Assembly (NCBI GenBank): GCA_049282095.1
Contig: JBAPTI010000031.1
Coordinates: 11,419 to 75,418, forward strand
Length of the DNA: 64,000 nt
Direction of reading: 5' to 3'
Origin: Chthoniobacterales bacterium
GTDB taxonomy: Bacteria > Verrucomicrobiota > Verrucomicrobiia > Chthoniobacterales > UBA6821
How positions within the stretch are numbered: the first letter of the stretch is position 1; each line of letters opens with the position of its first letter. The notes under the pieces were generated by a model. The model saw only the letters and a list, made by a program, of their open reading frames with translations, made no database searches and was not told the DNA's origin. The translations under genes and the position numbers were made by a program. Positions 1 to 64,000 of this stretch are shown here, one piece after another.

Positions 1-21
1 GAAACAACGTCAAAGTAACCC

Positions 22-441
22 ATGAAAACACCCCGCACTCCCCACGACACGATCCACGGTCTTGTCTACTTTCCCCGCATGGTGGAGAAGATCCGTCTCC
101 ATGCCGCGGGGGAGTTGGCCGAGGACTGCATCCCGAACCTCGGGAAGGGGTTTGATGACCGCTGCTGCAAGTTTCTGGGAGTTCCCTACGACGAACTGGC
201 TGCTCAGGTGAAGGCGGGGCTTTCCGATGAAGCGGTCTGGGATTGGTCGGTGAAGCGCGGCGCCGAGCCGACCGCAGAGCAGATCGAGATCTGGAACGGC
301 TTCATGACCAAGCGGGGATGGCGGGACGACGCAAGCGAGATCCTGATCCGCCGCAAGAAAGAGAGCGGATTCGAGACCCGCGACGAGATCCAGACCATGT
401 TCGACTACATCGATGCGGACGAGGGGAGAGAGATCAGATAG
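22..441 (+). CDS. DUF5069-like conserved hypothetical protein
   Basis: 139-aa ORF. The motif region GFDDRCCKFLGVPYDEL resembles the DUF5069 family as I recall it. The C-terminal half of the convergent ORF 568-1104 is similar. Confidence 0.55.
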   Translation: MKTPRTPHDTIHGLVYFPRMVEKIRLHAAGELAEDCIPNLGKGFDDRCCKFLGVPYDELAAQVKAGLSDEAVWDWSVKRGAEPTAEQIEIWNGFMTKRGWRDDASEILIRRKKESGFETRDEIQTMFDYIDADEGREIR

Positions 442-462
442 GACCCTGGTAGGGAAAAGGAC

Positions 463-564
463 TTACAGGGATGAAGGGGATGAAGGAGATAGAAGCAGAA
501 GAGTCCAGAAAGGTTTGGAATCTTAGAATTTCTCCATCCCTTGTATCCCCTTCATCCCTGTGAA
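463..564. repeat. Hairpin element copy A with ~29-nt inverted arms (TTACAGGGATGAAGGGGATGAAGGAGAT ... ATCCCTTGTATCCCCTTCATCCCTGTGAA)
   Basis: The inverted arms are read directly from the sequence. A second copy with near-identical arms lies at 10427-10516. This copy sits between two convergent genes. Confidence 0.8.
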
Positions 565-567
565 TTT

Positions 568-1104
568 CTACCTTTTCGAACCTCTCACAAAGGCCAGCAC
601 CTTGTCCTGATCGCCTCCCGAGGCCCATACAGCACGGAGAAAATCGGCTGGGTGGATGTCATGCTCCTTGAGGAAGCGCCTATCGCCTCCGCAACCGTAC
701 ATGATCTCGTGGCAGAGGCCGCCCTTCAGGAAGCAGGTGGCCTTCGCGATGATGCGTGGAAGCCAGGGGATTCCTTCCAGTTCCTCGGTCTTGGCGGGAA
801 GTTCCGCAGCCTCGGTCACCGTGGTGGCGGTGACACCTTTCTGATGCACGAGGAAGTAATCACGGCGCGCAGCGGCGATGAGAAGGACGGTATTCCAGTC
901 GGGCTCCCCTGCCGAAACCATGTCCTCTGCCCAGTCGTAGAGATTGATGGGACGGAGGCCCACAGAGGTGAGCCAGGCGAGCTCTTCGGCAGAGAAATAG
1001 CTTTCCAGATCACGGTTGCCGCCGCGGTAGAGGTCAACGGCCTTGTCGTAGAGTTCGCGGAGTTTTCGGGTCCAGAGATAGGAGTTCATGACTTCAAGAT
1101 ACAC
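568..1104 (-). CDS. DUF5069-like conserved hypothetical protein (paralog-like)
   Basis: 178-aa ORF. The C-terminal half (IPWLPRIIAKATCFLKGGLCHEIMYGCGGDRRFLKEHDIHPADFL) resembles the ORF at 22-441. The start could instead be the Met at 1089. Confidence 0.55.
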   Translation of the reverse strand: MYLEVMNSYLWTRKLRELYDKAVDLYRGGNRDLESYFSAEELAWLTSVGLRPINLYDWAEDMVSAGEPDWNTVLLIAAARRDYFLVHQKGVTATTVTEAAELPAKTEELEGIPWLPRIIAKATCFLKGGLCHEIMYGCGGDRRFLKEHDIHPADFLRAVWASGGDQDKVLAFVRGSKR

Positions 1105-1176
1105 CGTGACGAGGAACCGCGACAGGGTAAATCACAGGACGAGGGAATTATTGACCACGATGGCGCAAGGCTATCG

Positions 1177-1328
1177 GGTTAAAAAAGTTAGAAGGTTAAA
1201 AGGGTTCAAACCAAGTTCCGTGAAATCTGGATCAGAAAGCTAAAGCACTTTTGGGAACTGGAAGCCTTCGTGAACAAATGCCTCGGTTCACATTATAACT
1301 CTTTAACGTTCTAACTTTTTAACCTTTT
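1177..1328. repeat. Inverted repeat of GTTAAAAG/GTTAGAAG word arrays enclosing the palindrome GTGAAC-N10-GTTCAC (1270-1291)
   Basis: The left arm GGTTAAAAAAGTTAGAAGGTTAAAAG (1177-1204) is nearly the reverse complement of 1300-1328. Similar word arrays occur at 23658-23692, 29043-29168 and 58088-58123. Confidence 0.7.
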
Positions 1329-1463
1329 GCCTTTCAGTAATCCGCCTCCAATGCACCAAATCTAAGGCCGTTGCCCATTCGGGTTGGGCCACGCCGATCA
1401 CCCCAGGCGCTCCCAAATGGACAGCCACATCTTGACTGAAAGCTCTAATGATCCGCTTGAACT

Positions 1464-2225
1464 CTATTTCCGGAAGCCGGGGAGGATCTTGTTGAGTTCG
1501 TTTCCAAGTTGCTTGGCTCCCTGCTGCTGAAGTTGCTGGAGTCCCTGCTTGGCAAGGGCGTTGATACCCTCCTTCGCGGCGGCATTAATGAGGGGGGTGA
1601 TGATCTGCATGGCGACATCACGGGCCGAGATGCCCTTGCCGGCGGTGCCGATGTTCTGCAGGCGGATATCCGGGATGGAGATGGTCTGGTTGACTTTCTG
1701 GTCGAGGGCGCTGGCGGCAAGATGAACCTTCGTTCCCGAGATCACGACTTCCTTGATGACAAATTTCTTGGAGGAGGCTTCCTGGGGCGGTTTCTCCTCC
1801 TTGGTCTTGGAGGAGGATCCGGCGGACTGGATGTTCTGCATGAGTTTCCCGAGGTTGTTACCCGACGGAGTTCCGATCAGGGCGATCTCGGGGCCGCGGA
1901 TGATCACGGAATTCACGACGATCGGATCCTTGAGGAGCGTCTCCTTGTCGACGCTGACAGCGATGCTTCCGAGTTTCAGGGCGAAGGGACCCTTGTAGCC
2001 TTCGGGATTGCCGATCACGAAGCCGCTGAGTGCACCGCTTCCGGAGAATGGGGAGAGCCTTGCCGACGCCAACCGCACATCGGTCCTGGTGATGGTGGGG
2101 CCGACGGTCTCGACCGCCTTTTTGATCAGTGAGTTCAGCGAGAAGTAGAGATAGCCGATCGTCCCGATGAACAGGACAACGACCACGGCGACGAGGGAGA
2201 GGAGGATTTTTTTCATGGGATTCAA
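1464..2225 (-). CDS. Hypothetical membrane-anchored protein (N-terminal TM helix)
   Basis: 253-aa ORF with an N-terminal hydrophobic helix (ILLSLVAVVVVLFIGTIGYLYF). I do not recognise a family with confidence. Confidence 0.55.
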   Translation of the reverse strand: MNPMKKILLSLVAVVVVLFIGTIGYLYFSLNSLIKKAVETVGPTITRTDVRLASARLSPFSGSGALSGFVIGNPEGYKGPFALKLGSIAVSVDKETLLKDPIVVNSVIIRGPEIALIGTPSGNNLGKLMQNIQSAGSSSKTKEEKPPQEASSKKFVIKEVVISGTKVHLAASALDQKVNQTISIPDIRLQNIGTAGKGISARDVAMQIITPLINAAAKEGINALAKQGLQQLQQQGAKQLGNELNKILPGFRK

Positions 2226-2277
2226 TCAGCGCTTTTAGTGGATCTAGTAGAGGGGAGCTTTGGGATGGATGGCAAGG

Positions 2278-2934
2278 TCAGTCTTTCCGGAAGAACTTGT
2301 CCGGTGCATCGACGCTGGGGCAGAGGGAGCGGAGTTCGCATGCGGCGCAGTCGGGGTTGCGCGCCTTGCAGCGACGGCGGCCGTGCCAGATGAGCCAGTG
2401 GGAGAGAAGGGTCCATTGTTCCCGAGGGAAAAGTTTCATCAGGTCCTGCTCGACCTTGACCGGATCGGAGTTTGTGGTGAGTCCGAGTCGCAGGGAGAGG
2501 CGTCCGACATGGGTATCGACGACGACCCCCTCGTTGATCCCGAAGGCATTTCCGAGGACGACGTTGGCGGTCTTGCGACCCGCGCCGGGAAGGGCGGAGA
2601 GTTCGGCGATGCTGCGAGGGATCTCACCCCCATGCCGCTCCATCAGGGCGGCGCCCATGCCTCGGATCGACTTGGCCTTGTTCCGGTAGAATCCCGTGGA
2701 GCGGACGATCTCCTCGAGTTCCTCCTGAGGGATGGCCGCGTAGTCGGCGGCGGTCTTGCAGCGCTTGAAGAGTGCCTTGGTCACCATATTGACCCGGACG
2801 TCGGTGCACTGGGCGGAGAGGATCGTTGCGACGAGCAACTCGAGGGGATTTGAGAAATCGAGCTCGCAGTGGGCGTCCGGATAGATCCCGGGAAGTTCGG
2901 TGGCGAGGGTGTTGGTGCGTTCCTTGCGTGTCAT
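2278..2934 (-). CDS. nth: Endonuclease III (DNA glycosylase/AP lyase)
   Basis: HhH-GPD region LPGAGRKTANVVL and a C-terminal 4Fe-4S Cys cluster (CKARNPDCAACELRSLC), with Nth-like sequence along its full length. Confidence 0.9.
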   Translation of the reverse strand: MTRKERTNTLATELPGIYPDAHCELDFSNPLELLVATILSAQCTDVRVNMVTKALFKRCKTAADYAAIPQEELEEIVRSTGFYRNKAKSIRGMGAALMERHGGEIPRSIAELSALPGAGRKTANVVLGNAFGINEGVVVDTHVGRLSLRLGLTTNSDPVKVEQDLMKLFPREQWTLLSHWLIWHGRRRCKARNPDCAACELRSLCPSVDAPDKFFRKD

Positions 2935-2954
2935 AGGAGGAATTGGAGATTTTG

Positions 2955-4541
2955 TTACGGTTCGTTCACTCGAGCCGGCTCATACCCGCGGTGCAGGCTT
3001 AGGGTAAGGGGCTTGGTGATGCCGGGCAGGAAAACCTTCCGGGGCTTCGAGGGATTCGTGAAGAGCCACCCGAAATCACACCCGCTGCGGGGCCACTCGA
3101 CAACGAGTGCGGTCTTCCCCTTCCACGGCGCGTCATCGCTCCAGGGGAAGCGGCTTCGTCCGCGGATCGGCAGCGTCAGGAAGGGCTCCAGTTCGGGGGT
3201 GTGGTACACGAGGACTCCGTATGTCTGGTAGGTGTCGGTGCAGATGAAGTCTGCTCCCGACTCACGGAAGGAAGCGGCGGCCGCTTGGGCGACTTCCTTC
3301 GGTCCCATGATTTCGGAAAGGCGCGCCTGCAGTTCGGTGAGTGACTTGGTTGCCGAGGCGGCGATCTTTTCCGAGCCGGTCAGTCTGCCCAGGAATGCCA
3401 TGTCGGGAGTCGTGCTGCGCAGGGGGAGGGTGACTGCCCCGGGAAGCAGCAGGAGGGAGACCGCCGCCACGGCGCCGATGTCGGCGATCAGCAGAACGAT
3501 GAGTGCGGCTTTCCACCAGGCCCGACTGTAGCGCTCCCAGTCCCCCGCGACCATGATGAGGCCGCTCACGAAGGCGGCCATCGGCCAGTTGGCCTCGACA
3601 TGGGCCTTGCCCGCCGAGAACCCGAAGAAGAGCACCACCGTCCAGAAGAACGCTCCCAGGAAGCGGAAGCGACGATCACCCATCCGTGTCGCCGCCGTGC
3701 GGAAGCAGAGGAGTCCGAGGATGGGCGAGACCAGCACGACAAGGAAGACCGCGTAGTCGGCGAGGTTCTGGAGGTTGATGAGGCTGCGGTGTTCGTTGCG
3801 GAAGCCGTGGTTGAGTTGGTGGGCGAAGGAGGCCCAGTCATGGCGGCTGTTCCACCAGATCACGGGAGCAAAGAGAATCAGGGCGACGATCCCGGCCATC
3901 AGGCCGCCCAGAAAGAGACGCTTCCGGTTGCCGGGGCTTGTCAACCAGAGCAGTCCGAGTCCCGCAAAGAAGAGAACCATCGTGTATTTGCTCAGCATGC
4001 CCACACCCGCGGCCGCACCCGCCGCAAGCCACCATCCCATCGGGGCGCCTTCTTGGCTTCCACGCCATGCAAAGAGCATGGCGAATGCCCAGGCCGGAAT
4101 CAGCATGGTATCCGGCGTCATCAAAAAGGCATTCCCCGCGAAGATCGGGGCGAGTGTCAGAAAGATGCCGGCCCGGTTCCCTGCCGCCGTTCCGAAGAGT
4201 TCCTTCCCGAGCTGCCTCCCTGCCAGTGCCAGAAGGACCCCTGAGAGAATCGCTCCCAGTCGGACGGCCAGGGGATGATGCCCCAGCAGGGCGTGTCCCC
4301 CCGCGATCACCCAGGCGACAAGGGGAGGATGGTCGAAGTAACACGACTGAAGGTGGAGAGACCAGACCCAGTAGTAGCACTCGTCAAAGATGAGTCCCAG
4401 ATTGGCCCCGGCGACGAGTTTCCAGATCAGAGTGGCCAGTACGACCCCTAGGAACGTGGCATTCCTGTCGATCAGGGGAGGGGGGGCGCCTCGTTCGCCG
4501 GTGTTCCCAAAGTTCCGGTCAGTGGCAGGGTCGTTGGCCAT
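2955..4541 (-). CDS. ArnT/PMT-like (GT39/GT83-type) membrane glycosyltransferase
   Basis: 528-aa polytopic membrane ORF. The N-terminal loop FDECYYWVWS and many TM helices are typical of lipid-carrier-dependent 4-amino-arabinose/mannosyl transferases. Confidence 0.7.
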   Translation of the reverse strand: MANDPATDRNFGNTGERGAPPPLIDRNATFLGVVLATLIWKLVAGANLGLIFDECYYWVWSLHLQSCYFDHPPLVAWVIAGGHALLGHHPLAVRLGAILSGVLLALAGRQLGKELFGTAAGNRAGIFLTLAPIFAGNAFLMTPDTMLIPAWAFAMLFAWRGSQEGAPMGWWLAAGAAAGVGMLSKYTMVLFFAGLGLLWLTSPGNRKRLFLGGLMAGIVALILFAPVIWWNSRHDWASFAHQLNHGFRNEHRSLINLQNLADYAVFLVVLVSPILGLLCFRTAATRMGDRRFRFLGAFFWTVVLFFGFSAGKAHVEANWPMAAFVSGLIMVAGDWERYSRAWWKAALIVLLIADIGAVAAVSLLLLPGAVTLPLRSTTPDMAFLGRLTGSEKIAASATKSLTELQARLSEIMGPKEVAQAAAASFRESGADFICTDTYQTYGVLVYHTPELEPFLTLPIRGRSRFPWSDDAPWKGKTALVVEWPRSGCDFGWLFTNPSKPRKVFLPGITKPLTLSLHRGYEPARVNEP

Positions 4542-4703
4542 GGGGCGGCAGGATGGATTCCCCGCATCTTCAGGTCAAAGAGAAATCAGGATTGTCCTCT
4601 CTTCTTTGAGTTGACCGGTGTGACATGACCCGTCATAGTCACAAACCCCCGACACACTGTCATGGAACCCTTCCTGGCCTCTGCGTCGGGAATTCCCATT
4701 GCC

Positions 4704-5969
4704 ATGAACTCCGAATTTATCGCCATGCTCGACTACCTCGAGCGTGAAAAAGGTATCAAACGTGAGACCCTCATCGAGGCCATCTCCTCGGCCCTCGTTG
4801 CCGCCTCCAAGAAGAGCTTTTCCTGCTCCCGCGAGGTCCGCATCGACATCAATCCTAAGAGCGGCGCCATCCGCGCCTTCGCCAAGCCCCTTGTGGTCGA
4901 GACCGTTTCCAATCCCCAGGAGGAGATTTCCGTCGCCAAGGCCCGCCTCATCAACAAGGAGATCCAGCCCGGCGAAGAGATCGAGATCGAGGTGACGCCT
5001 CGCGACTTCGGCCGCATCGCTGCCCAGACCGCTCGTCAGGCGATTGCCCAGCGCATCCGTCAGATCGAGAAGGAGATGATCTACGAGGAGTTCAAGGACC
5101 GCGCCGGCGAGATCGTCAGCGGCACCGTCCGCCGATTCGACCGTAGCGATGTGGTTCTCGACCTTGGTAAGTTCGAGGGGATCATGCCCTCGCGTGAGCG
5201 CGTCAGCACCGAGGAGTACAACATCGGCGACCGCATCCGTGCCTACGTCGTCGCCGTGGAGAACGGCCCCCGCGGCCCCGAGATCATCCTCTCCCGCAGT
5301 CATCCCAACTTCATCCGCCGCCTTTTCGAGATCGAGGTCAGCGAGATCGCCGACCACACCGTCGAGCTTCGCTCCATCGCCCGCGAGGCCGGTTTCCGCA
5401 CGAAGATCGCCGTGCACAGCGCCAATGACAAGGTCGACCCTGTCGGCGCCTGCGTCGGCATGCGCGGAGCCCGCGTCAAGAATATCGTCCGCGAGCTCAA
5501 CAACGAGAAAGTGGACATCATTCGCTGGTATGAGGATCCCAAGGAGTTCGCCCGCGAGGCGCTCAAGCCGGCACGTATCCGCAGCATCGAGGTCGACGAG
5601 GCCACCCATACCCTCCGCATCGCCGTCGACAAGGAGGATCTTGCACTCGCCATCGGCAAGCGCGGCCAGAATGCCCGCCTCACCTCCCGACTCACCGGCT
5701 GGGAAATCGACATCAAGGAGGATCGCTCCGCTGCCGAAGCTTTCGAGCAGCAGCTTGGCGGTGCCGTCCATCAGCTCGCCGAGGCCCTGGGCATCTCCGA
5801 GGAGGAGGCCAAGACCCTTGCCGCCGGCGGCATGAATTCCGTCGACGTGGTCGTCACCGCCGAGGCTTCCGACATTGACGGAGTGCTTGGCTGCGGACCC
5901 GAGAAAGCCGAATCCATCCTCGCAGCCGCCAAGAGCCACCTCGAAGCGAAAGGACAGGCGGCGGCTTAG
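4704..5969 (+). CDS. nusA: Transcription termination/antitermination factor NusA
   Basis: N-terminal domain, S1 domain and two KH domains (GACVGMRGARVKNIVRELNNEKVDII; IGKRGQNARLTSRLTGWEIDI). The start is set at the Met of MNSEFIAMLDYLEREKGI rather than the ORF-track start at 4662. Confidence 0.92.
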   Translation: MNSEFIAMLDYLEREKGIKRETLIEAISSALVAASKKSFSCSREVRIDINPKSGAIRAFAKPLVVETVSNPQEEISVAKARLINKEIQPGEEIEIEVTPRDFGRIAAQTARQAIAQRIRQIEKEMIYEEFKDRAGEIVSGTVRRFDRSDVVLDLGKFEGIMPSRERVSTEEYNIGDRIRAYVVAVENGPRGPEIILSRSHPNFIRRLFEIEVSEIADHTVELRSIAREAGFRTKIAVHSANDKVDPVGACVGMRGARVKNIVRELNNEKVDIIRWYEDPKEFAREALKPARIRSIEVDEATHTLRIAVDKEDLALAIGKRGQNARLTSRLTGWEIDIKEDRSAAEAFEQQLGGAVHQLAEALGISEEEAKTLAAGGMNSVDVVVTAEASDIDGVLGCGPEKAESILAAAKSHLEAKGQAAA

Positions 5970-6017
5970 TCACGGCGCTTCCCCGTCGCGGGGAATCTGC
6001 CGTCATCCGATATTTTC

Positions 6018-7469
6018 ATGGCCTCCAAAGTCCCCACATCCAAATCAACCGCCTCCAAAGGGGCGGGTTCCAAGGCCTCTGCATCCAAGGCTCCCTCCCG
6101 CGCTTCCCGCGCTGGAACAGTCTCCGGTGCCCGCGGTTCCTCCAGGTCTTCCTCCCCGAAGGATACCAAGGATGCCTCTTCAAAGTCCAAGGCCGCATCG
6201 CCTGCTTCTGACAAAGCCGAGGCCAAGAAGCCGGTCATCAAGACGGCCGACCTTCCCACCCTTTCCCTGATCGACGAACCCGCTCCGAAGAAGCGGGTCG
6301 CCTCCACGGGCAGGGCCCTTCCACGTATCGGGGAGAGCCAGCCTCCAGCGGCGCCCGTGCCTGTCGTGGAGGAAGAGGTCGAGGCTGTCCTCACGGAAGA
6401 AGCGGTGATCGCCGAGGATGCCGAGGGTGGTGAGCCCCGCAAGGTGATCCACATCAAGCCCCCGATCCAGATAAAGGAACTGGCAACCCAGATGGGAGTT
6501 CCTCCCTTCAAGATCATCAAGGATCTGATGGGAATGCAGATTTTCGCGAACATCAACCAGTCGGTCGAGCCCGAGGTCGCCGGCAAACTCTGCGATCTTT
6601 ACGGATTCGTTTTCGAGCGCGAGAAGCGCGTCGCAGGAGGCGGTGTCCACAAGGAGGAGAAGGTTGTCATCGAGCCTCCCAAGCCCGTCGAGGAAAAGCC
6701 CGAGGCGAAGAAGCTCCGCGGCCCCATCATCACCTTCATGGGCCATGTCGACCATGGCAAGACCTCCCTGCTCGACGCCATCCGTCGCGCCAAGGTCGCT
6801 TCGGGCGAGGCAGGCGGCATCACCCAGCGAATCGGCGCCTATTCCATCGACTGGAAGGGGAACCCCATCACCTTCATCGACACCCCGGGCCATGCGGCCT
6901 TCTCCGCCATGCGGGCACGCGGTGCGAATGTCACCGACATCGTCGTCCTTGTCGTTGCAGCCGACGACGGTCTCATGCCGCAGACGCTTGAGGCTCTCAG
7001 CCATGCCCAGGCCGCCAAGGTCACGATCATGGTCGCCATCAATAAGTGCGATCTCAAGACGGCAAACCCCGACCGCGTGAAGCAACAACTCCAGGAGAAG
7101 GGACTTGTTCCCGAGGATTGGGGAGGCGACACCGTGGTCTGCGAGGTTTCCGCGGCCACCGGCAATGGAATCGACAACCTGCTCGAGATGATGTCCCTTC
7201 AGGCCGAGGTTCTGGAACTCAAGGCCAACCCCGACATTCCCGGACGCGCCAGCGTCATCGAGGCCCAGGTCGAGGCGGGACGCGGCCCCACGGCCACCGT
7301 CATCGTCAACACTGGCACCCTCCGCGTCGGCGATCCGTTCATCTGCGGCAACTACTGGGGCAAGGTCAAGCAGCTCATCAACGAGGATGGCGTCGCCTTC
7401 AAGGCCGCCGGTCCCGCCATGCCCGCCAAGGTTCTGGGGCTCAGCGGTCTTCCCAACGCCGGCGACTAA
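6018..7469 (+). CDS. infB: Translation initiation factor IF-2, N-terminal part (N-domain, G domain, domain II), ended by an in-frame TAA
   Basis: GTPase motifs [17 protein letters not shown] and NKCD. The ORF stops at TAA 7467-7469 in the middle of the conserved ...LPNAGD-x-LVV... segment. Confidence 0.9.
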
Positions 7470-7478
7470 CTCGTTGTC

Positions 7479-8216
7479 ATGGAGAACGAGCGTTCCGCTC
7501 GGCAGCTCAGCGAGGAGCGTCTCGATGCCCAGCGCAAGGAGAAGCTTTCCGCTCCCAAGAGGGCCACGCTTGAAAACCTCTTCGCCAATATCGCCGCCGA
7601 CCAAAAGAAGGTTCTCCAGATCGTCCTCAAGGCCGACATGCAGGGCTCCCTCGAGGCGATCATCGGCACCCTTAACGACATTCCGCAGGATAAGATCGAC
7701 CTCAAGATCATCCACTCCGCCGTGGGTCCGATCACCGAGAGCGACGTGCTTTTGGCCAGTGCCTCCGACGCCATCATCATCGGCTTCGGCATCAAGGTCG
7801 AGAACAGTGCCAACAACGCCACCCGCAAGGAGGGCGTCCAGATCAAGCTCTTCAGCATTATCTACGAGTTGGTCGACCAGATGCGCGACGCCATGCAGGG
7901 TATGCTTGACCCCGAGGTACGCGAAGCCGTCATCGGTCATGCCGAGGTGAAGCAGCTCTTCGATCTCACCAAGGGAATGGTCGCCGGCTCGATGGTCACC
8001 GACGGACGCATGTCGCGCTCCGCCCGCGCCCGCGTGCTGCGCCGCCGCCAGGCCGTCTACGATGGCAGCCTGACCACCCTGCGCCGATTCACCGAGGATG
8101 TGAAGGAAGTCCGTGCCGGACTCGAGTGCGGTATCCGCCTCGGCGATTACTCCGAATACGAGGTCGGCGATATCATCGAGTGCTACACCCTCGAGAAGGT
8201 CGCCCAGACCCTCTAA
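7479..8216 (+). CDS. infB: Translation initiation factor IF-2, C-terminal part (C1/C2 domains), same frame as 6018-7469
   Basis: 7479-6018 is divisible by 3, so the two parts share a frame. The sequence KADMQGSLEAI...AIIIGFGIKV...RRFTEDVKEVRAGLECGI is the canonical IF-2 C-terminus. Only a TAA and three sense codons separate it from the upstream part. Confidence 0.9.
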   Translation: MENERSARQLSEERLDAQRKEKLSAPKRATLENLFANIAADQKKVLQIVLKADMQGSLEAIIGTLNDIPQDKIDLKIIHSAVGPITESDVLLASASDAIIIGFGIKVENSANNATRKEGVQIKLFSIIYELVDQMRDAMQGMLDPEVREAVIGHAEVKQLFDLTKGMVAGSMVTDGRMSRSARARVLRRRQAVYDGSLTTLRRFTEDVKEVRAGLECGIRLGDYSEYEVGDIIECYTLEKVAQTL

Positions 8217-8258
8217 ACAGGGTTATTGTTACAAGGAGGGAGCCCTCCCGTCACAACC

Positions 8259-8657
8259 ATGAGCCTACGAACCGTCCGAGTCTGTGAACTGATCAAGCGC
8301 GAGCTTGGGACAATCGTGGGACGTGAAATGAAATTCGAGGCTCCCCTCGTTTCGGTGCGTGCCGTCGACATCACGCCTGATCTCAAGAACGCCCACGTCT
8401 TCATCAGTGCGATCGGTACCAAGTGGCAGAAAGAGCAGGCGATCGCGGCCCTCGAGGGCAATCGCCAGCACCTGCAGCACGAGCTCTCCCGGAGGGTCAT
8501 CCTGAAGTACACTCCGCATCTGTATTTCCAACTCGACGAGTCGATCGAGCGGGGGACACGCGTTCTCAATCTCCTCGACGAGATCGCCCCGACCCTGACC
8601 GATGATGACTCCGAGGAAGGGGCCGACGAGGCCGAGGGAGATCCTCGCCAGCCATGA
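8259..8657 (+). CDS. rbfA: Ribosome-binding factor A
   Basis: RbfA-like sequence (RVCELIKRELGTIV...DITPDLKNAHVFIS...YTPHLYFQLDESIERG) in the conserved position after infB. The start is set at ATG 8259. Confidence 0.88.
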   Translation: MSLRTVRVCELIKRELGTIVGREMKFEAPLVSVRAVDITPDLKNAHVFISAIGTKWQKEQAIAALEGNRQHLQHELSRRVILKYTPHLYFQLDESIERGTRVLNLLDEIAPTLTDDDSEEGADEAEGDPRQP

Positions 8658-9634
8658 CCTCCGCCACCTTCCCCGAGATCCGAGAAGCGCTCCTAGGCAA
8701 GCGGCGCATCTTGGTCGCCAGCCATCTCCGTCCCGATGCCGACGCCTACGGATCGACGATAGCCGCAGCCCTCTGGCTCCTTTCCGAGGGGCATGAAGTG
8801 ACCGCCTGGAACCAGGACGGAATGCTGGAGAAGTTCTCCTTTCTTCCCTCCTCGGAGCTGGTGCTGCCACCCCCTGCCACGCCCGTCACCTTCGACGCGG
8901 TGCTCGCGCTCGATACCTCGGTGAAGAACCGGCTGGGGACCGTGATCGACGCCGTGGCCGACACGCCACTCTGGATCTGCATCGATCACCACCGCAGCAA
9001 TGAGGGGTATGCCGACCTGAATCTCATCGACGCCACCCGTCCCGCCACTGGTCAAATCCTGGCCGAGGCTTTCATGCAATCCGGCATCACGATCACTCCG
9101 GAGATGGCCACCAATCTCTTCGCGGCGATCTCGACCGACACCGGTTCCTTCCAGTACGAGGGGACCAGCGCGGAAACCTTTGAGGTGGCAGCGGCGCTGA
9201 TCCGTCGCGGGGTGAATGTCGCTACGCTCTCCCGCTCCCTCTACGAGAGCCAGTCGAAGCGTCGCCTCGACCTCCTGAAGCACGCCCTCGTGAATGCCCG
9301 CTTCAGCTGTCAGGATCGTGTAGCGAGCTTTTCCCTCTCTCTGGCCGACGTGCAGGCCCTCGGGGTCATCCCGGAGGACAATGAGGGGATCATCGATCAC
9401 CTGCGCTCCGTCGACACCGTCAAGGCGGCCGCCTTCTTCGAGGAGCTTCCCGACGGGATGATCCGCCTCAGCCTCCGCTCCAAGGACTCCAGCTTCGATG
9501 CCTGCGCCCTCTGCGGGAAGTTCGGTGGCGGTGGTCACCTGATGGCTTCGGGGGCGCGGATCAATGGATCGCTTGCCGAGGTGGAGGCCCGTGTCCTTGC
9601 CGCGATCTGCGCCGAGATCGAGTCTGCCGACTAA
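8654..9634 (+). CDS. nrnA: DHH-family phosphoesterase (NrnA-like oligoribonuclease/pAp phosphatase)
   Basis: DHH motif (CIDHHRSN) and DHHA1 GGGH motif (FGGGGHLMASG). There is a 4-nt overlap with rbfA. Confidence 0.8.
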   Translation: MTSATFPEIREALLGKRRILVASHLRPDADAYGSTIAAALWLLSEGHEVTAWNQDGMLEKFSFLPSSELVLPPPATPVTFDAVLALDTSVKNRLGTVIDAVADTPLWICIDHHRSNEGYADLNLIDATRPATGQILAEAFMQSGITITPEMATNLFAAISTDTGSFQYEGTSAETFEVAAALIRRGVNVATLSRSLYESQSKRRLDLLKHALVNARFSCQDRVASFSLSLADVQALGVIPEDNEGIIDHLRSVDTVKAAAFFEELPDGMIRLSLRSKDSSFDACALCGKFGGGGHLMASGARINGSLAEVEARVLAAICAEIESAD

Positions 9635-9658
9635 GGACCCGCTGATTTTTCAAACACC

Positions 9659-10381
9659 ATGAGAGTAGAATCAACCATCGACGGAGTCCTTCCCATTGAC
9701 AAAGCCTCAGGAATGACATCCCACGACGTGGTAGCCATCGTGCGGCGTGTCCTGGGAACCAAGAAGGTGGGCCATTGTGGAACCCTCGATCCGATGGCTA
9801 CCGGCCTTCTGCTGCTCACCCTGGGGCGCGGAACCAAGATCCAGGATCTCCTCATGAGCGAGGACAAGGAGTATGTAGGCACCATGAAGCTTGGCGAGAT
9901 GACGGACTCCCAGGATGCCGATGGAGAGATCGCCGAGACGCGCCCCGTTCCGGAGTTCACCCACGAGCAGTTGGAGAATGCCTTTGCCAAGTATGACGGC
10001 GATTTCTACCAGACTCCCCCGATGGTCTCCGCCATCAAGAAGGATGGAGTCGCCCTCTACAAGCTCGCTCGTCAGGGGAAGACGGTCGAGCGCGAGCCGC
10101 GCTTCGTCCACATCTACGCCCATCAGATCCTCGGGGTGCGTCCCCCGGAGATCGACTTCCGCGTTGTCTGCAGCAAGGGATTCTACGTGCGCACCTACGC
10201 CTTCGATATCGGGAACGATCTCGGGTGCGGTGCCCACCTGAATGCGCTCCGCCGCACCAAGTCGGGACGGTTTGATGTCGACATGTCATTCCCTGCGGCT
10301 GATCTCAAGACCGCCCCTCGCGAGGAGATCCTCGCGAAACTCCTGACCCTCCCCCAGGTCTCCCGCTTAAGGGGAGCCTAA
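9659..10381 (+). CDS. truB: tRNA pseudouridine-55 synthase
   Basis: Catalytic motif GHCGTLDPMATGLL, with TruB-like sequence along its full length and conserved operon position. Confidence 0.92.
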   Translation: MRVESTIDGVLPIDKASGMTSHDVVAIVRRVLGTKKVGHCGTLDPMATGLLLLTLGRGTKIQDLLMSEDKEYVGTMKLGEMTDSQDADGEIAETRPVPEFTHEQLENAFAKYDGDFYQTPPMVSAIKKDGVALYKLARQGKTVEREPRFVHIYAHQILGVRPPEIDFRVVCSKGFYVRTYAFDIGNDLGCGAHLNALRRTKSGRFDVDMSFPAADLKTAPREEILAKLLTLPQVSRLRGA

Positions 10382-10426
10382 GAAATTCTCGCGCAGAGAC
10401 GCAGAGGCGCGGAGAGATGAAATTGA

Positions 10427-10516
10427 TTCACAGGGATGAAAGGGATGAAGGAGATATCATGAGCGCTATCCCCTTAACTCTTTCCCTATCCCTTGTATCC
10501 CCTTCATCCCTGTGAA
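10427..10516. repeat. Hairpin element copy B (TTCACAGGGATGAAAGGGATGAAGGAGAT ... ATCCCTTGTATCCCCTTCATCCCTGTGAA)
   Basis: The arms are near-identical to copy A (463-564) but the interior is unrelated. The right arm contains the predicted ribF GTG start (10512). Confidence 0.8.
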
Positions 10517-11441
10517 TATTCTTCACTCCATAGAGGATCTTGCCGGCCTAAAGGGCCCGATTGTCCTCGCGGCGGGGACGTTCGACGGGGTGCATCTCGG
10601 CCATCAGGCCCTGATCCGTCGAGCGATGGAGGAGGCCTCTGCCTGCGGAGGGACAGCCGTGGTGATGACCTTCGACCGCCATCCGGCATCGCTACTCCGT
10701 CCCGAGAAAGCCCCGAAACTCCTGACTCGAAACGACGGGAAGGCCGCCCTGCTCGAGGGGATGGGTGTTCCGGCGTTGCTGTTGCTTGAGTTCACCAGTG
10801 ATCTGGCCCGTGTTCCCGCGCGGAACTTCATTGCGTCACTCGTTGCGGCATGCTCTCCGCTTCATGCTTTTTGTGTCGGGCGCCAGTGGACTTTCGGGAA
10901 GGGCGGTGAGGGGAACGTAGCCCTCTTGAAAGAACTGGGTGCGGAGCGGACATTCGAGGTCATCCAGATTGATCCCGTGATGGCCGCTGATTTACCGATC
11001 AGCAGCACCCGGATCAGGAAGGCCATCGCCTCCGGTGATTTCGCCGAGTCATCCGCCTGCCTCGGTCGACCGTTTCTCCTCACGGGCAAGGTGGTGAGCG
11101 GGGCCGGTCTGGGTGTCACGATCGGCTTTCCGACGGCGAATCTCAGCGTGGAAGGGATGCAACTTCCCCCTGACGGTGTCTATGCCGTGAGAGTCCATCG
11201 TGAGGGGAGGGTTTATCCTGGAGTCGCCAATATCGGGGTCCGTCCCACGGTGGATACCACCTCTAGCAAGCGAACCGTAGAGGTTCATCTCTTCGATTGT
11301 GCAGAAGACCTCGTCGGAAAAGAACTCTCCTTGGAATTCGTGAAGTTCCTCCGGGGGGAGGAAAAGTTTTCCGGTCTGGATGCCCTCAAGGGACAGATTG
11401 CCAAGGATTGCGAGCGGGCAAGAGCGATTCTCAGTCCTTGA
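10512..11441 (+). CDS. ribF: Bifunctional riboflavin kinase / FAD synthetase
   Basis: N-terminal FAD synthetase motif AAGTFDGVHLGHQ and a C-terminal riboflavin kinase domain (GFPTANL...VEVHLFD). The GTG start is uncertain by a few codons. Confidence 0.88.
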   Translation: MNILHSIEDLAGLKGPIVLAAGTFDGVHLGHQALIRRAMEEASACGGTAVVMTFDRHPASLLRPEKAPKLLTRNDGKAALLEGMGVPALLLLEFTSDLARVPARNFIASLVAACSPLHAFCVGRQWTFGKGGEGNVALLKELGAERTFEVIQIDPVMAADLPISSTRIRKAIASGDFAESSACLGRPFLLTGKVVSGAGLGVTIGFPTANLSVEGMQLPPDGVYAVRVHREGRVYPGVANIGVRPTVDTTSSKRTVEVHLFDCAEDLVGKELSLEFVKFLRGEEKFSGLDALKGQIAKDCERARAILSP

Positions 11442-11499
11442 CATTCCGGTGCCAAAGTGGCACCGATAGCTTATGGAACAAGTCCTTGAAGAACCACGG

Positions 11500-11763
11500 A
11501 TGCGCATTACTGCCCGCGTCACGGAAACCATGCGTGACACAATGGAACAGGCTGCTGAACTGATGGGGGCGACTCTCAATCAATTCATGGTGCAGATTGC
11601 TTATCTGGAGGCTCAACGCGTGATCGAGAGGGAGTCTGTCATCCGACTCTCACAGAAGGATGCAAGGAAAGTTCTCTCCCTGATCGATACCCCTCCCAAA
11701 CCCAACAAGCTTCTCAAGCAAGCGGTGAAGGAGTTTAAGGGATCCGTTCGTGCACGTCGTTGA
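11500..11763 (+). CDS. DUF1778 ribbon-helix-helix antitoxin (TacA-like)
   Basis: The opening MRITARVTETMRDTMEQAAELMGATLNQFMV is typical of DUF1778 antitoxins. It overlaps the downstream GNAT gene by 14 nt. Confidence 0.8.
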   Translation: MRITARVTETMRDTMEQAAELMGATLNQFMVQIAYLEAQRVIERESVIRLSQKDARKVLSLIDTPPKPNKLLKQAVKEFKGSVRARR

Positions 11764-12256
11764 ACTGCTTTCCAAGCGGCATGACCGCGAGGGATTTGAC
11801 TGCGGCAGTGAACCACTTAACCTCTTTCTCAGGCAAACGGCCCGACAGCATGCGGATCGGGGCATCTCCCGGACATTCGTCCTGACCGACGAGGAAGGTG
11901 ACCAGAAAACCATCCTCGGCTTTTTCTCGCTCAATCTCTGTCAGATCAAAGCCGAGTCGCTTGCTTCGAAAGAGTCAAAAAACCTGCCTAGGGACGTTGC
12001 CGGTGTCAGGTTGGGTAGATTGGCTGTTTCTCTGAATCATCAGCGCAAGGGATTGGGGCGTCTGTTGCTCGTGGCAGCCATGCAAAAATTTCTGGAGATC
12101 CATGGCGCTGCTGGAGGGATCGGACTCTTTGTTGATGCCAAGGACCTCGATGCCAAACGTTACTATGAGCAGTTCGGATTTGTTCCCATGCCATCGAATG
12201 ACCTAGAATTATTCTTGCCGTTCAAAACGATCCAGGAAGCCCTCAAAAAATCCTGA
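11750..12256 (+). CDS. GNAT-family acetyltransferase toxin (TacT/AtaT-like)
   Basis: N-terminal motif LSKRHDREGFDCGSEPLNLFLRQTARQH and a GNAT core (RLAVSLNHQRKGLGRLLL). It has a GTG start and is paired with the DUF1778 gene. Confidence 0.8.
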   Translation: MHVVELLSKRHDREGFDCGSEPLNLFLRQTARQHADRGISRTFVLTDEEGDQKTILGFFSLNLCQIKAESLASKESKNLPRDVAGVRLGRLAVSLNHQRKGLGRLLLVAAMQKFLEIHGAAGGIGLFVDAKDLDAKRYYEQFGFVPMPSNDLELFLPFKTIQEALKKS

Positions 12257-12288
12257 GAAGTACCACTCTACCCCCAAGAAAATGCGGG

Positions 12289-13215
12289 CTAGTCGTGGGA
12301 TAAAGCCGCCCTCATCGTCTCCACCGGAGCGGGTTCTCCGAACCAGAGGGAGTTCTGTAAGGCTCCCTGATGGAGGAGCATGGAGAAGCCGTTGGAGCAA
12401 CGGGAGCGAGCCAGTTTTGCCTGTTTCAGCAGGGCGGTCTCACCTCCGCTGTAGACCGTGTCGTAGACCAAATGCTTCGTTGTCAGGAGGCCATCGGGAA
12501 GGGGTGAGGGGTCATCCTCTTTCATGCCGAGAGGCGTGGCGTTGATGATCAGATCTGAATTGGCAACGGCGGATTGGAGCGCCTCGCTTGAGAGCGTTGA
12601 GAGCGCAATGGAATCCACCTTCACGCCTCTTGCTGTCATGATCTCGGAGGCCAAGGCATCACCCTTCTCCGTTTTCCGGTTGGCAACGGTGATTCCTGGA
12701 CACCCTTCAAGGGAACACTGAACGGTGATCGCCCTGCCAGCTCCACCCGCCCCTCCAAGGATCAGGACCCGGAGTTCCTTCAGCGGGATGCCGAATTCCT
12801 CGCTGACCGCGGCGGAGAGACCCGGGCCGTCGGTATTATGACCCAGGAGCTTCCCATCGACGACCTGAACCGTGTTGACCGCCCCCATGAGCCGGGATTC
12901 GAGACTGACCTCGTCCATGATCGGTAGCGCCGCCTGCTTGTGGGGGATGGTGAGGCTGGCTCCAAGGAATCCCGCCGAAGTGAGACTCCGCAACGCCTGC
13001 GGCAGTTCTTCCGAAGTGACGCGGATGCGAACGTACTGGAGTTCCAGACCGCGGGCTTTGAGCGCCGCGTTGTGCATCGGGGGGGATGCGGAGTGAGCGA
13101 CCGGATCGCCGAAGACGGCGAGTCGGGCCGGGGGATCGAGTTCTCGGAAAACCTTTCCCCCATCGGCCAGATCCGACGCCGTGAAGACGATCGGAGTCTC
13201 TCCGCAAGCGTTCAT
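12289..13215 (-). CDS. aroE: Shikimate 5-dehydrogenase
   Basis: Motifs SPPMHNAA, TIPHK, NTDGPG and GGAGGAGRA. The ORF-track N-terminal 109 aa overlap gltX and were trimmed back to ATG 13215. Confidence 0.88.
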   Translation of the reverse strand: MNACGETPIVFTASDLADGGKVFRELDPPARLAVFGDPVAHSASPPMHNAALKARGLELQYVRIRVTSEELPQALRSLTSAGFLGASLTIPHKQAALPIMDEVSLESRLMGAVNTVQVVDGKLLGHNTDGPGLSAAVSEEFGIPLKELRVLILGGAGGAGRAITVQCSLEGCPGITVANRKTEKGDALASEIMTARGVKVDSIALSTLSSEALQSAVANSDLIINATPLGMKEDDPSPLPDGLLTTKHLVYDTVYSGGETALLKQAKLARSRCSNGFSMLLHQGALQNSLWFGEPAPVETMRAALSHD

Positions 13216-13219
13216 CGGA

Positions 13220-14542
13220 TTACGCCCCGGCTTTCGCAATACCCTTGGAGAATCGTGCAAGGGTGCGCTCCTTACCGAGGATCTCCAGCATCTCGTAGAG
13301 GCCGGGTCCGATGCCGCGTCCGCTGGCCGCAACGCGAGCCGGATGGACAAGCTCGCCTGTCTTGATGGCGAGTTTTGCGGCCGTCTCCTTAAGGCTGACC
13401 TCGAGTGAAGCACACTCCCATGCAGGCAGCGCGGCATACACCTCGGAAAGGGCCTTGAGGCGCTCGGCTGCGGCGGGGCCGGTGAGAGACTTGGCCACGG
13501 CGGCCTCGTCATAGGGAAACTCCTCGGTGAAGAAACAGGCAACCCACTCGGGGAGATCCTTCAGGAGCTTCACCTTCGGCTTCACGATGGAGAGGACCTT
13601 CTCGAGGGAATCCCATGTCGGCCAGGAGATGCCGGCCTTCTCAAGGAAGGGGATGGCCAGTTCGGCGTAGCGGGCCAGGTCCATGGAGAGGAGATACTGG
13701 CCGTTGATCCAGAAACATTTGTCGAGGTCGAAGGCCGCATTGCGACGGTTGATCTGGTTGAGTTCAAACAGGGCCACCACTTCCTCCGTGCTGATGATCT
13801 CGCGATTTTCCTTGGGGGACCATCCTAGCAGGCTGAGATAGTTGCGGACCGCCTCCGGAGCGTATCCTGCCTCGGGGTAGGTTCCCAGAGCCGCACCCTC
13901 GTCACGCTTGCTCATCTTGCTGCCGTCGCGGTTCAGGATGAGCGGCATGTGCGCGAAGCGGGGAGGCTCCGCACCGAGCGCCCGGTAAAGCTCGATGTGC
14001 TTGGGGGTGTTTGAGAGATGATCCTCACCGCGGATCACGTGGGAGATCTTCATCTCGATGTCATCGACGACGCTGACGAAGTGGAAGATCCATGACCCGT
14101 CCGGACGGCGTAGGGTCAGGTCGGGATGGGTGCCGGGATTGGTCAGGTCGAATTCGATCTTTCCGCAGATCTCGTCGTCGACAATCACCTTCTCGCGGGG
14201 GGAGCGGAACCGGATGGCGCCGTTGTCCTCGTAGAGATGCCCGGCTTTCTCCAGGCGCGAGAGATACTCCTCGTAGATCGGCCCTCGTTCGCTCTGGTAG
14301 TAGGGGCCGTGGTTGCCGCCCTTCTGAGGTCCCTCGTCCCAGTCGAGGCCCAGCCAGTGGAGCCCGTCGAGGATGACCTTCTTGGCCTCCTCGGTGTTGC
14401 GGGTGTGGTCGGTGTCCTCGATGCGCAGGACAAACGTGCCGGCGTTCTTGCGGGCGTAGATCCAGTTGAAGAGTGCGGTGCGGGCTCCACCGACATGGAG
14501 GAGGCCGGTGGGTGACGGGGCGAATCGTGTGCGGACGGACAT
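13220..14542 (-). CDS. gltX: Glutamyl-tRNA synthetase
   Basis: Class I signatures: PSPTGLLHVGGARTALFN (HIGH region) and KMSKR (KMSKS). Confidence 0.93.
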   Translation of the reverse strand: MSVRTRFAPSPTGLLHVGGARTALFNWIYARKNAGTFVLRIEDTDHTRNTEEAKKVILDGLHWLGLDWDEGPQKGGNHGPYYQSERGPIYEEYLSRLEKAGHLYEDNGAIRFRSPREKVIVDDEICGKIEFDLTNPGTHPDLTLRRPDGSWIFHFVSVVDDIEMKISHVIRGEDHLSNTPKHIELYRALGAEPPRFAHMPLILNRDGSKMSKRDEGAALGTYPEAGYAPEAVRNYLSLLGWSPKENREIISTEEVVALFELNQINRRNAAFDLDKCFWINGQYLLSMDLARYAELAIPFLEKAGISWPTWDSLEKVLSIVKPKVKLLKDLPEWVACFFTEEFPYDEAAVAKSLTGPAAAERLKALSEVYAALPAWECASLEVSLKETAAKLAIKTGELVHPARVAASGRGIGPGLYEMLEILGKERTLARFSKGIAKAGA

Positions 14543-14829
14543 AGTGGTAAACCAAGATTCAACCCAGAAAAATCAGTTACGACCACGAAAAACACGAAAG
14601 ACACGAACTGTCAGATATTAAAACAACACGGGCAAATACCCGATCAGAAGAGATCATTCAGGCCCTCTTGTTTTAGTGCTTTTCGTGGTTTTCGCGGTTT
14701 ATTCCCATTTAGGAAAGGGATACGCCGGACAACCGAAAGCCACACGGGCGGGTGGCTGCGGAGAATTCCTTTGCGGGGAGAAAACAAGTGCTTAGGCTCT
14801 CGTTTCACCGATACACCCTTTTTGATCCC

Positions 14830-15303
14830 ATGACACTCTCCGAACGCATTGACCACGACCTCAAGGAAGCCATGAAAGCCCGCGATGCCGCCAAGCTCGG
14901 CACGCTTCGCATGGTGAAGAGCGCCTTCAAGTATGCGGCCATCGAGAAGAGCGGCGCCGACGCCGTCGTGGATGACGAGGTTGCCACCTACGTGCTGCGC
15001 AAGCAGATCAAGCAGCGGGAGGATGCGGCCGCCGGATTCGAGCAGGGAGGCCGTCCCGAGATGGCTGAAAAGGAGAAGGCCGAAATTGCCATTCTTGTTG
15101 CCTACCTCCCGGCGGCCCTTTCGACCGAGGAACTTGCCGCTATTGTCCGTGACGCGATTGCCGAAGTGGGAGCTTCCTTGGGAACACCAGAAGGTGTTGG
15201 CAAAGCCCAGATGGGAGCAGTCATGAAGGCCGCCCAGGCCAAGGCCGCCGGACGCGCCGATGGCAAGAGTCTCAGCGCAGAGGTTCAGAAGCAGCTTTCC
15301 TGA
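14830..15303 (+). CDS. GatB/YqeY domain protein
   Basis: MTLSERIDHDLKEAMKARD...LRMVKSA...REDAAAGFEQGGRPEMAEKEKAEIAIL is typical of the YqeY family. The start is set at ATG 14830. Confidence 0.8.
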   Translation: MTLSERIDHDLKEAMKARDAAKLGTLRMVKSAFKYAAIEKSGADAVVDDEVATYVLRKQIKQREDAAAGFEQGGRPEMAEKEKAEIAILVAYLPAALSTEELAAIVRDAIAEVGASLGTPEGVGKAQMGAVMKAAQAKAAGRADGKSLSAEVQKQLS

Positions 15304-15328
15304 TCCCGGGGGACTTTTCCCCTTCCTA

Positions 15329-15604
15329 GGGAAGCGCTGATTAAATCCCATGAAGGCCGCTGAAGAGCATTTGCTGATTTTTGAAGGCGCGAGTGCTGGG
15401 CGATACCCGCAGCGGTCTCGCCCGAGCGAGCAACGCGGCAAAAATCAACAAATGGTTTCAGCCCTGCGGGTTGCGGAGATAACAGGCCGGGGTTTGCGTT
15501 GGCTTGGCACTTACAGCCCGCTGCGGGGATGCTCGTGCCAAGCCGCCTTGCCCGCGGCCCATTCTTCCCGCAACGGCCTCTATGCGATTTAATCAGCGTT
15601 TCCC
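15329..15604 (+). mobile_element. MITE, full copy (276 bp), 19-nt TIRs, TA flanks
   Basis: Left TIR GGGAAGCGCTGATTAAATC and right TIR GATTTAATCAGCGTTTCCC. A TA sits at 15327-28 and at 15605-06. The element is near-identical to 27240-27516 and 52515-52790. Strand denotes an arbitrary element orientation. Confidence 0.85.
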
Positions 15605-15611
15605 TAACGAC

Positions 15612-16316
15612 ATGACCCGCTCAGCGCTTCCCGCTTCTGCCGCCGTGATCGTGGGCGGCGGGTCAGGTAACCGTTTCGGCGGGGATAAGCTCACGGTGTC
15701 GCTGGCCGGCAAGCCTTTGATTGCCCACACGCTCTCCGCCTTTGAAGGAACAGCCGCCGTTTCCGCAATCGTGCTGGTCGTTCCCCCCGGGAGGGAGGAA
15801 GAGTTCCGCACGATCGCGAGCATTGAGGGGATCTCGAAACTGACTTCCGTGATTCCCGGGGGGGAGCATCGCCATGAATCGGTTTGCCGCGGCCTGGAAG
15901 CGCTTCCGTCCGAGGTTGGACTCGTCGCGATCCATGACGCGGCGAGGCCCCTGATCACTCCTAATCTCATTACCCGCTGCCTTGAGACGGCGGCCAAGGA
16001 GGGGGCTTCCGCCTTGGCGGCTCCGGTGACCGACACCCTGCATCGGATCGATGCATTGGGATGCGCGGCCGGTACTGTCGATCGCACCACGCTCCGGGCA
16101 ATGCAAACTCCCCAAGTATTTTGTGCGGCAGAGATCAGAGATCTACTTGCCTCCGTGTCAGGTAAGCCTACCGATGAGGTCTCGGTCGCCATGACCGCAG
16201 GGAAGAAGGTTTCCTTGGTCGAGCATCACGAACCGAATCTCAAGCTCACCTGGCCCCATGACGTCGTCATGGCCGAGGCCCTGCTGCGTGACAGGAAAAG
16301 GCAAAATAAAAAATGA
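15612..16316 (+). CDS. ispD: 2-C-methyl-D-erythritol 4-phosphate cytidylyltransferase
   Basis: AAVIVGGGSGNRFGGDKL and IHDAARPL motifs. The ORF-track N-terminal extension lies inside the MITE and was trimmed to ATG 15612. Confidence 0.88.
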   Translation: MTRSALPASAAVIVGGGSGNRFGGDKLTVSLAGKPLIAHTLSAFEGTAAVSAIVLVVPPGREEEFRTIASIEGISKLTSVIPGGEHRHESVCRGLEALPSEVGLVAIHDAARPLITPNLITRCLETAAKEGASALAAPVTDTLHRIDALGCAAGTVDRTTLRAMQTPQVFCAAEIRDLLASVSGKPTDEVSVAMTAGKKVSLVEHHEPNLKLTWPHDVVMAEALLRDRKRQNKK

Positions 16317-16393
16317 AGAATGCAAAATTTTTGAAATCGCAAGGATGCCTCCGACTTATGGATGTTTATTGCCGTTGATGGGAAAACGTTGAA

Positions 16394-17662
16394 ATGAAGC
16401 CTCAGGTCTCCACCCTTCCCAACGGGCTCCGGGTCGCCACCTGCGCGATGCCTGCCTCGCAGACCGTCGCCGTCGGGGTCTGGTGCGGCATCGGTGCCCG
16501 CCATGAATCCGCCCGAGTCGGGGGAATCTCCCATTTCCTCGAGCATCTTCTCTTCAAGGGGACGAAGAAGCGCACTGCCCGCCGGATCAGCGAAGAGATC
16601 GAAGGGGTGGGGGGCGACTTGAACGCCTACACTGCCGAGGAGCGCACCTGCTACTACGCGGCGGCCTCCGCCGACCATCTTCAGCGCGTCACCGAGGTCC
16701 TCTCCGACATGTACTGCAACTCGCTTCTCAAGAGTGCCGAGGTGGAGAGGGAGCGGGGAGTGATCGTCGAGGAAATCGAGATGATCCGCGACGAACCGGC
16801 CCAGCATGTCCAGGAACTGCTGACCGCCGAGACATGGAAGGGAGCATCCCTTGCCCGGCCGATCACCGGCACGAAGCAGAGTCTCTCCTCCATCAGCCGT
16901 GCCGATCTGCTCACCCATCTGAAGTCCCATTACCATGCCGGGAGCACGGTTCTGACTGCGGCTGGAGCGGTCGAGCATGAGGAGGTGATGGAGCTTGCCA
17001 AGCGGTTCCTCGGCAGGTTGCCCAAAGGATCATCTCCCCGACGACTGCCTCATCCCGGTCGCCAGGCATCCCCTCGGATCGTCATTGAGGAAAGGGAATC
17101 CCAGCAGACCCAGCTCGCGCTCTCTTTCCGGGGTGTGGGGGCGAAGGATCCCCGACGCTACGCGGTCTCCCTGCTTCATGTCCTGCTCGGCGGAAACATG
17201 AGTTCCCGTCTCTTCCAGGAGCTGCGGGAGAAGCGTGGCCTCTGCTACTCCGTCAGCACCTCACTCTCCACCCATTCCGACTGCGGAGCCTTTGAAGTCG
17301 CGCTCGGACTGGACGGGGAGAATGTGGCGAAGGCGCTCGGTTTGATTCTCAAGGAATGCGATCGGATTGCCTCGAAGGGCCCTTCGGTTGCCGAATTGAA
17401 GCGTGCCTGCGATTACTCGATCGGAACAAGTCGGATGGCTCTGGAGCGTGCCGCGACACAGAACTACCGACTCGGCACCTCCCTCCTGACCTACGGGAAG
17501 ATCATCCCCCCCGAGCAGGTCTACGCCCGACTCGCCAAGGTGACGCCGGAAGAGATCAGAAATGTGGCCACCCAAGTCCTCAACCGCCGCACCCTCTGCC
17601 TCGGCATGGTCGGCCCGGGGCCTTCAAGGGAACGGCTTATGGGTCTCATCAGGCAACGCTGA
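16394..17662 (+). CDS. M16-family zinc peptidase (insulinase-like)
   Basis: Inverted zinc motif HFLEHLLFKG (HxxEH), downstream EE, and the two-domain length (422 aa). Confidence 0.85.
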   Translation: MKPQVSTLPNGLRVATCAMPASQTVAVGVWCGIGARHESARVGGISHFLEHLLFKGTKKRTARRISEEIEGVGGDLNAYTAEERTCYYAAASADHLQRVTEVLSDMYCNSLLKSAEVERERGVIVEEIEMIRDEPAQHVQELLTAETWKGASLARPITGTKQSLSSISRADLLTHLKSHYHAGSTVLTAAGAVEHEEVMELAKRFLGRLPKGSSPRRLPHPGRQASPRIVIEERESQQTQLALSFRGVGAKDPRRYAVSLLHVLLGGNMSSRLFQELREKRGLCYSVSTSLSTHSDCGAFEVALGLDGENVAKALGLILKECDRIASKGPSVAELKRACDYSIGTSRMALERAATQNYRLGTSLLTYGKIIPPEQVYARLAKVTPEEIRNVATQVLNRRTLCLGMVGPGPSRERLMGLIRQR

Positions 17663-17827
17663 CTGATTTGGATTTTCCCCGCAGAGGCGCTGAGGCGCGG
17701 AGAACGAAGGGGTTTTGGAAATTTCTCTAGGCTTGGAAGTTTGGATGCCTCGGTAGGCCGCCAAGCGAAGCTGTATAAATTATACTGCGAGCGTAGCCGT
17801 ACACCCCGCGGGGCCAAAATCCCAAGC

Positions 17828-18706
17828 CTATCCTGTCAATCTTTCGCAGGCGGTAACGGTATTGCTCATCAGCATGGCAATCGTCATCGGGCCGACGCCT
17901 CCGGGGACCGGGGTGATCGCCGAGCACTTGGGTGCCACGGCCTCGAAGTCGACGTCGCCGACCAGGCGGTAGCCGCTCTTTGTCGAGGGATCCTCGACGC
18001 GGTTGATGCCGACGTCGATGACGACGGCGCCTTCCTTGATATGATCCGCACCGAGGGCCTTCGGCCTGCCGATCGCGGCGATCACGATATCGGCGCGGCG
18101 GGTGATGGCGGCGAGATCCTTGGTCCGTGAATGGGCGATTGTCACGGTGGCGTCTCCACCCTTCCCCTTGGCCATCAGGAGGAGGGCCATCGGCTTGCCG
18201 ACAATGAGGCTTCGGCCGACCACGACGACTTCGGCGCCGGCTGTCTCGACACCCGCTGCGATGAGAAGGCGCTGACAGCCGAGCGGGGTGCAGGGGACGA
18301 ACGCCGTGGGATCCTCCATGGCGAGCTTGGCCACGTTCACCGGATGGAAACCGTCGACATCCTTGCGGGGGTCGATGGCCACGGTGACGGCATGCTCGTT
18401 GATGTGCTTGGGAGGAGGGGACTGGACAAGAATGCCGTGGATCTCGGGATCGACATTGAGCTTGGTGACCAGATCGAGCAGTTCTTCCTGCGTGGTGGAG
18501 GCGGGGAGTTCGATCTTCCGCGAGTGCATCCCGAGGGCGGCGCAGGTCTTGTCCTTGTTGCGGACATAGGCCTGGGAGGCGGGGTCCTCGCCGACAAGGA
18601 TCACGGCAAGCCCGGGGGTGATGCCTCGGGCCTTCAGGGCCTCGATGCGGACTTTGGTTTCCAGTTCGACCTGGGCGGCGACCGCCTTGCCATCAATGAG
18701 TTTCAT
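17828..18706 (-). CDS. folD: Bifunctional methylenetetrahydrofolate dehydrogenase/cyclohydrolase
   Basis: FolD-like along its full length ([20 protein letters not shown]...[14 protein letters not shown]...[11 protein letters not shown]). Confidence 0.93.
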
Positions 18707-18912
18707 GGGAATTTGTTAAGTTGGGAGAATAAGGCAGAGATTATTAATCAGGAACTCAGGAAATCATGAAAAACATGGGGGGAAGTTCAACCATGAAGAA
18801 CATGAAAGTGGATCAACCGGGAATATTTTATCCCGAATGTTGTCAGGTTTCTATGTGACTGCTCCTTTCCTGTTTTCCAGATTTCCAGATTTATTACATC
18901 TTACTGATTGCT

Positions 18913-19575
18913 CTATGCGGGTAGGTCGGCTTTTTCGGCTTCTTCACGCAGGAGGGTTTCCAGGCGAAGGCGTTCCGATTCCAGATCGGTCGCCTCGCGA
19001 TCCACCGTCAGATAGGGATCCATCGTGATGTCGACCCGCGAGAAGGGGAGAGGGATCGCGAAGTTGTCCCAGGTCTTAAGCCTGATGGCCCTGTGGTAGC
19101 GGGCGTGGAGCGGCATGATGGGAATGCCTGTCTTCTGGGCAAGGAACACAGCGCCCGGGCCGAGCGAATACTTTGGGCCTCGGGGGCCGTCTGGAGTGAT
19201 GGCGAGGTCGATCCCGGACTCGAGGAGGGAGGCGAGTTCGCGGATGGCGGTCGATCCCCGACGCGAGCTGGATCCACGCACCGAGCCCATGCCGAGGTTC
19301 GCCATGACGCCGGCCAGGATGTCGCCATCCTTGCTCGGGCTGGTCAGGACACTCACTCCCTTCCTGCTCGGGTGCTTGGCGGGATAGTGGCGCAGGAATC
19401 CGACGGAGATCGCGGGGATCCTGTTATGCCAGAAGACCAGGATCCGGGGGCCCTCTGGAGGATTAGTCAGGAATCCGGAGCGATCGTTGACGCGGAGACG
19501 GATGGTCGAGAAGACGAGGCGGGCCACCCCTGCGGCAAGCGAGGCAATGAGTCGCTGTTTGTTCGGAAGCCCCAT
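18913..19575 (-). CDS. DUF374 / lysophospholipid acyltransferase-like protein
   Basis: VLTSPSKDGDILAGVMANLGMGSVRGSSSRRG...AITPDGPRGP is typical of DUF374. Its start overlaps the ubiX stop by 1 nt (TGATG). Confidence 0.7.
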   Translation of the reverse strand: MGLPNKQRLIASLAAGVARLVFSTIRLRVNDRSGFLTNPPEGPRILVFWHNRIPAISVGFLRHYPAKHPSRKGVSVLTSPSKDGDILAGVMANLGMGSVRGSSSRRGSTAIRELASLLESGIDLAITPDGPRGPKYSLGPGAVFLAQKTGIPIMPLHARYHRAIRLKTWDNFAIPLPFSRVDITMDPYLTVDREATDLESERLRLETLLREEAEKADLPA

Positions 19576-20135
19576 CAGTCAATCATGTCCGGTTCGCGCC
19601 AGCGGCAGGCATTGGGGGCGTGGATGCCGAGTTGATCAAGGACGCGCCAGACGACGGTGTCGGCGAGTTCGTTGAAGTCCTTGGGATGACTGTAGAAGGA
19701 GGGGGAGGCCGGAAGAATGATCGCCCCAGCCTCGGTGAGGGTGACGATGTTCCGGGCATGGATGAGGTTCCAGGGAGTCTCCCGGGGAACGATGATCAGC
19801 TTGCGGCGCTCCTTGAGGAAGACATCGGCGGCCCGGAGGATGAGGTTCTCACTCGTCCCGGCGGCGATGCGGCCGATCGTTCCCATGGAACTGGGCATCA
19901 CGATCATCCCGTCGAAGAGGGCGCTGCCGCTGGCAAAGGGGGCGTTCATCGACTTCTCGCTGTGCTCAATGACACCGGGAGGAAGTTGCAGGGCACCGAT
20001 CTCCTCACGGATCACCTGCTTGGCGTAGGGGGAGAGAACCAGATGGATCTCATGGTCGCCCTGCCCCAGGTGATGGAGCAGCCGCTGGAGGTAAATGGAG
20101 CCGCTGGCTCCTGTTGCTGCTAGGACGAGGCGCAT
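19575..20135 (-). CDS. ubiX: Flavin prenyltransferase UbiX
   Basis: MRLVLAATGASGSIY...MPSSMGTIGRIAAG...LKERRKLIIVPRETP is UbiX/Pad1-like. The start is set at ATG 20135. Confidence 0.85.
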   Translation of the reverse strand: MRLVLAATGASGSIYLQRLLHHLGQGDHEIHLVLSPYAKQVIREEIGALQLPPGVIEHSEKSMNAPFASGSALFDGMIVMPSSMGTIGRIAAGTSENLILRAADVFLKERRKLIIVPRETPWNLIHARNIVTLTEAGAIILPASPSFYSHPKDFNELADTVVWRVLDQLGIHAPNACRWREPDMID

Positions 20136-20201
20136 GGGGAAATGATGAAGCAAGAATTATGAATGAAGAATTATGAAGAAGCTAGGAGCTAGGAGATGGG
20201 A

Positions 20202-21701
20202 CTACAGGAGTGAGGCGTCCGTAAGGGCGGATCGGAGCTTGTTGGCACGATCGAGCAGTTCTTTGTACACGGCGGTGTTCTTGGCATCAGGCTTGCAGCG
20301 GGTCGACTCATCGAGGGTGACGAGGCGGTTGCAGAGGGCGTGGAGGGCTGGCTCGGAGTGGTCGTCTCCTGCGGCCCAGGCGGCTTGGATGGCCGCGCCA
20401 AGGGCCGCCCCCTCACTGGAGGTGAGGCAGACGGTCGGCACGCCGAAGACGTCGGCGCAGAGTTGGCGCCAGAAGGCGCTCTTGGTGCCGCCTCCGGTGA
20501 TGCGGATCTCAGTCGGATTCACACCGAGTGCCCGGAGGCGGTCGAGTCCGTAAGCGATCCCGAGGGTCACCCCCTCCATGGCGGCGCGTGCGAGGTGGGA
20601 GGGGGTGAGGTTCTTCACGGTGATGCCGTGGAGGAGGCCGCTTCCGCGCGGGAGATTTGGAGTGCGTTCCCCGGCGAGGTAGGGGAGGAGCAGGAGTCCG
20701 TCGCTACCGGCGGGCACCGTGGCGGCCGCCGCATCGTATTGGTCGTGGCTCCAGCCCTCGAAGAGCTTGCGGGTGAGTTCGGTGACCAGGGTCACGTTCA
20801 TCGTGCAGGCCAGCGGCATCCATGATCCGGTGCTGTCGCAGAAGGCCGCCACCTCTCCCTTTGGATCGACGACAGGGGAGGGACTGAACGCGTAGAGCGT
20901 GCCCGAGGTGCCGAGGCTCGCGGTCATGATGCCGGAGCGGACATTTCCGGTGCCGATGGCGCCCATCATGTTGTCGCCGCCGCCCGAGCTGATCGTGACG
21001 GTGGCTGAGAGGTTCCACTTCGAGGTGAGTTCCGGACGAAGCATCCCGGCGGGCACCGCCGAGGAGCGGAGCGGGGGAAGCTTGCCTTCGATGCCAGGAG
21101 CCACCGCGTCGAGGACTGTGGCGGACCAGGTGCGGGTCGTCACATCGAGGAGCGCGGTGCCGGAGGCGTCGCCGTATTCCATCGACTTCACGCCGGTGAG
21201 CCACCAGTTGATGTAGTCGTGGGGAAGAAGGACATGGGAGGTCTTCTCCCAGTTCTGCGGTTCGTTCTGGCGGACCCAGAGGATCTTTGGGGCGGTGTAT
21301 CCGGTGAGCATGGCGTTGCCGGTGAGTTCCACCACCTTGGCCTCGCCGCCGAGCGCCTTGGTGATTTCGGCGCACTGGGCGGTCGTCGAGGTGTCGCACC
21401 AGAGCTTGGCGGGGCGTACCACCTGGTCGTTCGCATCCAGCAGGACGAGGCCGTGCTGCTGCCCGCTCACGCCGATCCCGGCGACTTCGTTGCGTCGGCT
21501 TCCCAGCTTCTCCAGAACCTGCGAAATCGTGGACTCCACGGCGGCGATCCAGACGGCGGGATCCTGCTCCATGGCACCATCTCCGTTGGCTTCCACAAAT
21601 CCGTAAGTCTGCTGGGCACTGGCCAGAATCTCTCCTGTGGAGATGTCGAGGGCGACTGTCTTGGTGCTCTGCGTTCCGCTGTCGATGCCGAGGGTGATCA
21701 T
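20202..21701 (-). CDS. xylB: Xylulokinase (FGGY carbohydrate kinase)
   Basis: FGGY N- and C-terminal domains (LGIDSGTQSTK...GVSGQQHG...ITGGGTKSAFWRQLCADVFG). The xylulokinase assignment, as opposed to another FGGY kinase, is by resemblance only. Confidence 0.8.
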   Translation of the reverse strand: MITLGIDSGTQSTKTVALDISTGEILASAQQTYGFVEANGDGAMEQDPAVWIAAVESTISQVLEKLGSRRNEVAGIGVSGQQHGLVLLDANDQVVRPAKLWCDTSTTAQCAEITKALGGEAKVVELTGNAMLTGYTAPKILWVRQNEPQNWEKTSHVLLPHDYINWWLTGVKSMEYGDASGTALLDVTTRTWSATVLDAVAPGIEGKLPPLRSSAVPAGMLRPELTSKWNLSATVTISSGGGDNMMGAIGTGNVRSGIMTASLGTSGTLYAFSPSPVVDPKGEVAAFCDSTGSWMPLACTMNVTLVTELTRKLFEGWSHDQYDAAAATVPAGSDGLLLLPYLAGERTPNLPRGSGLLHGITVKNLTPSHLARAAMEGVTLGIAYGLDRLRALGVNPTEIRITGGGTKSAFWRQLCADVFGVPTVCLTSSEGAALGAAIQAAWAAGDDHSEPALHALCNRLVTLDESTRCKPDAKNTAVYKELLDRANKLRSALTDASLL

Positions 21702-21707
21702 GAGAGG

Positions 21708-21741
21708 GAAAGGATGAAGGAAGAATGAAAAATGAAAAAGG
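21708..21741 (-). promoter_or_regulatory. 34-nt CU-rich leader element 6 nt upstream of the xylB ATG, near-identical to 28950-28983
   Basis: The sense strand reads CCTTTTTCATTTTTCATTCTTCCTTCATCCTTTC. There is one mismatch to the element upstream of miaB. Confidence 0.6.
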
Positions 21742-21960
21742 ATGAATCTGCTTTAGGAAAGGGCGGGAAGGGGCGTTGTCCCCAAAATCTTATTGAATAG
21801 TTTCGTCAAGAGATTGGATTTTGGGCTATTCGCTATTCTGAATGTGCTTCCATGGGATTTCCACCACCGAGCCCTTTGTCCCGAGAGGGCGGACAGAGAG
21901 TGGAGTGAGATTTTGAATCAGAAAGCAGGAAGACAGGAGGGGAGAAGGCGGTCTTTTGAC

Positions 21961-22064
21961 CGGCCGGGGGCTGTTTAGGCTTGGCGCTTTGCTTGCCCGG
22001 TCGCTGCTTCGCATCCGCTACGGCTTTCCGCAACGGGCTCTATGCGATTTAATCAGCGGTTCCC
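21961..22064 (+). mobile_element. MITE fragment (one end only, module-containing subtype)
   Basis: It ends in CTCTATGCGATTTAATCAGCGGTTCCC and contains the GCTTGCCCGGTCGCTGCTTCGCATCCGCTACGG module also present in the 43899-44433 and 57698-57795 copies. Confidence 0.75.
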
Positions 22065-22146
22065 TTGGATTACTTCTTGCCAAGTGCTTTTGGGATGGGC
22101 ATTCTACCCGACCACCTGAGACCAATTTCCGGCAACAATTCCTGAC

Positions 22147-22503
22147 ATGAGCATCATCGCCACCATCGAAAAAGAGCAGTTCAAGACCGACCTCGTATCA
22201 TTTGAGGTGGGTGATTCCGTATGCGTTCACACACGCGTCATCGAGGGTGACAAGGAGCGTATCCAGAAGTACGCGGGCATCGTCATCGGCCGCAAGGGCA
22301 CCGGCATCAATGCCAACTTCACCGTCCGTCGCGTCAGCTTCGGCGAGGGTGCCGAGCGCGTGTTCCCCCTTCACTCGCCCCGTATCGCCAAGCTGGAGGT
22401 CGAGAAGCGCGGATCGGTCCGCCGCTCCAAGCTGAACTACCTCCGCAACCGCAAGGGCAAGGCCGCCGTCACCGTGAAGGAGAAGGCGCAGGAACTCGCC
22501 TAA
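22147..22503 (+). CDS. rplS: 50S ribosomal protein L19
   Basis: FEVGDSVCVHTRVIEGDKERIQKYAGIVI...RRVSFGEGAERVFPLHSPRI is canonical L19. Confidence 0.95.
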   Translation: MSIIATIEKEQFKTDLVSFEVGDSVCVHTRVIEGDKERIQKYAGIVIGRKGTGINANFTVRRVSFGEGAERVFPLHSPRIAKLEVEKRGSVRRSKLNYLRNRKGKAAVTVKEKAQELA

Positions 22504-22535
22504 AGCGACTCAAGGAAGTTTTTACCACCCGCCCG

Positions 22536-23216
22536 ATGACGAACAAGCGTCTCGGGGAGAATTCAAAGAAGGGCCCACGGACTAAATCCGGGGGCCCTTC
22601 GCTTTTCCACGAGATGGAACTTCATGCCAGGGGGATTCATCCCGTGGCGGGTGTCGATGAGGCGGGGAGGGGGCCCTTGGCTGGGCCTGTGGTGGCTGCC
22701 GCTGTCATCCTGCCCGATGACTTTGACTTGGAGGGCCTTGATGACTCCAAGAAGCTTACGCACGAGCAGCGGGAAGGTTTGTATGTCCGGTTGACAGAAG
22801 ATGCATCTGTGTTTTTTGCAATTGCCGAGGGAACTTCAGAAGAAATCGGACAACTCAATATCCTGAGAGCCACCCATCTTGCCATGAAACGATCCTTGGA
22901 TGGCCTGAAGGAAAGCGGACATCCTCCAGCCCATGCCTTGGTGGATGGATTGCCCGTGAAGGGATTACCCGTGGAACAGACGGCCTTGGTTGGAGGGGAT
23001 GGGTTGAGTCTCAGTATCGCCGCGGCTAGCATTCTGGCCAAGGTCACTCGGGACAGGATCATGGATGCGCTCGACCGGGAGTTTCCCCAGTACGGATTCG
23101 CCCGTCATCGAGGCTATGCCACGGCCGATCATCTCGCTATGCTTCGGGAGCATGGACCTTGCCCGCATCATCGACTCGGTTTTGCGCCGGTCGACCAGCC
23201 CACCTTCGGGTTCTGA
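22536..23216 (+). CDS. rnhB: Ribonuclease HII
   Basis: GVDEAGRGPLAGPVVAAAV and DSKKL motifs. The true start may be the internal Met at 22614. Confidence 0.88.
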   Translation: MTNKRLGENSKKGPRTKSGGPSLFHEMELHARGIHPVAGVDEAGRGPLAGPVVAAAVILPDDFDLEGLDDSKKLTHEQREGLYVRLTEDASVFFAIAEGTSEEIGQLNILRATHLAMKRSLDGLKESGHPPAHALVDGLPVKGLPVEQTALVGGDGLSLSIAAASILAKVTRDRIMDALDREFPQYGFARHRGYATADHLAMLREHGPCPHHRLGFAPVDQPTFGF

Positions 23217-23589
23217 GAGTCACATCGCCCTGGGCAAGTGGGGTGAGGAGGAGGCGTCACGCCATCTGAAACGGCTTGGTTGGAAAATTCTCCGCAGGAA
23301 CTTCCGCGCACCGGGGGGAGGGGAGGTCGATCTCGTCTGCCGTGACCATGAGACGCTTGTCTTTGCCGAGGTGAAGACCAGGCGTAACGAGGAGATGGGG
23401 CGCCCTCTCGATGCCGTGGATCGGAAGAAGCAGCAGCTTATCCGACGGGGAGCCCTTCATTGGCTGCGGCTCCTCGAGATGCCCGACATCACCTTCCGCT
23501 TCGACGTGATCGAGGTGTTGGCGACTGATCCCGTGGAGATCAGGGTGATCGAGAGCGCTTTTACGCTCCCGGACCCCCTTCGGTATTAA
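23152..23589 (+). CDS. yraN: YraN-family (UPF0102) endonuclease-like protein
   Basis: GEEEASRHLKRLGWKILRRNFRAPGGGEVDLVCRD..LVFAEVKTR is typical of the family. The start codon is uncertain because the ORF overlaps the rnhB end and non-ATG starts are possible. Confidence 0.7.
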   Translation: MDLARIIDSVLRRSTSPPSGSESHIALGKWGEEEASRHLKRLGWKILRRNFRAPGGGEVDLVCRDHETLVFAEVKTRRNEEMGRPLDAVDRKKQQLIRRGALHWLRLLEMPDITFRFDVIEVLATDPVEIRVIESAFTLPDPLRY

Positions 23590-23874
23590 ACCGAGATTAT
23601 GCGATAGAGATGAGGCGACAGGTCTGGATGGTTCACCCGGATGGTGAGTCGTCGGATGGTTAAAACCGTTGAAGGGTTGAAACGTTACAACGTACTGACA
23701 GCAGGCAGTCATTCGACTCTCCGAGCTGAGCCATGATCAGCAAACTTCTTGATGGCGCCTTCTCGAATTTAGGTTCAGGGGTTTACGGATCCACCTTGCA
23801 ACCTTGGTTCTTTTTAACCCGGAAAGAAATCACCGTGCCGGCCTACGCGGCTATCCGGCAACCCTCGCAAGGCT

Positions 23875-24504
23875 TTACCGGCCGATGGAAAGCTTTGCCA
23901 TCAGATCGGTGGTCAGTGATTCCAGTTCGATGGAGACGACTTCAACGCGACGCGTGAAGTAGTTGTAGGCGACGAGGTTCGGGACGGCGACTCCGAGGCC
24001 GACGATGGTGCAGTTGAGCGCCTCGGAGATGCCGTTGGCCACGATCTGGGGATCGCCGTGTGCTCCGATGTTTCCGAAGATGCTGACAAGTCCCGAGAGG
24101 GTGCCGAGGAGGCCGAGCAGAGGGGAGATGCCTGTGGTGATCTCGAGGAAGACAAGGCCCGACTCGAGCCGTGAGATTTCGTGGCGGGCGCGGGTCTGGA
24201 CGGCGTCGAGGATCTCGTTGCGAGGCCAGTCACGATGCTGAAGGACGCTCATCAGGACGCGCGACAGGGGGGATGGTTCCGCCTGCAGCCTCTTCTGCAG
24301 GTTGTCCGTTGCACCTCCCTTGAACGAGCGAAGGGCGTCGATCACTCCGGGCGGAAGGGCGCTGTCCATCTTGATGAACCTGGCCCGCTGAAGGATCACC
24401 GCGAGGGAGAAGACCGAGAGGATCAGCAGGACATACATGAAGAATCCGCCCTGGACGAAGAACTGGATGAATCCGGGGGCCGCGGCGAGGAATGTGTGTG
24501 GCAT
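23875..24504 (-). CDS. exbB: MotA/TolQ/ExbB proton-channel protein
   Basis: Three TM helices and the conserved C-terminal region ISPLLGLLGTLSGLVSIFGNIG...ISEALNCTIVGLGVAVP. Confidence 0.85.
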   Translation of the reverse strand: MPHTFLAAAPGFIQFFVQGGFFMYVLLILSVFSLAVILQRARFIKMDSALPPGVIDALRSFKGGATDNLQKRLQAEPSPLSRVLMSVLQHRDWPRNEILDAVQTRARHEISRLESGLVFLEITTGISPLLGLLGTLSGLVSIFGNIGAHGDPQIVANGISEALNCTIVGLGVAVPNLVAYNYFTRRVEVVSIELESLTTDLMAKLSIGR

Positions 24505-24519
24505 GGCGTTGGTGGTATT

Positions 24520-25620
24520 TTAGTAAATGGTGAAGCTGTAGTCGATATCAAGGCATCCGTTCTGGAGTGTTGCCGCCACATCGGGCGGGATCGGTGGAAG
24601 CTTGGCATCCATGATCGAACGGACGCTGCAATCCGTCAAAGACTCATTGGAGTTGCTGCGAAGGACCTTCAGGGCGGTGACTTTGCCCGTCGGGGAGACC
24701 TTGAAGCTGAGATCGACCGTGCCGATGCTGAGAAGGCCCATCCGTTCCCCCACATAATAGTACCATCTCGATCCGATCGCATCGGCCACCGCCTTCTTGT
24801 AGCGGCCGATCGGCGTGGCCTCGGCAGCCACCGAGGAGCGGCCCCGGTTGGAGATGTTTCCGCGAATGACTGTCTGGCGGGTCTCGGACTGGTATCCCTT
24901 AGTAGCGCCGGAAGTGCCCGAAGTTACCGGGGGTGACGGCGGTTGGGAGGGCGATGGCGGAGAGGAAGGTGCCGTCGGTTGGGTGGGAGGAGGTTTCTGG
25001 GGAGGGGGTTGCATCTTCGGGGCATCAAGAAGCTTCAGGTTATTGGGAGGAGTCGGCGAGGGTGGCGTTGCGGAGGGTTGGGGCGTTGCTGTCGGCTGAG
25101 GTGTGGGCGAAGGAGGGGGAGTGGGAGCGGTTTTCTGGGTAGCGGTCTCCGGCGCGGCCGGGGAGGGGAGCGATGGTTGGGAAGGTGGTTGCGGTTGGGC
25201 GGGGCTTCCGGCCTGGCTCGCCGGTTTTTCGCCGGGCGTGTGCTTCTGGTTGCGGAGTTCCAGAGAGGCTTGGGTCATTCCCTGCTGGGAAGGGAGGGCG
25301 AGCGATCCATCGGGTGGAAGTTCGCTTGCCGCCTTGGTGTTCTGGTCCGATTGGAAGGGGGCGTTCTCGGGTGCCTTGGAGGAGACCTCCTTGGCCTCGA
25401 TGAAAGGCCGGTCTTTCTTCTCCAGCGGGGTGATCTCCAGCGTGACCTCGGGGGGCGGACTCTTCTCTGCTTTTTGTGTTACGAACTTTCGGGCAAATAG
25501 GATCGCCAGCAGAATGATCAGTGATGCGTGGATTAGGAAGGAGAGGGCGAGGTAGAAGGGGAATCGCTTGCGCTTCCGCTGTTCCTGCCCTGGAGATGGT
25601 TTGGTGCGGAGAGAGTTCAT
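24520..25620 (-). CDS. TonB-like energy transducer (N-terminal TM anchor, long Pro-rich spacer, TonB_C-like domain)
   Basis: TM helix FYLALSFLIHASLIILLAILF, a Pro/Thr/Ser-rich region of about 130 aa, and a C-terminal YKKAVADAIGSRWYY...VDLSFKVSPTGKV fold-like segment. Confidence 0.7.
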   Translation of the reverse strand: MNSLRTKPSPGQEQRKRKRFPFYLALSFLIHASLIILLAILFARKFVTQKAEKSPPPEVTLEITPLEKKDRPFIEAKEVSSKAPENAPFQSDQNTKAASELPPDGSLALPSQQGMTQASLELRNQKHTPGEKPASQAGSPAQPQPPSQPSLPSPAAPETATQKTAPTPPPSPTPQPTATPQPSATPPSPTPPNNLKLLDAPKMQPPPQKPPPTQPTAPSSPPSPSQPPSPPVTSGTSGATKGYQSETRQTVIRGNISNRGRSSVAAEATPIGRYKKAVADAIGSRWYYYVGERMGLLSIGTVDLSFKVSPTGKVTALKVLRSNSNESLTDCSVRSIMDAKLPPIPPDVAATLQNGCLDIDYSFTIY

Positions 25621-26534
25621 GCGGTTGCCTCTCTTCCTCGAGCTCTTGCTCGTGCTTTGCCTTCCGTGGTCGTTTTCCTTTTCTGCGGAAGGGGGAGGTT
25701 ACCGATGCGGGCCTGATGAAAGAGCCACTGCTGGATGTATCCCGCGTAGGGACCGAGCAGGCGCTCGCCGTATCGCTCAAGCTGCTCGGGCGTGGCCTTC
25801 TTTGATTTCGGGGAACGGAAGGAGGAGAGGATGCGCCCGATCCAGACATCGACGGGAACGGCCTCGAGTCGTTCGTAGGCGAAGAGCAGGATGCAGTTGG
25901 CTACCTTCCTGCCGATGCCCGGCAAGGTGCAGAGGGCGGCGCGGGCCTCGGCGGTTTCCATCCGCACCAGATCCGAGGGGTCGAATCTGCCCTCGGCGAT
26001 CATCCGTGCGGAACCCAGCAGTCCCTTGGCACGGAAACCAAGCCCGCACTTGCGGAGAGCCTCTTCCGAGGTTGAGGCGAGGGCCTCGGGCGAGGGGAAT
26101 GCCGGAATCGGAGTGTCGGCGAGCCATTGGCCGTAGTTCTTCCGCAGGGCGAGACTCATCTGCCTGATGTGGGCCACCTGCTTCATGGGGGAGAGAATGA
26201 AGCTGGCGAGGCACTCCCAGTGGGGCTGCCTCATGATGCGGAGTCCCCGGCATGCCATGGCGGCATCATGTACCACGGCATGACCGGCACAGGAACGACG
26301 GATCGCTTGAAGGTCGTGATCGAGGGCGAAGTAATGTCGGATTCCCTTCTCGCCGATCCCCCGGTAGTGGAGGAGCTTGCCTTGCTGGCGGACGAACAGG
26401 GATTCCGATCCGATGCATCCGGTATAGCCTTCCTCCAGCGGTGTCCAGTGGAAGGTCTGGCCGCTCTCCAGAGTCATCCGGAGATCGAACTCCGGGCACT
26501 CCATCACCCCCGTGGCGCCGGAATTCATCCTCAT
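25617..26534 (-). CDS. ogg: 8-oxoguanine DNA glycosylase (Ogg-type, HhH-GPD)
   Basis: N-terminal LESGQTFHW and the HhH-GPD region LCTLPGIGRKVANCILLFAY..LEAVPVDVW. ATGA overlaps occur at both ends (26531-34, 25617-20). Confidence 0.8.
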   Translation of the reverse strand: MRMNSGATGVMECPEFDLRMTLESGQTFHWTPLEEGYTGCIGSESLFVRQQGKLLHYRGIGEKGIRHYFALDHDLQAIRRSCAGHAVVHDAAMACRGLRIMRQPHWECLASFILSPMKQVAHIRQMSLALRKNYGQWLADTPIPAFPSPEALASTSEEALRKCGLGFRAKGLLGSARMIAEGRFDPSDLVRMETAEARAALCTLPGIGRKVANCILLFAYERLEAVPVDVWIGRILSSFRSPKSKKATPEQLERYGERLLGPYAGYIQQWLFHQARIGNLPLPQKRKTTTEGKARARARGREATA

Positions 26535-27238
26535 CGCGCGAAGTAGCTGAGATTCTCAAGCTCGATGGCGAGGTTGACGTTGTTCACGGCAACGGTCTCG
26601 GGCAACTGGAGGAGCGTGGGCGAGAAGTTGAGGAGGGCATGGATACCGCTTCCGACGAGATGTTCGGCAACCCGCTGGGCCTCCTCCCCTGGGACGCAGA
26701 GGATCGCCATGCGGATGTCATGCTGCCTGATGACCCTGCGCATCTCCTCCATCCGCTGGACTTCAATCCGACCCCTCTGTGCTTTTTTCGGCTTCTTGTC
26801 GAAGGCCGCGATGATCTCGAACCCCTCCTTGGCAAATCCCCTGTAGCTCAGGAGCGCCTGTCCGAGGTTACCGGCACCGACCAAAATGACAGGTTGGAGG
26901 CTCGCGCGCCCCAGAATTTCCTCAAGGCGGTTACGGAGCAGGATGACTTCGTAGCCGGTGCCGCGTTTCCCAAGCGGGCCGCAGCAGGCGAGATCCTTGC
27001 GAAGTTGGGCCGGTTGCACGCCGGCCACGCCGGCGAGAGCCGTTGAGGAGACGATGCTTGTGCGGTTGGCCACCATGAGGCCCAGGCATCGCAGATAGAG
27101 GGAGAGCCGGTAGACGGTCTTCTTGGGAATCTCCCCGGCGGAATGGGCCTGTCGCTCATGATGCCTGACCCGCGGTACGTGTTCCTGCCGGGGGGATTTC
27201 CCGGTCACCTTGAGTGAACGATGGCCTTCGCGGCTCAT
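26531..27238 (-). CDS. rex: Redox-sensing transcriptional repressor Rex
   Basis: wHTH (IPKKTVYRLSLYLRCL) plus Rossmann VILVGAGNLGQALL. The start ATG 27236-38 is supported by the reconstructed ATGA overlap with miaB. The ORF-track N-terminal extension lies in the MITE. Confidence 0.85.
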   Translation of the reverse strand: MSREGHRSLKVTGKSPRQEHVPRVRHHERQAHSAGEIPKKTVYRLSLYLRCLGLMVANRTSIVSSTALAGVAGVQPAQLRKDLACCGPLGKRGTGYEVILLRNRLEEILGRASLQPVILVGAGNLGQALLSYRGFAKEGFEIIAAFDKKPKKAQRGRIEVQRMEEMRRVIRQHDIRMAILCVPGEEAQRVAEHLVGSGIHALLNFSPTLLQLPETVAVNNVNLAIELENLSYFAR

Positions 27239-27239
27239 A

Positions 27240-27516
27240 GGGAAGCACTGATTAAATCGCATAGAGGCCGTTGCGGGAAGAATGGGCCGTGGGCAAGGCG
27301 GCTTGGCGCGAGCATCCCCGCAGTGGGCTGTAAGCGCCAAGGCAACAAAGCCCCCCGGCCGGTTATCTCCGCAACCCGGAGGGCTGAAGCCATTTGTCGA
27401 TTTTTGTGGCGTTGCTCGCTCGGGCGAGACCGCTGCGGGTATCGCCCAGCACTCGCGCCTTCAAAAATCAGCAAATGCTCTTCAGCGGCCTTCATGGGAT
27501 TTCATCAGCGCTTCCC
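27240..27516 (-). mobile_element. MITE, full copy (277 bp), TA flanks, inserted at the miaB/rex junction
   Basis: TIRs GGGAAGCACTGATTAAATC and GATTTCATCAGCGCTTCCC. A TA sits at 27238-39 and at 27517-18. The interior is collinear with 15329-15604 in reverse orientation. Confidence 0.88.
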
Positions 27517-28944
27517 TAAGGTCTCCGATCCCTCTCCCAGTATGGCGGGATCACCATAGAGGGTGGAGGCGCTGGCGGAGGTGATCTCGACATCGAAGAT
27601 CTGACCATGGAAGCGGCTCCCTCCCTCCAAGATCACGATCTTGTTGGTGCGGGTGCGACCGGCCAGTCGGGAGGGGTCGTTCCTGCTCGGGCCCTCGCAG
27701 AGGATTTGCTGCCTGGTGCCGACGCATGCCTCGAGGTGGCGTGAGGCGGAGGCGTTCACCACCGCGAGGAGGTCCTGATTGCGGAACTCCTTCACCTCTT
27801 CGGAAAGCTGTCCGTCCATCACGGCGGCGGGTGTGTCGCCGCGCTTGGAGTAGCGGAAGACAAAGGCACCGTCGAAGCCGATCTCCTCGGCAAGGTCGCG
27901 GGTGGCCCTGTAATCCTCATCCGTTTCGCCCGGGAAGCCGACGATGATGTCGGTGCTGACTGCGATGCCGGGGCGGGCAGCCCGGAGATCCGCCACCAGC
28001 TTTCGGAAAGAGGCTGCCGTGTAGGGACGGTGCATGGCCTTGAGGATCCGGTCGCTGCCAGACTGGAGGGGAAGGTGGACATGCTCCATGAGTTTCGGAA
28101 GCCGCGCGAAGCACTCCACGAGATCCTTGCGGAATCCCATCGGATGGGGGGAGGTGAAGCGGATGCGTTCGATTCCCTCGACGGCGTTGAGCGCCTCCAG
28201 GAGTTGCACGAAGGGGCTCTTGCCATCCACCTTGGGGAATTCGTGGCGTCCGTAGAGATTGACGATCTGGCCGAGCAGCGTCACCTCCTTGATCCCTCTG
28301 CCGGCGAGGGTGCGGGCTTCCTCGACGATTTCTGCGATCGGTCGGCCGCGCTCGGGTCCGCGCGTCGTCGGGACAATGCAGAAGGTGCAGTGCATGTTGC
28401 ATCCCTGCATGATTGAGATGAACGCGGTGGCGGCCTTTTTCTCGGTGGGGAGATGCTCGCGGATGGTGTTCTGCGATCCCTCCTCGGCGGCGATGTCGAC
28501 GATCGGGGCCATTGGGGCCATTGGGGCGATCTGATTGATGCTTCCCCCCAGTTCGGTTGCATCCTCGGCGGCAAAGGCCTCTTCACGACGGCGGAGCGCC
28601 TCTTCCACATGGTCGGCGACACGGTGAAACTTCTGGGTCCCCACCACGAGATCGACATGGGGTGAGCGGTTCCCCAGATCATCCCCCAGGCGCTGCGCCA
28701 TGCATCCCATGTAGCCCAGGACGAGCTTCGGCTTCTCCCGGCGGAGCTTGCGGAGCATGCCCATCTTCCCGATCGCTTTCTGCTCGGCCATGTCGCGGAC
28801 GCTGCACGTGTTGAGCAGGATCACGTCGGCATCCCGCTCGTTGTCAACGAGACGGTGACCGCGGTCCTGAAGATCGCGCGCCACCTGTTCGGAGTCGCGC
28901 TCGTTCATCTGGCAACCGTAGGTCTTGATGAAGACGCTGGGCAT
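27505..28944 (-). CDS. miaB: tRNA-i6A37 methylthiotransferase MiaB
   Basis: MTTase N-domain (FIKTYGCQMNERDSE), radical-SAM GCNMHCTFCIVP and a TRAM domain. The last 3 codons plus the stop (GKR*) are encoded by the MITE TIR. The start is set at ATG 28944. Confidence 0.9.
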   Translation of the reverse strand: MPSVFIKTYGCQMNERDSEQVARDLQDRGHRLVDNERDADVILLNTCSVRDMAEQKAIGKMGMLRKLRREKPKLVLGYMGCMAQRLGDDLGNRSPHVDLVVGTQKFHRVADHVEEALRRREEAFAAEDATELGGSINQIAPMAPMAPIVDIAAEEGSQNTIREHLPTEKKAATAFISIMQGCNMHCTFCIVPTTRGPERGRPIAEIVEEARTLAGRGIKEVTLLGQIVNLYGRHEFPKVDGKSPFVQLLEALNAVEGIERIRFTSPHPMGFRKDLVECFARLPKLMEHVHLPLQSGSDRILKAMHRPYTAASFRKLVADLRAARPGIAVSTDIIVGFPGETDEDYRATRDLAEEIGFDGAFVFRYSKRGDTPAAVMDGQLSEEVKEFRNQDLLAVVNASASRHLEACVGTRQQILCEGPSRNDPSRLAGRTRTNKIVILEGGSRFHGQIFDVEITSASASTLYGDPAILGEGSETLGKR

Positions 28945-28949
28945 AGGAG

Positions 28950-28983
28950 GAAAGGATGAAGGAAAAATGAAAAATGAAAAAGG
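28950..28983 (-). promoter_or_regulatory. 34-nt CU-rich leader element 5 nt upstream of the miaB ATG, near-identical to 21708-21741
   Basis: The sense strand reads CCTTTTTCATTTTTCATTTTTCCTTCATCCTTTC. Confidence 0.6.
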
Positions 28984-29162
28984 GTCTGTTATCAGGAAAT
29001 TCAACCCCGATCCCGGACCCTCGTTGAAGTGTGAAACTGTGAAAAAAAGGTTAAAACTGAACGCCGATCGGAGTTCGGGTTAAAAGTGTGAAATTCAGGG
29101 TGATTAACCGGAGCATTGCGCTGCCGTCTGCCCGTTCTAACTCTTTTAACTGTTCAACCTTT

Positions 29163-31799
29163 TTAACCGCCGGAGAGGGGAGAGACTTCCGAAGGTTGAG
29201 GCGACACTTGGGTACTACCAGCCCCCTCGGTTTCCTTAGCGTCGGTCTCCTTGGAGTTCGTCTCCGGCTTGTTTCCCTTGCGGGGGTCGACGCGCTTGAG
29301 TCCGATCCTTTGGGCGGAGGCCTCGACAAGCTGGGCGACGCGCTTCTTGAGCCGGTAGCCGCGCGACCAGATGCCAAACATGATTCCGGCATAAAGGATG
29401 CCGGGCCATAGGAGGTCGTGGCCGGTGGTGCCCCAGTAGATCAGGAAGCTGAGCATCAGGAAGTTCAGGAGGAAGGTGGTCGCCACCATCCGGGTGGCAA
29501 GGCCGACGCGCGTGAGGCACTTGGGCCCGCCATGGTACTCGGTGACGCTTCTCATGGTGACTCCCCACCAGAAGCTTCCGTAAATCTGGACGTCCCACTC
29601 CTTCCAACCGGTGTCGGTGGAGTAGCTCCATCCTTCGTTCTCGAGGGCCTCGATCACGGCGGTGAGCAGAAGTTCGCGCCCCTTCCCCTCCTCGTTCCAG
29701 AGGACGAGTTTGGAGAGTCCTCGGATATTGCTCGGGGTGAAGTCCTTTTCCTTTGTGGCGATGACCGACTCGGGGGTCCTCTTGAACTTCAGCCAGGTGA
29801 AGTAGCGTGCCCATCCGCGAACCAAGGGCTGGGAGAGGGCAAGGAATGCCACGAGCAGGCGTGCGCGCACCGTGTCGAAGCGGGGCTCAAGCTTCGCGTG
29901 GATCATGTAGGAGAGGGCGACCAGGAAGGTCCCCCCGAACATCAGGTAGGCCACGATGCGCAGCGCCGGGAAGGGGATCGAGAGCAGGAGGAGGAACGAG
30001 GTGAGGGTCACCCATTCGATGCTGCTCAGGTAGGCGGCCAGTTCAGACTGGGGGGTCGGGTAGATGCACTGGAAGAGGCCTTCGCCGAAGACTCCGTGGT
30101 AGATCACCGGTTGGTTGACCAGCCAGGTGAAGCGCGGCGCGCCGTAGACCTGTCCCTTCCACTTTGCGGTGCCGGTGGGGCCGAAGAAGACGAGGTGCTT
30201 GAAGCGCAGCAGCGACTCGGCCTCGCCGTATCCCTCCTGCTGCTTGCGGAAGGCCTTGAGCGTGAAGCGGCGGTAGTGCCAGACGATCGCCGAAGGGCTG
30301 AAGGCGATGACCTCGCCCTCCTGCTGGAGGCGCCAGCAGAAGTCGACGTCGTCGCCGGCCTTGCGGTACTCGGGATCAAAGCCACCGATCTTGTCGAAGG
30401 CCCAGCGGTGGAAAGCCATGTTGCAGCCGGGGATGTGCTCGGCCACCACGTCGGTGAGGAGCACGTGGCTGGGGCCTCCGGGCGCGGCCGCCACGCAGGC
30501 CTGTTGCCAGTTCTGGGCAGGCGGGGAGATGTTCGGGCCGCCGACACCCGCATAGTTGCCTGAGAGGAGGGTGCCGACCAAATAGTAGAGCCAGTCGGGG
30601 TCGGCCATGCAGTCGCTGTCGGTGTAGGCGAGGATCTCACCGGTGGCATGGGCCGCGCCGACATTCCGGGCGACGCTGAGTCCCATGTTCGGCTGGTGGA
30701 TCGCATTCACCCAAGGGTGGTGGGAGACGATCTCCTTCGTGTTGTCGGTCGAGCCGTCGTCCACAAGGACCACCTCGTAGTCGGGGTAATTGACCTTCTT
30801 GAGGGATCGCAGGCAGGCTTCGAGGGTCTGGCCGCCGTTGTAACTGCAGACGATGACCGAGACCCTGGGGACTCTGGGAAGGGGTGCCCCCTCGATGATT
30901 GATCCGCTCTTCCCGTAGAAGCCCCTGACGGTCTCGAGCGCCTTCTTCGGGGTGCGGTCTCGCTTCACCAGGCCGAAGGCCCAGTCGAGGATGTCCATGC
31001 CGCCGCGGTGCCACTCGTCGGTCCACGCATAGAGGATCGTTCCGGCCAGACCGCCGCGGACGACCGCATCGAGATGCCAGCCGATCATCTCGGCCTGTTC
31101 CTCCTCGGTGTGGCGGATCGTGTCCATTCCGAACTCGCCCATGATGAGGGGCTTGTCCTCCGCCAGATTCTGGAGGCGGGCCAGGTAGCGCTCGAAGTCC
31201 TCGCGGCGGTGCAGGTAGACGTTGAAGGTCAGGAAGTCGACGTTCTGCGGCAGCAGATACTCGGTCGGGGGATAGCTCGCGTAGGAGTAGAGGGCCCGGG
31301 GATCCTCGCGGCGGGCGATGTTGACCAGATGCTCGACGAATTCCGTCACCCGCTTCGCGCCGAGCCAGCGGACCATCGAGGAGGGGATCTCATTGCCGAG
31401 CAGGTAGCCGAAGATGGCGTGATGCCCCTTGTGCTCGCGGACCGCATCGATCACCGCCTTCTCGACGGAGGCGCGGACCTTCGGGTCGTTGAGGAACTCA
31501 ACGTGCTCCATCCAGGCGATGCTGAACAGGACGCGGATACCGTTCTCCAGACAGAGATCGAGGAACCAGCGGGGAGGAGTCGTGTAGATGCGAACCAGAT
31601 TGGCTCCTGTCTCGCGGATGGCTGCCAGATCCTTGGCGACCTGCTCCTTCGATCCGAACTGGTACCCTTCGGCGTCAGGCGCGAAGGGGGCGTAGGTCAC
31701 TCCCTTGACGAAGAACTTCTTCTCCCCTTCGAAGAAGAATTTGGATCGAACGACAACTCTTTCAGTCACCTGCAAACCTTGGGGGAGAATGCCCCCCAA
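29163..31799 (-). CDS. Fusion protein: N-terminal glycoside-hydrolase-like TIM-barrel domain, GT2 glycosyltransferase, C-terminal multi-TM region (synthase-like)
   Basis: The N-terminus FFVKGVTYAPFAP...NLVRIYT...GNEIP is GH-like. The GT2 core has VSVIVCSYNGG..LVDDGSTDNT, DSDCMADPDW and AGDDVDFCWRL, followed by about 6 hydrophobic helices. The start is TTG 31799 or GTG 31769. Confidence 0.75.
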   Translation of the reverse strand: MGGILPQGLQVTERVVVRSKFFFEGEKKFFVKGVTYAPFAPDAEGYQFGSKEQVAKDLAAIRETGANLVRIYTTPPRWFLDLCLENGIRVLFSIAWMEHVEFLNDPKVRASVEKAVIDAVREHKGHHAIFGYLLGNEIPSSMVRWLGAKRVTEFVEHLVNIARREDPRALYSYASYPPTEYLLPQNVDFLTFNVYLHRREDFERYLARLQNLAEDKPLIMGEFGMDTIRHTEEEQAEMIGWHLDAVVRGGLAGTILYAWTDEWHRGGMDILDWAFGLVKRDRTPKKALETVRGFYGKSGSIIEGAPLPRVPRVSVIVCSYNGGQTLEACLRSLKKVNYPDYEVVLVDDGSTDNTKEIVSHHPWVNAIHQPNMGLSVARNVGAAHATGEILAYTDSDCMADPDWLYYLVGTLLSGNYAGVGGPNISPPAQNWQQACVAAAPGGPSHVLLTDVVAEHIPGCNMAFHRWAFDKIGGFDPEYRKAGDDVDFCWRLQQEGEVIAFSPSAIVWHYRRFTLKAFRKQQEGYGEAESLLRFKHLVFFGPTGTAKWKGQVYGAPRFTWLVNQPVIYHGVFGEGLFQCIYPTPQSELAAYLSSIEWVTLTSFLLLLSIPFPALRIVAYLMFGGTFLVALSYMIHAKLEPRFDTVRARLLVAFLALSQPLVRGWARYFTWLKFKRTPESVIATKEKDFTPSNIRGLSKLVLWNEEGKGRELLLTAVIEALENEGWSYSTDTGWKEWDVQIYGSFWWGVTMRSVTEYHGGPKCLTRVGLATRMVATTFLLNFLMLSFLIYWGTTGHDLLWPGILYAGIMFGIWSRGYRLKKRVAQLVEASAQRIGLKRVDPRKGNKPETNSKETDAKETEGAGSTQVSPQPSEVSPLSGG

Positions 31800-31829
31800 G
31801 TCGAGTCAGAACAGGTTCGCCCCAGGCAT

Positions 31830-31862
31830 CTGTTTTTGGCGCTTGCGGCGCGCCAAAAACAG
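31830..31862. terminator. Perfect 13-bp stem hairpin (CTGTTTTTGGCGC-N7-GCGCCAAAAACAG) between the carB stop and the GT2 start
   Basis: The stem is read directly from the sequence. There is no trailing U-tract outside the stem, so the terminator role is only a candidate. Confidence 0.4.
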
Positions 31863-31873
31863 CCCCTGCCTCA

Positions 31874-35101
<3,228 letters not shown>

Positions 35102-35327
35102 GGTGCGGAAGGCGGAAAATCGTTGAATCGATGGTGTCGTAAAGTGCCGGTTTGGAAAAACCGTCACAGCACTCCATTGAACCTCCCCACGTTCCGGTGG
35201 TCAAACGTGGAAAAGTGGAAGATGGGGAATAGGTAATAGGCTATCGGGTGTGAAGTCCGACGGGTTTGTTTGAATTCCCAATACCCTATTCCCAAGGACC
35301 CATACCCGCTGATCCGTATGGATCAGG

Positions 35328-36302
35328 CTACGGCAGTTTCGTGATCAGGATCGAGGAACCCGTTGCCGTGGGCGTCAGCGTGGCCCCTTCGAGGCAGGCG
35401 GGAACCAGCATGAAGTTCCCCGGCTTGAGAGTCGTTCCCGAGCACTCCACGCCGCCTGTCAGGCAGGTAACGATGGAGAAGTCCCCCTTGTCGGTGGCAG
35501 GGATCGGGCCGTTGAGTTCCTTCTTCTCCACATGGAAGAGAGGGCAGTCGGCCACAACCGGTTCCGTGGCAGGGGTGAGTGCCGGTTCGAAATCTTCAAA
35601 ATCAATGGAGGCAAGCGACTCGGAGACATGGAGTTCACGCGGTTTCCCGTCGAGGCCGTTCCGGTTCCAGTCAAAGACGCGGTAGGTCGTGTCGCTGTTC
35701 TGCTGCACCTCGACGATGACGAGGCCCTCGCCGATCGCATGGAGGCGGCCGCTCGGGATGAAAATGCTCTCCCCGGTGCGGGCGGGGGCACTGTGGAGCT
35801 TCTCCTCGACGGTGCCATTCTCCAGTGACGCCTCGAAGTCCGCACGCGTCACTCCTTTCTTCAGGCCGGCGTAGACGGAAGCACCCTCCGCGGCATGGAG
35901 GAAGTACCAGCACTCCGTCTTGGGCTCGCCTCCCAGCTCCCCGGCGCGGTGTGCGGGCGGGTGCACCTGGACGGAGAGTCGTTCGCGGGCATCGAGCAGC
36001 TTGATGAGCAGGGGGAAGCGGGGGGAGGGGTTGGCAAGGTGGCGCTCCCCGAAGATAGAGGCCCGGTTCCCCGACCAGAGTTCGTGGAGGGTGGTCCCCT
36101 TGAGAGGCCCCTCGTGGACCACGCTCTGGGCCTCGGGGCGGTCGACCATTTCCCAGAGTTCACCGATCACGGCACCATGGGGGAGTCTCTTTCCGAACAG
36201 GGTCTCGAAGTGACGCCCCCCCCAGACCCGCTCCATCGGAAGCGGCTCGAACACCAGAGGTGAGGTGGGCTTTGCGGAAAGCAGGGAAGAGTTGGAAACC
36301 AT
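35328..36302 (-). CDS. manA: Mannose-6-phosphate isomerase, class I
   Basis: LSVQVHPP, VYAGLKKG and GRLHAIGEGLVIVEVQQNSDTTYRVFDWNR are typical of bacterial type I PMI. Confidence 0.85.
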   Translation of the reverse strand: MVSNSSLLSAKPTSPLVFEPLPMERVWGGRHFETLFGKRLPHGAVIGELWEMVDRPEAQSVVHEGPLKGTTLHELWSGNRASIFGERHLANPSPRFPLLIKLLDARERLSVQVHPPAHRAGELGGEPKTECWYFLHAAEGASVYAGLKKGVTRADFEASLENGTVEEKLHSAPARTGESIFIPSGRLHAIGEGLVIVEVQQNSDTTYRVFDWNRNGLDGKPRELHVSESLASIDFEDFEPALTPATEPVVADCPLFHVEKKELNGPIPATDKGDFSIVTCLTGGVECSGTTLKPGNFMLVPACLEGATLTPTATGSSILITKLP

Positions 36303-36357
36303 GCCGGATTATTCAAAAGGTGCCGACGATTGCCAAGACCGCATCCGATCCTGCAAG

Positions 36358-38838
36358 ATGGGAGGAATGGTTTCTACGCGACGACGACGTTCCCTGGACG
36401 AGGTGATGGGTGTGCTTCTCTTTTTCGGGGGCATCCTGCTGCTGCTCTCCCTTGTCTCCTTCGACCTGAGGGATGTTCCCTCGTGGGCTTTCGGAACCTA
36501 CACCCCGATCAACGAGACCCCTTCCAATTTCGTCGGCCGGGTCGGCGCCATCGTGGCGCGCATTTCCTACTTCCTCTTCGGGGGCGCCGCTTACTTCGGC
36601 GCGGGTGCCCTCATGGGCATGGGCATCGCCCTCTTTCTCGGGAAGGTGGAGAGACTGGGGATCCGTTTCGGTTGGGCTTTTGTCTTTGTCCTGAGCTGGT
36701 CGACGCTTCTTGATCTTCAGCATCTGATTCTTCAGGGATGGAAGCTTCGCTTCGACATCCCCGGGCCCGGTGGCTGGTTGGGGCATCAGCTGGGAATCGC
36801 CCTCGGGAGGGATGTCCTCGGCCTCCTCGGTTCCCTCATCATCTTCACGGCGCTTGCCCTGGTGAGCCTGATCCTGGCCACCGGCTTCCATCCCATCGCG
36901 GCGATGCGCCGCGGGGTCGTGGCTCTCGGCACGCTGATCGGTGTTCTCTACCGCCTCGTCAAGGACATCTTCATCAAGGGTCGCTTTGCCAAGGAGGGTG
37001 AAGCGGAGGAACAAACGGTGCCGACCGCCCCCGCGCGCTCCCGCAACCGTCGCCGTGCCGCGCTTCCTGAGATTGAAAGCGAAGTTACCGGGGTGGACAT
37101 GCCGGAAGCCGCCACCCCGGCCGGAGACCTCCCCGCCCCGAAGATCATCGATGCCAGCGTTCCAGCGCCCGCCCGCAAGCCGACCCTGGCGGAGGTGATG
37201 AAGACGAAGCAGAAGCCGAAGTCCGACCCTGCCCGTGACGGATTACTCGGCGAGGTGCACTACGACGAGTACACGCTTCCCGGGCTTGATCTGCTGGAGA
37301 CCTACGACGACGAGAGCCATCAACCGGCGGATCCCGCCGTTCTGCAGGCGGTCCAGAAGATCATCCTCGATACCCTGGCTCAGTTCGACATCGAGGCCTC
37401 GCCCGGCGACATCACCAAGGGGCCCACGATCACCCGCTACGAGGTCTATCCCGCCATCGGCGTCCGCGTTGAGCGTATCTCCGCCCTGGAGAGGAATCTC
37501 GCCCGCGCCACCCGCGCCGAGCGGATCAATATCCTGGCTCCCATTCCCGGCAAGGACACCGTCGGCATCGAGATCGCCAACTCCAGCAAGGTCAAGGTCA
37601 GCATCCGCGAGCTTTTCCAGAGCGAGGCCTGGGAATCGAGCAAGGCATCGCTTCCCCTGGCGCTCGGCAAGGATGTCTACGGACACGCCATCATCGCCGA
37701 CCTGGCGGCGATGCCCCACCTGCTCGTGGCCGGCGCGACCGGCAGCGGCAAGAGCGTCTGCATCAACTCCATCATCACGAGCCTCATCTTCAAGCACACG
37801 CCCGAGACGCTCCGATTCATCATGATCGACCCGAAGGTCGTCGAGATGCAGGTCTACAACGACCTGCCCCATCTGGTGACCCCCGTTGTCACCGATCCGA
37901 AGAAGGTGCTCCTGGCCCTGCGCTGGGTGGTCGACGAGATGGAGAAGCGCTACGCCATCTTCGCCAAGGTCGGTGTGAAGAACGTCAGCGGATTCAACAA
38001 CCGTCCCAAGCCCGAGAAGGCAGCGGTTGTCCAAACGGAGGTAACCGACGGTGATGAAGTCGAGGAGGAGATCCCGGTCGATGCCGGAACGTCCGAACCG
38101 CTTTCCGAATCCGAGCCGGAGGATTCCGCCGAGCCGGAGTTGCCGCTCAAGCCCGCAGACGACCTCGTCATTCCCGACCAGATGCCCTTCATCGTGGTGA
38201 TCGTCGACGAGTTGGCCGACCTCATGCAGACCGCGCCTGCCGATGTCGAGGGTGCCATTGCCCGCATCACCCAGAAGGCGCGCGCCGCCGGCATCCACAT
38301 GATCGTGGCCACCCAGACCCCGCGATCCAGCGTCGTCACCGGCGTGATCAAGGCGAACATCCCCTCCCGCATCGCCTTCCAAGTGGCCTCAGGCCTCGAC
38401 AGCCGCGTCATCCTCGACATGAACGGCGCCGAGAAGCTCCTCGGCAAGGGTGACATGCTCTACCTCCCTCCCGGCAGCGCCAAGCTGACCCGTGCCCAGG
38501 GCGTGCTGGTGACCGACGAGGAGATCCACCGTGTCGTGGCCAACCTCGCCGCGCAGGGCAAGCCGGTGTTCGAGCCGAGCATCTCGGCGAAGCTCTCCTC
38601 CACCACCATGCCGGAGGACGAGGTCACAGACGAGGAGGAGGATCTCGTCGACAAGTGCCTCGAGATCATCCGCCAGGAGAAGAAGGCCTCCACCTCCATG
38701 CTCCAGCGCCGCCTCCGTCTCGGCTATACCCGTGCCGCGCGCATCGTGGACATTCTGGAACAACGTGGCATCTTGGGACCGAAGGATGGCGCCAAAGACC
38801 GCGAGATCCTCGTCGATCTCGACGGGCTGGACGACTAG
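36358..38838 (+). CDS. ftsK: DNA translocase FtsK/SpoIIIE
   Basis: N-terminal TM helices, Walker A VAGATGSGKSV, Walker B VVIVDELADL and a gamma wHTH (LQRRLRLGYTRAARIVDILEQRGILG). The start is uncertain (36301, 36358 or 36367). Confidence 0.9.
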   Translation: MGGMVSTRRRRSLDEVMGVLLFFGGILLLLSLVSFDLRDVPSWAFGTYTPINETPSNFVGRVGAIVARISYFLFGGAAYFGAGALMGMGIALFLGKVERLGIRFGWAFVFVLSWSTLLDLQHLILQGWKLRFDIPGPGGWLGHQLGIALGRDVLGLLGSLIIFTALALVSLILATGFHPIAAMRRGVVALGTLIGVLYRLVKDIFIKGRFAKEGEAEEQTVPTAPARSRNRRRAALPEIESEVTGVDMPEAATPAGDLPAPKIIDASVPAPARKPTLAEVMKTKQKPKSDPARDGLLGEVHYDEYTLPGLDLLETYDDESHQPADPAVLQAVQKIILDTLAQFDIEASPGDITKGPTITRYEVYPAIGVRVERISALERNLARATRAERINILAPIPGKDTVGIEIANSSKVKVSIRELFQSEAWESSKASLPLALGKDVYGHAIIADLAAMPHLLVAGATGSGKSVCINSIITSLIFKHTPETLRFIMIDPKVVEMQVYNDLPHLVTPVVTDPKKVLLALRWVVDEMEKRYAIFAKVGVKNVSGFNNRPKPEKAAVVQTEVTDGDEVEEEIPVDAGTSEPLSESEPEDSAEPELPLKPADDLVIPDQMPFIVVIVDELADLMQTAPADVEGAIARITQKARAAGIHMIVATQTPRSSVVTGVIKANIPSRIAFQVASGLDSRVILDMNGAEKLLGKGDMLYLPPGSAKLTRAQGVLVTDEEIHRVVANLAAQGKPVFEPSISAKLSSTTMPEDEVTDEEEDLVDKCLEIIRQEKKASTSMLQRRLRLGYTRAARIVDILEQRGILGPKDGAKDREILVDLDGLDD

Positions 38839-38877
38839 TCCTTTTTTCCAGAAACAGATTCCAGAAACAGTTTTTCC

Positions 38878-39363
38878 ATGAAGTTTTTCCAACAGTCCCT
38901 GCTCCCGGATCCGCTGGGACCGATCCTTGCCAAGGCAAGGAAGCGTTCGGGCCTCCCCCTCGGGAAGGCGGCCAGCGCGGCTGGGATCAGCCCATCCGTG
39001 GCCGAAGCCCTCGAGCAGGATGGCCCTCTTGATCCTTCCTCCGCGCGGCTTCATGCCGTCACCTACGCGCGGGCACTCGGCCTCGATCCCCTGGAGATCC
39101 GCGACTCGCTCCCACCCGTTCCCGATCTTGTCTCCCCGGAGTGCCGCTATCTCTCCAGGATCGCCGCTCCCGCCGAATCCCGCTGGCATTCCCCGCTGGA
39201 GAGCCTGAATCGCGTCCTTGCCCCGCTCGGTCGTGCCGCGCTCTACCTCATGCTCACGGCCATCCTCCTGAGCACCTGGGGGATGATGAGGCAACTCTCA
39301 CGCATCCGTTCGATCCCCTGGATCACCACCAACAGCCACCCTTCTTCCTTCTCCACCCGATGA
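38878..39363 (+). CDS. HTH-domain membrane protein (RodZ-like N-terminus)
   Basis: XRE-like HTH (LAKARKRSGLPLGKAASAAGISPSVAEALE) followed by a TM helix (AALYLMLTAILLSTWGMM). It has an ATGA overlap with rimO. Confidence 0.5.
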   Translation: MKFFQQSLLPDPLGPILAKARKRSGLPLGKAASAAGISPSVAEALEQDGPLDPSSARLHAVTYARALGLDPLEIRDSLPPVPDLVSPECRYLSRIAAPAESRWHSPLESLNRVLAPLGRAALYLMLTAILLSTWGMMRQLSRIRSIPWITTNSHPSSFSTR

Positions 39364-40763
39364 GCACTTCCACATCCACCTCCGCTTCCACCAAGGAGAG
39401 CCGCAAGATCGGCCTCGTCAGCCTCGGCTGCGCCAAGAACCTCGTCGATGCCGAGATCATGCTTGGAGACGCCAAGCGTCATGGTTACGAACTCACCACC
39501 GAGACAGACGAAGCCGACGTGGTGCTGGTGAATACCTGCGGCTTCATCGATCCCGCGAAGGAAGAGAGCATCGGGGCCATTCTGGAGGCCCACCGTCGCC
39601 GTCTCAACGGGGCGAAGGCCGGCCAGAAACTCGTCGTCGGCGGCTGCCTCTCGCAGCGCTATTCCTCCGATCTTGCCACGCAGCTTCCCGAGGTCGACGC
39701 CTTCATGGGCCTCGACGAGATCAAGGGGGCCGGTGCCTTCTTCGACCGCCTGCTTGATGAGGAACGGGAAGAGGCGCTGGTCGAGGTCTCCCGGCGCGCC
39801 GCCTACATCCCCGACTACGACACTCCCCGTGTGCGTCTCACCGCCTCGCATACCGCCTACGTGAAGATCGCCGAGGGATGCAATCACCCCTGCTCCTTCT
39901 GCGTCATCCCCAGGATGCGCGGTCGCCACCGCAGCCGCACCATCGAGTCGGTGGTCAGGGAGGTCGAGGGTCTCGTCGCCTCGGGCGTGAAGGAGATCAA
40001 CCTCATCAGCCAGGACACCACCTACTACGGCATGGATCTCTGGGAGGAGAAGGCCGGTCCGCGCCAGCCGGTGGACGAGGCGAGGGGACCGGGATTGCCC
40101 GCCTTGCTCGACGCGCTCGGCGCCATTCCCGGAGAGTTCTGGATACGCCTGCTCTACACCCATCCGGCTCACTGGAGCGACGACATGATCGCCGCCATCG
40201 CCCGCAATCCCAAGGTGGTCCGCTACGTCGACATGCCCCTCCAGCACATTCACGACAGCATGCTCGACGCCATGAAGCGCGAGACCGACAGCGGTCACAT
40301 CGAGAGGCTGATCGGCCGGATGCGTGCCGGGATCCCGGGACTCACCATCAGGACGACCTTCATCGTCGGATTCCCCGGAGAGTCCGAGGAGCATTTCTCC
40401 ACCCTGCTTGATTTCATCGGAAGGACCCGCTTCGAGCGCCTCGGAGTCTTCGCCTACTCGCGCGAGGAGGAATCACGGGCCGCCAAGCTCCCCGGTCAGA
40501 TCCATGGAGGGACCAAGAAGCGCCGGCAGCGCGAGGCGATGCTTGTCCAGCAGCAGATCGCTGCGGAACACGCCGCCGCCCAGCTCGGCAAGGAACTTAT
40601 CGTTCTTGCGGACACCGCCGCGTTGGGCCGGAGCGAAGGGGATGCGCCCGACGTCGACTGCCGCGTCCACTTCACTAAGCCGGTGCAGGCGGGGGCGTTC
40701 CACCGGGTCAGGATCACCGGAACACGCGGCTACGACCTGGAAGCCGAGCCCATCCTCTCCTGA
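39360..40763 (+). CDS. rimO: Ribosomal protein S12 methylthiotransferase RimO
   Basis: MTTase N-domain (IGLVSLGCAKNLVDAE), radical SAM GCNHPCSFCVIP and a TRAM domain. The long ORF-track N-terminal extension was trimmed to ATG 39360. Confidence 0.88.
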   Translation: MSTSTSTSASTKESRKIGLVSLGCAKNLVDAEIMLGDAKRHGYELTTETDEADVVLVNTCGFIDPAKEESIGAILEAHRRRLNGAKAGQKLVVGGCLSQRYSSDLATQLPEVDAFMGLDEIKGAGAFFDRLLDEEREEALVEVSRRAAYIPDYDTPRVRLTASHTAYVKIAEGCNHPCSFCVIPRMRGRHRSRTIESVVREVEGLVASGVKEINLISQDTTYYGMDLWEEKAGPRQPVDEARGPGLPALLDALGAIPGEFWIRLLYTHPAHWSDDMIAAIARNPKVVRYVDMPLQHIHDSMLDAMKRETDSGHIERLIGRMRAGIPGLTIRTTFIVGFPGESEEHFSTLLDFIGRTRFERLGVFAYSREEESRAAKLPGQIHGGTKKRRQREAMLVQQQIAAEHAAAQLGKELIVLADTAALGRSEGDAPDVDCRVHFTKPVQAGAFHRVRITGTRGYDLEAEPILS

Positions 40764-40782
40764 CAACACACCGGAACCCCGG

Positions 40783-41577
40783 ATGAAGTTTCCCTACTCA
40801 TTCCCGCTTACCCGGGCCTTCTGCCTCTACCTTGGGCAGGCCGCGTTTCTTGCATGGGAGATGTTTTGTTCGATCTTCGCCGGCAGGATCCGCTGGGGGA
40901 TCGTGCTCCACCAGATCGTCGAGATCGGCTTCGGCTCCCAGGCGGTCGTGATCATCACGGGAATCTTCACGGGTGCCGTCTTCACCGCGCAGATTTTCTT
41001 CCAGTTCAACGCCCTGAACATGAGCACCGCCGTGGGACCCGTGGTCTCCATCGCCCTCTGCAGGGAACTCGGTCCAGTCCTCACCGGACTCATGGTCGCC
41101 GGCCGCGTCGGCGCCGCCATGAGCGCGGAGATCGGAACCATGAAGGTGACCGAACAGATCGACGCCCTGCGGGCGCTGGCCGTCAATCCCATCGACTACC
41201 TCGTCGTTCCCCGCGCCGTGGCGATGATGATCTCGATGCCCCTCCTGGTCGGTGAGTGCATCTTCTTTGCGTTGACGGCCAGCTACTTCGTCGCCACCAG
41301 CATGCTGAATGTGAACAGCGTCTTTTTCCTCCATCACATGTGGCGCTACACGCACGGCAAGGACATGGTGATGGCCCTGACCAAGGGATTCGTCTTCGCC
41401 ATCATCGTCGTGATCGTCGGATGTCAGCAGGGACTCGGTACGAAGAACGGGGCCGTGGGGGTCGGTCGCTCCACCACCGATGCCGTCGTCATCAGCTCCC
41501 TGAGCATCCTGATGATCAATTTCTTCCTGACCATGGCGCTGAACATGGTTTTCCCCGCTGGAGGAGGCGGCTACTGA
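40783..41577 (+). CDS. mlaE: Mla-type ABC transporter permease
   Basis: MlaE/Ttg2B-like membrane protein (EIGFGSQAVVIITGIFTGAVFTAQ...MKVTEQIDALRALAVNP). Trimmed to ATG 40783. Confidence 0.85.
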   Translation: MKFPYSFPLTRAFCLYLGQAAFLAWEMFCSIFAGRIRWGIVLHQIVEIGFGSQAVVIITGIFTGAVFTAQIFFQFNALNMSTAVGPVVSIALCRELGPVLTGLMVAGRVGAAMSAEIGTMKVTEQIDALRALAVNPIDYLVVPRAVAMMISMPLLVGECIFFALTASYFVATSMLNVNSVFFLHHMWRYTHGKDMVMALTKGFVFAIIVVIVGCQQGLGTKNGAVGVGRSTTDAVVISSLSILMINFFLTMALNMVFPAGGGGY

Positions 41578-42335
41578 TGCCTGATTCCACCCACAATCTC
41601 ATCGAGGTGCGTGATCTTCGCCAGAAGATCGGCACGCAGGAGATCCTCAGGGGTGTCAACCTCGACATCCCCCGGGGCGAGACCCTTGTCCTGCTCGGGC
41701 AGAGCGGAGGGGGCAAGAGCGTCTTCCTCCGCCACCTGATCGGCCTGATGAGGCCGGTCTCCGGATCCATCAGGATCGACGGCGAGGAGATCGCCCACCT
41801 AGACGAGCGGGAACTCGAGCCCGTGCGTCGGAAGATCGGGATGCTCTTCCAGGACGGGGCGCTCTTCGACTCGATGACCGTGTTCGACAATATCGCCTTT
41901 CCGCTGAGGGAACGCGGCGAGCGCGACGAGAAGGTGATCCGTGAGAAGGTGGCGCATGCCCTTGAGCTCGTCTGCCTCCAGGGCCAGGAGGGTAAGATGC
42001 CCGTGAACCTGAGCGGAGGCATGAGGAAGAGGGCATCCCTGGCGAGGGCGATCATCTCCGAACCCTCCTGCATTCTCTATGACGAACCCACCGCAGGACT
42101 CGACCCCATCGTCTCCGACACCATCAACCGCCTGATTCGGCGCTTGCAATCGCAACTACACGTCACTTCGATCGTCGTCACTCACGACATGGTCAGCACC
42201 AACCACATCGCCGACCGGGTCGCCCTCCTGCGCGAGGGGAAGATCCATTTCTCCGGATCGCTTGCCCAACTCCACGACACCCACGATCCCGTGATCCGGG
42301 ACTTCGTCGAGGGGCGTTCCCGCGAGATCGACTGA
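41577..42335 (+). CDS. mlaF: Mla-type ABC transporter ATP-binding protein
   Basis: Walker A GQSGGGKS, signature LSGGMRKR and Walker B ILYDEPTAGLD. It has a TGATG overlap with mlaE. Confidence 0.88.
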   Translation: MPDSTHNLIEVRDLRQKIGTQEILRGVNLDIPRGETLVLLGQSGGGKSVFLRHLIGLMRPVSGSIRIDGEEIAHLDERELEPVRRKIGMLFQDGALFDSMTVFDNIAFPLRERGERDEKVIREKVAHALELVCLQGQEGKMPVNLSGGMRKRASLARAIISEPSCILYDEPTAGLDPIVSDTINRLIRRLQSQLHVTSIVVTHDMVSTNHIADRVALLREGKIHFSGSLAQLHDTHDPVIRDFVEGRSREID

Positions 42336-42355
42336 TAACCTTTCACCACCACTCC

Positions 42356-43129
42356 ATGGACTCATCCAACACATCCACCCAGCTCCGGGCGGGCTTTTTC
42401 GTCCTGCTCGGCCTGCTCTGCATCGGCTCGCTTGTCCTCTACTTCGGGCGATTCGGGGAGAGCGTGAAGAAATACTACACGCTCACCGTCGAGTACCATA
42501 ATGCCAGCGGCCTTCTCAAGGGGGCAGACGTCATGCTCGCCGGCGCCAAGATCGGCGAGGTTGCCGCACCCCCCAAGGTGCTTCCCAACATGCGGGGCGT
42601 CGCCGTGTCGCTCAGGATCGACGAGACGGTGCAGATCCCGGAGGGAAGCATCTTCTCCATCGGCAGCTCGGGTCTCCTGGGTGACCGCTTCGTCACGGTG
42701 ACCATGGTAGGTGACGCCGCGGAACTCAAGCCGATCGCGCACGGTTCCGTGATCCCCAACGGGCGCAGTGAGTCCAGCATTTCCGAACTCCAGCGCCAGC
42801 TCCATGACGAGATCCTCCCCAAGCTCGGTGACGCCCTCGATAATATCGATTCGGTGAGCCAGACCCTGCGCAAGGATGTCTTCAACAAACAGGGGGTGGA
42901 GAACCTTCAGACAACGCTGGGAAACCTTGCCGCCGCATCAAGCGAGTTCAAGACCGCCGCCGGAAATGCCGGATCCTTCCTCAAGAAGGGGAATGTCGCG
43001 ATGGATTCCCTTCAGGGATCTGCCGTCGATCTGAAGGCCTTCATCGCCAACCTCAAGCAGCACGGGATCATCTTCTACCGCGACACCGCACCCCAGCAAC
43101 CCGCCGGCCCCGTTAAGAAGAAGCCGTAG
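42356..43129 (+). CDS. mlaD: MCE-domain protein (MlaD-like)
   Basis: N-terminal TM helix plus an MCE domain (YYTLTVEYHNASGLLKGADVMLAGAKIGEV), in position after mlaEF. Confidence 0.8.
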   Translation: MDSSNTSTQLRAGFFVLLGLLCIGSLVLYFGRFGESVKKYYTLTVEYHNASGLLKGADVMLAGAKIGEVAAPPKVLPNMRGVAVSLRIDETVQIPEGSIFSIGSSGLLGDRFVTVTMVGDAAELKPIAHGSVIPNGRSESSISELQRQLHDEILPKLGDALDNIDSVSQTLRKDVFNKQGVENLQTTLGNLAAASSEFKTAAGNAGSFLKKGNVAMDSLQGSAVDLKAFIANLKQHGIIFYRDTAPQQPAGPVKKKP

Positions 43130-43139
43130 GGGAAGGCGA

Positions 43140-43333
43140 AAGGCGAACCAAGTCGCTGGGAAGCGGCGCGGAAGACTGTGAGTGCAGCGAACAGCCCTGA
43201 AAGGCGGCACTGCTTGCCGGGAGGCAAGTGCCGTCAAAGGCGAACCAAGTCGCTGGGAAGCGGCGCGGAAGACTGTGAGAGCAGCGAACAGCCCTGAAAG
43301 GGCGCCACGGCTAGCCGGGAGGCAACTGGCGTG
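43140..43333. repeat. Tandem direct repeat, 2 x 97 bp
   Basis: The units start at 43140 and 43237. The first ~66 nt are identical except for one position, and the last ~30 nt diverge. Each unit ends in a GGGA-looped hairpin. Confidence 0.85.
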
Positions 43334-43434
43334 AATGATGACGGATGAATCATGAGGGATCCTATCGATAGGAGCTTTCCCCTCTATCAAGCCTCACGCT
43401 CTAAATCCCTAGAGCCTATCTGGCGGGGTGGTGA

Positions 43435-43815
43435 CTATTTCTGGGTCGGTTCGCCTGCTGCCTTCCAGCCTGCGATGCCGGGCTTGAAGTGCTGAACGTT
43501 GGTGTACCCGAGTTTGGCGGCGGCTTCGGCGGCACGTGCGTAGGAGCCGCAATGTTCATTGCCGCAGTAGGCGACGATCAGGGAGGACTTGTCGGCTGGC
43601 AGGAATTTTGCGAGATCGGCGGTGTGGGCTGTGTAGTCGATGGCTCCCGGGATATGTCCGTTCGCGTAGGTGACGGGACCGTTCACATCGAGCAGGGTCA
43701 CCTTCTTCGCGGCGATCGCCGATTTCAGGTCGGCCAGGCTGATGTCGGGATAGGATCCCGCAAAGGCATTGATGGAGAGGAGTGAGAGGGCCAGGAGGGA
43801 GAGAAACTTCTTCAT
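43435..43815 (-). CDS. Secreted rhodanese-domain sulfurtransferase
   Basis: Signal peptide MKKFLSLLALSLLSINAFA, a rhodanese fold and active-site loop YCGNEHCGS. The rest of the 325-aa ORF-track ORF runs through the MITE and was discarded. An alternative start is at 43833. Confidence 0.8.
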   Translation of the reverse strand: MKKFLSLLALSLLSINAFAGSYPDISLADLKSAIAAKKVTLLDVNGPVTYANGHIPGAIDYTAHTADLAKFLPADKSSLIVAYCGNEHCGSYARAAEAAAKLGYTNVQHFKPGIAGWKAAGEPTQK

Positions 43816-43898
43816 GGGTTGAACGTAATCCATACTTCCGATTCCGCCATCGAAAAGATTCGTGAATCGCGGGGATTCTCCGACAGGGAAGATCCTTA

Positions 43899-44433
43899 AA
43901 GCGCTGATTAAATCGCATAGAGGCCGTTGCGGGAAGCCGTAGCGGATGCGAAGCAACGACCGGGCAAGCCATGGGCCGCGGGCAAGGCGGCTTCGCGGGC
44001 GCATCCCCGCAGTGGGCTGCCGTAACGGATGCGAAGCAACGGCCGGGCAAGCAAAGCGCCAAGCCAACACAGTTGGCCCCCGTGCCACGCCACGAAGCCA
44101 AAGGCTTTGTGGCCCCCGGCTGGTTATCTCCGCAACCCGGAGGGCTGAAGCCAGTTGTCGATTTTTGCCTCGCCGTCTCCCGACGGTCTCGTCCTCCGGA
44201 CTGCTTCGCAGGCTACGACGCGGCTCCCGCCGCTCGTCGTTGCGGCGATGCTCGCTCGGGCGAGACCGCTGGGGGTATTGACTCGCTCGCTCCCGCTCGG
44301 CTCGCCCTGACGGGTTTGCCTCCGGCAAATCTACCCAAGCCGCACCCGCAGCTACGTGTTGCCCAGCACTCGCGCCTTCAAAAATCAGCAAATGCTCTTC
44401 AGCGGCCTTCATGGGATTTAATCAGCGTTTCCC
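43899..44433 (-). mobile_element. MITE, mosaic long copy (~535 bp) with at least 5 internal insert modules
   Basis: It shares both ends and the backbone with the 276-bp copies. It carries two direct copies of the 33-nt module CCGTARCGGATGCGAAGCAACGRCCGGGCAAGC plus other inserts. The left TIR lacks the terminal GGG. Confidence 0.8.
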
Positions 44434-44474
44434 TTGGCAGCGCGATGCCCATGATGCATATTCTTTTTCTCCGC

Positions 44475-44559
44475 GCCGGCGTGGCGGAATTGGCAGACGC
44501 GCCGGACTCAAAATCCGGTATCCTCTAAAGATGTGTCGGTTCGAACCCGACCGCCGGTA
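44475..44559 (+). tRNA. tRNA-Leu (anticodon CAA), class II with long variable arm
   Basis: 7-bp acceptor stem GCCGGCG/CGCCGGT (one G-U pair), D-arm GCGGAATTGGCAGACGC, anticodon stem-loop CCGGA-CTCAAAA-TCCGG, a 16-nt variable region, T-arm GTCGG-TTCGAAC-CCGAC and discriminator A. No CCA is encoded. Confidence 0.9.
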
Positions 44560-44768
44560 TTTCTCAGAGACTGTCTGAAAAGTCGGGAGAGCCGAGTTGG
44601 CGGGGATTTTTCCGTTGCCTCAGGAGGGAGGATGGCCGCAATGATCCAGATGAACGCACTCTCTTGAATAGAGAAGAGGGATTGACCAGTTGCCTGATCA
44701 ATCCCTCTGGGGAGAAACTCTTAAAACGAACTCGGGCCTACGGGCCTGATTTCCCTAGGGGCTAAGGG

Positions 44769-45017
44769 CTAAGGGCTGTAGGGAGTGAGTTGGCTTGGGG
44801 GAGGTGTCGGGATGGGGGTTGGAGCGGGTGGGGGGATCGGCGTGGGCGTGGCGATCGGCTTGGGAGTCGGAGTTGGCTGTATCGTTGCCATAGGTCGTGG
44901 CGTCGGCTTGGGACGGGCTTGGGCCGATGACATGGCGACTAGTGACGCAATGGCCATGAGGGCAATTCCACTCAGGCACCGTGCCGTTTTTTTGATAGTA
45001 TAAGGGGGGATGTTCAT
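44769..45017 (-). CDS. Small secreted Pro/Thr-rich protein (hypothetical)
   Basis: Signal-peptide-like N-terminus (CLSGIALMAIASLVAMSSAQA) followed by PT-rich low complexity. Coding status is uncertain. Confidence 0.4.
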   Translation of the reverse strand: MNIPPYTIKKTARCLSGIALMAIASLVAMSSAQARPKPTPRPMATIQPTPTPKPIATPTPIPPPAPTPIPTPPPSQLTPYSP

Positions 45018-45206
45018 ACTCCCCCTAATTCGCATCGGGGAGAATTTTGGTCAAACAGTATTTTTTAATTATCTTCCTATCTCTGAAGGGTTTTTGCCGG
45101 GTCAATATGAGGCATCTTGGGGATGGCCCCGGGCCTTATTACCAGACCGGTTGGTTATTCCTTAATCTTGCGGAAAGAATCCCTCCCGAGCATTGTGAGA
45201 AATCCT

Positions 45207-47684
45207 ATGCCCCCCCGCTCTTCCCGTAGTGAGTCCGGTGAGACGAACCGGACTTCTTACAACGGCATCTCATCGTTCCTGGCCCTCTCTTGTCTCCTGA
45301 TCGCCTCGCTGGTGTCCGTCTTCCTGGCTGGCGGCCCCAAGCAGTTGGGGATGGGGATTTTTCTGCTGACCGCCGGACTGATCCTCGTCTTCATCAGCCC
45401 CTCCGCCAGAACATCTTGGGTGCTCTGGTTCCTGGGAACGCTGCTTGTCGGAAGCGTCTCCATTGCCTTGCTGCCGAGTAGTCTCCTTGGCCTCCCCGAG
45501 TGGAGTGCCAATCTGAGGAGCATTCCCGGACTTGTGCTTCCCGAATGCATTGCCGCTGATCCGGAGGCCGCGGGCTTTTGGGTCGCCGTGCTCGCTCTCG
45601 GGGTTTTCATCGCCCTCTACACGCTGGCTTCACCGCTTCGCTCCGGACAGATGGCCTCCATCGCGCTTCTGGCCGTTCTCGGATGCTCCCTCTACGCCGT
45701 GATGGCCTGGGGTGTCTGGCAGGCGGGGTGGAATTATCCCTTCTATGAGAAGCCCTCCTTCGCGCAGGCGGCCTTCGGGTTTTTCCCCAATCGCAATCAT
45801 ACCGCGGGATTCCTGCTTACGGGTGTGATTCTTTCGCTCGGCCTCATCCATCACTCGATGCGCCGCGGCAGGTTGCTCCATGCATCCCTTGCCGCTGGCT
45901 GCTTTGCGCTTCTGACCTCCGTCCTACTCCTCTTCTCGGTGTCGCGCGGAGGACTTGTTTTTCTGGTGATCGGCGTGGTCGTCTGGGTCATGGGCCTCGG
46001 GCGATATCGCTCCGGCGCTCTCATGATGGGAGGGGTGGCGCTCTTTGCCGTCGTTATCCTGTTTTTCCTCTCCTCGGGCAGCGGGCTTCTTGAGCGTCTC
46101 AAGGGAGTCTCCCCCGACGGCACAAGGAGTGTCTCCGCCGAGACGGCTTCTTCGCACGGTGATGCGCGCATCGGCATCGCCAGGGACACATTCTCGATCA
46201 TCGCCGATCATCCTTTCACTGGCACCGGGTTGGGCAGTTACCCGCTGGTTTACCCCTTCTATGCCGACAAGAGCCTTCGCGATCGTTCCACCGCGCTCCA
46301 TGCCGAGAGTGACTGGCTTACCCTCTGCAGCGAGGGAGGGATTCCCGCACTGCTGATCGCGCTTGCCGTGCTTGGTTTTCTACTCAAAGGGATACCCGGG
46401 CTGAAAAATCTCTCAGGGAAGAACTGGCCTCTGAGGTGGGCTTTTCTCTCAGCATTCCTTGCGGAGTTGCTTCATGGACTTGTCGATGTGCCGCTCCATA
46501 AGCCCGAACTGGGATGGTGGGTGCTCCTGCTGGGCGGCATCGGATTCGGTGACCGCATCGAGGCCGAGTCGCAGCCGGGGCTTGCATTGCGCCTTCAGCG
46601 CTTCCTCTTCATTCTCGGCGGGATCTCGGCGATTTCCGCCGGATCGCTTCTGATCGCGGCCCAGTGGGGGAGGGGATGGGTGGTCATGCCACCCCATGCC
46701 GTTTCGCATATCCAGAAGCGCGTGCTGACCCTCTTCGGCGACGGCACCGATCCTTCCTCGGTCAAGGCCGCGGCGGAGGAGTTGAGGAGCGCCATTTCAC
46801 GGCATCCCATGAGCCAGCAGCTCTACTATCAGCTCGCCGTGCTCCTGATCGCCATCGAGAAGAACCTGGATCAGGCGAAGATCCTCTTCACCGCGCAGCA
46901 GGCCATCTCGCCGATCGATCCGGATCTTCCCTTGGAGCAGGGCCGGACCACCGCCCTGCTGGATCCGCTTACCACGGCCACCTATTGGAACGAGGCGCTT
47001 CGCCGGCAACTCCTCCTGGATCGGTTGCCGAACTCCCCGATTTCCCGCACCGGCGAGCTGTACAGTTCCATGATCGGGGCGTCCGATGGTAACCGGGTGC
47101 TCTTCTACAAGCTGCAGGACCTCGGAGATGCGTCACCCGAACTCCGCTTGATGTGGCTTGGCAATGCCTCCGCCGACCCCGTGACATTGCCGATTGCGGC
47201 CAACGACAAGGCCTTCATGGATTCCCTCACCGCGCAGCAACAGGGGCGACTTTTTCAGCTCTGGTGGCAGCGGGGTGATAAGGCGGCCGTTGCCGCATAT
47301 CTGGACTCCCATCCCGAGTACAGCGCCGCCGCCATCGCCACGCGGGCCTCGATCCTCGATGCCTCGGGAAGGCAGGAGCAGGCCTGCAGGCTACTGTGCG
47401 ACACCTTCCGCATCCCGATGCCGTCTCCGAAGGGAAACGGGGATGTGATTCAGTCCGCCGAGGGAAGGGTGCCCGAGGACCCCGTGTCCGCCGCGACATA
47501 TTACATGGAGCGGGGCAATGACGTCGCCGCACGCCGCCTTCTCACCGAGGCCATGAAGAAGGAGGAACGCGACCGCCAGAACGGGATCCGTCTTCAGTTG
47601 GCGCAGTTGGAGATGCGTTCCGGCAACTGGGGCGCCGCGCTCAGGACGCTTCTCGATTACCTTCGCGTGAGGGGCGACATCTGA
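45207..47684 (+). CDS. O-antigen ligase/polymerase-like (Wzy_C) membrane protein with C-terminal TPR-like domain
   Basis: At least 10 TM helices and the Wzy_C signature region (SRGGLVFLVIG...FTGTGLGSYP...HAESDWLTLCSEGGIPALL). A soluble helical C-terminal extension of about 300 aa follows. The start is set at ATG 45207. Confidence 0.8.
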   Translation: MPPRSSRSESGETNRTSYNGISSFLALSCLLIASLVSVFLAGGPKQLGMGIFLLTAGLILVFISPSARTSWVLWFLGTLLVGSVSIALLPSSLLGLPEWSANLRSIPGLVLPECIAADPEAAGFWVAVLALGVFIALYTLASPLRSGQMASIALLAVLGCSLYAVMAWGVWQAGWNYPFYEKPSFAQAAFGFFPNRNHTAGFLLTGVILSLGLIHHSMRRGRLLHASLAAGCFALLTSVLLLFSVSRGGLVFLVIGVVVWVMGLGRYRSGALMMGGVALFAVVILFFLSSGSGLLERLKGVSPDGTRSVSAETASSHGDARIGIARDTFSIIADHPFTGTGLGSYPLVYPFYADKSLRDRSTALHAESDWLTLCSEGGIPALLIALAVLGFLLKGIPGLKNLSGKNWPLRWAFLSAFLAELLHGLVDVPLHKPELGWWVLLLGGIGFGDRIEAESQPGLALRLQRFLFILGGISAISAGSLLIAAQWGRGWVVMPPHAVSHIQKRVLTLFGDGTDPSSVKAAAEELRSAISRHPMSQQLYYQLAVLLIAIEKNLDQAKILFTAQQAISPIDPDLPLEQGRTTALLDPLTTATYWNEALRRQLLLDRLPNSPISRTGELYSSMIGASDGNRVLFYKLQDLGDASPELRLMWLGNASADPVTLPIAANDKAFMDSLTAQQQGRLFQLWWQRGDKAAVAAYLDSHPEYSAAAIATRASILDASGRQEQACRLLCDTFRIPMPSPKGNGDVIQSAEGRVPEDPVSAATYYMERGNDVAARRLLTEAMKKEERDRQNGIRLQLAQLEMRSGNWGAALRTLLDYLRVRGDI

Positions 47685-47722
47685 CAGGTTCCTATTCCCT
47701 CGACGCCTTTTCCCTTTTCCCG

Positions 47723-49378
47723 ATGTCATTTTCCCTCCGGAGTCCGATGATGCAGCGCCTGATGGCGGGCGCCTTGTTCGCGGCCGGGGTGATTGCCCTG
47801 GCGCCGTGCCTCTCCGCCCAGATGGTATCGGCCGTCCAGCAGGACCAGTTCCGATCGCAGTGGGTGGGTGAGCAGGTCGATCAGCTTTCATACGGCGGGA
47901 TTTTTTCGCCGTCGTCATCACTCGGTGCCGTCGTGGGTTCCCTGCAGACTCCCGACGAGGTGCAGAGGGAGGTTGATGCATCCCTCGCATCCGTAAAGGC
48001 CCCGCCTCCGTTTGTCTTCAAGCCTTCACTCGGACTCGGATGGCAGATCTCCAATCAGGGAAGCCAGTCCACCAACAGTCAGGGAGTCGCCACCTTCAAC
48101 ACCGATTCCAGCGCCTTCATCGCACCCTCCGGCGCGTGCCTTTACGACCGTGATCACGGCCCCTGGCATCTCTCGGCCGGGTACTCGATCGGGTACAGAT
48201 ACTTTTCCAATCCCAACTACACCGCCAACGGCACGGGGTCGCTCCGCAACCCCCTCACCCAGACCGCCTTCCTGAGGACTGCCCTGGAGATGAGCCGATA
48301 CATCTTCAATGCCATGCTGAACGGCTCTTCGGGTACCGGCTACGACATCTCCTCCGGATCGAACAACCGGCAGACGGCCGCCACGGCCAACACCGACATG
48401 AAGTACATACTCTCCAGCGTCTCCACGGTCGCGTTGAAGGCGGGCTACAATATCCAGAACTCCTCCGGTTCCAGCAATACCCCCAACAACAACGTCACGA
48501 CCCTTTTTGCCGACCTGGAACCGGTTTATCACCTCAGCGACAAGACCCATGTGGGGGCCCTTTTCGGTGCGGGGCAATCCTATCAGTCCCTCGATTCATC
48601 GCAGAGCAGCGCCCTCATTGTCGACAATGTGAATGTGGGAAACGTGACCATTAACAGCACGCCCACTTCCACGATCCGGTATGCCCAGACTCTCGGCAAA
48701 GTGAAATATGACGTGACCGGAAAGCTGACCGTGGAGGCGGGACTCGGGGTGCGTCAGCTGTGGCTGATAAATTCCACGAATATCAGCGCAAGCTCCCCGG
48801 TTCCCATCGACGGGCAGAGCAGTCTGAATTTCCAGACCAACTCCACCCAAACACTCGGTTTCAGGCCTGCCTGGTCGGCCGGCCTGAACTACACCCCCAC
48901 GGCCAAGACCTCCCTGCTCGTCAACGTGGGAGAGCAGGGAAACGACATTGTGCCCCAATGGAACATTCTTCTGAACTGGAATCCCCGTGAAAAAACATCC
49001 GTCACCCTCGGCGTTTCGCAGAGCGAGAGCTACTCCAACTTCATCGCCAGCCAGTATCTCATCTCCAGGGCCATCTCCGGCACCATCAGCCAGAGACTCT
49101 TCTCCTCGCTCCTTTTTCAGCTCTCCGGGGGATACACCCAGCAGAAATTCCAGAACGTCACCGGTGGCCAGACCCAGCAGCAGGCAAGAGCCAACCAGAT
49201 CCCGGGCAGCTTCTACATGGTCAACGCCTCCCTCTCTTGGAAGATCCGGGACTGGGCGAGCCTCGTCAATACCGTCTACTACAACAGCGGCCAGAACATC
49301 CAGGGGGGCGTCCAGGGGGGCGGAAATTCCGCCCTCTCCCAGATGTGGTATTCCATCGGTCTCAATTTCGCTCTGTAG
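47723..49378 (+). CDS. Putative outer-membrane beta-barrel protein (EPS-locus associated)
   Basis: Signal peptide (LMAGALFAAGVIALAPCLSAQ). The body is rich in Ser/Thr/Asn/Gly/Tyr with alternating-pattern strands, ending in an amphipathic strand (WYSIGLNFAL). It lies between the ligase-like and Wza-like genes. Confidence 0.6.
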   Translation: MSFSLRSPMMQRLMAGALFAAGVIALAPCLSAQMVSAVQQDQFRSQWVGEQVDQLSYGGIFSPSSSLGAVVGSLQTPDEVQREVDASLASVKAPPPFVFKPSLGLGWQISNQGSQSTNSQGVATFNTDSSAFIAPSGACLYDRDHGPWHLSAGYSIGYRYFSNPNYTANGTGSLRNPLTQTAFLRTALEMSRYIFNAMLNGSSGTGYDISSGSNNRQTAATANTDMKYILSSVSTVALKAGYNIQNSSGSSNTPNNNVTTLFADLEPVYHLSDKTHVGALFGAGQSYQSLDSSQSSALIVDNVNVGNVTINSTPTSTIRYAQTLGKVKYDVTGKLTVEAGLGVRQLWLINSTNISASSPVPIDGQSSLNFQTNSTQTLGFRPAWSAGLNYTPTAKTSLLVNVGEQGNDIVPQWNILLNWNPREKTSVTLGVSQSESYSNFIASQYLISRAISGTISQRLFSSLLFQLSGGYTQQKFQNVTGGQTQQQARANQIPGSFYMVNASLSWKIRDWASLVNTVYYNSGQNIQGGVQGGGNSALSQMWYSIGLNFAL

Positions 49379-49407
49379 TTTTGGGAATTTTGCAGTAGAG
49401 TATTCCG

Positions 49408-50130
49408 ATGCATAGTTCCCCCCGCAACTTCCTGCGAATGAGCGTGTTTGCGCTGATGGCCGTTGCCGGGGGCGTTTTATCCTCATGGGCGCAGGTGGCT
49501 CCCGCAGAGCCCGTGGAGAACGATCCCGTCCAGCCGGCCATCACCGTCTCGAAGCCGGTGGCCGACATGCCTCCCCCTTCCTCCTCCATGGGAGGGAACC
49601 CCTCCATGCCTGCCGGAATGGGAGCTGCCAACGGCGACTACGTTCTCAAGCCGGGCGACACCATTGATCTCATCATCTACCGTGAGCCGGATCTCAGTAT
49701 CCGCTCCAAGATCGGCAAGGACGGCATGGTTCAGCTTCCGCTGCTCGGCGAGATCAAGATGGGCGGCTTGACCGTCCGCAACGCCTCCACGCTGGTCCGC
49801 CAGAAATACAACGCCGACTACCTCGTCGAGCCCCAGATCTACCTGAATATCGCCGCCTACAACTCCCGCAAGTTCACCATTATCGGACAGGTGGGCAAGC
49901 CCGGCGCCTACGAGTTCGGAGGCGGGGAGGATCTCGGACTTCTCGAGGCCATCGGCATGGCCGGGGGATTCACCCGGATCGCCGACCGCGGCCGTGTCGT
50001 CATCAAGCGGCGCGAAGGCGTCTCCGTCAAGACGATCAAGGTTAATGCCAAGAAACTTTCCGACACGGGTGTCGATCAGTTCGTCATCCAGCCCGGCGAT
50101 GTCATCAATGTCGGGGAGAGTTGGTACTGA
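49408..50130 (+). CDS. Polysaccharide export protein (Wza-like: Poly_export + SLBB)
   Basis: YVLKPGDTIDLIIYREPDLS...GMVQLPLLGEIKMGGLT...FTIIGQVGKPGAY...LLEAIGMAGGFT. Confidence 0.85.
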   Translation: MHSSPRNFLRMSVFALMAVAGGVLSSWAQVAPAEPVENDPVQPAITVSKPVADMPPPSSSMGGNPSMPAGMGAANGDYVLKPGDTIDLIIYREPDLSIRSKIGKDGMVQLPLLGEIKMGGLTVRNASTLVRQKYNADYLVEPQIYLNIAAYNSRKFTIIGQVGKPGAYEFGGGEDLGLLEAIGMAGGFTRIADRGRVVIKRREGVSVKTIKVNAKKLSDTGVDQFVIQPGDVINVGESWY

Positions 50131-50151
50131 TCCCCCTCCTTTCAATTACCG

Positions 50152-52515
50152 ATGAATTCCCCAGTTCCCATGACTCCTGCCGCGAATCATCCTGCCCCGG
50201 GGCATGGCCATCACGCCCATGCGGGCGGATTTGACTGGCGGGAGTATTACTTTGCGCTGAAGGCCCGTGCATGGATCGTCATTGCGTGCGTGATCCTTGC
50301 GACGCTCTGGGGAGTCTTCTCTGCGGCGACCCAGCAGGGACTCTACACCGCGCGCTGCGTCCTCTTCATCGAACAGGTCAAGAGCCGGGTGCTCAACACC
50401 AAGGTGGAGGATGTCCGCGATGACCAGATCAAGTCGATCGACATGATCAACACCCTCGTCGACCTCCTCCGCAGCTATCCCTTCGCGCTTCGTGTGGTCA
50501 ACCACCTCCAGCTTGCCCGCGACCGCGAGTTTCTGGCCGCGGTCGGACTTTCCGGGAAAGAGACATCCCCGGAACGCGCCGCCGGCGCCCTTGCGAGGAT
50601 GGTCAGCCCCAGCTACCGGCTCAACACCCGCCTCATCGACATCAACCTCACCACCCGGAACCCCTCCCTCTCCGTCAAGCTGGCCAATGCCTACGCCGAG
50701 GAATATCTCCGCTACATCCATGACCAGAGGGCCGAGGCCACCCGTTCCGCCAGCACCTTCCTCATGGAAGAGTCCGACAGGTTGCGCAAGAAGATGAAGG
50801 CATCCGAAGAGGGGATGCAGAACTTCCGCGAGCGCGAGCGTGCGGCATCCATGGAGTCGATGCTGCTCGAGGCGCAGAACCAGCTCACCCAGCTCTCCGC
50901 CCGCCAGAGCGCCATCCAGTCCAAGCTCACCCAGATCAACAGTGACCTCGAGATCGCCCGCGCGAACAAGGGGAAGACCGAGGAACTCCTCCGCCTTCCC
51001 AGCGTCGCCGGAGAGCCCAAGGTTGCCGCGCTGGTCGCCCAGCAGTCGAGCCTGGACAAGCAGTTCATCCTCATCCAGCAACGCTACCGCGCCAAGCACC
51101 CCGCCTACATCAACATCAAGACCCAGCTCGACCTCGGCAAGTCCGAGCTGGACAAGGTGCTCAACGACATCGTCGGCCTTCTCGATTCCATCCGCAGCAG
51201 CCTGCTGGCCCAGCAGGCCGCCGCCAATGCCGAGCGCGAGAGCGCCGAGAAGCGCCTGCTCGAGGTCACCAGCAAGTCCATCGAGTACAACGACCTCAAG
51301 CGCGAGTTGGAGAGCGACACCGCCCTCTACGGCGCCGTCATTGGACGCATCAAGGAAGTCGATGTCACCAAGGAACTCTCCGAATCCCCCGTCGTGATCC
51401 AGGAAAAGGCGAGCGGAGCCTTCCCTGTCAGCAAGCCCCCCCTCAAGATCCTCCTCCAGGCCATGCTATCCGGATTGGCCGTGGGTGTCGGCATCGTCCT
51501 TGCCCTGCACAAGCTTGATACCAGCACCAAGAGCGTCGATCAGCTCGAGCAGCTCACCGGTATCGACGTCGCCGCGGCCATCCCGCAGATCGGCGGCAAT
51601 GCCGCCGCCCGCTTCGGCATCTTCACCAAGGAACAGCAGCAGCAACTGCTCGGATCCTGGAAATCGGCCAAGACCATGATCCTTGACGCATCGGTGCCTC
51701 CGCGTGCGCGACTCTCGCGGATCCACGAGATCCTCAGTCCAGCCATCGCCATGATCGCCCACCCCCACATCTCCACCGTGCTTCCGCGCGGCGGCGAGTT
51801 GGTGGTGAAACAGGACCGCAGCGGCGTCGTGGCGGAAGCCTTCCGCTCGCTTCGCGCCAGTGTGGCCATGAACGCCCGCGTCGAGAGCCAGCGCTCCTTC
51901 CTCCTGACCAGCGCCATCCCGTCGGAGGGCAAGTCCTTCTGCACCTCCAACTTCGCCGTCACCCTCGCACAGCAGGGACTCAGGACTCTCCTCATCGATG
52001 CCGATCTCCGCAAGCCCACCATCTCCGGCATCTTCTTCGGGATGAACCGCAAGCCCGGACTCACCGAAGTCCTGATCGGATCGGCCTCATTGACGGATGC
52101 CGTGCACTCCTCGGGCGTCGAGGGACTCTCGATCCTCACCGCCGGGGGGCGCTCCTCCAATCCCTCCGAACTACTGGCCGGAAAGCCCTTCCGTGATTTC
52201 ATGGTCGAGGCCCTCAGGCAGTATGACCGCGTCGTCATTGATTCCGCCCCCATCCTGGCTGTGAGCGACACGCTGCTTCTCGCCCCCTCCGTCGATGTCG
52301 TCTGCCTCGTAGTCCGCGCCTTCATGACCCCGCGCAAGATGATCCAGCGGGCTCTCAAGTCGCTTCAGGATATCCATGTGAAGCCCGCCGGACTTGTCTT
52401 CAACTGCATCCCTGCCGGCAGCGAGGCCTATTCCTACTCCGGCAAGTATTACGGCTCCTACGGCAGCAAAGGAGTGTATGGAAGTCCGGTTGAAGGGGAA
52501 AAAGCCGAAGGTTAA
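50152..52515 (+). CDS. Polysaccharide co-polymerase / BY-type tyrosine autokinase (Wzc/GumC-like)
   Basis: N-terminal Wzz-type TM and coiled-coil periplasmic domain. The C-terminal kinase has Walker A SAIPSEGKS, Walker B VVIDSAP and a Tyr-rich tail (YSYSGKYYGSYGSKGVYG). Confidence 0.88.
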   Translation: MNSPVPMTPAANHPAPGHGHHAHAGGFDWREYYFALKARAWIVIACVILATLWGVFSAATQQGLYTARCVLFIEQVKSRVLNTKVEDVRDDQIKSIDMINTLVDLLRSYPFALRVVNHLQLARDREFLAAVGLSGKETSPERAAGALARMVSPSYRLNTRLIDINLTTRNPSLSVKLANAYAEEYLRYIHDQRAEATRSASTFLMEESDRLRKKMKASEEGMQNFRERERAASMESMLLEAQNQLTQLSARQSAIQSKLTQINSDLEIARANKGKTEELLRLPSVAGEPKVAALVAQQSSLDKQFILIQQRYRAKHPAYINIKTQLDLGKSELDKVLNDIVGLLDSIRSSLLAQQAAANAERESAEKRLLEVTSKSIEYNDLKRELESDTALYGAVIGRIKEVDVTKELSESPVVIQEKASGAFPVSKPPLKILLQAMLSGLAVGVGIVLALHKLDTSTKSVDQLEQLTGIDVAAAIPQIGGNAAARFGIFTKEQQQQLLGSWKSAKTMILDASVPPRARLSRIHEILSPAIAMIAHPHISTVLPRGGELVVKQDRSGVVAEAFRSLRASVAMNARVESQRSFLLTSAIPSEGKSFCTSNFAVTLAQQGLRTLLIDADLRKPTISGIFFGMNRKPGLTEVLIGSASLTDAVHSSGVEGLSILTAGGRSSNPSELLAGKPFRDFMVEALRQYDRVVIDSAPILAVSDTLLLAPSVDVVCLVVRAFMTPRKMIQRALKSLQDIHVKPAGLVFNCIPAGSEAYSYSGKYYGSYGSKGVYGSPVEGEKAEG

Positions 52516-52790
52516 GGAAGCGCTGATTAAATCGCATAGAGGCCGTTGCGGGAAGAACTGGCCGCGGGCAAGGCGGCTTGGCACGAGCATCCCCGCAGCG
52601 GGCTGTAAGTGCCAAGCCAACGCAGCCCCCGGCCTGTTATCTCCGCAACCCGCAGGGCTGACGTCATTTGTCGATTTTTGCGGCGTTGCTTGCTAGGGCG
52701 AGACCACTGCGGGTATCGCCCAGCGCTCGCGCCTTCAAAAATCAGCAAATGCTCTTCAGCGGCCTTCATGGGATTTAATCAGCGTTTCCT
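52515..52790 (-). mobile_element. MITE, full copy (276 bp), TA flanks
   Basis: TIRs AGGAAGCGCTGATTAAATC and GATTTAATCAGCGTTTCCT. A TA sits at 52513-14 and at 52791-92. The first element base completes the TAA stop of the Wzc-like gene. Confidence 0.88.
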
Positions 52791-52847
52791 TAAGGAACCG
52801 CAGTTCCCTGCTCTCACTTTCTCCTTGGTTCTTTCTTCCCCTTCAGG

Positions 52848-52885
52848 GTTTTAGCCTTTAGCCTTCGGCCTTTAAACCTTTCCCC
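52848..52885 (+). repeat. Period-7 leader array GTTTTAG CCTTTAG CCTTCGG CCTTTAA ACCTTTC CCC directly abutting the uxs ATG
   Basis: Read directly from the sequence. The same GTTTTAG-initiated array type occurs at 54625, 56319 and 57816. Confidence 0.75.
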
Positions 52886-53821
52886 ATGCGTATCCTCATC
52901 ACCGGCGGAGCCGGATTCCTAGGTTCCCACCTCTGTGACCGCCTCATCGAGCAGGGTCACGACATCATCTGCCTCGACAACTTCTTCACCGGTCGCAAGG
53001 CCAACATTCAGCATCTCGTCGGCAATCCCCACTTCGAACTCGTCCGTCACGACGTGATCGACCCGTTCAAGTTCGAGGTCGATCGCATCTACAACCTCGC
53101 CTGCCCCGCTTCCCCTCCTCACTACCAGTACAACCCTATCAAGACCATGAAGACCTCCGTGGTGGGGGCCATCAACTGCCTCGGCCTCGCCAAGAGGGTC
53201 AAGGCACGCGTCTTCCAAGCCTCCACCTCCGAGGTTTACGGGGATCCCAACGTCCATCCCCAGCCCGAGGCCTACTGGGGCCATGTGAACCCCATCGGAC
53301 TACGCTCCTGCTACGACGAGGGGAAGCGCGCGGCCGAGACCCTCTTCTTCGACTATCACCGCGAGAACGGGGTCGACATCCGCGTCATCCGCATCTTCAA
53401 CACCTACGGCCCCCGCATGCTCCCCGACGACGGACGCGTCGTCTCCAACTTCATCGTCCAGGCACTTCAGGGCAAGGACCTCACCGTCTACGGAGAGGGC
53501 TCCCAGACACGCTCCTTCTGCTATGTCGACGACCTCGTCGACGGCTTCATGCGCTTCATGGAGCAGGAGAAGATCGTCGGCCCCATGAACCTCGGTAACC
53601 CCGGCGAGTTCACCATGCTCCAGCTCGCCGAACTCGTCCTCAAGAAGGTAGGCGGCAAGAGCAAGATCACCCACCTCCCGCTTCCTTCCGACGATCCGAA
53701 GCAGCGCCGTCCCGACATCACCCTCGCCAAGGAAACCCTCGGCTGGGAACCGAAAGTCCCTCTCGAAGCCGGCATTGAGAAGACCATCGCGTATTTCAGC
53801 GAAGCGCTTAAGAAAGGCTAA
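52886..53821 (+). CDS. uxs: UDP-glucuronate decarboxylase (UDP-xylose synthase)
   Basis: SDR with [14 protein letters not shown], the catalytic YDEGKR motif, and UXS-like sequence along its full length. Confidence 0.9.
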
Positions 53822-53910
53822 AGGCGAAAGGCTAAAGGCTAAAGGCTAAAGGCTAAAGGCTAAAGGCTAAAGGCTAAAGGCTAAAGGCTAAAGGCGAAAG
53901 GCGAAAGGAT
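53813..53910 (+). repeat. Heptanucleotide tandem array, 14 units (AAAGGCT x10, AAAGGCG x3, AAAGGAT x1)
   Basis: Units were counted from 53813 in steps of 7. The array starts in the last codons of uxs and contains its TAA stop (53819-21). Confidence 0.95.
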
Positions 53911-54113
53911 GGAACCAACGGGCGTTCCAAGTCTCTTGGAAGAGATGAGGAGAAATTTCCGTAGGCAAGCCCGTGAGGGCGGCACGGTTTTGCGAGTTCA
54001 AAGTGCCGTTCAACCGAGCGGGAGCTATCGAGTGCAAAACATGCGCGGAAGAGCCCGCGAAGCGGGGCCCGGAGTTCGGGTTGAAAGGCTCTCTTAAAAA
54101 AACGCCGTCTGCA

Positions 54114-54467
54114 GTGGTGAAAAACGATCTTCAGGAGCGAACAAAGGCCTTTGGATTGCAGGTCATTGATCTTGTCGAGCGTCTACCTATGAGCAGATCC
54201 GGTGACGCGGTTGCCCGGCAACTTATTCGATCAGGCACCTCGATTGGCGCGAATTACCGTGAGGCTAGCCGAGCCCAATCCAAGGACGACTTCATTCACA
54301 AGGTGGCACTCTCCACCAAAGAAGCATCCGAGGCGGCGTTCTGGCTGGAATTGATATCCGAATCGCCCCATTTAAAAACTGCGGGCTCAGTTGAACTTTC
54401 TCAAGAGGCTAGGGAGCTATTGGCTATCTTCACCACGATAGGAAAGAACGCCAATTCAGGACATTGA
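54114..54467 (+). CDS. Four-helix-bundle protein of the 23S rRNA intervening-sequence (IVS) protein family
   Basis: AFGLQVIDLVERLP...ARQLIRSGTSIGANYREASRAQSKDDFIHKVALSTKEASEAAFWLELI is the family signature as I recall it. A GTG start at 54114 gives the typical ~117 aa, so the upstream part of the track ORF is probably non-coding. Confidence 0.8.
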   Translation: MVKNDLQERTKAFGLQVIDLVERLPMSRSGDAVARQLIRSGTSIGANYREASRAQSKDDFIHKVALSTKEASEAAFWLELISESPHLKTAGSVELSQEARELLAIFTTIGKNANSGH

Positions 54468-54582
54468 CCGGGGCTATTTCCTTCCCTCTTCTTGTTTTAT
54501 CCTTTATCTTCCCCTCTTTGCCCATCAGAACCTCTCTCGCCCTTATCCTTCCGTCTTTCCCACATTCCCGTGTTTCTGATTT

Positions 54583-54660
54583 TTTAGCATTTCACCTTTA
54601 GCCTTTCCCTTTTTTCTCTTTCAGGTTTTAGCCTTCAGCATTTCACCTTCAGCCTTTCCT
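54583..54660 (+). repeat. Period-7 pyrimidine-rich leader array (TTTAGCA TTTCACC TTTAGCC TTTCCCT ... GTTTTAG CCTTCAG CATTTCA CCTTCAG CCTTTCC) abutting the ugd ATG
   Basis: Eleven 7-nt units were read from 54583 to 54659. It contains stretches complementary to the AAAGGCT array. Confidence 0.75.
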
Positions 54661-56028
54661 ATGTCCACCACCATCTGCTGTCTCGGCGCCGGTTATGTCG
54701 GCGGTCCCACCATGGCCATGATCGCCGCCAAGTGCCCCGATATCCGGGTCACCGTCTGTGATCCCAACGAGAAGCGCATTGCCGCCTGGAATTCCGACGC
54801 GCTTCCCGTTTACGAGCCCGGCCTTCAGGAAGTCGTCGAATCCGCCCGCGGGAAGAACCTCTTCTTCTCCACCGATGTCCGCAAGGCCATCCGCGAATCC
54901 GACATCATCTTCGTCAGCGTCGGCACCCCGACCAAGACCTACGGAGTCGGTGCCGGCCGCGCCGCCGATCTCAAGTACATTGAGGCTGCTGCCCGCATGA
55001 TCGCCGAGGAGGCCGTCGGCCCCAAGGTCATCGTCGAGAAGAGCACAATTCCCGTGAAGACCGCCGAGGCCATGCTCACCATCCTCCGGTCCAATTCCAA
55101 GAACGGCACCTTCCAGGTCCTCTCCAATCCCGAGTTCCTCGCCGAGGGAACGGCCATCGACGATCTGAACAATCCCGACCGCGTCCTCATCGGCGGCGAG
55201 CAGACCCCCGAGGGACTGGCCGCCATCGAGAAAGTCGTCTCCATCTACGCCCGCTGGATCCCCCGCGAGAAGATCCTCACCACCAACCTCTGGTCCTCCG
55301 AGCTTTCCAAGCTCGTGGCCAATGCCTTCCTCGCCCAGCGCATCTCCTCGATCAATTCGATTTCGGCTCTCTGCGAGGCTACCGGGGCGGATGTCGACGA
55401 GGTCGCCCGCGCCATCGGCAAGGACTCGCGCATCGGGCCCAAGTTCCTCAAGGCCTCCGTCGGCTACGGCGGCTCCTGCTTCCAGAAGGACATCCTGAAC
55501 CTCACTTACCTCTGCCAGCACTTCGGCCTGCCCGAGGTCGCCGCCTACTGGGAGAGCGTGGTGAAGATCAACGACTGGCAGAAGGCACGCTTCAGCGGCC
55601 GCATCGTCCGCGACCTCTTCAACACCGTCAACGGCAAGCACATCGGTATCCTTGGATTCGCCTTCAAGAAGGACACCAACGACACCCGTGAGACAGCCGC
55701 CATCGCCGTCTGCCGCGACCTTCTCGCCGAAGGGGCCAAGGTCGTCGTCTACGATCCCCAGGTCGGGGAGGAACAGATCCGTTCCGAGGTCCTCGGCACC
55801 GGAACCAACCCCAACCTCGTCGTCGTCAAGACCGCCATGGAAGCCTGCGACGGTGCCCATGCCGTCGCCATCCTCACCGAGTGGGACGAGTTCAAGGATC
55901 TCGACTTCAAGAAGATCCACGACGGCATGCTCAAGCCCGCCTTCCTCTTCGACGGACGGAATATCCTGCCGCACGCCAAGCTCAAGGAGATCGGCTTCCG
56001 TCTCTTCGCCATCGGCAAGCCTGCATAG
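54661..56028 (+). CDS. ugd: UDP-glucose 6-dehydrogenase
   Basis: N-terminal Rossmann [13 protein letters not shown], catalytic GGSCFQKD, and UGDH-like sequence along its full length. Confidence 0.92.
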
Positions 56029-56113
56029 AGCGGGCTTGTTCAATGGGGGAGGGGAGCGGACTCCGCGCTCTGCCCAGAGCCTTGGTTCCCAGCTACCAGC
56101 TACCACTCTTTCT

Positions 56114-56162
56114 TTGTTCATTTTCTGTTGAACAAATGCGTTGTTCGATTATTTTTGAACAA
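56114..56162. promoter_or_regulatory. Two tandem inverted repeats TTGTTC-N10-GAACAA (56114-56135 and 56141-56162): candidate operator
   Basis: Both half-site pairs are perfect and have identical 10-nt spacing, with a 27-nt centre-to-centre distance. An extra half-site TTGTTCAA lies at 56036-43. Confidence 0.55.
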
Positions 56163-56390
56163 TCAGGCCCCTGCTTTTCCAAGCGTGAAGCCCCTTCATC
56201 CAGACCCCCCGCTGGTAAAACCCTCCCCGGTTGCCAAGGGCGGCAGCATTGCCCGTCATCCCGCCGCCTTGGTTGCCTTTCCTGGCCTTTCGACAACCCT
56301 CAACCTCCCTCATCTCGTGTTTTAGCTTTTAACTTTCCGCTTTTTCACTTTCCCCCCTAACAGCCTAACAGTCTTCAGTCTAAAAGCCTT

Positions 56391-56867
56391 ATGCAAACCC
56401 TCACTCCCTTCCAGCGTGAATCCGTGGAGCTATTCGTGGGGGCCTTTGCGGTTCTCTCCCTGCCGCGTTCCCTGGGGGAGATCTACGGCCTCATCTACAG
56501 CAGTGAGGAGCCCTTGGCCTTCGACGATCTTGTCAACCGCCTCGACCTGAGCAAGGGCTCCGTGAGCGAGGGTTTGCGCCTGCTACGCTCCCTCGGGGCC
56601 GTGAACCTCGTACATGTTGCGGATTCCCGCAAGGAGCATTTCACCGCCGAGACCAGCCTCCGCAAGCTAGCCGGCGGCTACCTCCGCGACCGCATCGAGC
56701 CCTACCTGAGTGGAGGGGAGGCACGGATCAACTCCCTCCGTAAGGTATGCGACAACGACACCTCACGGTCCGATTTCCAAGAGAAGCGCATCAACCAACT
56801 CCTCTCCTGGCACCGCTTCTTCAGCAAAGTCCTGCCTGTCTTCAAGACCCTCGCAGGGAAGACATAA
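56391..56867 (+). CDS. GbsR/MarR-like winged-helix transcriptional regulator
   Basis: 158-aa ORF. LPRSLGEIYGLIYSSEEPLAFDDLVNRLDLSKGSVSEGLRLLRSLGAV resembles the GbsR-type wHTH. Confidence 0.65.
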   Translation: MQTLTPFQRESVELFVGAFAVLSLPRSLGEIYGLIYSSEEPLAFDDLVNRLDLSKGSVSEGLRLLRSLGAVNLVHVADSRKEHFTAETSLRKLAGGYLRDRIEPYLSGGEARINSLRKVCDNDTSRSDFQEKRINQLLSWHRFFSKVLPVFKTLAGKT

Positions 56868-57048
56868 TGAAGGTTTAGACGATATAAATAAACGGCTCCT
56901 CACTGTTTTCAAGGCACTCAAGGGGCTCCTCTGTTATCATGGCATGTTCCCTCCTACCCCTTCGCACTCTCTCCTTTTGAACTCCGTGCTGGATCATGTT
57001 TTTTCTTCCTGCTCATTCACTGATTGACAGAGTACAATACTACACAGT

Positions 57049-57381
57049 ATGGTATTTATTGAATTCCCCGCTTTTACCAAGACCATCACCAAACTGCCTG
57101 ATGAAGACTATGCCACCTTTCAGCATGAACTCCTCGTTGACCCAGAAATGGGCGATCTCATCCGTGGCACGGGTGGATTTCGCAAAGCTCGAATGGCCTT
57201 TCCAAGCGTGGGAATCGGTAAGAGCGGAGGAGCTCGCGTCATCTACCTCCATATCAAAGAACTACAGACCATCATCCTGGTAACACTCTATGCAAAATCA
57301 AAAAAATCAGACCTCAGTCGCGCGGAAGAAAACGAACTCCGTTTCCTCGCTGCGCAAATCCGCAGCACTCTCGGTGCTTGA
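57049..57381 (+). CDS. RelE/HigB-2-like toxin
   Basis: 110-aa ORF with F..F.K....L.....F...L...P..G.LI.GTGG.RK.R and GKSGGARVIY motifs typical of HigB-2-type toxins. The gene order is toxin first. Confidence 0.7.
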   Translation: MVFIEFPAFTKTITKLPDEDYATFQHELLVDPEMGDLIRGTGGFRKARMAFPSVGIGKSGGARVIYLHIKELQTIILVTLYAKSKKSDLSRAEENELRFLAAQIRSTLGA

Positions 57382-57682
57382 TGGATTGGAGTCATTCAGT
57401 GGTGCTAGCCTGATTGAGGCGACACAGGAGGGGGTCGCAGCTCTTAAGGCAAAAAAAACACTGCGAACCAGTAAGATCGCTCCCCCTGTCACTCTTGATC
57501 CCCGGCAGATCGCCGAAATCCGTTCCTCGCTGAATGCCAGCCAAGGGGTTTTTGCCTCCTACCTCGGTGTCAGCAAAGCGGCGGTCGTGGCTTGGGAATA
57601 CGGAGTACGTCAGCCCTCAGGAGCGGCCTTGAAGCTCCTGTCGATTGCCCGTAAGAACCCCAGCGTCCTAGTCGCCTCCTGA
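57374..57682 (+). CDS. XRE-family HTH antitoxin (HigA-2-like)
   Basis: The HTH IRSSLNASQGVFASYLGVSKAAVVAWEYGVRQPSGAALKLLSIARKNP is typical of the family. The start is assumed at GTG 57374, overlapping the toxin stop, but TTG 57386 is also possible. Confidence 0.65.
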   Translation: MLDGLESFSGASLIEATQEGVAALKAKKTLRTSKIAPPVTLDPRQIAEIRSSLNASQGVFASYLGVSKAAVVAWEYGVRQPSGAALKLLSIARKNPSVLVAS

Positions 57683-57697
57683 AAGCCTGCCTTCCTT

Positions 57698-57795
57698 GGG
57701 AGCCGCTGATTAAATCGCATGGAAGCCGTTGCGGGAAGCTGTAACGGATGCGAAGCAACGGCCGGGCAAGCCATGGACCGCATCCCTGCGGCTTG
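57698..57795 (-). mobile_element. MITE fragment (one end, module-containing subtype)
   Basis: GGGAGCCGCTGATTAAATCGCATGGAAGCCGTTGCGGGAAG followed by the CTGTAACGGATGCGAAGCAACGGCCGGGCAAGC module. The other end is absent. Confidence 0.75.
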
Positions 57796-57926
57796 GTGCT
57801 CGACTCGGTTTCCCCGTTTTAGCCTTAAGCCTTTAAACTTTAGCCTTTCGCTTTTGACGGCACTTGCAGGGAGGATCTAAAGAGATTCCAATTGATGGTT
57901 TACTTTAGGGCGATATAAATAAAGCG

Positions 57927-58043
57927 ATGTTCAACCGGTTTGTGGGTCAGAGTTTTGAAAAAGACTTTGCCAAGCCCTTTGTCCACATCCTCTTTGGCGC
58001 TCGGCAGACCGGTAAGTCTTCACTGGTCCGAAGTCTGATGTGA
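57927..58043 (+). pseudogene. Truncated 5' fragment of an AAA-ATPase gene (AAA_14/DUF4143-type)
   Basis: It encodes MFNRFVGQSFEKDFAKPFVHILFGARQTGKSSLVRSLM then a stop. There is a Walker A GxxxxGKS but only 38 codons, whereas full-length family members are about 400 aa. Confidence 0.6.
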
Positions 58044-58301
58044 TGAACCACGACCAGATCCGCAGACTCTGATCCGGCCAATTTTTCGCTTTGTAACGCT
58101 TCAACGTTCTAACCTTTTCAACCTCCTCGAGACCCCCTCCTTCCCTAACAGTCCAACAGCCTTTTGTCTGGCGATCTCCCCGGATCAGCCATCCTCGATC
58201 TGCAGATCTTCGGACTACTCGCCTAAGCCTCGTATGACATCGACGAAGGAGAGGCAAGCAAAGCCACTTACCCAAGCGCCTTTTGTCTAAAAGCCTCATC
58301 C

Positions 58302-60044
58302 ATGATCACATCATTTTTTAAACTCCTCTCCCGCTGCTACCGGCTAGCCCTTCCCTATGGGCGGTTGAAGCTTTTTGCTGTTCTTGGACTGATTCTCTTC
58401 AATGGCCTGCTTCAGCTTATTGGCGTCACATCGATCTTTCCGTTCTTTGCGCTGGCAGCTGATCCCGAGCGTATTCGCAACTCCACCTTCGGGACTTGGT
58501 TTCTAAACTTGTTGCCGCAAATGAATAATAACCACTTGCTGGTTGTTGCAGGATGCTTCTCGATTCTCATGCTGGTGATCGCCAGTCTGGGAAGCATGGT
58601 GAGCGAATACCTGCGCGTACGCTATGGGTATGGTTTCTCTCATTGGTTGAGAGGACGTATTTTACGATCATACGCAAGTCAGCCCTACAGCTATTTTCTG
58701 CGGAGAAACTCCGCAGCTCTGACTCTGAGGGTTTTTGATATTCAGAATTTTACCCAGAGCGTGCTTCTTCCAATTGGAGAAATCATTACCAAGTTGGTGT
58801 TGGTCGCCCTACTGCTCGGTACTTTGATCCTCGTGCAACCATGGATTGCATTAGGGGGGATTGTGATTCTCGGGGGATTCTACTTCATAGTGTTTTTGTG
58901 GGTGCGTCCCCGTACCAAGGTAGTTGGCGACGGATTACAGCGTCACAGTGTTGAGTTCAATAAGAATACGAATCAGTTGCTACATGGCATCAAGACAGTC
59001 TTTATCCATGAGAAGAGCAGTTTTTTTATCCAAAGAAGTCTTGAGCATTCCCTGCAGATCGGGCGATATCAGGGATTGATCCCACTCTATAGCAACGGGC
59101 CCCGCTACCTGATCGAGCCGATAGCCTTCGGGGGGCTCGTGGCTATTGTGATCGTGCTGGCAATCCAAGGGCGCCCATTTTCCGACATCTTGCCCAACCT
59201 TTCTGTGATGGCTCTGGCTGCTGCCAAGCTTTTACCAGCGCTCCAACTTCTCTACAGCCAGCTGGTTACGGCGGCTTCCAATAGCTATACCTTGGGCCAG
59301 TTAGAGGAGGAGATCATGGAAATCGAAGAGGAGGCATCCCTCGTTCTACAGGATTGCCCCAAGAAGGAGTCCCTATTCTTCTGCAAGGAGATTAGTCTGG
59401 AGAATCTTACCTTTGCCTATCCCTGTTCGGCACATGACACCATTGAGAGTTTCTCGCTAACCATTCGAAAAAACGAGTCCATTGGTATTGCTGGACCATC
59501 GGGCAGTGGAAAATCGACGCTTGTGGATCTCATCCTTGGGCTGCACTCACCTAGGAGCGGTAGACTTCTAGTGGATGGCATGCAGCTCACAAAAAAAACT
59601 CTGAGGGCCTGGCGCCAGATGATCGGCTATGTTCCTCAAGATATCTACCTCTTGGACGACACAGTGCAGGCAAACATTGCCTTCGGCATCAAACCGGAAG
59701 AAATTGACCTAAATGCCCTGAGAGAAGCGGCGAGTGGCGCCCAGATTCTTGAATTCATTGAAAAAGAGCTACCCGAAGGATTTAAGACAACTGTGGGTGA
59801 ACGTGGTGTTCGACTCTCAGGTGGACAACGTCAAAGAATCGGTCTTGCCCGCGCCCTCTACCATCACCCTCAGGTACTCATTCTTGATGAGGCAACTAGT
59901 GCGCTGGACCATAATACTGAGGCTGCAGTCATGGATACCATTCATCAACTCCAAGGAAAGATGACCATGATCACGATTGCACACCGGCTCAGTACACTGG
60001 AACGTTGTGACAGGGTTGTGGAATTAGTAAGGAAAGTCTCATGA
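58302..60044 (+). CDS. ABC exporter, fused TMD-NBD (MsbA-like)
   Basis: Six N-terminal TM helices, Walker A GPSGSGKST, signature LSGGQRQR and Walker B LILDEATSALD. Confidence 0.88.
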   Translation: MITSFFKLLSRCYRLALPYGRLKLFAVLGLILFNGLLQLIGVTSIFPFFALAADPERIRNSTFGTWFLNLLPQMNNNHLLVVAGCFSILMLVIASLGSMVSEYLRVRYGYGFSHWLRGRILRSYASQPYSYFLRRNSAALTLRVFDIQNFTQSVLLPIGEIITKLVLVALLLGTLILVQPWIALGGIVILGGFYFIVFLWVRPRTKVVGDGLQRHSVEFNKNTNQLLHGIKTVFIHEKSSFFIQRSLEHSLQIGRYQGLIPLYSNGPRYLIEPIAFGGLVAIVIVLAIQGRPFSDILPNLSVMALAAAKLLPALQLLYSQLVTAASNSYTLGQLEEEIMEIEEEASLVLQDCPKKESLFFCKEISLENLTFAYPCSAHDTIESFSLTIRKNESIGIAGPSGSGKSTLVDLILGLHSPRSGRLLVDGMQLTKKTLRAWRQMIGYVPQDIYLLDDTVQANIAFGIKPEEIDLNALREAASGAQILEFIEKELPEGFKTTVGERGVRLSGGQRQRIGLARALYHHPQVLILDEATSALDHNTEAAVMDTIHQLQGKMTMITIAHRLSTLERCDRVVELVRKVS

Positions 60045-60691
60045 TAAATCTTCTTTCCTACTTGAAATCAATTGCAGGAGGGTGGATCGCATTCCTCCGA
60101 AGGAAACAATTACAAGAGGCATGTAGATACCGTTACTGGCGACAAAAAGTCACAATTAATCCGAGGGCTCGGATGAATGGGGAACGTGGTATTGAGTTGG
60201 GGGAGGGCACAGTCATATATGAAAGCGCTCACTTATGTGCCGGATACCTCTTGCCTGATGAGTCAATTCAGAGCGAACCCATTGGTTCAATTGTGATCGG
60301 AAGAAACTGTACTGTGATGCCTGGTGCAATTCTTGCTACCTATGGCGGTAGGATTGAAATTGGAAGCAATGTAAGCATCAATCCAAATGTTATTATCTAT
60401 GGAAATGGAGGGGTTTGGATTGGAGATAAAACTCGCATTGCAGCCCAAGTCGTAATTGTCGCTCAGAACCACATCTTTGCCGACTCCTCGAGGCCAATAA
60501 TGGAACAGGGGTTAAGTACTAAAGGAATCGTTATTGGAAATGATGTTTGGATAGGTGCTGGAGCTAAAATTCTTGATGGGATTACCATTGGAGATGGTGC
60601 GGTGATCGGCGCGGGTGCCGTTGTTAGATCTGATATATCTCCCTACAGCATTGCGGTTGGAGTTCCGGCTAGAGAGGTATCTAGAAGATAG
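60041..60691 (+). CDS. Hexapeptide-repeat (LbH) acetyltransferase
   Basis: Repeated [LIV]-G-x4 hexapeptides (IGSNVSINPNVIIYG...IGNDVWIGAGAKILDGITIGDGAVIGAGAVV). It has a 4-nt overlap with the ABC gene. Confidence 0.85.
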   Translation: MINLLSYLKSIAGGWIAFLRRKQLQEACRYRYWRQKVTINPRARMNGERGIELGEGTVIYESAHLCAGYLLPDESIQSEPIGSIVIGRNCTVMPGAILATYGGRIEIGSNVSINPNVIIYGNGGVWIGDKTRIAAQVVIVAQNHIFADSSRPIMEQGLSTKGIVIGNDVWIGAGAKILDGITIGDGAVIGAGAVVRSDISPYSIAVGVPAREVSRR

Positions 60692-60724
60692 TCTTCCGGA
60701 AAATTGTTCTTAAGAGGTAATCAG

Positions 60725-62956
60725 ATGAGCTTCTCAATCGTTTATATAGTTATAAGCAACGGGAGGGATGAGCATGCCGATATGGCATTGGCTTCAATGT
60801 TATCTACTAAAATTAGCAACCCTCTGATTAGGATTTCTTTGCTCTGTGATGAGAACTCTGCCAAAAGTATCAAAAACAACAAGCATAGAATTCTTAAGGT
60901 ATGTGATGAATTAATACCGGTTACCGTGCCGGATGGTGATGGGACATTCAAAAATCGCTGGATTAAAACTCAGTTGCCCAAATTCATCCAAGGAGATGCA
61001 CTTTATCTTGATTCTGACACTCTTGTTCGATTGCCTTTAAATAAGTTGCCAGACTTGGTCGAGGAGCTGGGAATGGTTGCCAACCACAATGGTGTTAAAA
61101 TCTACGAACAATTCTGGCATGAGGATAGAAAGATCTTCACGAAAATGGGCTGGTCAACTCCTTATATCCAAACTTATTACAATGGGGGGGTACTGTTTTT
61201 TAAGCACTGTTCAAGAACAATTTATTTTTTTGAACAGTGGCACAAATTTTGGTGTGAGAGCACCGATAAGACAGGGAGGCTTCGCGATCAGCCTTCTCTA
61301 AACCAAGCAATCTATTCGAGTAATGTTAAATGCGAGGAACTCCCTTCTTCCTATAATGCACAGATTCCAAGCGACTGGATAAAAAGTCACAATGCCGTGA
61401 TCTGGCATTTCTTTTCCTCATCGCATGATAAATCCAAAACTATATTTGATCACATTCTCTCAGCCATCCCTCGTTCTTCATTGGACAGTCTTAAGCACTT
61501 GATTGGAGAAGTTCTCCAAAGAACTGAACCATGGAAAAACGGGGACTGGATATCTTGCGCTATTTTGCGAGAGTTAACGGAAACAAGGCGGCCTACTATA
61601 CCTGAAACTCACTGGTTAAATGGATGCAAGTTAAAAGCGATAATATATTATATTATTTGCAAGTCTGAATGTGTCTTGGGATACATCTTTTTCAAATCCA
61701 ACATTTCAAAAAAATGTGGGTTTACATCAAAAGAAGAACCAATAAAATTATTAAAAAAACAATTTAGAATTGTTGTTAGTTCTCCTACGTTTGAACTAAG
61801 TGGAGCCAATGTTTTTTTGGCCAAGTTGCTCGATCAACTTCATCAATATGGAGTGGAATCCGATTGGGTTATTACTCATCACTCACCGAATGATATTCAT
61901 CCCTGGTTAGGTAATCACAAGTTCAAGGTTCATAAATTGCCAAACACGAATGTTAAAGAAGTTCGAAGGAGGCAGGAAATCCTGTTGGAATTTCTGAATA
62001 GCCGTCAACCTTGCGTCTATATTCCCAACTACGATGCAGATATGGTTTGTATCACACCGGCGCTTCCAGATGAGGTAAAGAGCGTTTTGATCCTGCACTC
62101 TGATGAAGCATTCTACTATTCTCTTGCTCGAGAGTACGGTTCTTATTTTGATAAGATTGTTGTTGTGAGTTGTGCAATCTACAACAAACTTATAAATTCA
62201 GTATACACACTCAAAGAGAAGACATGTCAACTGTCTTATGGAGTAGATCATGTTTCCAAAAATCATCGTATTCAGCGTGTACCATCCCTCCCTCTTACAG
62301 TAACCTACTGTGGGCGAATCTCGAAGATCCAGAAACGCATTCACGACCTTGTAGCAATCATCAATCGCTCCGATCAGGAGTGTCTGCCGATTGAATATCA
62401 CATTGCCGGAACGGGCTTAGACGAAGAAGAATTCTTTAACCTTGTGAGCATTCCCCTGAGCAAGGGAAAGGTGGTGAATCACGGGTTCCTCTCCAATGAC
62501 GAGACCCGGAAATTACTCGATCATAGCGACGTTTTCATCATGACATCCGATTATGAGGGGCAGTCCATCGCGCTTCTTGAGGCCATGATGCGCGGATGTG
62601 TTCCGGTTGTGACGGCAATTGACAGTGGTGTTGACGAATTGATTATCCATGGATCCACTGGATTCATGGTGCCTGTTGGAGATATTGAAGGCTTTATGGG
62701 GGTGATTAGGACGCTTTCCGAAGACTTATCCAAAGTGATTAAACTGAGTGAAAATATTTCGGATTTTATGGCGAATGGGAAATACAGGATTGATCGGGCT
62801 GCCCTAGAGTATAAGTCGTTGTTTGAATCACTCTTTGATAAACCCAAAAAATACCAAGCAAGGGGTTCAAAAAAGATCCAACTTCCCAAGCATTACAAGC
62901 TTTTAAATCGGTTGAAAAAAAGATTTTTTGGTGATGAAAACCACAAAAAGATATAA
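60725..62956 (+). CDS. Two-domain glycosyltransferase (N-terminal GT-A/GT8-like with DxD; C-terminal GT4-type GT-B)
   Basis: N-terminal YLDSDTLV (DxD) and YNGGVLFF. The C-terminal EGQSIALLEAMMRGCVPVVTAIDSGVDELIIHGSTGFMV is the GT4 EX7E region. Confidence 0.75.
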   Translation: MSFSIVYIVISNGRDEHADMALASMLSTKISNPLIRISLLCDENSAKSIKNNKHRILKVCDELIPVTVPDGDGTFKNRWIKTQLPKFIQGDALYLDSDTLVRLPLNKLPDLVEELGMVANHNGVKIYEQFWHEDRKIFTKMGWSTPYIQTYYNGGVLFFKHCSRTIYFFEQWHKFWCESTDKTGRLRDQPSLNQAIYSSNVKCEELPSSYNAQIPSDWIKSHNAVIWHFFSSSHDKSKTIFDHILSAIPRSSLDSLKHLIGEVLQRTEPWKNGDWISCAILRELTETRRPTIPETHWLNGCKLKAIIYYIICKSECVLGYIFFKSNISKKCGFTSKEEPIKLLKKQFRIVVSSPTFELSGANVFLAKLLDQLHQYGVESDWVITHHSPNDIHPWLGNHKFKVHKLPNTNVKEVRRRQEILLEFLNSRQPCVYIPNYDADMVCITPALPDEVKSVLILHSDEAFYYSLAREYGSYFDKIVVVSCAIYNKLINSVYTLKEKTCQLSYGVDHVSKNHRIQRVPSLPLTVTYCGRISKIQKRIHDLVAIINRSDQECLPIEYHIAGTGLDEEEFFNLVSIPLSKGKVVNHGFLSNDETRKLLDHSDVFIMTSDYEGQSIALLEAMMRGCVPVVTAIDSGVDELIIHGSTGFMVPVGDIEGFMGVIRTLSEDLSKVIKLSENISDFMANGKYRIDRAALEYKSLFESLFDKPKKYQARGSKKIQLPKHYKLLNRLKKRFFGDENHKKI

Positions 62957-63929
62957 ATCTGCAAAACTCGTCATAGTCGGGTACGACTTTCACAGCGAGG
63001 GAGGGGCGTGGCGCTCTATTTATCGTTATTTCAGGTTCTGTGAAGCAATAGGTGAAGATGTGATGCTCATTGACCGTCGAAAGCAGCGTACGCTACGTCG
63101 CTTGGCATGCGCTTTTCTTTTCAGCCCTAAGATTCTTTTTAACGGCATAGAGTCATTCTCCCGCTGGGAGGCGATAGCGGCCTGTCTTCTCCGAAAGGAC
63201 ATACTTGTTTATCTCCATGATACGGAGAGCAGCATACGGGCTTTTTATCAATCCAGTCCGATAAAATATCGGTTTTTCAGATTGATCCTGAGGCGTAACA
63301 CTATTCTGGTTGTTTCCAAGCAAATGGAGGAATATTATCGGCGGGATCTAGGCGTTCAGCGATGCCAAGTGGTGCGTGAGGCGGTGGTATTACCTGAAGT
63401 GCCAGAGTTTGATCCAACTTATCGTCATATCGTCATGGTTGGATCGGTTGAGGAACGAAAGGGAGTTGCGCTTTACTCCGAGGTGGCCCGACTTGCGCTG
63501 GAAAAGGGGCTGAAATGGAAGTTTCATTGGGTAGGAGCGCTGGCAAGTCAGTCCTTGGGAGTGCTCTCCGAAGATATAAGGTGGTGGGGTTGGCAGGATT
63601 CTCCAACTGATTTTATCAAGAAAACTGATGTATTCTTTCTCTCTTCGGTTGATGACCCATTACCTCTCGCTTGCTTGGAGGCGATCTCTCTAGGGAAACG
63701 TTGTCTCGTATACCGGGGCACTGGAATCTCCGAACTGTTGGATGGGGTGGGGGGATGCGCCGTCATGGAGCATTATACCCCCGAGGAGGCTCTGATGCAG
63801 CTGGGGGCGATCCTTAATCAGGAGCCAGATTCACAAAGACTACTTGAGATTGCCACTCAGGAGGGTTCGCTTCCAGCCTTTGCGGAGAAAGTCAACCAAG
63901 TTTTAAACCCCGACACTCGTCTTCCATGA
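62928..63929 (+). CDS. GT4-family glycosyltransferase
   Basis: MVGSVEERKGVALY...DVFFLSSVDDPLPLACLEAISLGKRCLVYRGTGISELL is a GT-B C-terminal domain. The start is 62928 or 62934. Confidence 0.75.
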   Translation: MVMKTTKRYKSAKLVIVGYDFHSEGGAWRSIYRYFRFCEAIGEDVMLIDRRKQRTLRRLACAFLFSPKILFNGIESFSRWEAIAACLLRKDILVYLHDTESSIRAFYQSSPIKYRFFRLILRRNTILVVSKQMEEYYRRDLGVQRCQVVREAVVLPEVPEFDPTYRHIVMVGSVEERKGVALYSEVARLALEKGLKWKFHWVGALASQSLGVLSEDIRWWGWQDSPTDFIKKTDVFFLSSVDDPLPLACLEAISLGKRCLVYRGTGISELLDGVGGCAVMEHYTPEEALMQLGAILNQEPDSQRLLEIATQEGSLPAFAEKVNQVLNPDTRLP

Positions 63930-64000
63930 AAGTTCTGATCGTCGAGGATGCCCTCAACAGTCTGCAGGGACATTGGTTTCAGTATATCTCCGATCTTGTC
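63926..64000 (+). CDS. 5' end of a further ORF (MKVLIVEDALNSLQGHWFQYISDLV...), truncated by the window edge
   Basis: It has an ATGA overlap with the preceding GT gene. Only 25 codons are visible, so function is unknown. Confidence 0.4.
   Translation, partial: MKVLIVEDALNSLQGHWFQYISDLV

Follow-up and report, generated by a model that had tools for sequence, protein, structure and literature searches.

We examined a 64,000-nt stretch of a Chthoniobacterales MAG (hereafter the window), in which infB, the gene for translation initiation factor IF-2, is interrupted by an in-frame TAA. Comparison with the genes of relatives indicates that the T at position 7467, which creates this stop, most likely reflects an error at one base of the consensus or a minor variant that is not representative, and that the organism would then have an ordinary full-length IF-2 with a glutamate at residue 484. 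The evidence consists of the confinement of the stop to one assembly, the codon found at this site in close and distant relatives, the condition of the remainder of the gene and of the window, and the occurrence of comparable breaks in other assemblies.

The region 6018–8216 on the + strand forms a single frame of 732 codons encoding IF-2, interrupted at codon 484. The bases from 7461 onward read GGC GAC TAA CTC GTT GTC ATG GAG, with the TAA at 7467–7469 and the ATG at 7479. The two resulting open reading frames, 6018–7469 (483 aa) and 7479–8216 (245 aa), share one frame, and three codons (9 nt) lie between the stop and the ATG. The NCBIfam IF-2 model TIGR00487 (587 positions) is covered contiguously by the two products, from 4 to 336 by the N-terminal piece and from 342 to 585 by the C-terminal piece, and the 483-aa piece on its own reaches 427.9 bits, above the cut-off of 424.4. 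The N-terminal piece comprises the N-terminal region, IF2_N (PF04760), the GTPase domain (PF00009, E=3e-37, residues 237–393), with G motifs that can be read in the translated sequence, and the greater part of the domain II barrel (PF22042), with residues 410–483 matching model positions 3–79 of 84. The C-terminal piece comprises the linker helix, C1 (PF11987, E=6.9e-38), and C2, the second barrel (PF03144). With Glu restored at codon 484, the protein aligned without gaps across the stop to the solved IF-2 structures from P. aeruginosa, E. coli, and Thermus, its core being covered end to end, and the residue in these structures equivalent to the stop codon is the Glu of 'AGDE'. The results bear out what the preliminary description had reported of the site, namely an in-frame TAA followed three codons later by an ATG, two IF-2 parts in the same frame, and a conserved segment at the end of domain II; its statement that a single sense codon had been replaced, with no frameshift or deletion, agrees with the gap-free alignment to relatives and with the GAA ancestral to the site.

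The gene lies in a canonical operon, nusA-infB-rbfA-nrnA-truB-ribF, the order of which is kept in relatives. Upstream of infB is nusA (4662–5969; TIGR01953, E=1.7e-122), the product of which is identical in the contigs of relatives; downstream are rbfA (8259–8657; TIGR00082), an nrnA-like gene for a DHH phosphoesterase (8654–9634), truB (9659–10381; TIGR00431, E=3.9e-70), and ribF (10512–11441; NF004160, E=4.3e-91), all on the + strand. Compared with bacterial IF-2 as represented by TIGR00487, the window gene has the same domain order (IF2_N, GTPase, domain II barrel, C1, C2), with the GTPase domain, domain II, and C1/C2 collinear with the profile, the same operon context, and the same 'GLxGxPxAGDE..VV..E..AR' segment. 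It differs only in the TAA at codon 484, which deprives it of the uninterrupted frame otherwise characteristic of the family. The GenBank MAG (Chthoniobacterales, Verrucomicrobiota; locus tags WAL87_, 76,391-nt contig) lists two proteins for infB, MFZ0434910.1 (483 aa, 'translation initiation factor IF-2') and MFZ0434911.1 (245 aa, 'hypothetical protein'), which ought to be merged into a single infB entry containing an internal stop. Sequences identical to the 483-aa and 245-aa products are recorded from NCBI only, and the flanking NrnA and GT39 proteins from NCBI and Logan; neither infB product had an exact match in the contig index, and the cluster table listed only the MAG's own NCBI entries for them.

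To read the codon at this site in relatives, we aligned 80 species-representative GTDB genomes of the order Chthoniobacterales at the position of the stop. The residue is Glu in 79 genomes and Asp in one (codons GAA 57, GAG 22, GAC 1), and the infB core is without stop or frameshift in all 80. The best tblastn matches were to MAGs of Chthoniobacterales and Terrimicrobiaceae, at 69–76% identity, in keeping with the order to which the record assigns the MAG. Closer relatives were gathered by exact-protein look-ups of the neighboring NusA, L19, and RbfA and by a pattern scan of the site in JGI metagenomes with the first base of the codon left free. Among the contigs fetched, 12 span the site; they come from ENA, JGI, NCBI, and Logan assemblies, represent about six distinct sequences, and have 95.3–97.8% nucleotide identity to the window, and GAA was present in 12 of 12. 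The JGI scan returned GAA only, and E484 is shared by the other nine proteins clustered with the window IF-2 at 90% identity. Two of the contigs, L081 and L083, carry an intact 732-aa infB that is collinear with the window gene and without gaps, and the frame is unbroken in most close-relative contigs covering the gene, the exceptions being L095, which has a private stop, and L082, which is broken in the N-terminal region. The comparison of orthologues proposed in the preliminary description thus returned Glu or Asp at the site and never a stop, either in the 80 GTDB relatives or in the close-relative contigs. The TAA allele was found in no other assembly; its restriction to a single assembly, with near-identical independent sequences lacking it, is as expected of an artefact. 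On this comparison GAA, present as Glu484 in all close relatives, is the ancestral codon, TAA is one G>T transversion away, and the private change at 7467 is younger than about 2–4% nucleotide divergence.

The remainder of the gene shows continued constraint. Over codons 485–732, the synonymous and non-synonymous differences number 26/0, 22/0, and 16/1 relative to L081, L083, and L097, and all nine window-private codon changes downstream of the stop are synonymous; in infB we found no sign of pseudogene decay, with no non-synonymous private changes downstream, no indels, and no further stops. Across 2955–11431, 80 substitutions are private to the window, of which 65 are synonymous, 13 non-synonymous, and 2 intergenic. 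Most are transitions, and as a whole they look like real divergence; the sole nonsense change among them is the infB stop. Costello et al. reportedly described G>T/C>A changes in 2013 as a classical oxidative-damage artefact of Illumina libraries. A library-wide signature of G>T damage is absent from the 80 private substitutions, which include 8 G>T and 6 C>A; because there is no such excess, the interpretation as an artefact cannot lean on a library-wide signature. One other window-private G>T lies in infB, at 7166, where AAG became AAT (K383N); the residue is Lys in all close relatives, the Asn is corroborated by no independent assembly, and the position is variable among more distant IF-2s. 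Stop-creating changes make up 2.9% of all possible single substitutions in infB and 6.5% of the possible G>T/C>A substitutions, and infB is the longest gene of the locus. The infB stop is a single event and not a statistical pattern, and the question it raises is one of authenticity rather than chance.

The window is otherwise clean. Of the 21 genes that it has in common with the relatives of ~95% identity, 20 are collinear, gap-free, and stop-free, infB alone carrying a stop, and all indels relative to these contigs are intergenic. Between 23 and 54 kb, the 20 ORFs checked, including carB, ftsK, two radical-SAM methylthiotransferase genes, mlaEFD, wzy/wza/wzc-like genes, and a uxs-like gene, match their Pfam domains over essentially the whole length, with no split apparent in any of them. 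Out of about 45 genes, infB alone is interrupted, so the assembly as a whole is not noisy.

The preliminary description had left four explanations unranked, namely a sequencing or consensus error, a real nonsense codon tolerated through readthrough, an IF-2 made as two polypeptides, and a pseudogene compensated by a second infB copy. The evidence favors the first of these. If the base were real, termination-reinitiation would be the least unlikely mechanism, with IF-2 produced in a living freshwater Chthoniobacterales strain as two polypeptides (residues 1–483 and 488–732); we consider this very unlikely, and give a similarly low probability to the step on which it depends, in which ribosomes would terminate at TAA 7467, restart 9 nt on at ATG 7479, and deliver fragments that cooperate non-covalently. 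Bacterial 70S ribosomes are known to reinitiate over short distances, the G and C fragments of Bacillus stearothermophilus IF2 retain partial activities in vitro when isolated, and the in-frame ATG 9 nt past the stop and the undecayed downstream part are compatible with a split. A missing Shine-Dalgarno sequence would also be no obstacle, as most genes of the window lack one (median predicted anti-SD pairing −1.7 kcal/mol) and have C/T-rich leaders instead, which suggests largely SD-independent initiation in the lineage and makes a check for such a sequence before ATG 7479 uninformative. However, the stop occurs in no relative, including the contigs that are 95–98% identical, and ATG 7479 (Met488 in 'LVVMENER') already exists in all the close relatives whose infB is intact. 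Over the 60 nt surrounding the stop, the sequence is that of the relatives, save for the G>T and one or two synonymous sites in a few of them, with the nearest downstream synonymous differences ~30 nt from the stop; compared with close relatives, no base near the stop has changed in a way that favors reinitiation. The break falls at position 79 of the 84 in PF22042, five positions before the model end, and thus inside the domain II barrel and not in an interdomain linker; a split would lose residues 484–487 and leave the rest of domain II, including Met488, to the C-terminal piece. In the other broken infB genes the breaks lie elsewhere, and each is confined to its own assembly; a literature search on IF-2 returned no report of a split or two-piece form. 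Natural split genes are marked by a split shared among relatives, a break at a domain boundary, and a start signal of their own, a combination that infB lacks here. E. coli IF2 alpha, beta, and gamma illustrate that several polypeptides can arise from an infB frame via internal starts, but these isoforms have the whole C-terminal core in common, differ at the N-terminus, and involve no stop codon, whereas a putative restart at 7479 would part the GTPase from the fMet-tRNA-binding domains. A natural split inside domain II of a universally conserved, essential translational GTPase would, if true, be a surprising exception.

Readthrough of a real TAA, by a suppressor tRNA encoded elsewhere or by leaky termination at TAA-C, appears less likely still. 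The base following the TAA is C, which as a fourth base is the weakest termination context in E. coli, and the downstream sequence is fully conserved, both of which would suit readthrough. On the other hand, UAA is recognized by both release factors, with basal readthrough of about 1e-4 to 1e-3, which would not suffice for an essential factor needed in abundance, and a strong ochre suppressor would be costly, since TAA ends 13 other genes in the window; the sole tRNA in the window is Leu-CAA, and again no relative carries the stop. A real and very recent stop, by which this infB copy would be a fresh pseudogene with another infB elsewhere making up for it, is to our mind yet more improbable. 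Such a recent inactivation would leave no decay signal, and the search for a second copy covered 64 kb of the genome. Against this, the window contains no second IF-2 ORF, the interrupted copy occupies the canonical nusA-infB-rbfA-truB operon, one infB locus with no duplicate was returned for each of the 80 relatives, and none of the nine private codon changes downstream is non-synonymous. That these changes are all synonymous rules out an old pseudogene, so the fourth explanation in its older form is contradicted. Reassignment of TAA to a sense codon, or a programmed recoding site, is barely credible, with nothing beyond the in-frame stop itself to speak for it. In a GC3-guided gene map of the window (48 candidate genes), the use of the three stops is balanced (TGA 18, TAG 16, TAA 14). 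None of the other genes has an internal TAA. The 13 other genes terminated by TAA include truB, gltX, rplS, and the uxs-like and Wzc-like genes, the same five that the preliminary description had named when it judged a change of code unlikely; because TAA ends all 13, the code is taken as standard, and reassignment is effectively refuted by this pattern of stop-codon usage. As for recoding, relatives use GAA/GAG at the site and the stop is not conserved, and an Rfam scan of the window returned tRNA only, with no element near the infB stop. The programmed stops of prfB (+1 frameshift at UGA) and of selenocysteine insertion (UGA) are likewise in-frame stops in genes that must be expressed; such sites show conservation among relatives, have UGA as the stop, and require cis elements, whereas the window stop is UAA, occurs in one assembly only, and has no associated element. 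No feature supports the split, readthrough, pseudogene, or reassignment explanations, and the privacy of the stop counts against each.

Comparable defects in other assemblies are consistent with the preferred explanation, an erroneous or unrepresentative base. In L095 (ENA ERZ27272034, k141_83224, MEGAHIT-style), a private G>T at contig position 5014 changes GAG (Glu) to TAG at infB codon 426 of a 739-aa form. Apart from the divergent last 50 nt of the contig, this stop alone separates L095 from a genotype found at 100% identity in at least six other samples and assemblies. In L104 (ENA ERZ19040081 scaffold_18450, about 77% nucleotide identity), a ~29-nt deletion with a frameshift at 850–905 in the domain II region leads to infB being called as two overlapping pieces, and is probably a scaffold-level assembly defect. 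Frameshifted IF-2 fragments were also found on long MAG contigs, all of which keep the Glu at the site, and the flanking genes of the 80 GTDB MAGs contained about 5 candidate frameshifts in about 300 gene instances. We considered whether the stops of L095 and of the window reflect an infB-specific phenomenon and rejected this, because the two affect different codons, each private to one assembly, the L095 stop is limited to one contig of a clone that recurs unchanged in at least six other samples, the other breaks are frameshifts, and flanking genes in MAGs show a similar background of defects. The L095 parallel is more in keeping with a background of assembly or sequencing defects than with a mechanism specific to infB. 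MAGs are documented to contain unsupported local errors in the consensus (10.1101/808410). Like such gene-breaking defects, the window stop is confined to a single assembly and does not occur in near-identical sequences; unlike most of those seen here, which are indels or frameshifts, it is a clean substitution in an otherwise clean 64 kb.

The same strain is represented in a second data set, the Logan assembly of SRR28003389. Contig L093 of this run equals window 1–5030 at 100.000% identity, and contig L092 equals window 8057–9684 at 100% before continuing with another strain's alleles, and from this identity we take the strain to be present in independently assembled data. The exact NrnA-like protein of the window is found in this run, and the private G>T responsible for NrnA R14L is reproduced there. 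The SRR28003389 assembly is broken between window 5030 and 8057, exactly across infB, and exact look-ups, a contig walk, and site-centered protein searches recovered no contig of the same strain spanning 7467. The predicted cut NusA product (5001–5966) of the next SRR28003389 contig, which would have led the walk into infB, is not on record, nor is a repaired 732-aa IF-2 with E, Q, K, or Y at residue 484. In a site-centered protein search for the private N383, which listed proteins up to about 1.75 times the query length, the matches listed were at most 76% identical except for one at 91%, with no same-strain fragment among them; a second such search returned nothing above 70% identity and no same-strain fragment. 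For a query of the site in Logan unitigs, the two 31-mers are GCCGGCGACTAACTCGTTGTCATGGAGAACG and GCCGGCGACGAACTCGTTGTCATGGAGAACG.

In the explanation that we prefer, one wrong G>T in the MAG consensus, arising from a sequencing or assembly error, would have turned GAA into TAA; alternatively, a non-representative minor variant may have been picked up where strain-specific coverage was thin. De Bruijn assemblers require k-mers to exist in the reads, so the T at 7467 should have been carried by some read or reads, which counts against a pure error. In either case the organism's own infB would consist of 732 uninterrupted codons with Glu484, and the 483-aa 'IF-2' and 245-aa 'hypothetical protein' would be annotation consequences of one base. 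Relative to close relatives, the sequence around and beyond this private stop bears no trace of relaxed selection or local adaptation, and the GAA that it replaced is otherwise set in a clean gene and window; we infer that the base is wrong rather than a real recent mutation, and with good confidence do not regard the stop as a real biological feature. Its biological weight is probably slight, because the organism most likely has a normal IF-2. The case bears instead on data hygiene, one base in a public MAG having produced two database proteins by which estimates of completeness, pangenome counts, and the search for split or recoded genes can be misled. It also illustrates a cheap triage that needs no reads, in which near-identical contigs from independent assemblies are collected through exact-protein look-ups of neighbor genes, the codon is read in them, and synonymous and non-synonymous private changes downstream are compared.

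Several further features of the window were observed. Synteny with the ~95% identical relatives (e.g., L086) stops at ~23580, and none of the fetched contigs offers a near-identical match to the 40 kb beyond that point. Overlapping + strand ORFs at 39–42 kb were considered as a possible frameshifted gene and rejected, being three separate complete genes for a radical-SAM methylthiotransferase (MiaB/RimO-type), MlaE, and an ABC ATPase. The GC content drops from ~0.60 to 0.41–0.50 over 58000–64000, a region adjoining the wzy/wza/wzc/uxs polysaccharide genes (45–54 kb) that probably represents a glycan-synthesis island gained by horizontal transfer. Dispersed through the intergenic regions is a repeat about 280 nt long, whose copies share 91–96% identity and lie at 15327–15608 (−), 27238–27521 (+), and 52511–52795 (+), with partial copies at 21971–22069, 43899–44072, 44356–44440, and 57693–57781; it has no Rfam match, looks like a MITE- or REP-like element, and is also present at the contig ends of relatives (L081 1–214, L084 1–187), where assemblies break. 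In addition, the intergenic region at 43139–43301, after the mlaD-like gene, contains two tandem-like copies of a 66-nt unit that are 98% identical and spaced by 97 nt.

What the first reader, a model, noticed from the sequence alone, without database searches (positions are those of the whole stretch)
15329..15604. TA-duplicating ~276-bp MITE family: six copies in 64 kb, with no cognate transposase in the window
There are three full copies: 15329-15604, 27240-27516 (inverted) and 52515-52790 (inverted). By eye they differ only at scattered positions; I did not compute identity. They end in 19-nt terminal inverted repeats (GGGAAGCGCTGATTAAATC / GATTTAATCAGCGTTTCCC), with imperfect symmetry extending to about 35 nt. 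Each full copy is flanked by TA on both sides. A 535-bp mosaic copy (43899-44433) and two one-ended fragments (21961-22064, 57698-57795) share the ends. By my coordinates the copies total about 1.57 kb, and all are intergenic. Short TIRs plus TA duplication is the known signature of IS630/Tc1-mariner-mobilised MITEs such as the neisserial Correia elements. Assigning this element to that class is inference. I cannot tell whether the family has already been catalogued.
Basis: partly seen in the sequence, partly recalled or inferred. Interest (0 to 1): 0.8.

Follow-up and report, generated by a model that had tools for sequence, protein, structure and literature searches.

The report
Miniature IS5-type transposon repeat family
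A roughly 274-bp non-coding, hairpin-forming "hitch-hiker" transposon is scattered through genomes of uncultured freshwater Verrucomicrobia; it is real and has moved, but it duplicates four bases (YTAR) and has the ends of IS5-family insertion sequences, not the TA/IS630 signature first proposed, so it is an ordinary kind of element in a little-studied host.

Summary
The window has three full copies (93-94.5% identical), one 538-bp mosaic copy, two 5'-truncated fragments and one extra 23-nt end remnant. The family occurs at 73 or more places in six freshwater Chthoniobacterales/Spartobacteria MAGs, at 62 independent sites, with filled and empty orthologous sites.

It is a MITE, but not a TA-duplicating IS630/mariner type. 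Each matches the base three positions outside the opposite end rather than being complementary to the other. The duplication is therefore 4 bp, YTAR (identical on both sides at 28 of 62 sites against 10.4 expected). The element proper is GGAAGCGCTGATTAAATC...GATTTAATCAGCGCTTCC.

YTAR, "GG" ends and a 4-bp duplication are the IS5-subgroup signature. Full 1.2-kb insertion sequences with 17-18 of 18 identical terminal repeats and perfect YTAR duplications exist in plasmids and in over 120 metagenome contigs. Three of those contigs come from relatives of the host clade. Their transposases score 335-358 bits on NF033581 (IS5 family).

No transposase lies in the window or in the 550 kb of host DNA examined. 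The 80-codon ORF is not coding, and no Rfam family matches. This is a new member of a known kind. The labile internal hairpin modules are the only odd feature.

The parts
15330..15603 (+). Full copy 1, element proper (274 bp), running GGAAGCGCTGATTAAATC...GATTTAATCAGCGTTTCC. The flanking 4-mers are CTAG (15326-15329) and CTAA (15604-15607). It lies 26 nt after the yqeY-like stop codon (15301-15303) and 4 nt before the ispD start codon (15612).
27241..27515 (-). Full copy 2 (275 bp). The flanking 4-mers are TTAG (27516-27519) and CTAT (27237-27240). The TGA inside the left repeat (27505-27507) is now the stop codon of the miaB-like ORF, and a rex-like gene lies downstream. The closest MAG (L070) has the left end of a copy at this site, cut by a contig end.
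52516..52789 (-). Full copy 3 (274 bp) with a perfect TTAA/TTAA duplication (52512-52515 and 52790-52793). The left-hand TTAA contains the TAA stop codon of the Wzz/AAA gene 50152-52515.
43896..44433 (-). Mosaic copy (about 538 bp): the core plus optional modules M1 (81-84 nt), M2 (75), M3 (39-40) and two copies of M4 (33). Its right end is degenerate. It lies 42 nt from tRNA-Leu(CAA) at 44475-44559.
21961..22063 (+). 5'-truncated copy: the right arm with an M4 module and the right terminal repeat.
57699..57795 (-). 5'-truncated copy: the right arm with an M4 module and the right terminal repeat.
2212..2236 (-). Solo remnant of the left terminal repeat (AAGCGCTGATTGAATCCCATGAA). It abuts the ATG of a minus-strand membrane-protein ORF. 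The remnant sequence is missing from the orthologous region of L068.
2320..2326 (.). Empty site. The orthologous position in MAG locus L068 (877-1185) carries a 309-bp copy. The insert in L068 equals the element plus the duplication.

Best explanation
This is a family of non-autonomous DNA transposons (MITEs) whose ends are those of IS5-family, IS5-subgroup insertion sequences. The element proper is about 274 bp. It is bounded by 18-nt terminal inverted repeats, GGAAGCGCTGATTAAATC, with imperfect symmetry to about 35 nt. It encodes nothing. Inferred mechanism: a DDE transposase of an IS5-type element, supplied in trans, binds the two repeats, excises or copies the element, and inserts it into the tetranucleotide YTAR (CTAG, CTAA, TTAG or TTAA), which is duplicated on both sides. 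YTAR sites are scarce in this 59% G+C genome (about 2.8 per kb), and 18% of them are the stop codons of long ORFs. Copies therefore end up between genes, often exactly at a stop codon, which the duplication preserves. The interior is a Y-shaped pair of long hairpins. It carries optional 33-84-nt hairpin modules that are gained or lost. The flanking CTAG decays to TTAG or CTAA by single transitions. Shown: the repeat family, its ends, the 4-bp duplication, presence/absence polymorphism, the identity of its ends with those of IS5-family elements, and the lack of coding signal. Inferred: mobilisation in trans by such a transposase, and which particular IS does it.
For: There are 65 two-ended copies at 62 independent sites in the window plus six MAGs. 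The first and last bases are not complementary beyond chance (30 observed, 32 expected). After removing orthologous duplicates, the two 4-mers are identical at 28 of 62 sites against 10.4 expected (p<5e-5), and they are almost all YTAR. Most mismatched pairs differ by one transition, for example CTAG/CTAA five times and CTAG/TTAG three times. Filled and empty sites were found: L068 against window position about 2320, and L025/L049 against L002. Full ISs with the same ends include a Marinobacter plasmid element (L079 2514-3742, 1229 bp, left repeat GGAAGCGCTGATCAAATC, 17 of 18 identical, CTAG/CTAG) and a Ralstonia megaplasmid element (L077 1307-2513, TTAG/TTAG). The pattern 'repeat + 112-142 nt + F-L-x-x-M-E-x-x-x-P-W' found over 120 metagenome stretches. 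Of these, 87 had both ends, 1185-1260 bp long, flanked by YTAR. Three such ISs sit on contigs whose flanking genes are 68-78% identical in DNA to the host MAGs. They are L087 (TTAG/TTAG; right repeat GGAATCGCTGATTAAATCGC, 19 of 20 identical to the MITE right end), L200 (CTAG/CTAG; GGAAACGCTGATTAAATC) and L203. Their transposases score 335-358 bits on NF033581, IS5 family (cut-off 140), and match DDE_Tnp_1 + DUF772. The YTAR duplication of IS5 is documented in PMC5009759. Position 5 of the repeat varies in both the MITE copies (G48/C9/A7/T1) and the ISs (A/G/C).
Against: No IS5-type transposase was found in the window or in the 550 kb of host-clade loci held (tblastn), so mobilisation within these genomes is not demonstrated. 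No IS found shares more than about 21-23 nt with the MITE ends, so no direct parent is identified. Only 45% of copies keep identical 4-mers on both sides, and the copies closest to the consensus are not better preserved (7 of 21, 11 of 21 and 12 of 23 by divergence tercile). Empty sites cannot separate a 2-bp from a 4-bp duplication by length alone. The copies were ascertained with an exact 29-mer, so copy numbers are lower bounds and conservation of positions 31-59 is an artefact of the search.
Confidence: 0.85

Rival explanations
1. It is a TA-duplicating MITE mobilised by an IS630/Tc1-mariner transposase, like Correia elements. The element would include the terminal R...Y bases, and only TA would be duplicated.
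For: TA flanks both sides in 43 of 65 copies, and the wider target looks like NTAN/CTAG, which IS630 also prefers (the IS630 preference is from my own knowledge). Empty-site lengths are compatible with either model.
Against: The supposed terminal bases are polymorphic (G43/A22 and C34/T28). They correlate with the opposite outer flank rather than with each other. The ends match IS5-family ISs, not IS630 ISs.
Confidence: 0.04
2. It is primarily a structured RNA, or an RNA-level regulatory module such as a 3'-UTR stabiliser or processing site. On this reading its spread by transposition is secondary and its structure is under selection.
For: The fold is strong: -86.4 kcal/mol as DNA, z=-8.2. The consensus structure has 100 pairs, and 11 of them show compensatory changes. 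Paired columns vary 2.5 times less than unpaired ones, and derived G-U cells outnumber A-C cells 26 to 13 (p=0.053). Genes reading into the element enter through the left end 35 times and through the right end 19 times. Copy 1 lies inside a co-oriented yqeY-ispD interval.
Against: No Rfam family matches at gathering score or at E<0.1. Both strands fold equally well, at -135.7 and -135.1 kcal/mol, as expected for a DNA palindrome. Compensatory cells may reflect two subfamilies, or quasi-palindrome correction by template switching (my own knowledge). No promoter-like or terminator-like sites were found. The orientation and G-U biases are weak, uncorrected, and partly built into the method.
Confidence: 0.1
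3. It is a small protein-coding gene family: an 80-aa ORF from the ATG at element position 22 to the TAA in the right repeat. Gene callers have annotated it this way.
For: The ORF is open in most copies, and module lengths are multiples of 3. 128 clusters of 46-140-aa 'hypothetical proteins' match it.
Against: Variation by codon position is 134/88/114, with no third-position excess. The synonymous count is the same in another frame, 114 against 112. The -2 frame is open over all 92 codons, and the +2 frame over its last 73. The same 33-nt module is read in two different frames at its two insertion points. There is no Pfam domain and no longer homologue.
Confidence: 0.02
4. It is a dead relic. 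The family was spread by an IS5-type transposase that these genomes have since lost, and the copies now change only by mutation, recombination and hairpin deletion.
For: No transposase was found in 614 kb of host-clade DNA. Mean divergence from the consensus is 4.9%. Only 45% of duplications are intact. Truncated copies and 27-nt repeat-only remnants exist.
Against: Nearly all insertion sites differ between related MAGs (62 sites for 65 copies), so activity continued after these lineages split. IS5-type elements with matching ends and perfect duplications occur on contigs of related Verrucomicrobiota. ISs typically fail to assemble into MAGs, so their absence is weak evidence.
Confidence: 0.3

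Closest known systems
IS5 and the IS5 subgroup of the IS5 family (E. coli IS5; NCBIfam NF033581)
   Same: Both have a 4-bp target duplication with consensus YTAR (PMC5009759). Both have ends beginning GGAAG (IS5's GGAAGGTGCGAA is recalled from my own knowledge). The terminal inverted repeats are 16-18 nt. Full ISs with 17-18 of 18 identical ends carry transposases 49-52% identical to a recalled E. coli InsH sequence and well above the NF033581 cut-off.
   Different: The element has no transposase and is 274 bp rather than about 1.2 kb. Its interior is unrelated to any IS found, with similarity ending after about 21-23 nt.
MITEAba12 of Acinetobacter (mobilised by ISAba12)
   Same: It is a bacterial MITE assigned to its mobiliser by identity of the terminal repeats plus duplication length. 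Only 40% of its copies retain their duplications (PMC6382973), comparable with 45% here.
   Different: MITEAba12 is 113 bp with a 9-bp duplication, and its IS is co-resident and has been shown to mobilise it. Here the duplication is 4 bp (YTAR), the interior is much longer and structured, and no co-resident IS was found.
Correia/NEMIS elements of Neisseria
   Same: Both are abundant intergenic MITEs that form hairpins and have TA in their flanks. Neither has a known transposase in the host. Both have size variants caused by internal indels (PMC10969869; the size variants are from my own knowledge).
   Different: Correia duplicates TA (my own knowledge). This family duplicates YTAR and has IS5-type ends.
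ERIC and pneumococcal BOX elements
   Same: They have a modular build: a conserved hairpin core with optional internal inserts at fixed positions (ERIC), or variable numbers of modules (BOX). Both points are from my own knowledge.
   Different: They differ in sequence, ends and host. Neither ERIC nor BOX has been tied to an IS5-type transposase.

Membership tests
MITE (non-autonomous DNA transposon) | Terminal inverted repeats at both ends | tested here: met
   The repeats are 18 nt, with extension to about 36 nt at 86% complementarity. They are conserved in 65 copies.
MITE (non-autonomous DNA transposon) | Target-site duplication | tested here: met
   The 4-bp YTAR flanks are identical at 28 of 62 sites against 10.4 expected. 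Mismatches are mostly single transitions.
MITE (non-autonomous DNA transposon) | Small, multicopy, with no transposase gene | tested here: met
There are 73 or more loci in six MAGs. The ORF shows no coding signal.
MITE (non-autonomous DNA transposon) | Presence/absence at orthologous sites | tested here: met
   L068 is filled where window position about 2320 is empty, at 80% flank identity. L025 and L049 are filled where L002 is empty.
MITE (non-autonomous DNA transposon) | A transposase that moves it in trans | not testable with these tools
   This needs a transposition assay. Only sequence correspondence of the ends is shown.
IS5 family, IS5 subgroup (as source of the ends) | 4-bp duplication of YTAR | tested here: met
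   The reference behaviour of IS5 is in PMC5009759.
IS5 family, IS5 subgroup (as source of the ends) | Ends identical to those of transposase-bearing IS5-family elements | tested here: met
   L079 matches 17 of 18, L200 17 of 18, L087's right repeat 19 of 20, and the L088/L102/L124/L127 left repeats 21 of 21. Over 120 metagenome hits were found.
IS5 family, IS5 subgroup (as source of the ends) | The transposase of those elements is an IS5-family DDE enzyme | tested here: met
   NF033581 scores are 335-358 bits against a cut-off of 140. Pfam DDE_Tnp_1 + DUF772 also match.
IS5 family, IS5 subgroup (as source of the ends) | A cognate IS in the same genome | tested here: not met
   tblastn of three IS5 transposases against the window and L001-L073 found nothing at E<=0.1. 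Only partial genomes were available. Related-clade contigs do carry such an IS.
IS630/Tc1-mariner-mobilised MITE (Correia-like) | 2-bp TA duplication with fixed element termini | tested here: not met
   The terminal bases are polymorphic and co-vary with the opposite flank, not with each other.
IS630/Tc1-mariner-mobilised MITE (Correia-like) | Ends matching an IS630-family element | tested here: not met
   Every transposase-bearing element found with these ends is IS5 family.
Known structured RNA family (Rfam 15) | Covariance-model match at gathering score | tested here: not met
   The whole window gave only tRNA-Leu. The local E-value search gave only a sub-threshold miRNA hairpin match, 20.8 bits against a gathering score of 63.
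Protein-coding gene | Frame-specific purifying selection | tested here: not met
   The same module is read in two frames.

The most novel reading that the evidence does not exclude
The interior may be more than passive filler. The optional 33-84-nt hairpin modules could be precisely gained and lost at rates far above point mutation. One orthologous copy differs by three modules while every other base of the element is identical. The Y-shaped fold could also be maintained by selection on a transcript. Support for that: stems are 2.5 times more conserved than loops, there are compensatory pairs, and there are weak strand and G-U biases. Together this would make the family a modular, structure-selected RNA or DNA cassette that rides on IS5 ends.
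Probability: 0.12. Interest if true: 0.55.

Novelty: new member of a known kind. Interest (0 to 1): 0.3.

Why it matters
It corrects the class of the element. That tells anyone annotating these genomes which transposase to look for: IS5-type, not IS630. It explains why the copies sit at gene ends, because YTAR includes the TAA and TAG stop codons. It flags at least 128 database 'hypothetical protein' clusters as translations of a non-coding repeat. It gives a marker for strain-level variation and for contig breaks in freshwater Chthoniobacterales MAGs. It also shows that one conserved IS5-type end sequence (GGAANCGCTGAT...) is shared by elements in Proteobacteria and Verrucomicrobia. None of this changes how MITEs are understood.

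Tried and rejected
- **Recalled InsH.** tblastn of a recalled E. coli InsH sequence against all held DNA found nothing.
- **Peptide search for a parent.** Searching the 5.8-billion-protein database with the 80-aa ORF returned only short ORFs from MITE copies and no transposase sharing its N- or C-terminus.
- **Widely spaced repeat pairs.** In the window and MAG loci, only MITE-sized pairs appeared, plus one 2.2-kb pair made of two separate elements.
- **Solo ends with a different interior.** L031 and L037 looked like IS ends but turned out to be a second small element nested in the TTAA of the repeat.
- **Empty sites as a 2-bp versus 4-bp test.** Both models predict the same inserted length.
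- **Insertion at stop codons as a special preference.** 14 of 65 copies (21.5%) have a duplication coinciding with the stop codon of a long ORF. Among all YTAR sites the figure is 18%, so there is no enrichment.
- **Divergence from the consensus as an age proxy.** It does not predict duplication integrity.
- **The 1187-bp IS group with the best end match (21 of 21).** It sits in flanks of about 50% G+C, so it is not from the host clade.
- **Literature.** Searches for the end sequence and for Verrucomicrobia MITEs found no prior description.
- **Promoter and terminator scan of copy 1.** Nothing was found.

Full report
**Observation.**
Reading the three stated intervals shows the same roughly 276-bp sequence in each. 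BLASTN of 15329-15604 against the window recovers:
- the two other full copies, at 94.5% and 93.2% identity (E=5e-122 and 3e-118);
- five collinear blocks inside 43899-44433;
- right-end matches at 22024-22064 and 57698-57738;
- an unlisted 23-nt match at 2212-2234.

The inverted repeats extend to about 36 nt at 86% complementarity. The window is 59.4% G+C. Rfam finds only a tRNA-Leu.

**Where it occurs.**
An exact 29-mer from the element was scanned against one genome per bacterial and archaeal species. It hit 73 stretches, all in six freshwater Verrucomicrobiota MAGs labelled Spartobacteria, Chthoniobacterales or Verrucomicrobiia:
- 25 loci each in CANKJN01 and JBEIJN01;
- 15 in JBEAOJ01;
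- 6 in JBIIGI01;
- 1 each in CAIJRY01 and DKEN01.

The window is 92-95% identical to CANKJN01 contigs, which have copies at the sites of copies 1 and 2, each cut by a contig end. I extracted 65 two-ended copies of 226-538 bp, with a mode of 276 (31 copies). They occupy 62 independent sites. Because the search pattern was exact, copy numbers are lower bounds, and the invariance of positions 31-59 is an artefact of ascertainment.

**The duplication is 4 bp, not TA.**
Across the 65 copies the flank pattern is Y-T-A-[R GGAAG ...
- They are not complementary to each other beyond chance (30 observed, 32 expected).
- The last base equals the base 3 nt left of the element in 44 of 65 copies (29.8 expected, p=1.5e-4).
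- The first base equals the base 3 nt right of it in 46 of 65 copies (32.9 expected, p=4e-4).

After removing orthologous duplicates, the left and right 4-mers are identical at 28 of 62 sites against 10.4 expected (p<5e-5). They are TTAG, CTAG, CTAA or TTAA in nearly all cases. Mismatched pairs mostly differ by one transition, typically CTAG on one side and CTAA or TTAG on the other. That fits mutational decay of a 4-bp duplication. The element proper is therefore GGAAGCGCTGATTAAATC...GATTTAATCAGCGCTTCC.

In the window, copy 3 has a perfect TTAA/TTAA. Copy 1 has CTAG/CTAA, and copy 2 has TTAG/CTAT. One caveat: intact duplications are no commoner among copies closest to the consensus. Overall integrity of 45% is close to the 40% reported for MITEAba12 (PMC6382973).

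**Mobility.**
L068 carries a 309-bp copy at a position where the window, with 80% identical flanks, has none. The inserted length equals the element plus the duplication. L025 and L049 are filled where the more distant L002 is empty. Copies have also landed inside other repeats whose paralogues lack them.

**Which transposase family.**
A scan of viral contigs with the 18-nt end found an 88-nt mini-element, TTAG|GGAAGCGCTGATTTAATC...TTTAATCAGCGTTTCC|TTAG. It lies in a Burkholderia pseudomallei prophage region. BLAST of that element against plasmids led to two complete insertion sequences annotated 'IS5 family transposase':
- Marinobacter sp. M3C plasmid NZ_CP092285.1: 1229 bp, left repeat GGAAGCGCTGATCAAATC (17 of 18 identical to the MITE end), CTAG/CTAG.
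- Ralstonia solanacearum AP024098.1: 1207 bp, GGAAACGCTGAT..., TTAG/TTAG.

Of these, 87 have a second end 1185-1260 bp away and YTAR flanks.

The transposases score 335-358 bits on NCBIfam NF033581 (IS5 family; cut-off 140). They carry DDE_Tnp_1 + DUF772. They are 49-52% identical to a recalled E. coli InsH sequence. IS5's YTAR duplication is documented (PMC5009759). That the IS5 subgroup has 'GG' ends and a 4-bp duplication is my recollection of the ISfinder table.

**Link to the host clade.**
None of these transposases is encoded in the window or in the 550 kb of MAG loci held. The window also has no IS-like repeat pair. Three IS-bearing contigs, however, have flanking genes 68-78% identical in DNA to the host MAGs:
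- L087: TTAG/TTAG; right repeat GGAATCGCTGATTAAATCGC, 19 of 20 identical to the MITE right end. Its flank matches L036 immediately next to a MITE copy.
- L200: CTAG/CTAG; GGAAACGCTGATTAAATC.
- L203.

Matching IS5-type elements therefore circulate in related Verrucomicrobiota. No IS shares more than about 21-23 nt with the MITE ends. The 1187-bp group with the best match sits in hosts of about 50% G+C. No direct parent is identified.

**Not a gene, not a known RNA.**
An ORF runs from an ATG inside the left repeat to the TAA inside the right repeat. It is open in most copies, and at least 128 clusters of short 'hypothetical proteins' in public databases are translations of it. It is not coding, for four reasons:
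- Variation by codon position is 134/88/114.
- The synonymous count is the same in another frame.
- The -2 frame is open throughout, and the +2 frame is open over its last 73 codons.
- One 33-nt module is read in two frames at its two positions.

No Rfam family matches.

**Anatomy of the interior.**
The element folds as a Y. An outer stem pairs 1-37 with 243-276, and there are a left arm (38-134) and a right arm (142-242).
- As DNA the fold is -86.4 kcal/mol, z=-8.2.
- The consensus has 100 pairs, 11 of them with compensatory changes.
- Both strands fold equally well.

Five optional modules sit at fixed points: 87, 81-84, 75, 39-40 and 33 nt, the last at two positions. Parts of them also occur outside the element. 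Recombination between the two 33-nt modules explains the short variants and the window's fragments. Repeat-only palindromes of 27 nt are the extreme deletion products.

**What remains odd.**
L025 and L049 are the same insertion in two MAGs. The flanks are about 98% identical, and the element core is identical apart from one or two bases at the module junctions, including its private SNPs. Yet the two differ by three modules. All module lengths are multiples of three without any coding signal. Stems vary 2.5 times less than loops. Weak strand biases exist. These points keep open a minority reading that the structure itself is selected or unusually labile.

**Context in the window.**
- Copy 1 lies between the yqeY-like gene and ispD, 4 nt before the ispD start codon.
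- Copy 2 truncates the last codons of a miaB-like ORF, which now stops at the repeat's TGA.
- Copy 3's TTAA contains the stop codon of a Wzz-like gene.
- The mosaic copy is 42 nt from tRNA-Leu.

Insertion at stop codons is no more frequent than expected from YTAR sites in general (21.5% against 18%).

**Verdict.**
This is a real, multi-copy MITE that has moved within this clade, and it has not been described in the literature I could search. It belongs with IS5-subgroup-derived MITEs rather than IS630/mariner ones. It is a new member of a known kind, of modest interest.

Noticed in passing
window 53813-53908 (also 52850-52874 and 57818-57848): There are 13.7 tandem copies of the heptamer AAAGGCT, and related heptamer runs elsewhere. 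Other heptamer arrays lie next to MITE copies in MAG loci L031 and L037.
   Followed up: partly
window 465-561 and 10426-10517: A second hairpin repeat family (ACAGGGATGAAGGGGATGAAGGAGATA and its inverse) is present twice in intergenic DNA.
   Followed up: no
window 53976-54013; L008, L018, L043, L057: A 38-nt hairpin, TTGAACGGCACTTTGCTCCCGCAAAGCAGTGCCGCCCT, is the 5' part of optional module M0. It also occurs on its own outside the MITE.
   Followed up: partly
L037 about 605-1000; L031 below about 560: A second small non-coding element of about 395 bp, with ends CCCGGATTATGCAAT...ATGCATATTTTGGG, is nested in the TTAA(A) inside a MITE terminal repeat. The CCC...GGG ends with a TTAA(A) duplication suggest a different transposase family.
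   Followed up: partly
L040 1-150; L049 4141-4288; L038 5477-5595; L203 9600-9747: This is the end of another insertion sequence. Its product ends ...RHLVENAFLHIKRWRGIATRYAKNASSFLAAIQIRCIALWALIS*, and the family was not tested. A MITE (L038) and a full IS5-type IS (L203) are each inserted in the YTAR exactly at its terminus.
   Followed up: partly
L005 530-556; L007 2161-2187: 27-nt palindromes consist of the two fused terminal repeats, flanked by CTAA and CTAG. They are probably hairpin-deletion remnants of full copies.
   Followed up: partly
L074 about 8985-9074 (Burkholderia pseudomallei prophage region): An 88-nt mini-element has the same 16-18-nt ends and a perfect TTAG/TTAG duplication. 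The same IS5-type end is therefore used by non-autonomous elements in a different phylum.
   Followed up: partly
L025 1298-1573 compared with L049 (reverse strand, positions 1285-1749): The same orthologous insertion is 276 bp in one MAG and 465 bp in another. They differ only by three internal modules. The cause could be module gain or loss, or an assembly effect; this is unresolved.
   Followed up: partly
window 2212-2236: A terminal-repeat remnant abuts the ATG of a minus-strand membrane-protein ORF, so the element's own ATG position coincides with the gene start. The remnant sequence is missing from the L068 orthologue.
   Followed up: partly
protein hits P0001-P0120: At least 128 clusters of 46-140-aa 'hypothetical proteins' in public databases are translations of this non-coding repeat.
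   Followed up: yes

Follow-up and report, generated by a model that had tools for sequence, protein, structure and literature searches.

The small palindromic ERIC/IRU repeats of enterobacteria and Yersinia lie in the transcribed intergenic regions of operons and have orientation-dependent effects on the flanking mRNAs, and to our knowledge no ORF-based mechanism has been described for them. The Rickettsia palindromic elements (RPE) are mobile palindromic repeats whose length and frame are compatible with translation; they are found in frame inside host genes and form part of the host proteins. The Correia elements (CREE/NEMIS) of Neisseria have TIRs and a long hairpin fold, duplicate TA, and are often co-transcribed with their neighbours. 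MITEs are commonly regarded as neutral clutter or as promoter donors. Those derived from IS5, including BrickBuilt of Porphyromonas gingivalis and ATR of Neisseria, are short and intergenic, with TIRs and no transposase. IS5 generates YTAR target duplications (PMC5009759), and IS5-type elements change the expression of neighbouring genes (PMC4596501, PMC2753651, PMC11894529): BrickBuilt has promoter activity (PMC4596501), and fucAO is driven by the IS5 transposase promoter reading through the element (PMC11894529).

Here we describe a repeat that is present in six copies in a 64,000-nucleotide stretch of Chthoniobacterales DNA (hereafter, the window). It is a small non-autonomous transposon, an IS5-type MITE, found in freshwater Verrucomicrobiota, where it occupies YTAR sites next to gene boundaries. 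The family is previously undescribed, its hosts being freshwater Chthoniobacterales/'Spartobacteria' Verrucomicrobiota, and a literature search found no described verrucomicrobial MITE or coupling MITE. With IS5 and the IS5-derived MITEs it has the YTAR duplication and the GGAAG termini in common, and it is likewise short, intergenic and without a transposase. BrickBuilt lies 49-591 nt from genes and contains a minisatellite, whereas the element described here comes down to 2 nt from a start codon and carries a TIR-to-TIR ORF. It resembles the Correia elements in its TIRs and long hairpin fold, but duplicates 4-bp YTAR rather than TA, and no outward consensus promoter was found in it. From ERIC/IRU it differs in sequence and target site. 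Unlike RPE, which sit inside genes, it lies between genes and would encode a throw-away peptide of its own.

An IS5-type MITE family and its copies in the window

The core of the element measures 274 bp. Its imperfect TIRs, ~35 bp each, start with GGAAGCGCTGATTAAATC, and it duplicates a 4-bp YTAR target. Either end reads GGAAGCGCTGATTAAATC(C/G)CAT…, and the TIRs make up the terminal stem of the predicted RNA fold. The ATGCG end is named E1 and the opposite end E2. The original prediction, made from the letters of the window, had taken the repeat for a MITE. This was borne out by the TIRs, by the target duplication together with empty sites at rex (related loci L102/L103), ispD (L191-L193), rplS (L151) and uxs (L188), and by the many short transposase-less copies, 6 of them within 64 kb. 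The two locus sets of our survey contained 73 + 53 complete copies with a modal length of 274-276 bp. Identical 4-mers flanked 37/70 copies (11 expected by permutation), CTAG, CTAA, TTAG and TTAA predominated on both sides, and the outer positions of the duplication matched in 52/70 and 55/70 copies. An initial reading based on three copies, a TA duplication of the IS630-Correia type, was overturned by this 70-copy analysis. The Correia-type likeness drawn in the original prediction, where it served as the model for the donation of promoters and RNase III sites, does not hold either, as the element duplicates 4-bp YTAR instead of TA and has GGAAG termini. The 4-bp YTAR duplication is that of the IS5 group, and the termini are as in IS5: the E. 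coli IS5 end starts GGAAGGTGCG and agrees with the MITE TIR in the first 5 nt (GGAAG) plus 10/16 nt, a similarity that is modest past the first 5 nt.

No autonomous partner with the TIRs of the MITE was found in the window or the related loci. The transposase at L079 (DDE_Tnp_1_4) is not such a partner, a TIR having merely inserted into the transposase gene, and the solo TIRs at L030, L079 and L099, considered as ends of a partner, run into ordinary genes or unrelated sequence. Searches of Pfam and Rfam gave no match to the element, and it was rejected as a known RNA family, only the tRNA-Leu of the window scoring above the Rfam thresholds.

In the window, ATGCGATTTAATCAGCG occurs 11 times with at most 3 mismatches (0.08 expected), and BLAST of the window resolved six copies, of which three are full-length, two are partial and one is a long variant (Table 1). 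Copy B points the same way as miaB and rex, which lie on the minus strand. Copy C directs E1 toward the rhodanese gene (ATG 43815) and E2 toward tRNA-Leu, and the E1 end of copy D lies directly on the stop codon of a Wzz-like gene (TAA 52513-52515). Copy F, unlisted in the original prediction, has E1 facing a 3' end and not a start codon, 16 nt past the stop (57680-57682) of the gene at 57290..57682. Copies D and F contradict the claim that every copy abuts a gene 5' end. The distances given with that claim proved correct: from the '...TTTCCC' end they are 7 nt to the ispD ATG (15612), 1 nt to the rex ATG (27238), 82 nt to the rplS ATG and ~80-83 nt to the rhodanese ATG (43815), and from the opposite end 41 nt to tRNA-Leu (44475) and 95 nt to the uxs ATG at 52886 (96 nt in our count from the E2 end of copy D). 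The identities of the window genes are supported by Pfam, and the starts of rex (MSR...) and of the rhodanese gene by orthologue alignments.

Table 1. Element copies, reading frames, adjacent genes and promoter-like motifs in the 64,000-nucleotide window
Feature	Position	Strand	Description
Solo E2-type TIR remnant	2214..2237	-	AAAAGCGCTGATTGAATCCC + ATG; this ATG serves as start codon for the DUF748 gene 1464..2216
yqeY-like gene	14752..15303	+	upstream of copy A
Copy A target duplications	15326-15329; 15604-15607		CTAG; CTAA
MITE copy A	15330..15603	+	274 bp; E2 left, E1 right; co-directional with yqeY and ispD
Copy A ORF, TIR to TIR	15350..15592	+	80 codons; ATG in E2 TIR, TAA in E1 TIR
ispD	15612..16316	+	Pfam IspD 8.6e-52; ATG 8 nt past copy A end (…TTCC)
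Partial copy E	21959..22063	+	E1 end only; 83 nt 5' of rplS ATG 22147 (82 in the original prediction)
Native promoter-like motif TTGCCA-17-CATTCT	22077..22105	+	5' of rplS, outside copy E; conserved in L151; read by eye, sub-threshold in scan
rex	26531..27238	-	start MSR… conserved in orthologues
Copy B ORF	27235..27495	-	86 codons; ATG at 27495, 9 nt past miaB stop
Copy B flanks	27237-27240; 27516-27519		ATAG; CTAA
MITE copy B	27241..27515	-	275 bp, +1 variant; E1 left toward rex, E2 right toward miaB
miaB	27505..28944	-	last three codons and stop (GKR*; TGA 27505-27507) now from E2 TIR
MITE copy C	~43897..44432	-	long variant of ~536 bp; 81-, 75-, 39- and 33-bp modules
Promoter-like site TTGGCA-17-CATATT	44434..44462	+	between copy C and tRNA-Leu (44475-44559), outside the element
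MITE copy D	52516..52789	-	274 bp; perfect TTAA duplication 52512-52515 / 52790-52793
Partial copy F	57699..57781	-	E1 end only

Insertion sites and orientation relative to start codons

To place the copies relative to genes, the window and 185 related loci were surveyed as a discovery set and a replication set of independent metagenome loci. Flanks were de-duplicated and genes were called with a home-made hexamer caller; the related genomes are not fully independent samples. The original prediction had proposed a census for enrichment near gene 5' ends, and there was none: within 300 nt, 58 element sides of the discovery set face 5' ends and 66 face 3' ends, and the null from 927 non-coding YTAR sites is 48% 5'. 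The genomes are gene-dense with a G+C content of ~59%, and their non-coding YTAR sites consist of stop codons and short boundary spacers. Outside elements, 608 YTAR sites were coding, 820 intergenic and 107 at stop codons. The 50 elements with both flanks resolved were intergenic in 38 cases, on stop codons in 9 and in the extreme 3' ends of genes in 3. Insertions in coding sequence are nearly absent, and every surviving copy therefore touches a gene end. Stop-codon enrichment beyond target availability was considered and rejected (19% observed vs 11.5% expected, p=0.11, not significant).

The orientation of the element is a non-random feature, as one end is turned toward nearby start codons much more often than expected by chance. 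In the discovery set, E1 faces 5' and 3' ends 41 and 23 times and E2 18 and 42 times (p=1.7e-4), and a 5' end lies within 29 nt of 25% of E1 and 0% of E2 ends (null 10.9%). With the two sets combined, a start codon within 29 nt is faced by E1 18 times and by E2 once, and the overall odds ratio for E1 toward 5' ends is 3.3 (p=7e-5), in agreement with the earlier suggestion that the same end preferentially faces start codons. Between tandem genes the element is mostly co-directional (20:5 in the discovery set; 29:8 combined, p=8e-4). The bias is local, with E1:E2 counts toward the start of 34:8 within 60 nt and 35:26 beyond, where it is absent. The replication set alone gave the same direction in every test, none of them significant (odds ratio 2.0, p=0.18; tandem pairs 9:3). 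The orientation effect is strong in the discovery set.

Fourteen discovery-set copies have E1 at most 60 nt from a start and a known other flank. All of them lie behind a co-directional gene and none (0/14) between divergent genes, where 30% would be expected (p=0.007). The rule that E1 near a start is never divergent was not retained, since 3/9 such copies are divergent in the replication set, and it is kept as weak evidence. An outward ATG in the E1 TIR was in frame with the downstream gene in 22/41 discovery-set cases (p=0.006) and in 8/30 of the replication set, and this signal was dropped. In the window itself, the E1 outward ATG gives MRFNQRFP- fused to IspD and Rex.

The ispD and rex junctions with and without the element

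The window offers clean before-and-after pairs for two of the insertions. In relatives that lack the element (L191, L192, L193), a spacer of about 29 nt (27-37 nt) separates yqeY from ispD in the conserved operon yqeY-ispD-peptidase M16. Copy A has orthologous insertions at L035, L188 and L180, and the ispD insertion is kept across genomes ~87-92% identical; this copy, 8 nt ahead of the start of ispD, an essential isoprenoid gene, has persisted across species-level divergence. The ORF of copy A begins 46 nt past the yqeY stop (15301-15303), and 19 nt separate its end from the ispD ATG. At the second junction, in relatives 79-97% identical and without the element (empty sites L100-L103), the rex ATG and the miaB stop share a 4-nt overlap (ATGA), which the insertion of copy B split. 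The stop codon of the copy B ORF (TGA 27235-27237) in turn overlaps the rex ATG (27236-27238) as ATGA. The rex insertion is recent, because a relative at 97% identity is without the element.

By comparison with these relatives, both ispD and rex were operon-internal, with no promoter of their own at the junction before insertion. The claim that the promoter of ispD and rex must lie inside the element therefore does not follow. Of the other genes, rplS, uxs and tRNA-Leu retain native upstream DNA: the region upstream of rplS is conserved in L151 without copy E, that of uxs in L188 without copy D, and promoter-like motifs outside the element precede rplS and tRNA-Leu (Table 1). L034 was considered as an empty site for copy C and set aside, as its neighbourhood differs by an extra gene; it is informative only for the rhodanese start. 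None of ispD, rex, rplS, uxs and tRNA-Leu was found to lack another source of transcription.

A TIR-to-TIR reading frame and its possible role

Only the E2-to-E1 strand has an ORF that opens with an ATG in the E2 TIR and closes with a TAA in the E1 TIR, 11 nt short of the element end; this ORF is intact from TIR to TIR in 41/70 copies. The recurrent internal modules of 33, 39, 75, 81 and 87/99 bp are all multiples of 3, and private indels mostly are not; the chance probability that 5-7 recurrent modules are all multiples of 3 is 4e-3 to 5e-4. Only the frame of this ORF is stop-free in the long variants, which reach 603 bp and 189 codons. The ORF traverses the whole element in 27/31 copies whose E1 end is at most 60 nt from a start codon vs 49/78 elsewhere (p=0.02), the replication set alone giving 8/12 vs 14/28, which is not significant. 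Copies with E1 near a start and with premature stops or no ATG also occur (L141, L190, L162, L128).

The peptide is not conserved, because third codon positions show no excess of variability among copies (0.071, 0.052 and 0.066 at positions 1, 2 and 3). The 33-bp module has two insertion sites, and its reading frame differs between them. We rejected the ORF as a conserved protein or transposase relic, there being no codon-position signal and no Pfam match even at E<=1. The absent codon signal fits a relay ORF and fits equally well no coding function. In the 276-bp form one antisense frame is also open, and two open frames of six are not rare at 61% G+C. The element has a predicted RNA fold of -150 kcal/mol (z=-9), with both ATGs in the TIR stem, and the predicted RNA is very stable in either orientation (-150 and -157 kcal/mol; z about -9 to -10).

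On balance we lean toward the reading that transcription passes through the element and that one of its orientations is tolerated, perhaps because its ORF relays translation, a step that we infer. Most simply, ispD and rex would still be transcribed from upstream, through the element. Ribosomes coming from the upstream gene, or loading at the E2-TIR ATG, could translate across the very stable RNA fold and stop shortly ahead of the downstream start codon or right on it; at rex, stop and start overlap as ATGA. Such a relay would preserve translational coupling and avoid polarity, and an element inserted the other way round, structured and untranslated, would mask a start codon within ~30 nt.

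More tentatively, the MITE may have evolved or been filtered for operon compatibility, the start in the E2 TIR and the stop in the E1 TIR forming a disposable 'relay' ORF of which only the openness is maintained. This ORF would carry ribosomes through a hairpin-rich insertion of ~275-600 nt and hand them over to the downstream cistron, and the element would thereby be able to settle at junctions with translational coupling, miaB/rex among them, and cause no polarity. We know of no TIR-to-TIR relay ORF described in bacterial MITEs. If the orientation rule and the frame-preserving ORF do amount to a translational relay, they would provide a simple way in which a transposon could reside in operons and exert no polar effects. 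Annotation would be affected as well, since gene callers lengthen ispD and rex into the element or take the 80-aa ORF for a protein. If only tolerance and target choice are at work, the repeat is an ordinary new MITE family.

Promoter donation, in which an outward promoter at E1 or in the E2-to-E1 direction drives the adjacent gene and only E1-facing insertions survive near starts, seems to us unlikely. It would account for the orientation bias itself. BrickBuilt (PMC4596501) and the IS5 promoter driving fucAO (PMC11894529) are precedents for it. In two replication-set loci (L155, L141), the element ends are 8-33 nt away from divergent genes, an arrangement for which read-through from a co-directional gene upstream cannot account; in these divergent pairs, at least part of the transcription has to begin in the element or cross it, and their genes might be ones without any other source of transcription. 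The scan, however, found no consensus promoter or intrinsic terminator at its threshold in any copy on either strand. The best outward promoter match is slightly better at E1 (8/12, TTCCCG-17-TTTAAT) than at E2 (7/12), but the TTTAAT suggested in the original prediction as a -10 candidate occurs at both ends, as does the inward TGATTAAAT, so these motifs cannot explain the asymmetry. The lack of a junction promoter at ispD and rex before insertion and the 0/14 divergent copies of the discovery set (though 3/9 in the replication set) also argue against promoter donation, and it leaves the frame-preserving modules unexplained.

We consider improbable an RNA effect independent of translation, by which the element in anti-orientation would terminate transcription, recruit Rho or be cleaved (RNase III/RNase E), and in co-orientation would be neutral or stabilising. 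The effects of ERIC/IRU are orientation-dependent and Correia elements are processed by RNase III, and such an effect would suit the very stable structure predicted for both orientations and a U-rich stretch, UUUGUCGAUUUUUG, seen by eye in anti-orientation ~14 nt past the first long hairpin. Against it, no terminator-like site was detected in any copy on either strand, and strand G/C skew was rejected as a Rho cue, the equal counts (G 84, C 84) leaving no strand-specific C-rich rut-like bias. The multiple-of-3 modules and the single stop-free frame would also remain unexplained.

That there is no functional consequence at all, the bias coming from insertion mechanics, shared ancestry or gene-calling artefacts and the ORF being a chance open frame, is very doubtful: the replication set alone is not significant, one antisense frame is open too, the rex insertion is recent, and the fall of the outward-ATG signal from 22/41 to 8/30 indicates that post-hoc signals here can be fragile, but flanks were de-duplicated, a bias confined to within 60 nt of a start (34:8 vs 35:26) is unlike a global mechanistic or replication-linked one, the ispD insertion is retained at ~87-92% genome identity, and all recurrent modules are multiples of 3 (chance 4e-3 to 5e-4).

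Element copies, identity and structure

The window contains 11 matches to the 17-mer ATGCGATTTAATCAGCG and its close variants, where 0.08 would be expected. Six copies (A to F) of a 274-bp element with two distinct ends (E1, ATGCG; E2, ATGGG) were defined by BLAST of one copy against the window and by direct reading. The original prediction had set these ends upstream of start codons and of tRNA-Leu, and its end-to-gene distances are all correct to within 3 nt by direct reading. The gene names were borne out by Pfam (IspD, Rex, L19, rhodanese, UXS-like epimerase, MiaB, YqeY and Wzz-like kinase) and, for tRNA-Leu, by ARAGORN and Rfam. The statement that every copy abuts a gene 5' end was too broad: the E1 end of copy F, which had been overlooked, points to a gene's 3' end, and that of copy D lies on the Wzz-like gene's stop codon.

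Positions and forms of the element copies in the window
Copy	Position	Form
A	15330-15603	full
B	27241-27515	full
C	~43897-44432	long variant
D	52516-52789	full
E	21959-22063	truncated, ATGCG end alone retained
F	57699-57781	truncated, ATGCG end alone retained

A TIR-pattern scan of species-representative genomes yielded 99 loci; they come from about ten MAGs of Verrucomicrobiota, labelled Spartobacteria or Chthoniobacterales, whose contigs are often broken at the repeat and which, where related, are not independent samples. In the window and these loci (the discovery set), 204 ends were counted and 73 copies are complete; the modal length of the complete copies is 276 bp under the boundaries first used, or 274 bp when the duplicated base is left out. 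The termini, GGAAG…CTTCC, are flanked on both sides by CTAG, CTAA, TTAG or TTAA, and in 37 of 70 copies the two flanking 4-mers match exactly, where permutation predicts 11 and reaches 21 at most. A 4-bp YTAR duplication is the IS5 signature (PMC5009759), and the Escherichia coli IS5 end that adjoins its transposase gene starts GGAAGGTGCGAATAAG; on these two grounds the element is an IS5-type MITE. The Correia-type comparison of the original prediction does not hold, because the duplication is 4-bp YTAR and not TA, which rules out a TA-duplicating Correia or IS630-type identity, and consensus scans found no Correia promoter boxes in the element. In its working it may still be somewhat like the ERIC and Correia elements, which are co-transcribed with operons. 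No autonomous partner was found among the loci and no published description in a literature search; the element is a new family within the known class of IS5-derived MITEs.

Either RNA strand is predicted to fold into a Y shape (about -150 kcal/mol, z = -9 to -10) with the two TIRs as its basal stem. Recurrent modules of 33, 39, 75, 81, 87 and 99 bp, all odd multiples of 3, can each form their own hairpin, and the element resembles hairpin units stacked on a TIR core. Mini-elements of 56 bp, made up of nothing but the two TIRs and bordered by YTAR-like bases, occur at two related loci outside the window (L022 517-572 and L168). Nested insertions at L004 3047-3062 and L084 3639-4070 place a copy within the TTAA of another copy's TIR (GCTGA-TTAA-ATC). 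A 447-aa DDE transposase (L079 1194-2537; Pfam DDE_Tnp_1_4, 5.8e-43) is encoded on a contig crowded with MITE fragments, and a MITE-type TIR starts inside its last codons; it is a candidate mobiliser.

Insertion targets and gene junctions

To profile the insertion sites, elements were masked, genes were called with our own caller, whose hexamer model had been trained on this DNA, and the nearest gene on each side was recorded. Within 300 nt, 58 element sides in the discovery set faced 5' ends and 66 faced 3' ends, and the null from all 927 non-coding YTAR sites was 48% 5' ends, so the proposed enrichment beside gene starts was not observed. Coding sequence is avoided, with ~3 insertions at 608 coding YTAR sites vs 47 at the 927 non-coding ones. 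The excess of stop codons (TAA/TAG within YTAR) among insertions was not significant (19% vs 11.5% expected). Contact with a gene end is thus what target choice and purifying selection predict. Heptamer arrays of AAAGGCT (~12 units after uxs) and related arrays of TTTAGCC or TAGGCTG adjoin several MITE copies (window 53799-53929, 52850-52872 and 57808-57847; flanks of L082, L089 and L130). These arrays are runs of CTAA/TTAG and so dense in YTAR targets that they may act as hot spots for insertion.

Relatives that lack the element show the junctions before insertion. Rex orthologues all begin MSR…, and in contigs with 79%, 83% and 97% protein identity the rex start shares 4 nt with the miaB stop (…GTATGAGCC…). 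Copy B sits exactly within this former overlap: miaB now takes its last three codons and its stop from the E2 TIR (GKR*, TGA 27505-27507), and the rex ATG is restored by the duplicated target, 2 nt past the E1 terminus. The yqeY-ispD spacers are 29, 37 and 27 nt in relatives at 88%, 74% and 71% identity, and the window spacer is 30 nt once the element is removed in silico. The ispD insertion is old and tolerated, as it also occurs in other genomes (L035, L188 and L180) at ~87-92% identity. The 80-95 nt beside rplS and uxs are conserved in relatives without copies E and D (L151, L188), the stretch beside rplS including a TTGCCA-17-CATTCT motif, and the DNA separating tRNA-Leu from the element contains a TTGGCA-17-CATATT site. 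Given the empty junctions and the native upstream DNA, none of the six genes would need a promoter from the element. For rex and ispD, the two closest genes, the promoter had been expected to lie inside the element; both are operon-internal in the relatives, and lacked a junction promoter of their own even before insertion.

The ispD and rex frames are open far into the element (15504-15611 and 27239-27340; LALTA.CGDARAKPPCPRPILPATASMRFNQ.FP-), and automatic annotation can therefore over-extend both genes. One database IspD homologue has 248 aa, ~10-14 aa more than most close homologues (233-238 aa). Two 66-nt direct repeats (43139-43204 and 43236-43301; 98% identical, 97 nt apart) occupy the spacer between the gene at 42356..43129 and the rhodanese 3' end. 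A 15-bp near-perfect hairpin (AGAGGGATTGATCAG…CTGGTCAATCCCTCT) with a T-rich tail, just past tRNA-Leu (44675-44708, - strand), was the strongest terminator-like site of that scan.

Orientation of the ends relative to genes

In the discovery set, E1 ends faced 5' and 3' ends 41 and 23 times, and E2 ends 18 and 42 times (Fisher p=1.7e-4). Elements between tandem genes were mostly co-directional with them, with E2 upstream and E1 downstream (20 vs 5 reversed). E1 ends came within 29 nt of a start codon 16 times and E2 ends never (null 10.9% for each), and beyond 60 nt the E1:E2 ratio was 16:15, indicating a local effect. As these tests were devised after seeing the discovery data, 86 loci from a metagenome scan served as a replication set, from which sides with flanks matching the discovery set were taken out. 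All tests there had the same direction and none was significant on its own (odds ratio 2.0, p=0.18; tandem pairs 9:3; 11:5 within 60 nt). The sets combined gave an odds ratio of 3.3 (p=7e-5), tandem pairs 29:8 (p=8e-4) and an E1:E2 ratio of 18:1 up to 29 nt and of 35:26 past 60 nt, the strongest statistics stemming from the set in which the hypotheses arose. The orientation rule, on which the original prediction had invited a genome-wide count, is judged to be real but of moderate strength.

A TIR-to-TIR reading frame and candidate mechanisms

The clearest asymmetry between the TIRs is E2 inward …AAATCCCATGAAGG vs E1 …AAATCGCATAGAGG. An ORF that opens at the E2 ATG extends across the element and closes at a TAA in the E1 TIR (GATTTAATC), 11 nt from the terminus; it is intact in 41 of 70 copies. 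A conserved protein is ruled out, as ORF variation has no third-position excess (0.071, 0.052, 0.066) and the product has no Pfam match. The internal modules that many copies share (33, 39 as 6+29+4, 75, 81 and 87/99 bp) all preserve frame as multiples of 3, and the 33-bp module occurs at two sites, with a different reading frame at each. Indels private to single copies, mostly of 1-8 bp, tend to be frame-breaking. One antisense frame is open too in the short form, and in long variants (423-603 bp) the E2 ATG frame alone is stop-free, the other five having 1-7 stops. With E1 no more than 60 nt from a start, the ORF spans the element in 19/19 discovery copies vs 35/50 others (p=0.007), in 8/12 vs 14/28 in the replication set and in 27/31 vs 49/78 combined (p=0.02). 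In copy B, a member of a +1 subfamily, the ORF begins 9 nt past the new miaB stop, exits the element and stops at a TGA overlapping the rex ATG, recreating the ATGA junction formerly supplied by miaB. At ispD the order is yqeY stop, 46 nt, ATG, 80 codons, TAA, 19 nt and ispD ATG. To our knowledge, a TIR-to-TIR ORF held open by frame-preserving modules has not been described previously, and it is the aspect worth an experiment.

It is very probable that the following hold jointly: an IS5-type MITE with YTAR targeting and coding exclusion, operon-internal ispD and rex, native upstream DNA for the other genes, and an orientation bias confined to ends near starts. The element would be transcribed through as part of the operon and, near a start codon, tolerated in the co-directional state only. 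Translation from the E2-TIR ATG would open the TIR stem and bring ribosomes to the next start; this relay step is a tentative proposal, and the explanation including it is somewhat favoured overall.

An outward promoter acting via E1 is an unlikely source of the bias. Its main support comes from L155 and L141, where divergent genes start 8-33 nt from the element ends, and from IS5-family precedents (PMC4596501, PMC2753651, PMC11894529). Scans of all copies on both strands found no consensus promoter or terminator. A permissive scan of the element consensus gave TTCCCG-17-TTTAAT outward from E1 (8/12) and TGCTCT-18-TTTAAT outward from E2 (7/12); the TTTAAT, earlier proposed as a -10-like box, and the inward TGATTAAAT are common to both ends and so give no account of their asymmetry. 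G and C are balanced in the element (84 each). An orientation-specific RNA effect without translation is less likely still, and a complete lack of function is improbable.

Between divergent genes, the element lies 18 and 9 nt from the two start codons at L155 (1771-2047) and 8 and 33 nt at L141 (1881-2438; bioA), where the original divergent spacers would have been ~23 and ~37 nt; a search for in-element promoters would best start at these two loci. Some solo TIRs of the E2 type contribute their internal ATG as the start codon of an ordinary gene, at window 2214-2237 (-; a DUF748 gene), L004 3047-3084 (nth), L028 ~1228 (an acyltransferase-like gene) and L092 ~3183. At the corresponding place the nth gene of the window (ATG 2934) carries a 20-nt leader of unrelated sequence, so the L004 fusion looks like a later replacement, perhaps through loss of the DNA between the ATGA of the TIR and that of the gene.

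Follow-up and report, generated by a model that had tools for sequence, protein, structure and literature searches.

Why do two unrelated genes in a Verrucomicrobiota genome begin with nearly the same pyrimidine-rich sequence directly in front of their start codons? The question arises from a 64-kb stretch of DNA from a Chthoniobacterales bacterium (hereafter the window). An initial annotation recognized a 34-nt block, CCTTTTTCATTTTTCATTCTTCCTTCATCCTTTC, on the minus strand at 21708-21741, together with a second copy at 28950-28983 on this strand that differs by one mismatch. Both copies are present as claimed, and the ATG codons of xylB at 21701 and miaB at 28944 leave the gaps of 6 and 5 nt that had been noted. 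The two genes are indeed unrelated: Pfam assigns the first product to FGGY carbohydrate kinases, while the second contains UPF0004, radical SAM, and TRAM domains (MiaB-type). Close homologs of the window kinase carry the JGI name xylulokinase. Looking up the exact MiaB protein sequence gave no match.

Verrucomicrobiales and Akkermansia were reported to lack the usage of Shine-Dalgarno (SD) sequences, and the surveys leave open which mechanism replaces SD in these bacteria (PMC10798248, PMC10783764). The question of how a start codon is chosen without SD is partly answered for Bacteroidia, and not at all for Verrucomicrobiota (PMC10798248). The shared block is a real control element under selection, and it most likely takes part in how these bacteria start translation. 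Its mechanism is inferred.

The Block Shared by xylB and miaB

The window was searched with the 34-mer allowing up to three mismatches. Exactly two sites were found, compared with none in 100 dinucleotide-preserving shuffles; no match of this kind is expected by chance. The true common block is 35 nt in length with 97% identity (34/35) and constitutes the repeat family D3. The flanks of the xylB and miaB copies are unrelated, and therefore there is no larger repeat. The copies described as a single 34-nt leader are thus real, but the description was too narrow. The conserved unit in xylB is 41-49 nt, and the element belongs to a lineage-wide class of pyrimidine-rich leaders with a 7-nt period. 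The coordinates of the element and its surroundings are summarized in Table 1.

Table 1. Positions of the element copies, the genes that they precede, and neighboring features in the window.
Feature	Position	Strand	Description
xylB copy of the 35-nt core	21707..21741	-	Sense CC TTTTTCA TTTTTCA TTCTTCC TTCATCC TTTCC
xylB invariant 41-nt block	21710..21750	-	CAGATTCATCC...CTTCATCCTT; from inter-clade comparison
xylB whole start-proximal region	21702..21751	-	CAGATTC to ATG
xylB	20202..21701	-	FGGY carbohydrate kinase, 499 aa; served by the first copy
xylB-ubiX spacer (ubiX leader)	20136..20201	-	Contains the diverged copy; used as control
miaB copy of the 35-nt core	28949..28983	-	T at the sole variable position (TTTTTCC)
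miaB conserved block	28949..29003	-	Core plus upstream TGAATTTCCTGATAACAGACCC; sequence further upstream not common to relatives
miaB	27505..28944	-	MiaB-type methylthiotransferase, 479 aa from the ATG at 28944; served by the second copy
Imperfect hairpin and T-run	29042..29076	-	GAACTCCGATCGGCGTTC AGTTTTAACCTTTTTTT; between the upstream glycosyltransferase gene and miaB; recognized by eye
rplS promoter-like block	22077..22105	+	TTGCCA-N17-CATTCT; context only

Heptad Organization and Predicted RNA Properties

The element is an imperfect array of heptads, TTCATCC TTTTTCA TTTTTCA TTYTTCC TTCATCC TTTCC. The sense strand of xylB reads gCAGA TTCATCC TTTTTCA TTTTTCA TTCTTCC TTCATCC TTTCCCT CTC-ATG. 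The self-identity of the xylB core at lag 7 reaches 25/35 positions, the highest among all lags tested, and TRF reported period 7 at both the xylB and miaB sites. Pyrimidines make up 86% of the xylB block. There is one G (at -47) in the 49 nt before the xylB ATG, and no G in the 40 nt before the miaB ATG. None of ATG, GTG, and TTG occurs within the xylB or miaB leader.

For the xylB leader, a minimum free energy of 0 kcal/mol is predicted. The leaders are predicted to be still unpaired when 60 nt of coding sequence is added (z-scores from about -0.4 to +1.1), and neither an inverted repeat nor a fold was found within the element. A stretch that is pyrimidine-rich and predicted to be single-stranded lies directly upstream of the start codon, as in an S1-type enhancer. 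The absence of an SD sequence from both leaders was confirmed: the two ATG codons are directly preceded by CCCTCTC and CCTCCT, which are anti-SD-like rather than SD-like, and G is absent from the 46 nt before either ATG. With no purine-rich GGAGG-like motif before either ATG, an SD site was rejected.

Other functions encoded in or by the leader were also considered. The sole Rfam match in the 64-kb window is a tRNA, and nothing convincing was found in the alaS context described below. A structured cis-regulatory RNA or riboswitch was rejected, as the leaders have no Rfam family, fold no better than shuffled sequences, and contain no leader ORF. Small ORFs on the antisense strand (MKEE*, MKEK*, MKKDES...) were rejected since they are not conserved between gene contexts.

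Distribution in Other Genomes

The sequence TTTTCATTNTTCCTTCATCC was used as a query against one genome per species from 185,579 species on both strands, and a scan of metagenomes was added. The scan of species genomes revealed 58 loci, most of which are chance matches in AT-rich Firmicutes. About 17 of the 58 are in Verrucomicrobiota metagenome-assembled genomes (MAGs) labelled as Verrucomicrobiia, Spartobacteria, or Chthoniobacterales. The metagenome scan contributed 35 further loci. The carriers are a group of freshwater Verrucomicrobiota; the contigs behind L066, L085, L093, L008, L078, and L084 seem to derive from lake samples. Arrays of TTCATCC are also seen in tRNA spacers of Acidobacteria and in Latescibacterota.

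The core was found upstream of xylB orthologs in 13 sequences (including the window and its duplicate contig L001), of miaB orthologs in 6, of a gene for a 163-aa GNAT acetyltransferase in 4, and of a PAS-HisKA histidine-kinase gene in 1. In all of these instances (24/24), the sense strand carries the pyrimidines, and 7-17 nt separate the end of the core from the ATG. Related MAGs contain 2-3 strict copies each, mostly in the same orientation directly upstream of an ATG. The sister species JBEIJN01, with 92% nucleotide identity in xylB, has exactly three strict copies, before xylB, miaB, and the GNAT gene. Copies at these three genes occur together in one related MAG (L051, L046, L048).

Two contexts are different. 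In one lineage, the element is positioned about 190 nt upstream of the ATG of alaS; these loci are near-identical to each other and carry no independent signal of conservation. In Prosthecobacter, a copy follows a terminator-like hairpin and is located 43 nt before a gene. The adjacency to the start codon is thus common, but not obligatory.

The initial annotation had named a dispersed repeat without relation to start codons as the finding that would overturn it. Both scans instead revealed a low-copy, gene-proximal element, and the comparison with relatives that it had proposed revealed copies kept at orthologous positions. A larger dispersed repeat such as a MITE or REP was rejected based on the unrelated flanks, the 2-3 copies per genome, and the location mostly upstream of genes. 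The true MITEs and hairpin repeats of the window are quite unlike the element.

Conservation and Its Limits

Between xylB clades, identity at four-fold degenerate sites is only 40-47%, whereas the leader block of 41 nt is 100% identical. The DNA just upstream of the block is unalignable between the clades and is variably interrupted by MITEs. In miaB, where the four-fold identity between lineages is 52%, the 55-nt block is kept with one 1-nt deletion, and in the GNAT gene, with 38% four-fold identity between lineages, the core is kept with one mismatch.

The ubiX leader provides a control. It is unalignable between the same xylB clades (66 vs. 40 nt), remaining C/T-rich and G-poor, and it shows a 14-nt indel even between species that are 92% identical. 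The invariance of 41 nt, while this control leader is unalignable, indicates that the exact sequence of the element is under strong purifying selection. The ubiX leader keeps only its C/T-rich, G-poor makeup; therefore, the composition is a general constraint, and the exact sequence is special to the element.

The variable base is C in 12/13 xylB copies and T in 6/6 miaB and 4/4 GNAT copies. This largely gene-specific pattern across species speaks against homogenization through gene conversion. It suggests separate maintenance of every copy, which one would predict for sites all recognized by a single trans-acting partner. Most orthologs of xylB, miaB, and the GNAT gene have equal numbers of heptad units; L040, with extra TTTCATCC units, is the exception. 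A phase-variable contingency locus was rejected because the units are imperfect and their number is fixed in most orthologs.

The conservation ends at larger distances. At 81% XylB identity (L095), an array of heptads still abuts the xylB ATG, now composed of the words TTTAGCC, TTCGGCC, and TTCAGCC, and the miaB leader is (TTCATCC)x3. The TTTAGCC-type word family also constitutes the leader of another gene in the window, at 52886. Among the relatives examined, the element is absent from the xylB leaders at 76-78% and about 65% XylB identity. The replacement of the specific sequence at 81% identity and its absence at 76-78% mean that it can be dispensed with in the longer course of evolution, and over such times the heptad word families are interchangeable.

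Leaders of the Lineage

SD-like tetramers were found in 22/130 cases near the start, 15/130 far upstream, and 28/130 inside genes; that is, they show no enrichment ahead of start codons. The sense-strand composition of the window's leaders is 64% pyrimidine, with G at 17.5%. With xylB and miaB excluded, their identity at lag 7 and lag 14 is 0.322 and 0.330, respectively, vs. 0.274 +/- 0.014 after shuffling. Among the 7-nt-periodic pyrimidine-rich leaders of this lineage, the element stands out as the most regular and the best conserved. In a position matrix anchored on 116 crude gene starts, which was too noisy, a phase-locked pattern was not seen. The enrichment of hexamers before starts is inflated by orthologs and was used only qualitatively.

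The recurrence of TTCAT words upstream of ubiX and folD, which had been pointed out before, was verified for both genes. In the case of ubiX, the words belong to a diverged copy of the element at 20138-20171, matching at 27/34 positions and ending with TTCTTGCTTCATCATTTCCCC-ATG. The xylB-ubiX spacer is 66 nt in the window. In all relatives examined, the two genes are neighbors on one strand, although L097 has an extra gene between them, and in L099 they abut. The 58-nt spacer between a MutL-like gene and the GNAT gene, which are on the same strand, is likewise filled by an array of the heptad style. Short-period tandem arrays fill many intergenic regions of the window.

Functional Interpretation

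Three roles had been proposed for the block: an S1-type translation enhancer, a target of a shared regulator or small RNA, and a promoter-proximal element. Among them, an RNA-level leader or initiation region is favored because the leader is near G-free and predicted to be unfolded, the heptads reach the ATG, similar arrays occupy intercistronic spacers, and the lineage is SD-poor. The strand bias following the gene direction also favors a transcribed leader. In the preferred reading, the element serves as the translation initiation region, in the form of a single-stranded 5' leader to which a sequence-specific factor binds. From the comparisons above, about an even chance is given to this reading. 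That the element is transcribed, and by what it is bound, we infer from its layout and composition.

In this model, the element would be the transcribed 5' leader of a small set of unrelated genes in an SD-independent clade of Verrucomicrobiota. The pyrimidine tract of about 45 nt, near G-free and without a fold or AUG/GUG/UUG, would serve as an open landing strip for the 30S subunit, which would then meet a single unambiguous start codon. The heptad words UUCAUCC, UUUUUCA, and UUYUUCC would be read by a sequence-specific binder of single-stranded RNA, most plausibly ribosomal protein S1 or another OB-fold or KH-type protein. The binding would set the efficiency of initiation on the mRNAs carrying the element. 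Transcripts would start at or upstream of CAGATTC in xylB, and upstream of CCCTTTTTCA in miaB. In the L021 clade, a promoter recognized by eye, TTGCGT-[TTCATCGGTCGATGAA]-AAGAAT (N16), ends 5 nt before AGATTC, a position that would make the invariant block the whole 5' UTR of xylB. This promoter is below the threshold of the scanner and is kept as a weak indication. At short same-strand spacers carrying heptad arrays, a promoter need not be present. A literature search for transcription start maps for Verrucomicrobia found none.

Several observations speak against the transcribed leader. The letter-for-letter invariance over 35-41 nt exceeds the known need of S1, a binder of low specificity. 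The element may alternatively be a compact core promoter with an overlapping operator, reused before several genes and read by RNA polymerase along with a transcription factor for its direct ATGAA/TTCAT repeats; the mRNAs would then have very short 5' UTRs of about 11-16 nt. This is the main alternative, rather less likely than the leader. The AT content upstream of these genes peaks in the element, in a genome whose GC content is about 59%. The scanner finds no other promoter, and none is otherwise detectable nearby, so the element itself could be the promoter. A terminator-like hairpin precedes both the miaB copy and the Prosthecobacter copy at a short distance; barring read-through, a promoter must then be close to or inside the element. 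The scanner makes no call at the miaB hairpin, which is a possible terminator by eye. In L026, a MITE has inserted about 95 nt before the xylB ATG, so that the promoter of xylB must lie within these 95 nt. The distances of the alaS copy (about 190 nt) and the Prosthecobacter copy (43 nt) from the ATG also count against the leader, and that of the alaS copy suits a promoter better than a ribosome landing site.

Relatives down to 76% XylB identity retain the rplS promoter-like block, which illustrates what a conserved promoter looks like in this lineage; its second hexamer, CATTCT, is also present within the element (TTTTTCATTCTTCC), a point in favor of a promoter. However, no consistent first hexamer is observed 16-18 bp upstream of CATTYT: the corresponding sequences are CAGATT, TAACAG, GAGATT, and CACAAA in xylB, miaB, GNAT, and the kinase gene, respectively. 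The kinase copy is one heptad short between AGATTC and CATTCT, which would break a fixed spacing. The element lacks the TA dinucleotide and has only weak CATNNT words. The four TTCAT words in the xylB copy, spaced by 10, 7, and 11 nt, resemble the direct-repeat sites of response regulators; operators of the OmpR/PhoB type consist of two or more direct repeats with centers 10-11 bp apart, close to a promoter. The miaB copy has only three TTCAT words. The sigma-70 scanner detected no site at or near either copy and was negative in relatives, including at the by-eye promoter of the L021 clade; a canonical promoter with TTGACA-like and TATAAT-like hexamers at a spacing of 16-18 bp is thus not supported. 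A leaderless mRNA was also rejected, because positions -12 to -7 are CCTTTC, which is not a -10 element. The conservation covers every base to within 9 nt of the ATG, past any plausible -10 element, and arrays of the same style fill the intercistronic spacers of conserved gene pairs. Both observations count against a promoter.

A more far-reaching version of the transcribed leader is rather unlikely, and it is given here as a speculation. Leaders of the form (UUYNNCC)n-UUUCC-AUG might represent the start-site signal that replaces SD in this branch of Verrucomicrobiota, with the 35-49-nt module as a docking site for a multidomain protein binding single-stranded RNA, and the genes sharing it might form a small translational regulon. 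Each domain would bind one word, resulting in high affinity, and S1 or Csp/KH-type proteins would be the candidates. The word families UUCAUCC and UUUAGCC would be swapped between genes. The complements of the words, which occur in 3' hairpins and 3' tails, could provide a further level of leader/anti-leader pairing.

It is quite unlikely that an antisense RNA acting in trans, its seed rich in purines (GGAUGAAGGAA...), pairs with the leaders as a common target and thereby co-regulates a small set of mRNAs. Base pairing would demand exact conservation over tens of nucleotides, and the leader is predicted to be single-stranded and accessible. Such a small RNA might derive from the GGGAUGAAG-rich arms of the 3'-UTR hairpins at 463-564 and 10427-10516. 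These hairpins had been connected with the element by the initial annotation, and CTTCATCC and its complement are in fact present in both arms. The complementary word GGATGAAGGAG occurs in two strongly folding hairpins just 3' of genes. However, the match is only 10-11 nt and is locked in a stem of -46 to -56 kcal/mol. In the window, GGATGAAGGAA with up to one mismatch was observed 4 times vs. 2.2 expected. The shared word is no more common than expected by chance, and a functional link between the element and the hairpins finds no support beyond this short word in common. On both strands of the related MAGs, no antisense-oriented 20-21-nt core was found outside gene leaders.

A loading site for Rho (rut-like), causing early termination whenever translation initiation is slow, is very unlikely. 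Rut sites are generally G-poor, unstructured, and rich in YC dinucleotides, and the leader is indeed near G-free, unstructured, and YC-rich. The tract is, however, U-rich rather than C-rich and only about 45 nt long, and most leaders of the genome have the same composition. The invariance would be left unexplained, as we know of no rut site that needs an exact sequence.

The reading as heptamer arrays made by slippage, without specific function and alike by chance convergence or recent gene conversion, has on its side the tandem arrays widespread in intergenic DNA of the window, the ubiX indel between close relatives, and the arrays in Acidobacteria and Latescibacterota, but it is scarcely credible: it is contradicted by the identity of the element where synonymous sites are saturated and adjacent non-coding DNA is unalignable, by the largely gene-specific variable base, which speaks against ongoing gene conversion, and by the constant number of units among most orthologs.

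Significance

The element would be an RNA-sized handle on start choice, frozen by selection, whereas other leaders keep only the composition and the 7-nt rhythm. Through it, SD-independent initiation in Verrucomicrobiota becomes directly accessible to experiments. If it is a docking site for the ribosome or S1, it would constitute an initiation signal of a novel kind and could serve as a portable part for gene expression in a phylum that is difficult to work with. As a promoter with an operator, it would define a small regulon with an unusual promoter architecture.

Related Systems

The short tandemly repeated repetitive (STRR) heptamers of cyanobacteria are high-copy sequences with no fixed relation to start codons, and contingency loci vary in unit number. 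The element resembles STRRs in being a tandem array of heptamers in intergenic DNA. Unlike STRRs and contingency loci, it is present in 2-3 copies per genome with a fixed unit number, and most copies abut an ATG.

Putative mobile promoters (Nijveen, Matus-Garcia, van Passel; PMC3575422) are comparable in that highly similar upstream sequences are found before non-homologous genes of one genome and also in related taxa. Their formal definition calls for 50 nt or more with an identity of 80% or higher in the region from -150 to -50 (PMC3575422). The element falls outside this definition: the shared 35 nt are at -5 to -40 (35-49 nt, at -1 to -50), a zone excluded there. Unlike mobile promoters, it shows no sign of mobility, and its copies are ancient and orthologously conserved.

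Bacillus subtilis CspB binds pyrimidine-rich heptanucleotides with the consensus GTCTTTG/T (PMC1904285). Cold-shock and other OB-fold proteins of this type cover about 7 nt when bound to single strands rich in pyrimidines, a footprint equal to the 7-nt period of the words, which is taken as a lead only. The CspB consensus contains G, while the words of the element do not.

The SD-independent initiation of Bacteroidia (PMC7797042, PMC10798248) shares with the leaders described here the lack of SD enrichment and the unstructured state. The initiation regions of Bacteroidia are A-rich with Kozak-like signals, according to the title of a paper cited in PMC10798248. In contrast, the leaders here are C/U-rich, often with CCUUUCC just before the ATG.

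By analogy, the system that the element would work most like is the S1-dependent pyrimidine-rich leader. Both have a single-stranded pyrimidine tract just 5' of the start, an unstructured leader, and a weak or absent SD. In Escherichia coli, S1 target sites are said to have been described upstream of SD by Boni et al. in 1991. The element differs from S1 leaders in its letter-for-letter invariance over 35-41 nt, its heptad words, the absence of G over the 46 nt before the ATG, and its presence at several unrelated genes. To our knowledge, no comparable sequence conservation exists at known S1 sites. SD-independent, S1-dependent initiation in cyanobacteria is attributed to Mutsuda and Sugiura (2006) as cited in PMC8136920. 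The element is thus a pyrimidine-rich leader, which is a known type, and what is new is its exact invariance, its heptad organization, and its reuse across genes.

Word Arrays in the Leaders of Other Genes

Arrays of short words were also recognized in leaders other than those of xylB and miaB (see the table below). The leader between xylB and ubiX (window 20136-20201, minus strand) differs by a 14-nt, two-heptad indel from that of L051, the locus of a sister species with 92% xylB DNA identity. Because of this indel, unconserved leader arrays are shown, by sequence comparison, to turn over by slippage.

The epimerase/dehydratase gene at 52886-53821 is accompanied by heptamer arrays at both ends. 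Its leader word TTTAGCC is the reverse complement of the word AAAGGCT in the array at its stop codon, and the two ends of the transcript would therefore be complementary.

The CCTAACAG-type 8-mer arrays are found in the leader of gene 56391 and, in a similar form, in the alaS context of L060; thus, leader word families recur across genomes in front of different genes. Arrays of the TTCATCC type were found outside Verrucomicrobiota as well, from L011 (Pyrinomonadaceae) and from L016 and L045 (Latescibacterota). In the tRNA cluster of L011, the purine strand of the arrays is the sense strand of the tRNAs. In Latescibacterota, the gene downstream of the arrays has retained an AAGGA Shine-Dalgarno-like motif.

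Repeats, Putative Regulatory Blocks and Composition

Free energy is -56 kcal/mol for the first copy of the long hairpin repeat (z-score -6.9) and -46 kcal/mol for the second (z-score -6.6), and each copy has a plus-strand gene directly 5' of it. The MITE-like family of the window is also inserted in the rplS-xylB interval of three relatives (L026, L077, and L013), at differing points.

Relatives retain the promoter-like block upstream of rplS down to an XylB identity of 76%. The second hexamer of the block is non-canonical; in L097, the most distant relative, it reads CACGTT instead. Upstream of xylB in L021, L049, and L026, an operator-like palindrome is placed between TTGCGT and AAGAAT/CAGAAT. 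The clade of the window does not have this palindrome.

The region 58000-64000 shows a GC3 of 0.38-0.55, versus about 0.8 in the rest of the window. This difference in composition suggests that its genes were horizontally acquired.

Positions and sequences of the repeats, arrays and putative regulatory blocks
Feature	Sequence	Location	Context
Long hairpin repeat, two copies	words GGGATGAAG and CTTCATCCC	window 463-564, 10427-10516	
MITE-like elements, ~285 bp	terminal inverted repeats GGGAAGCGCTGATTAAATC...	window 15321-15605, 27232-27517, 52507-52791, 43888-44434	
MITE-like family, fragments		window 22024-22065, 57690-57781	
Promoter-like block	TTGCCA-N17-CATTCT, then ACCCGACCAC	window 22077-22105	upstream of rplS
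Perfect 16-bp palindrome	TTCATCGGTCGATGAA	L021 and L049	about 60-80 nt upstream of xylB
Palindrome variant	TTCATCGCTCGATGAA	L026	about 60-80 nt upstream of xylB
Tandem array	(AAAGGCT)x13.7	window 53813-53908	begins at stop codon of gene 52886-53821
Array	(TTTAGCC)x3.6	window 52850-52885	5' leader of gene 52886-53821
8-mer word arrays	CCTAACAG-type (CCTAACAGCCTAACAGTCT...)	window 56306-56397	leader of gene 56391
8-mer arrays, similar form	CCTAACAG-type	L060 6250-6310	another lineage; alaS context, downstream of the conserved 35-nt heptad block
Heptamer arrays	TTCATCC-type	L011 1279-5383	Acidobacteria tRNA cluster, both within spacers and close to them, e.g., tRNA-Thr/tRNA-Asn
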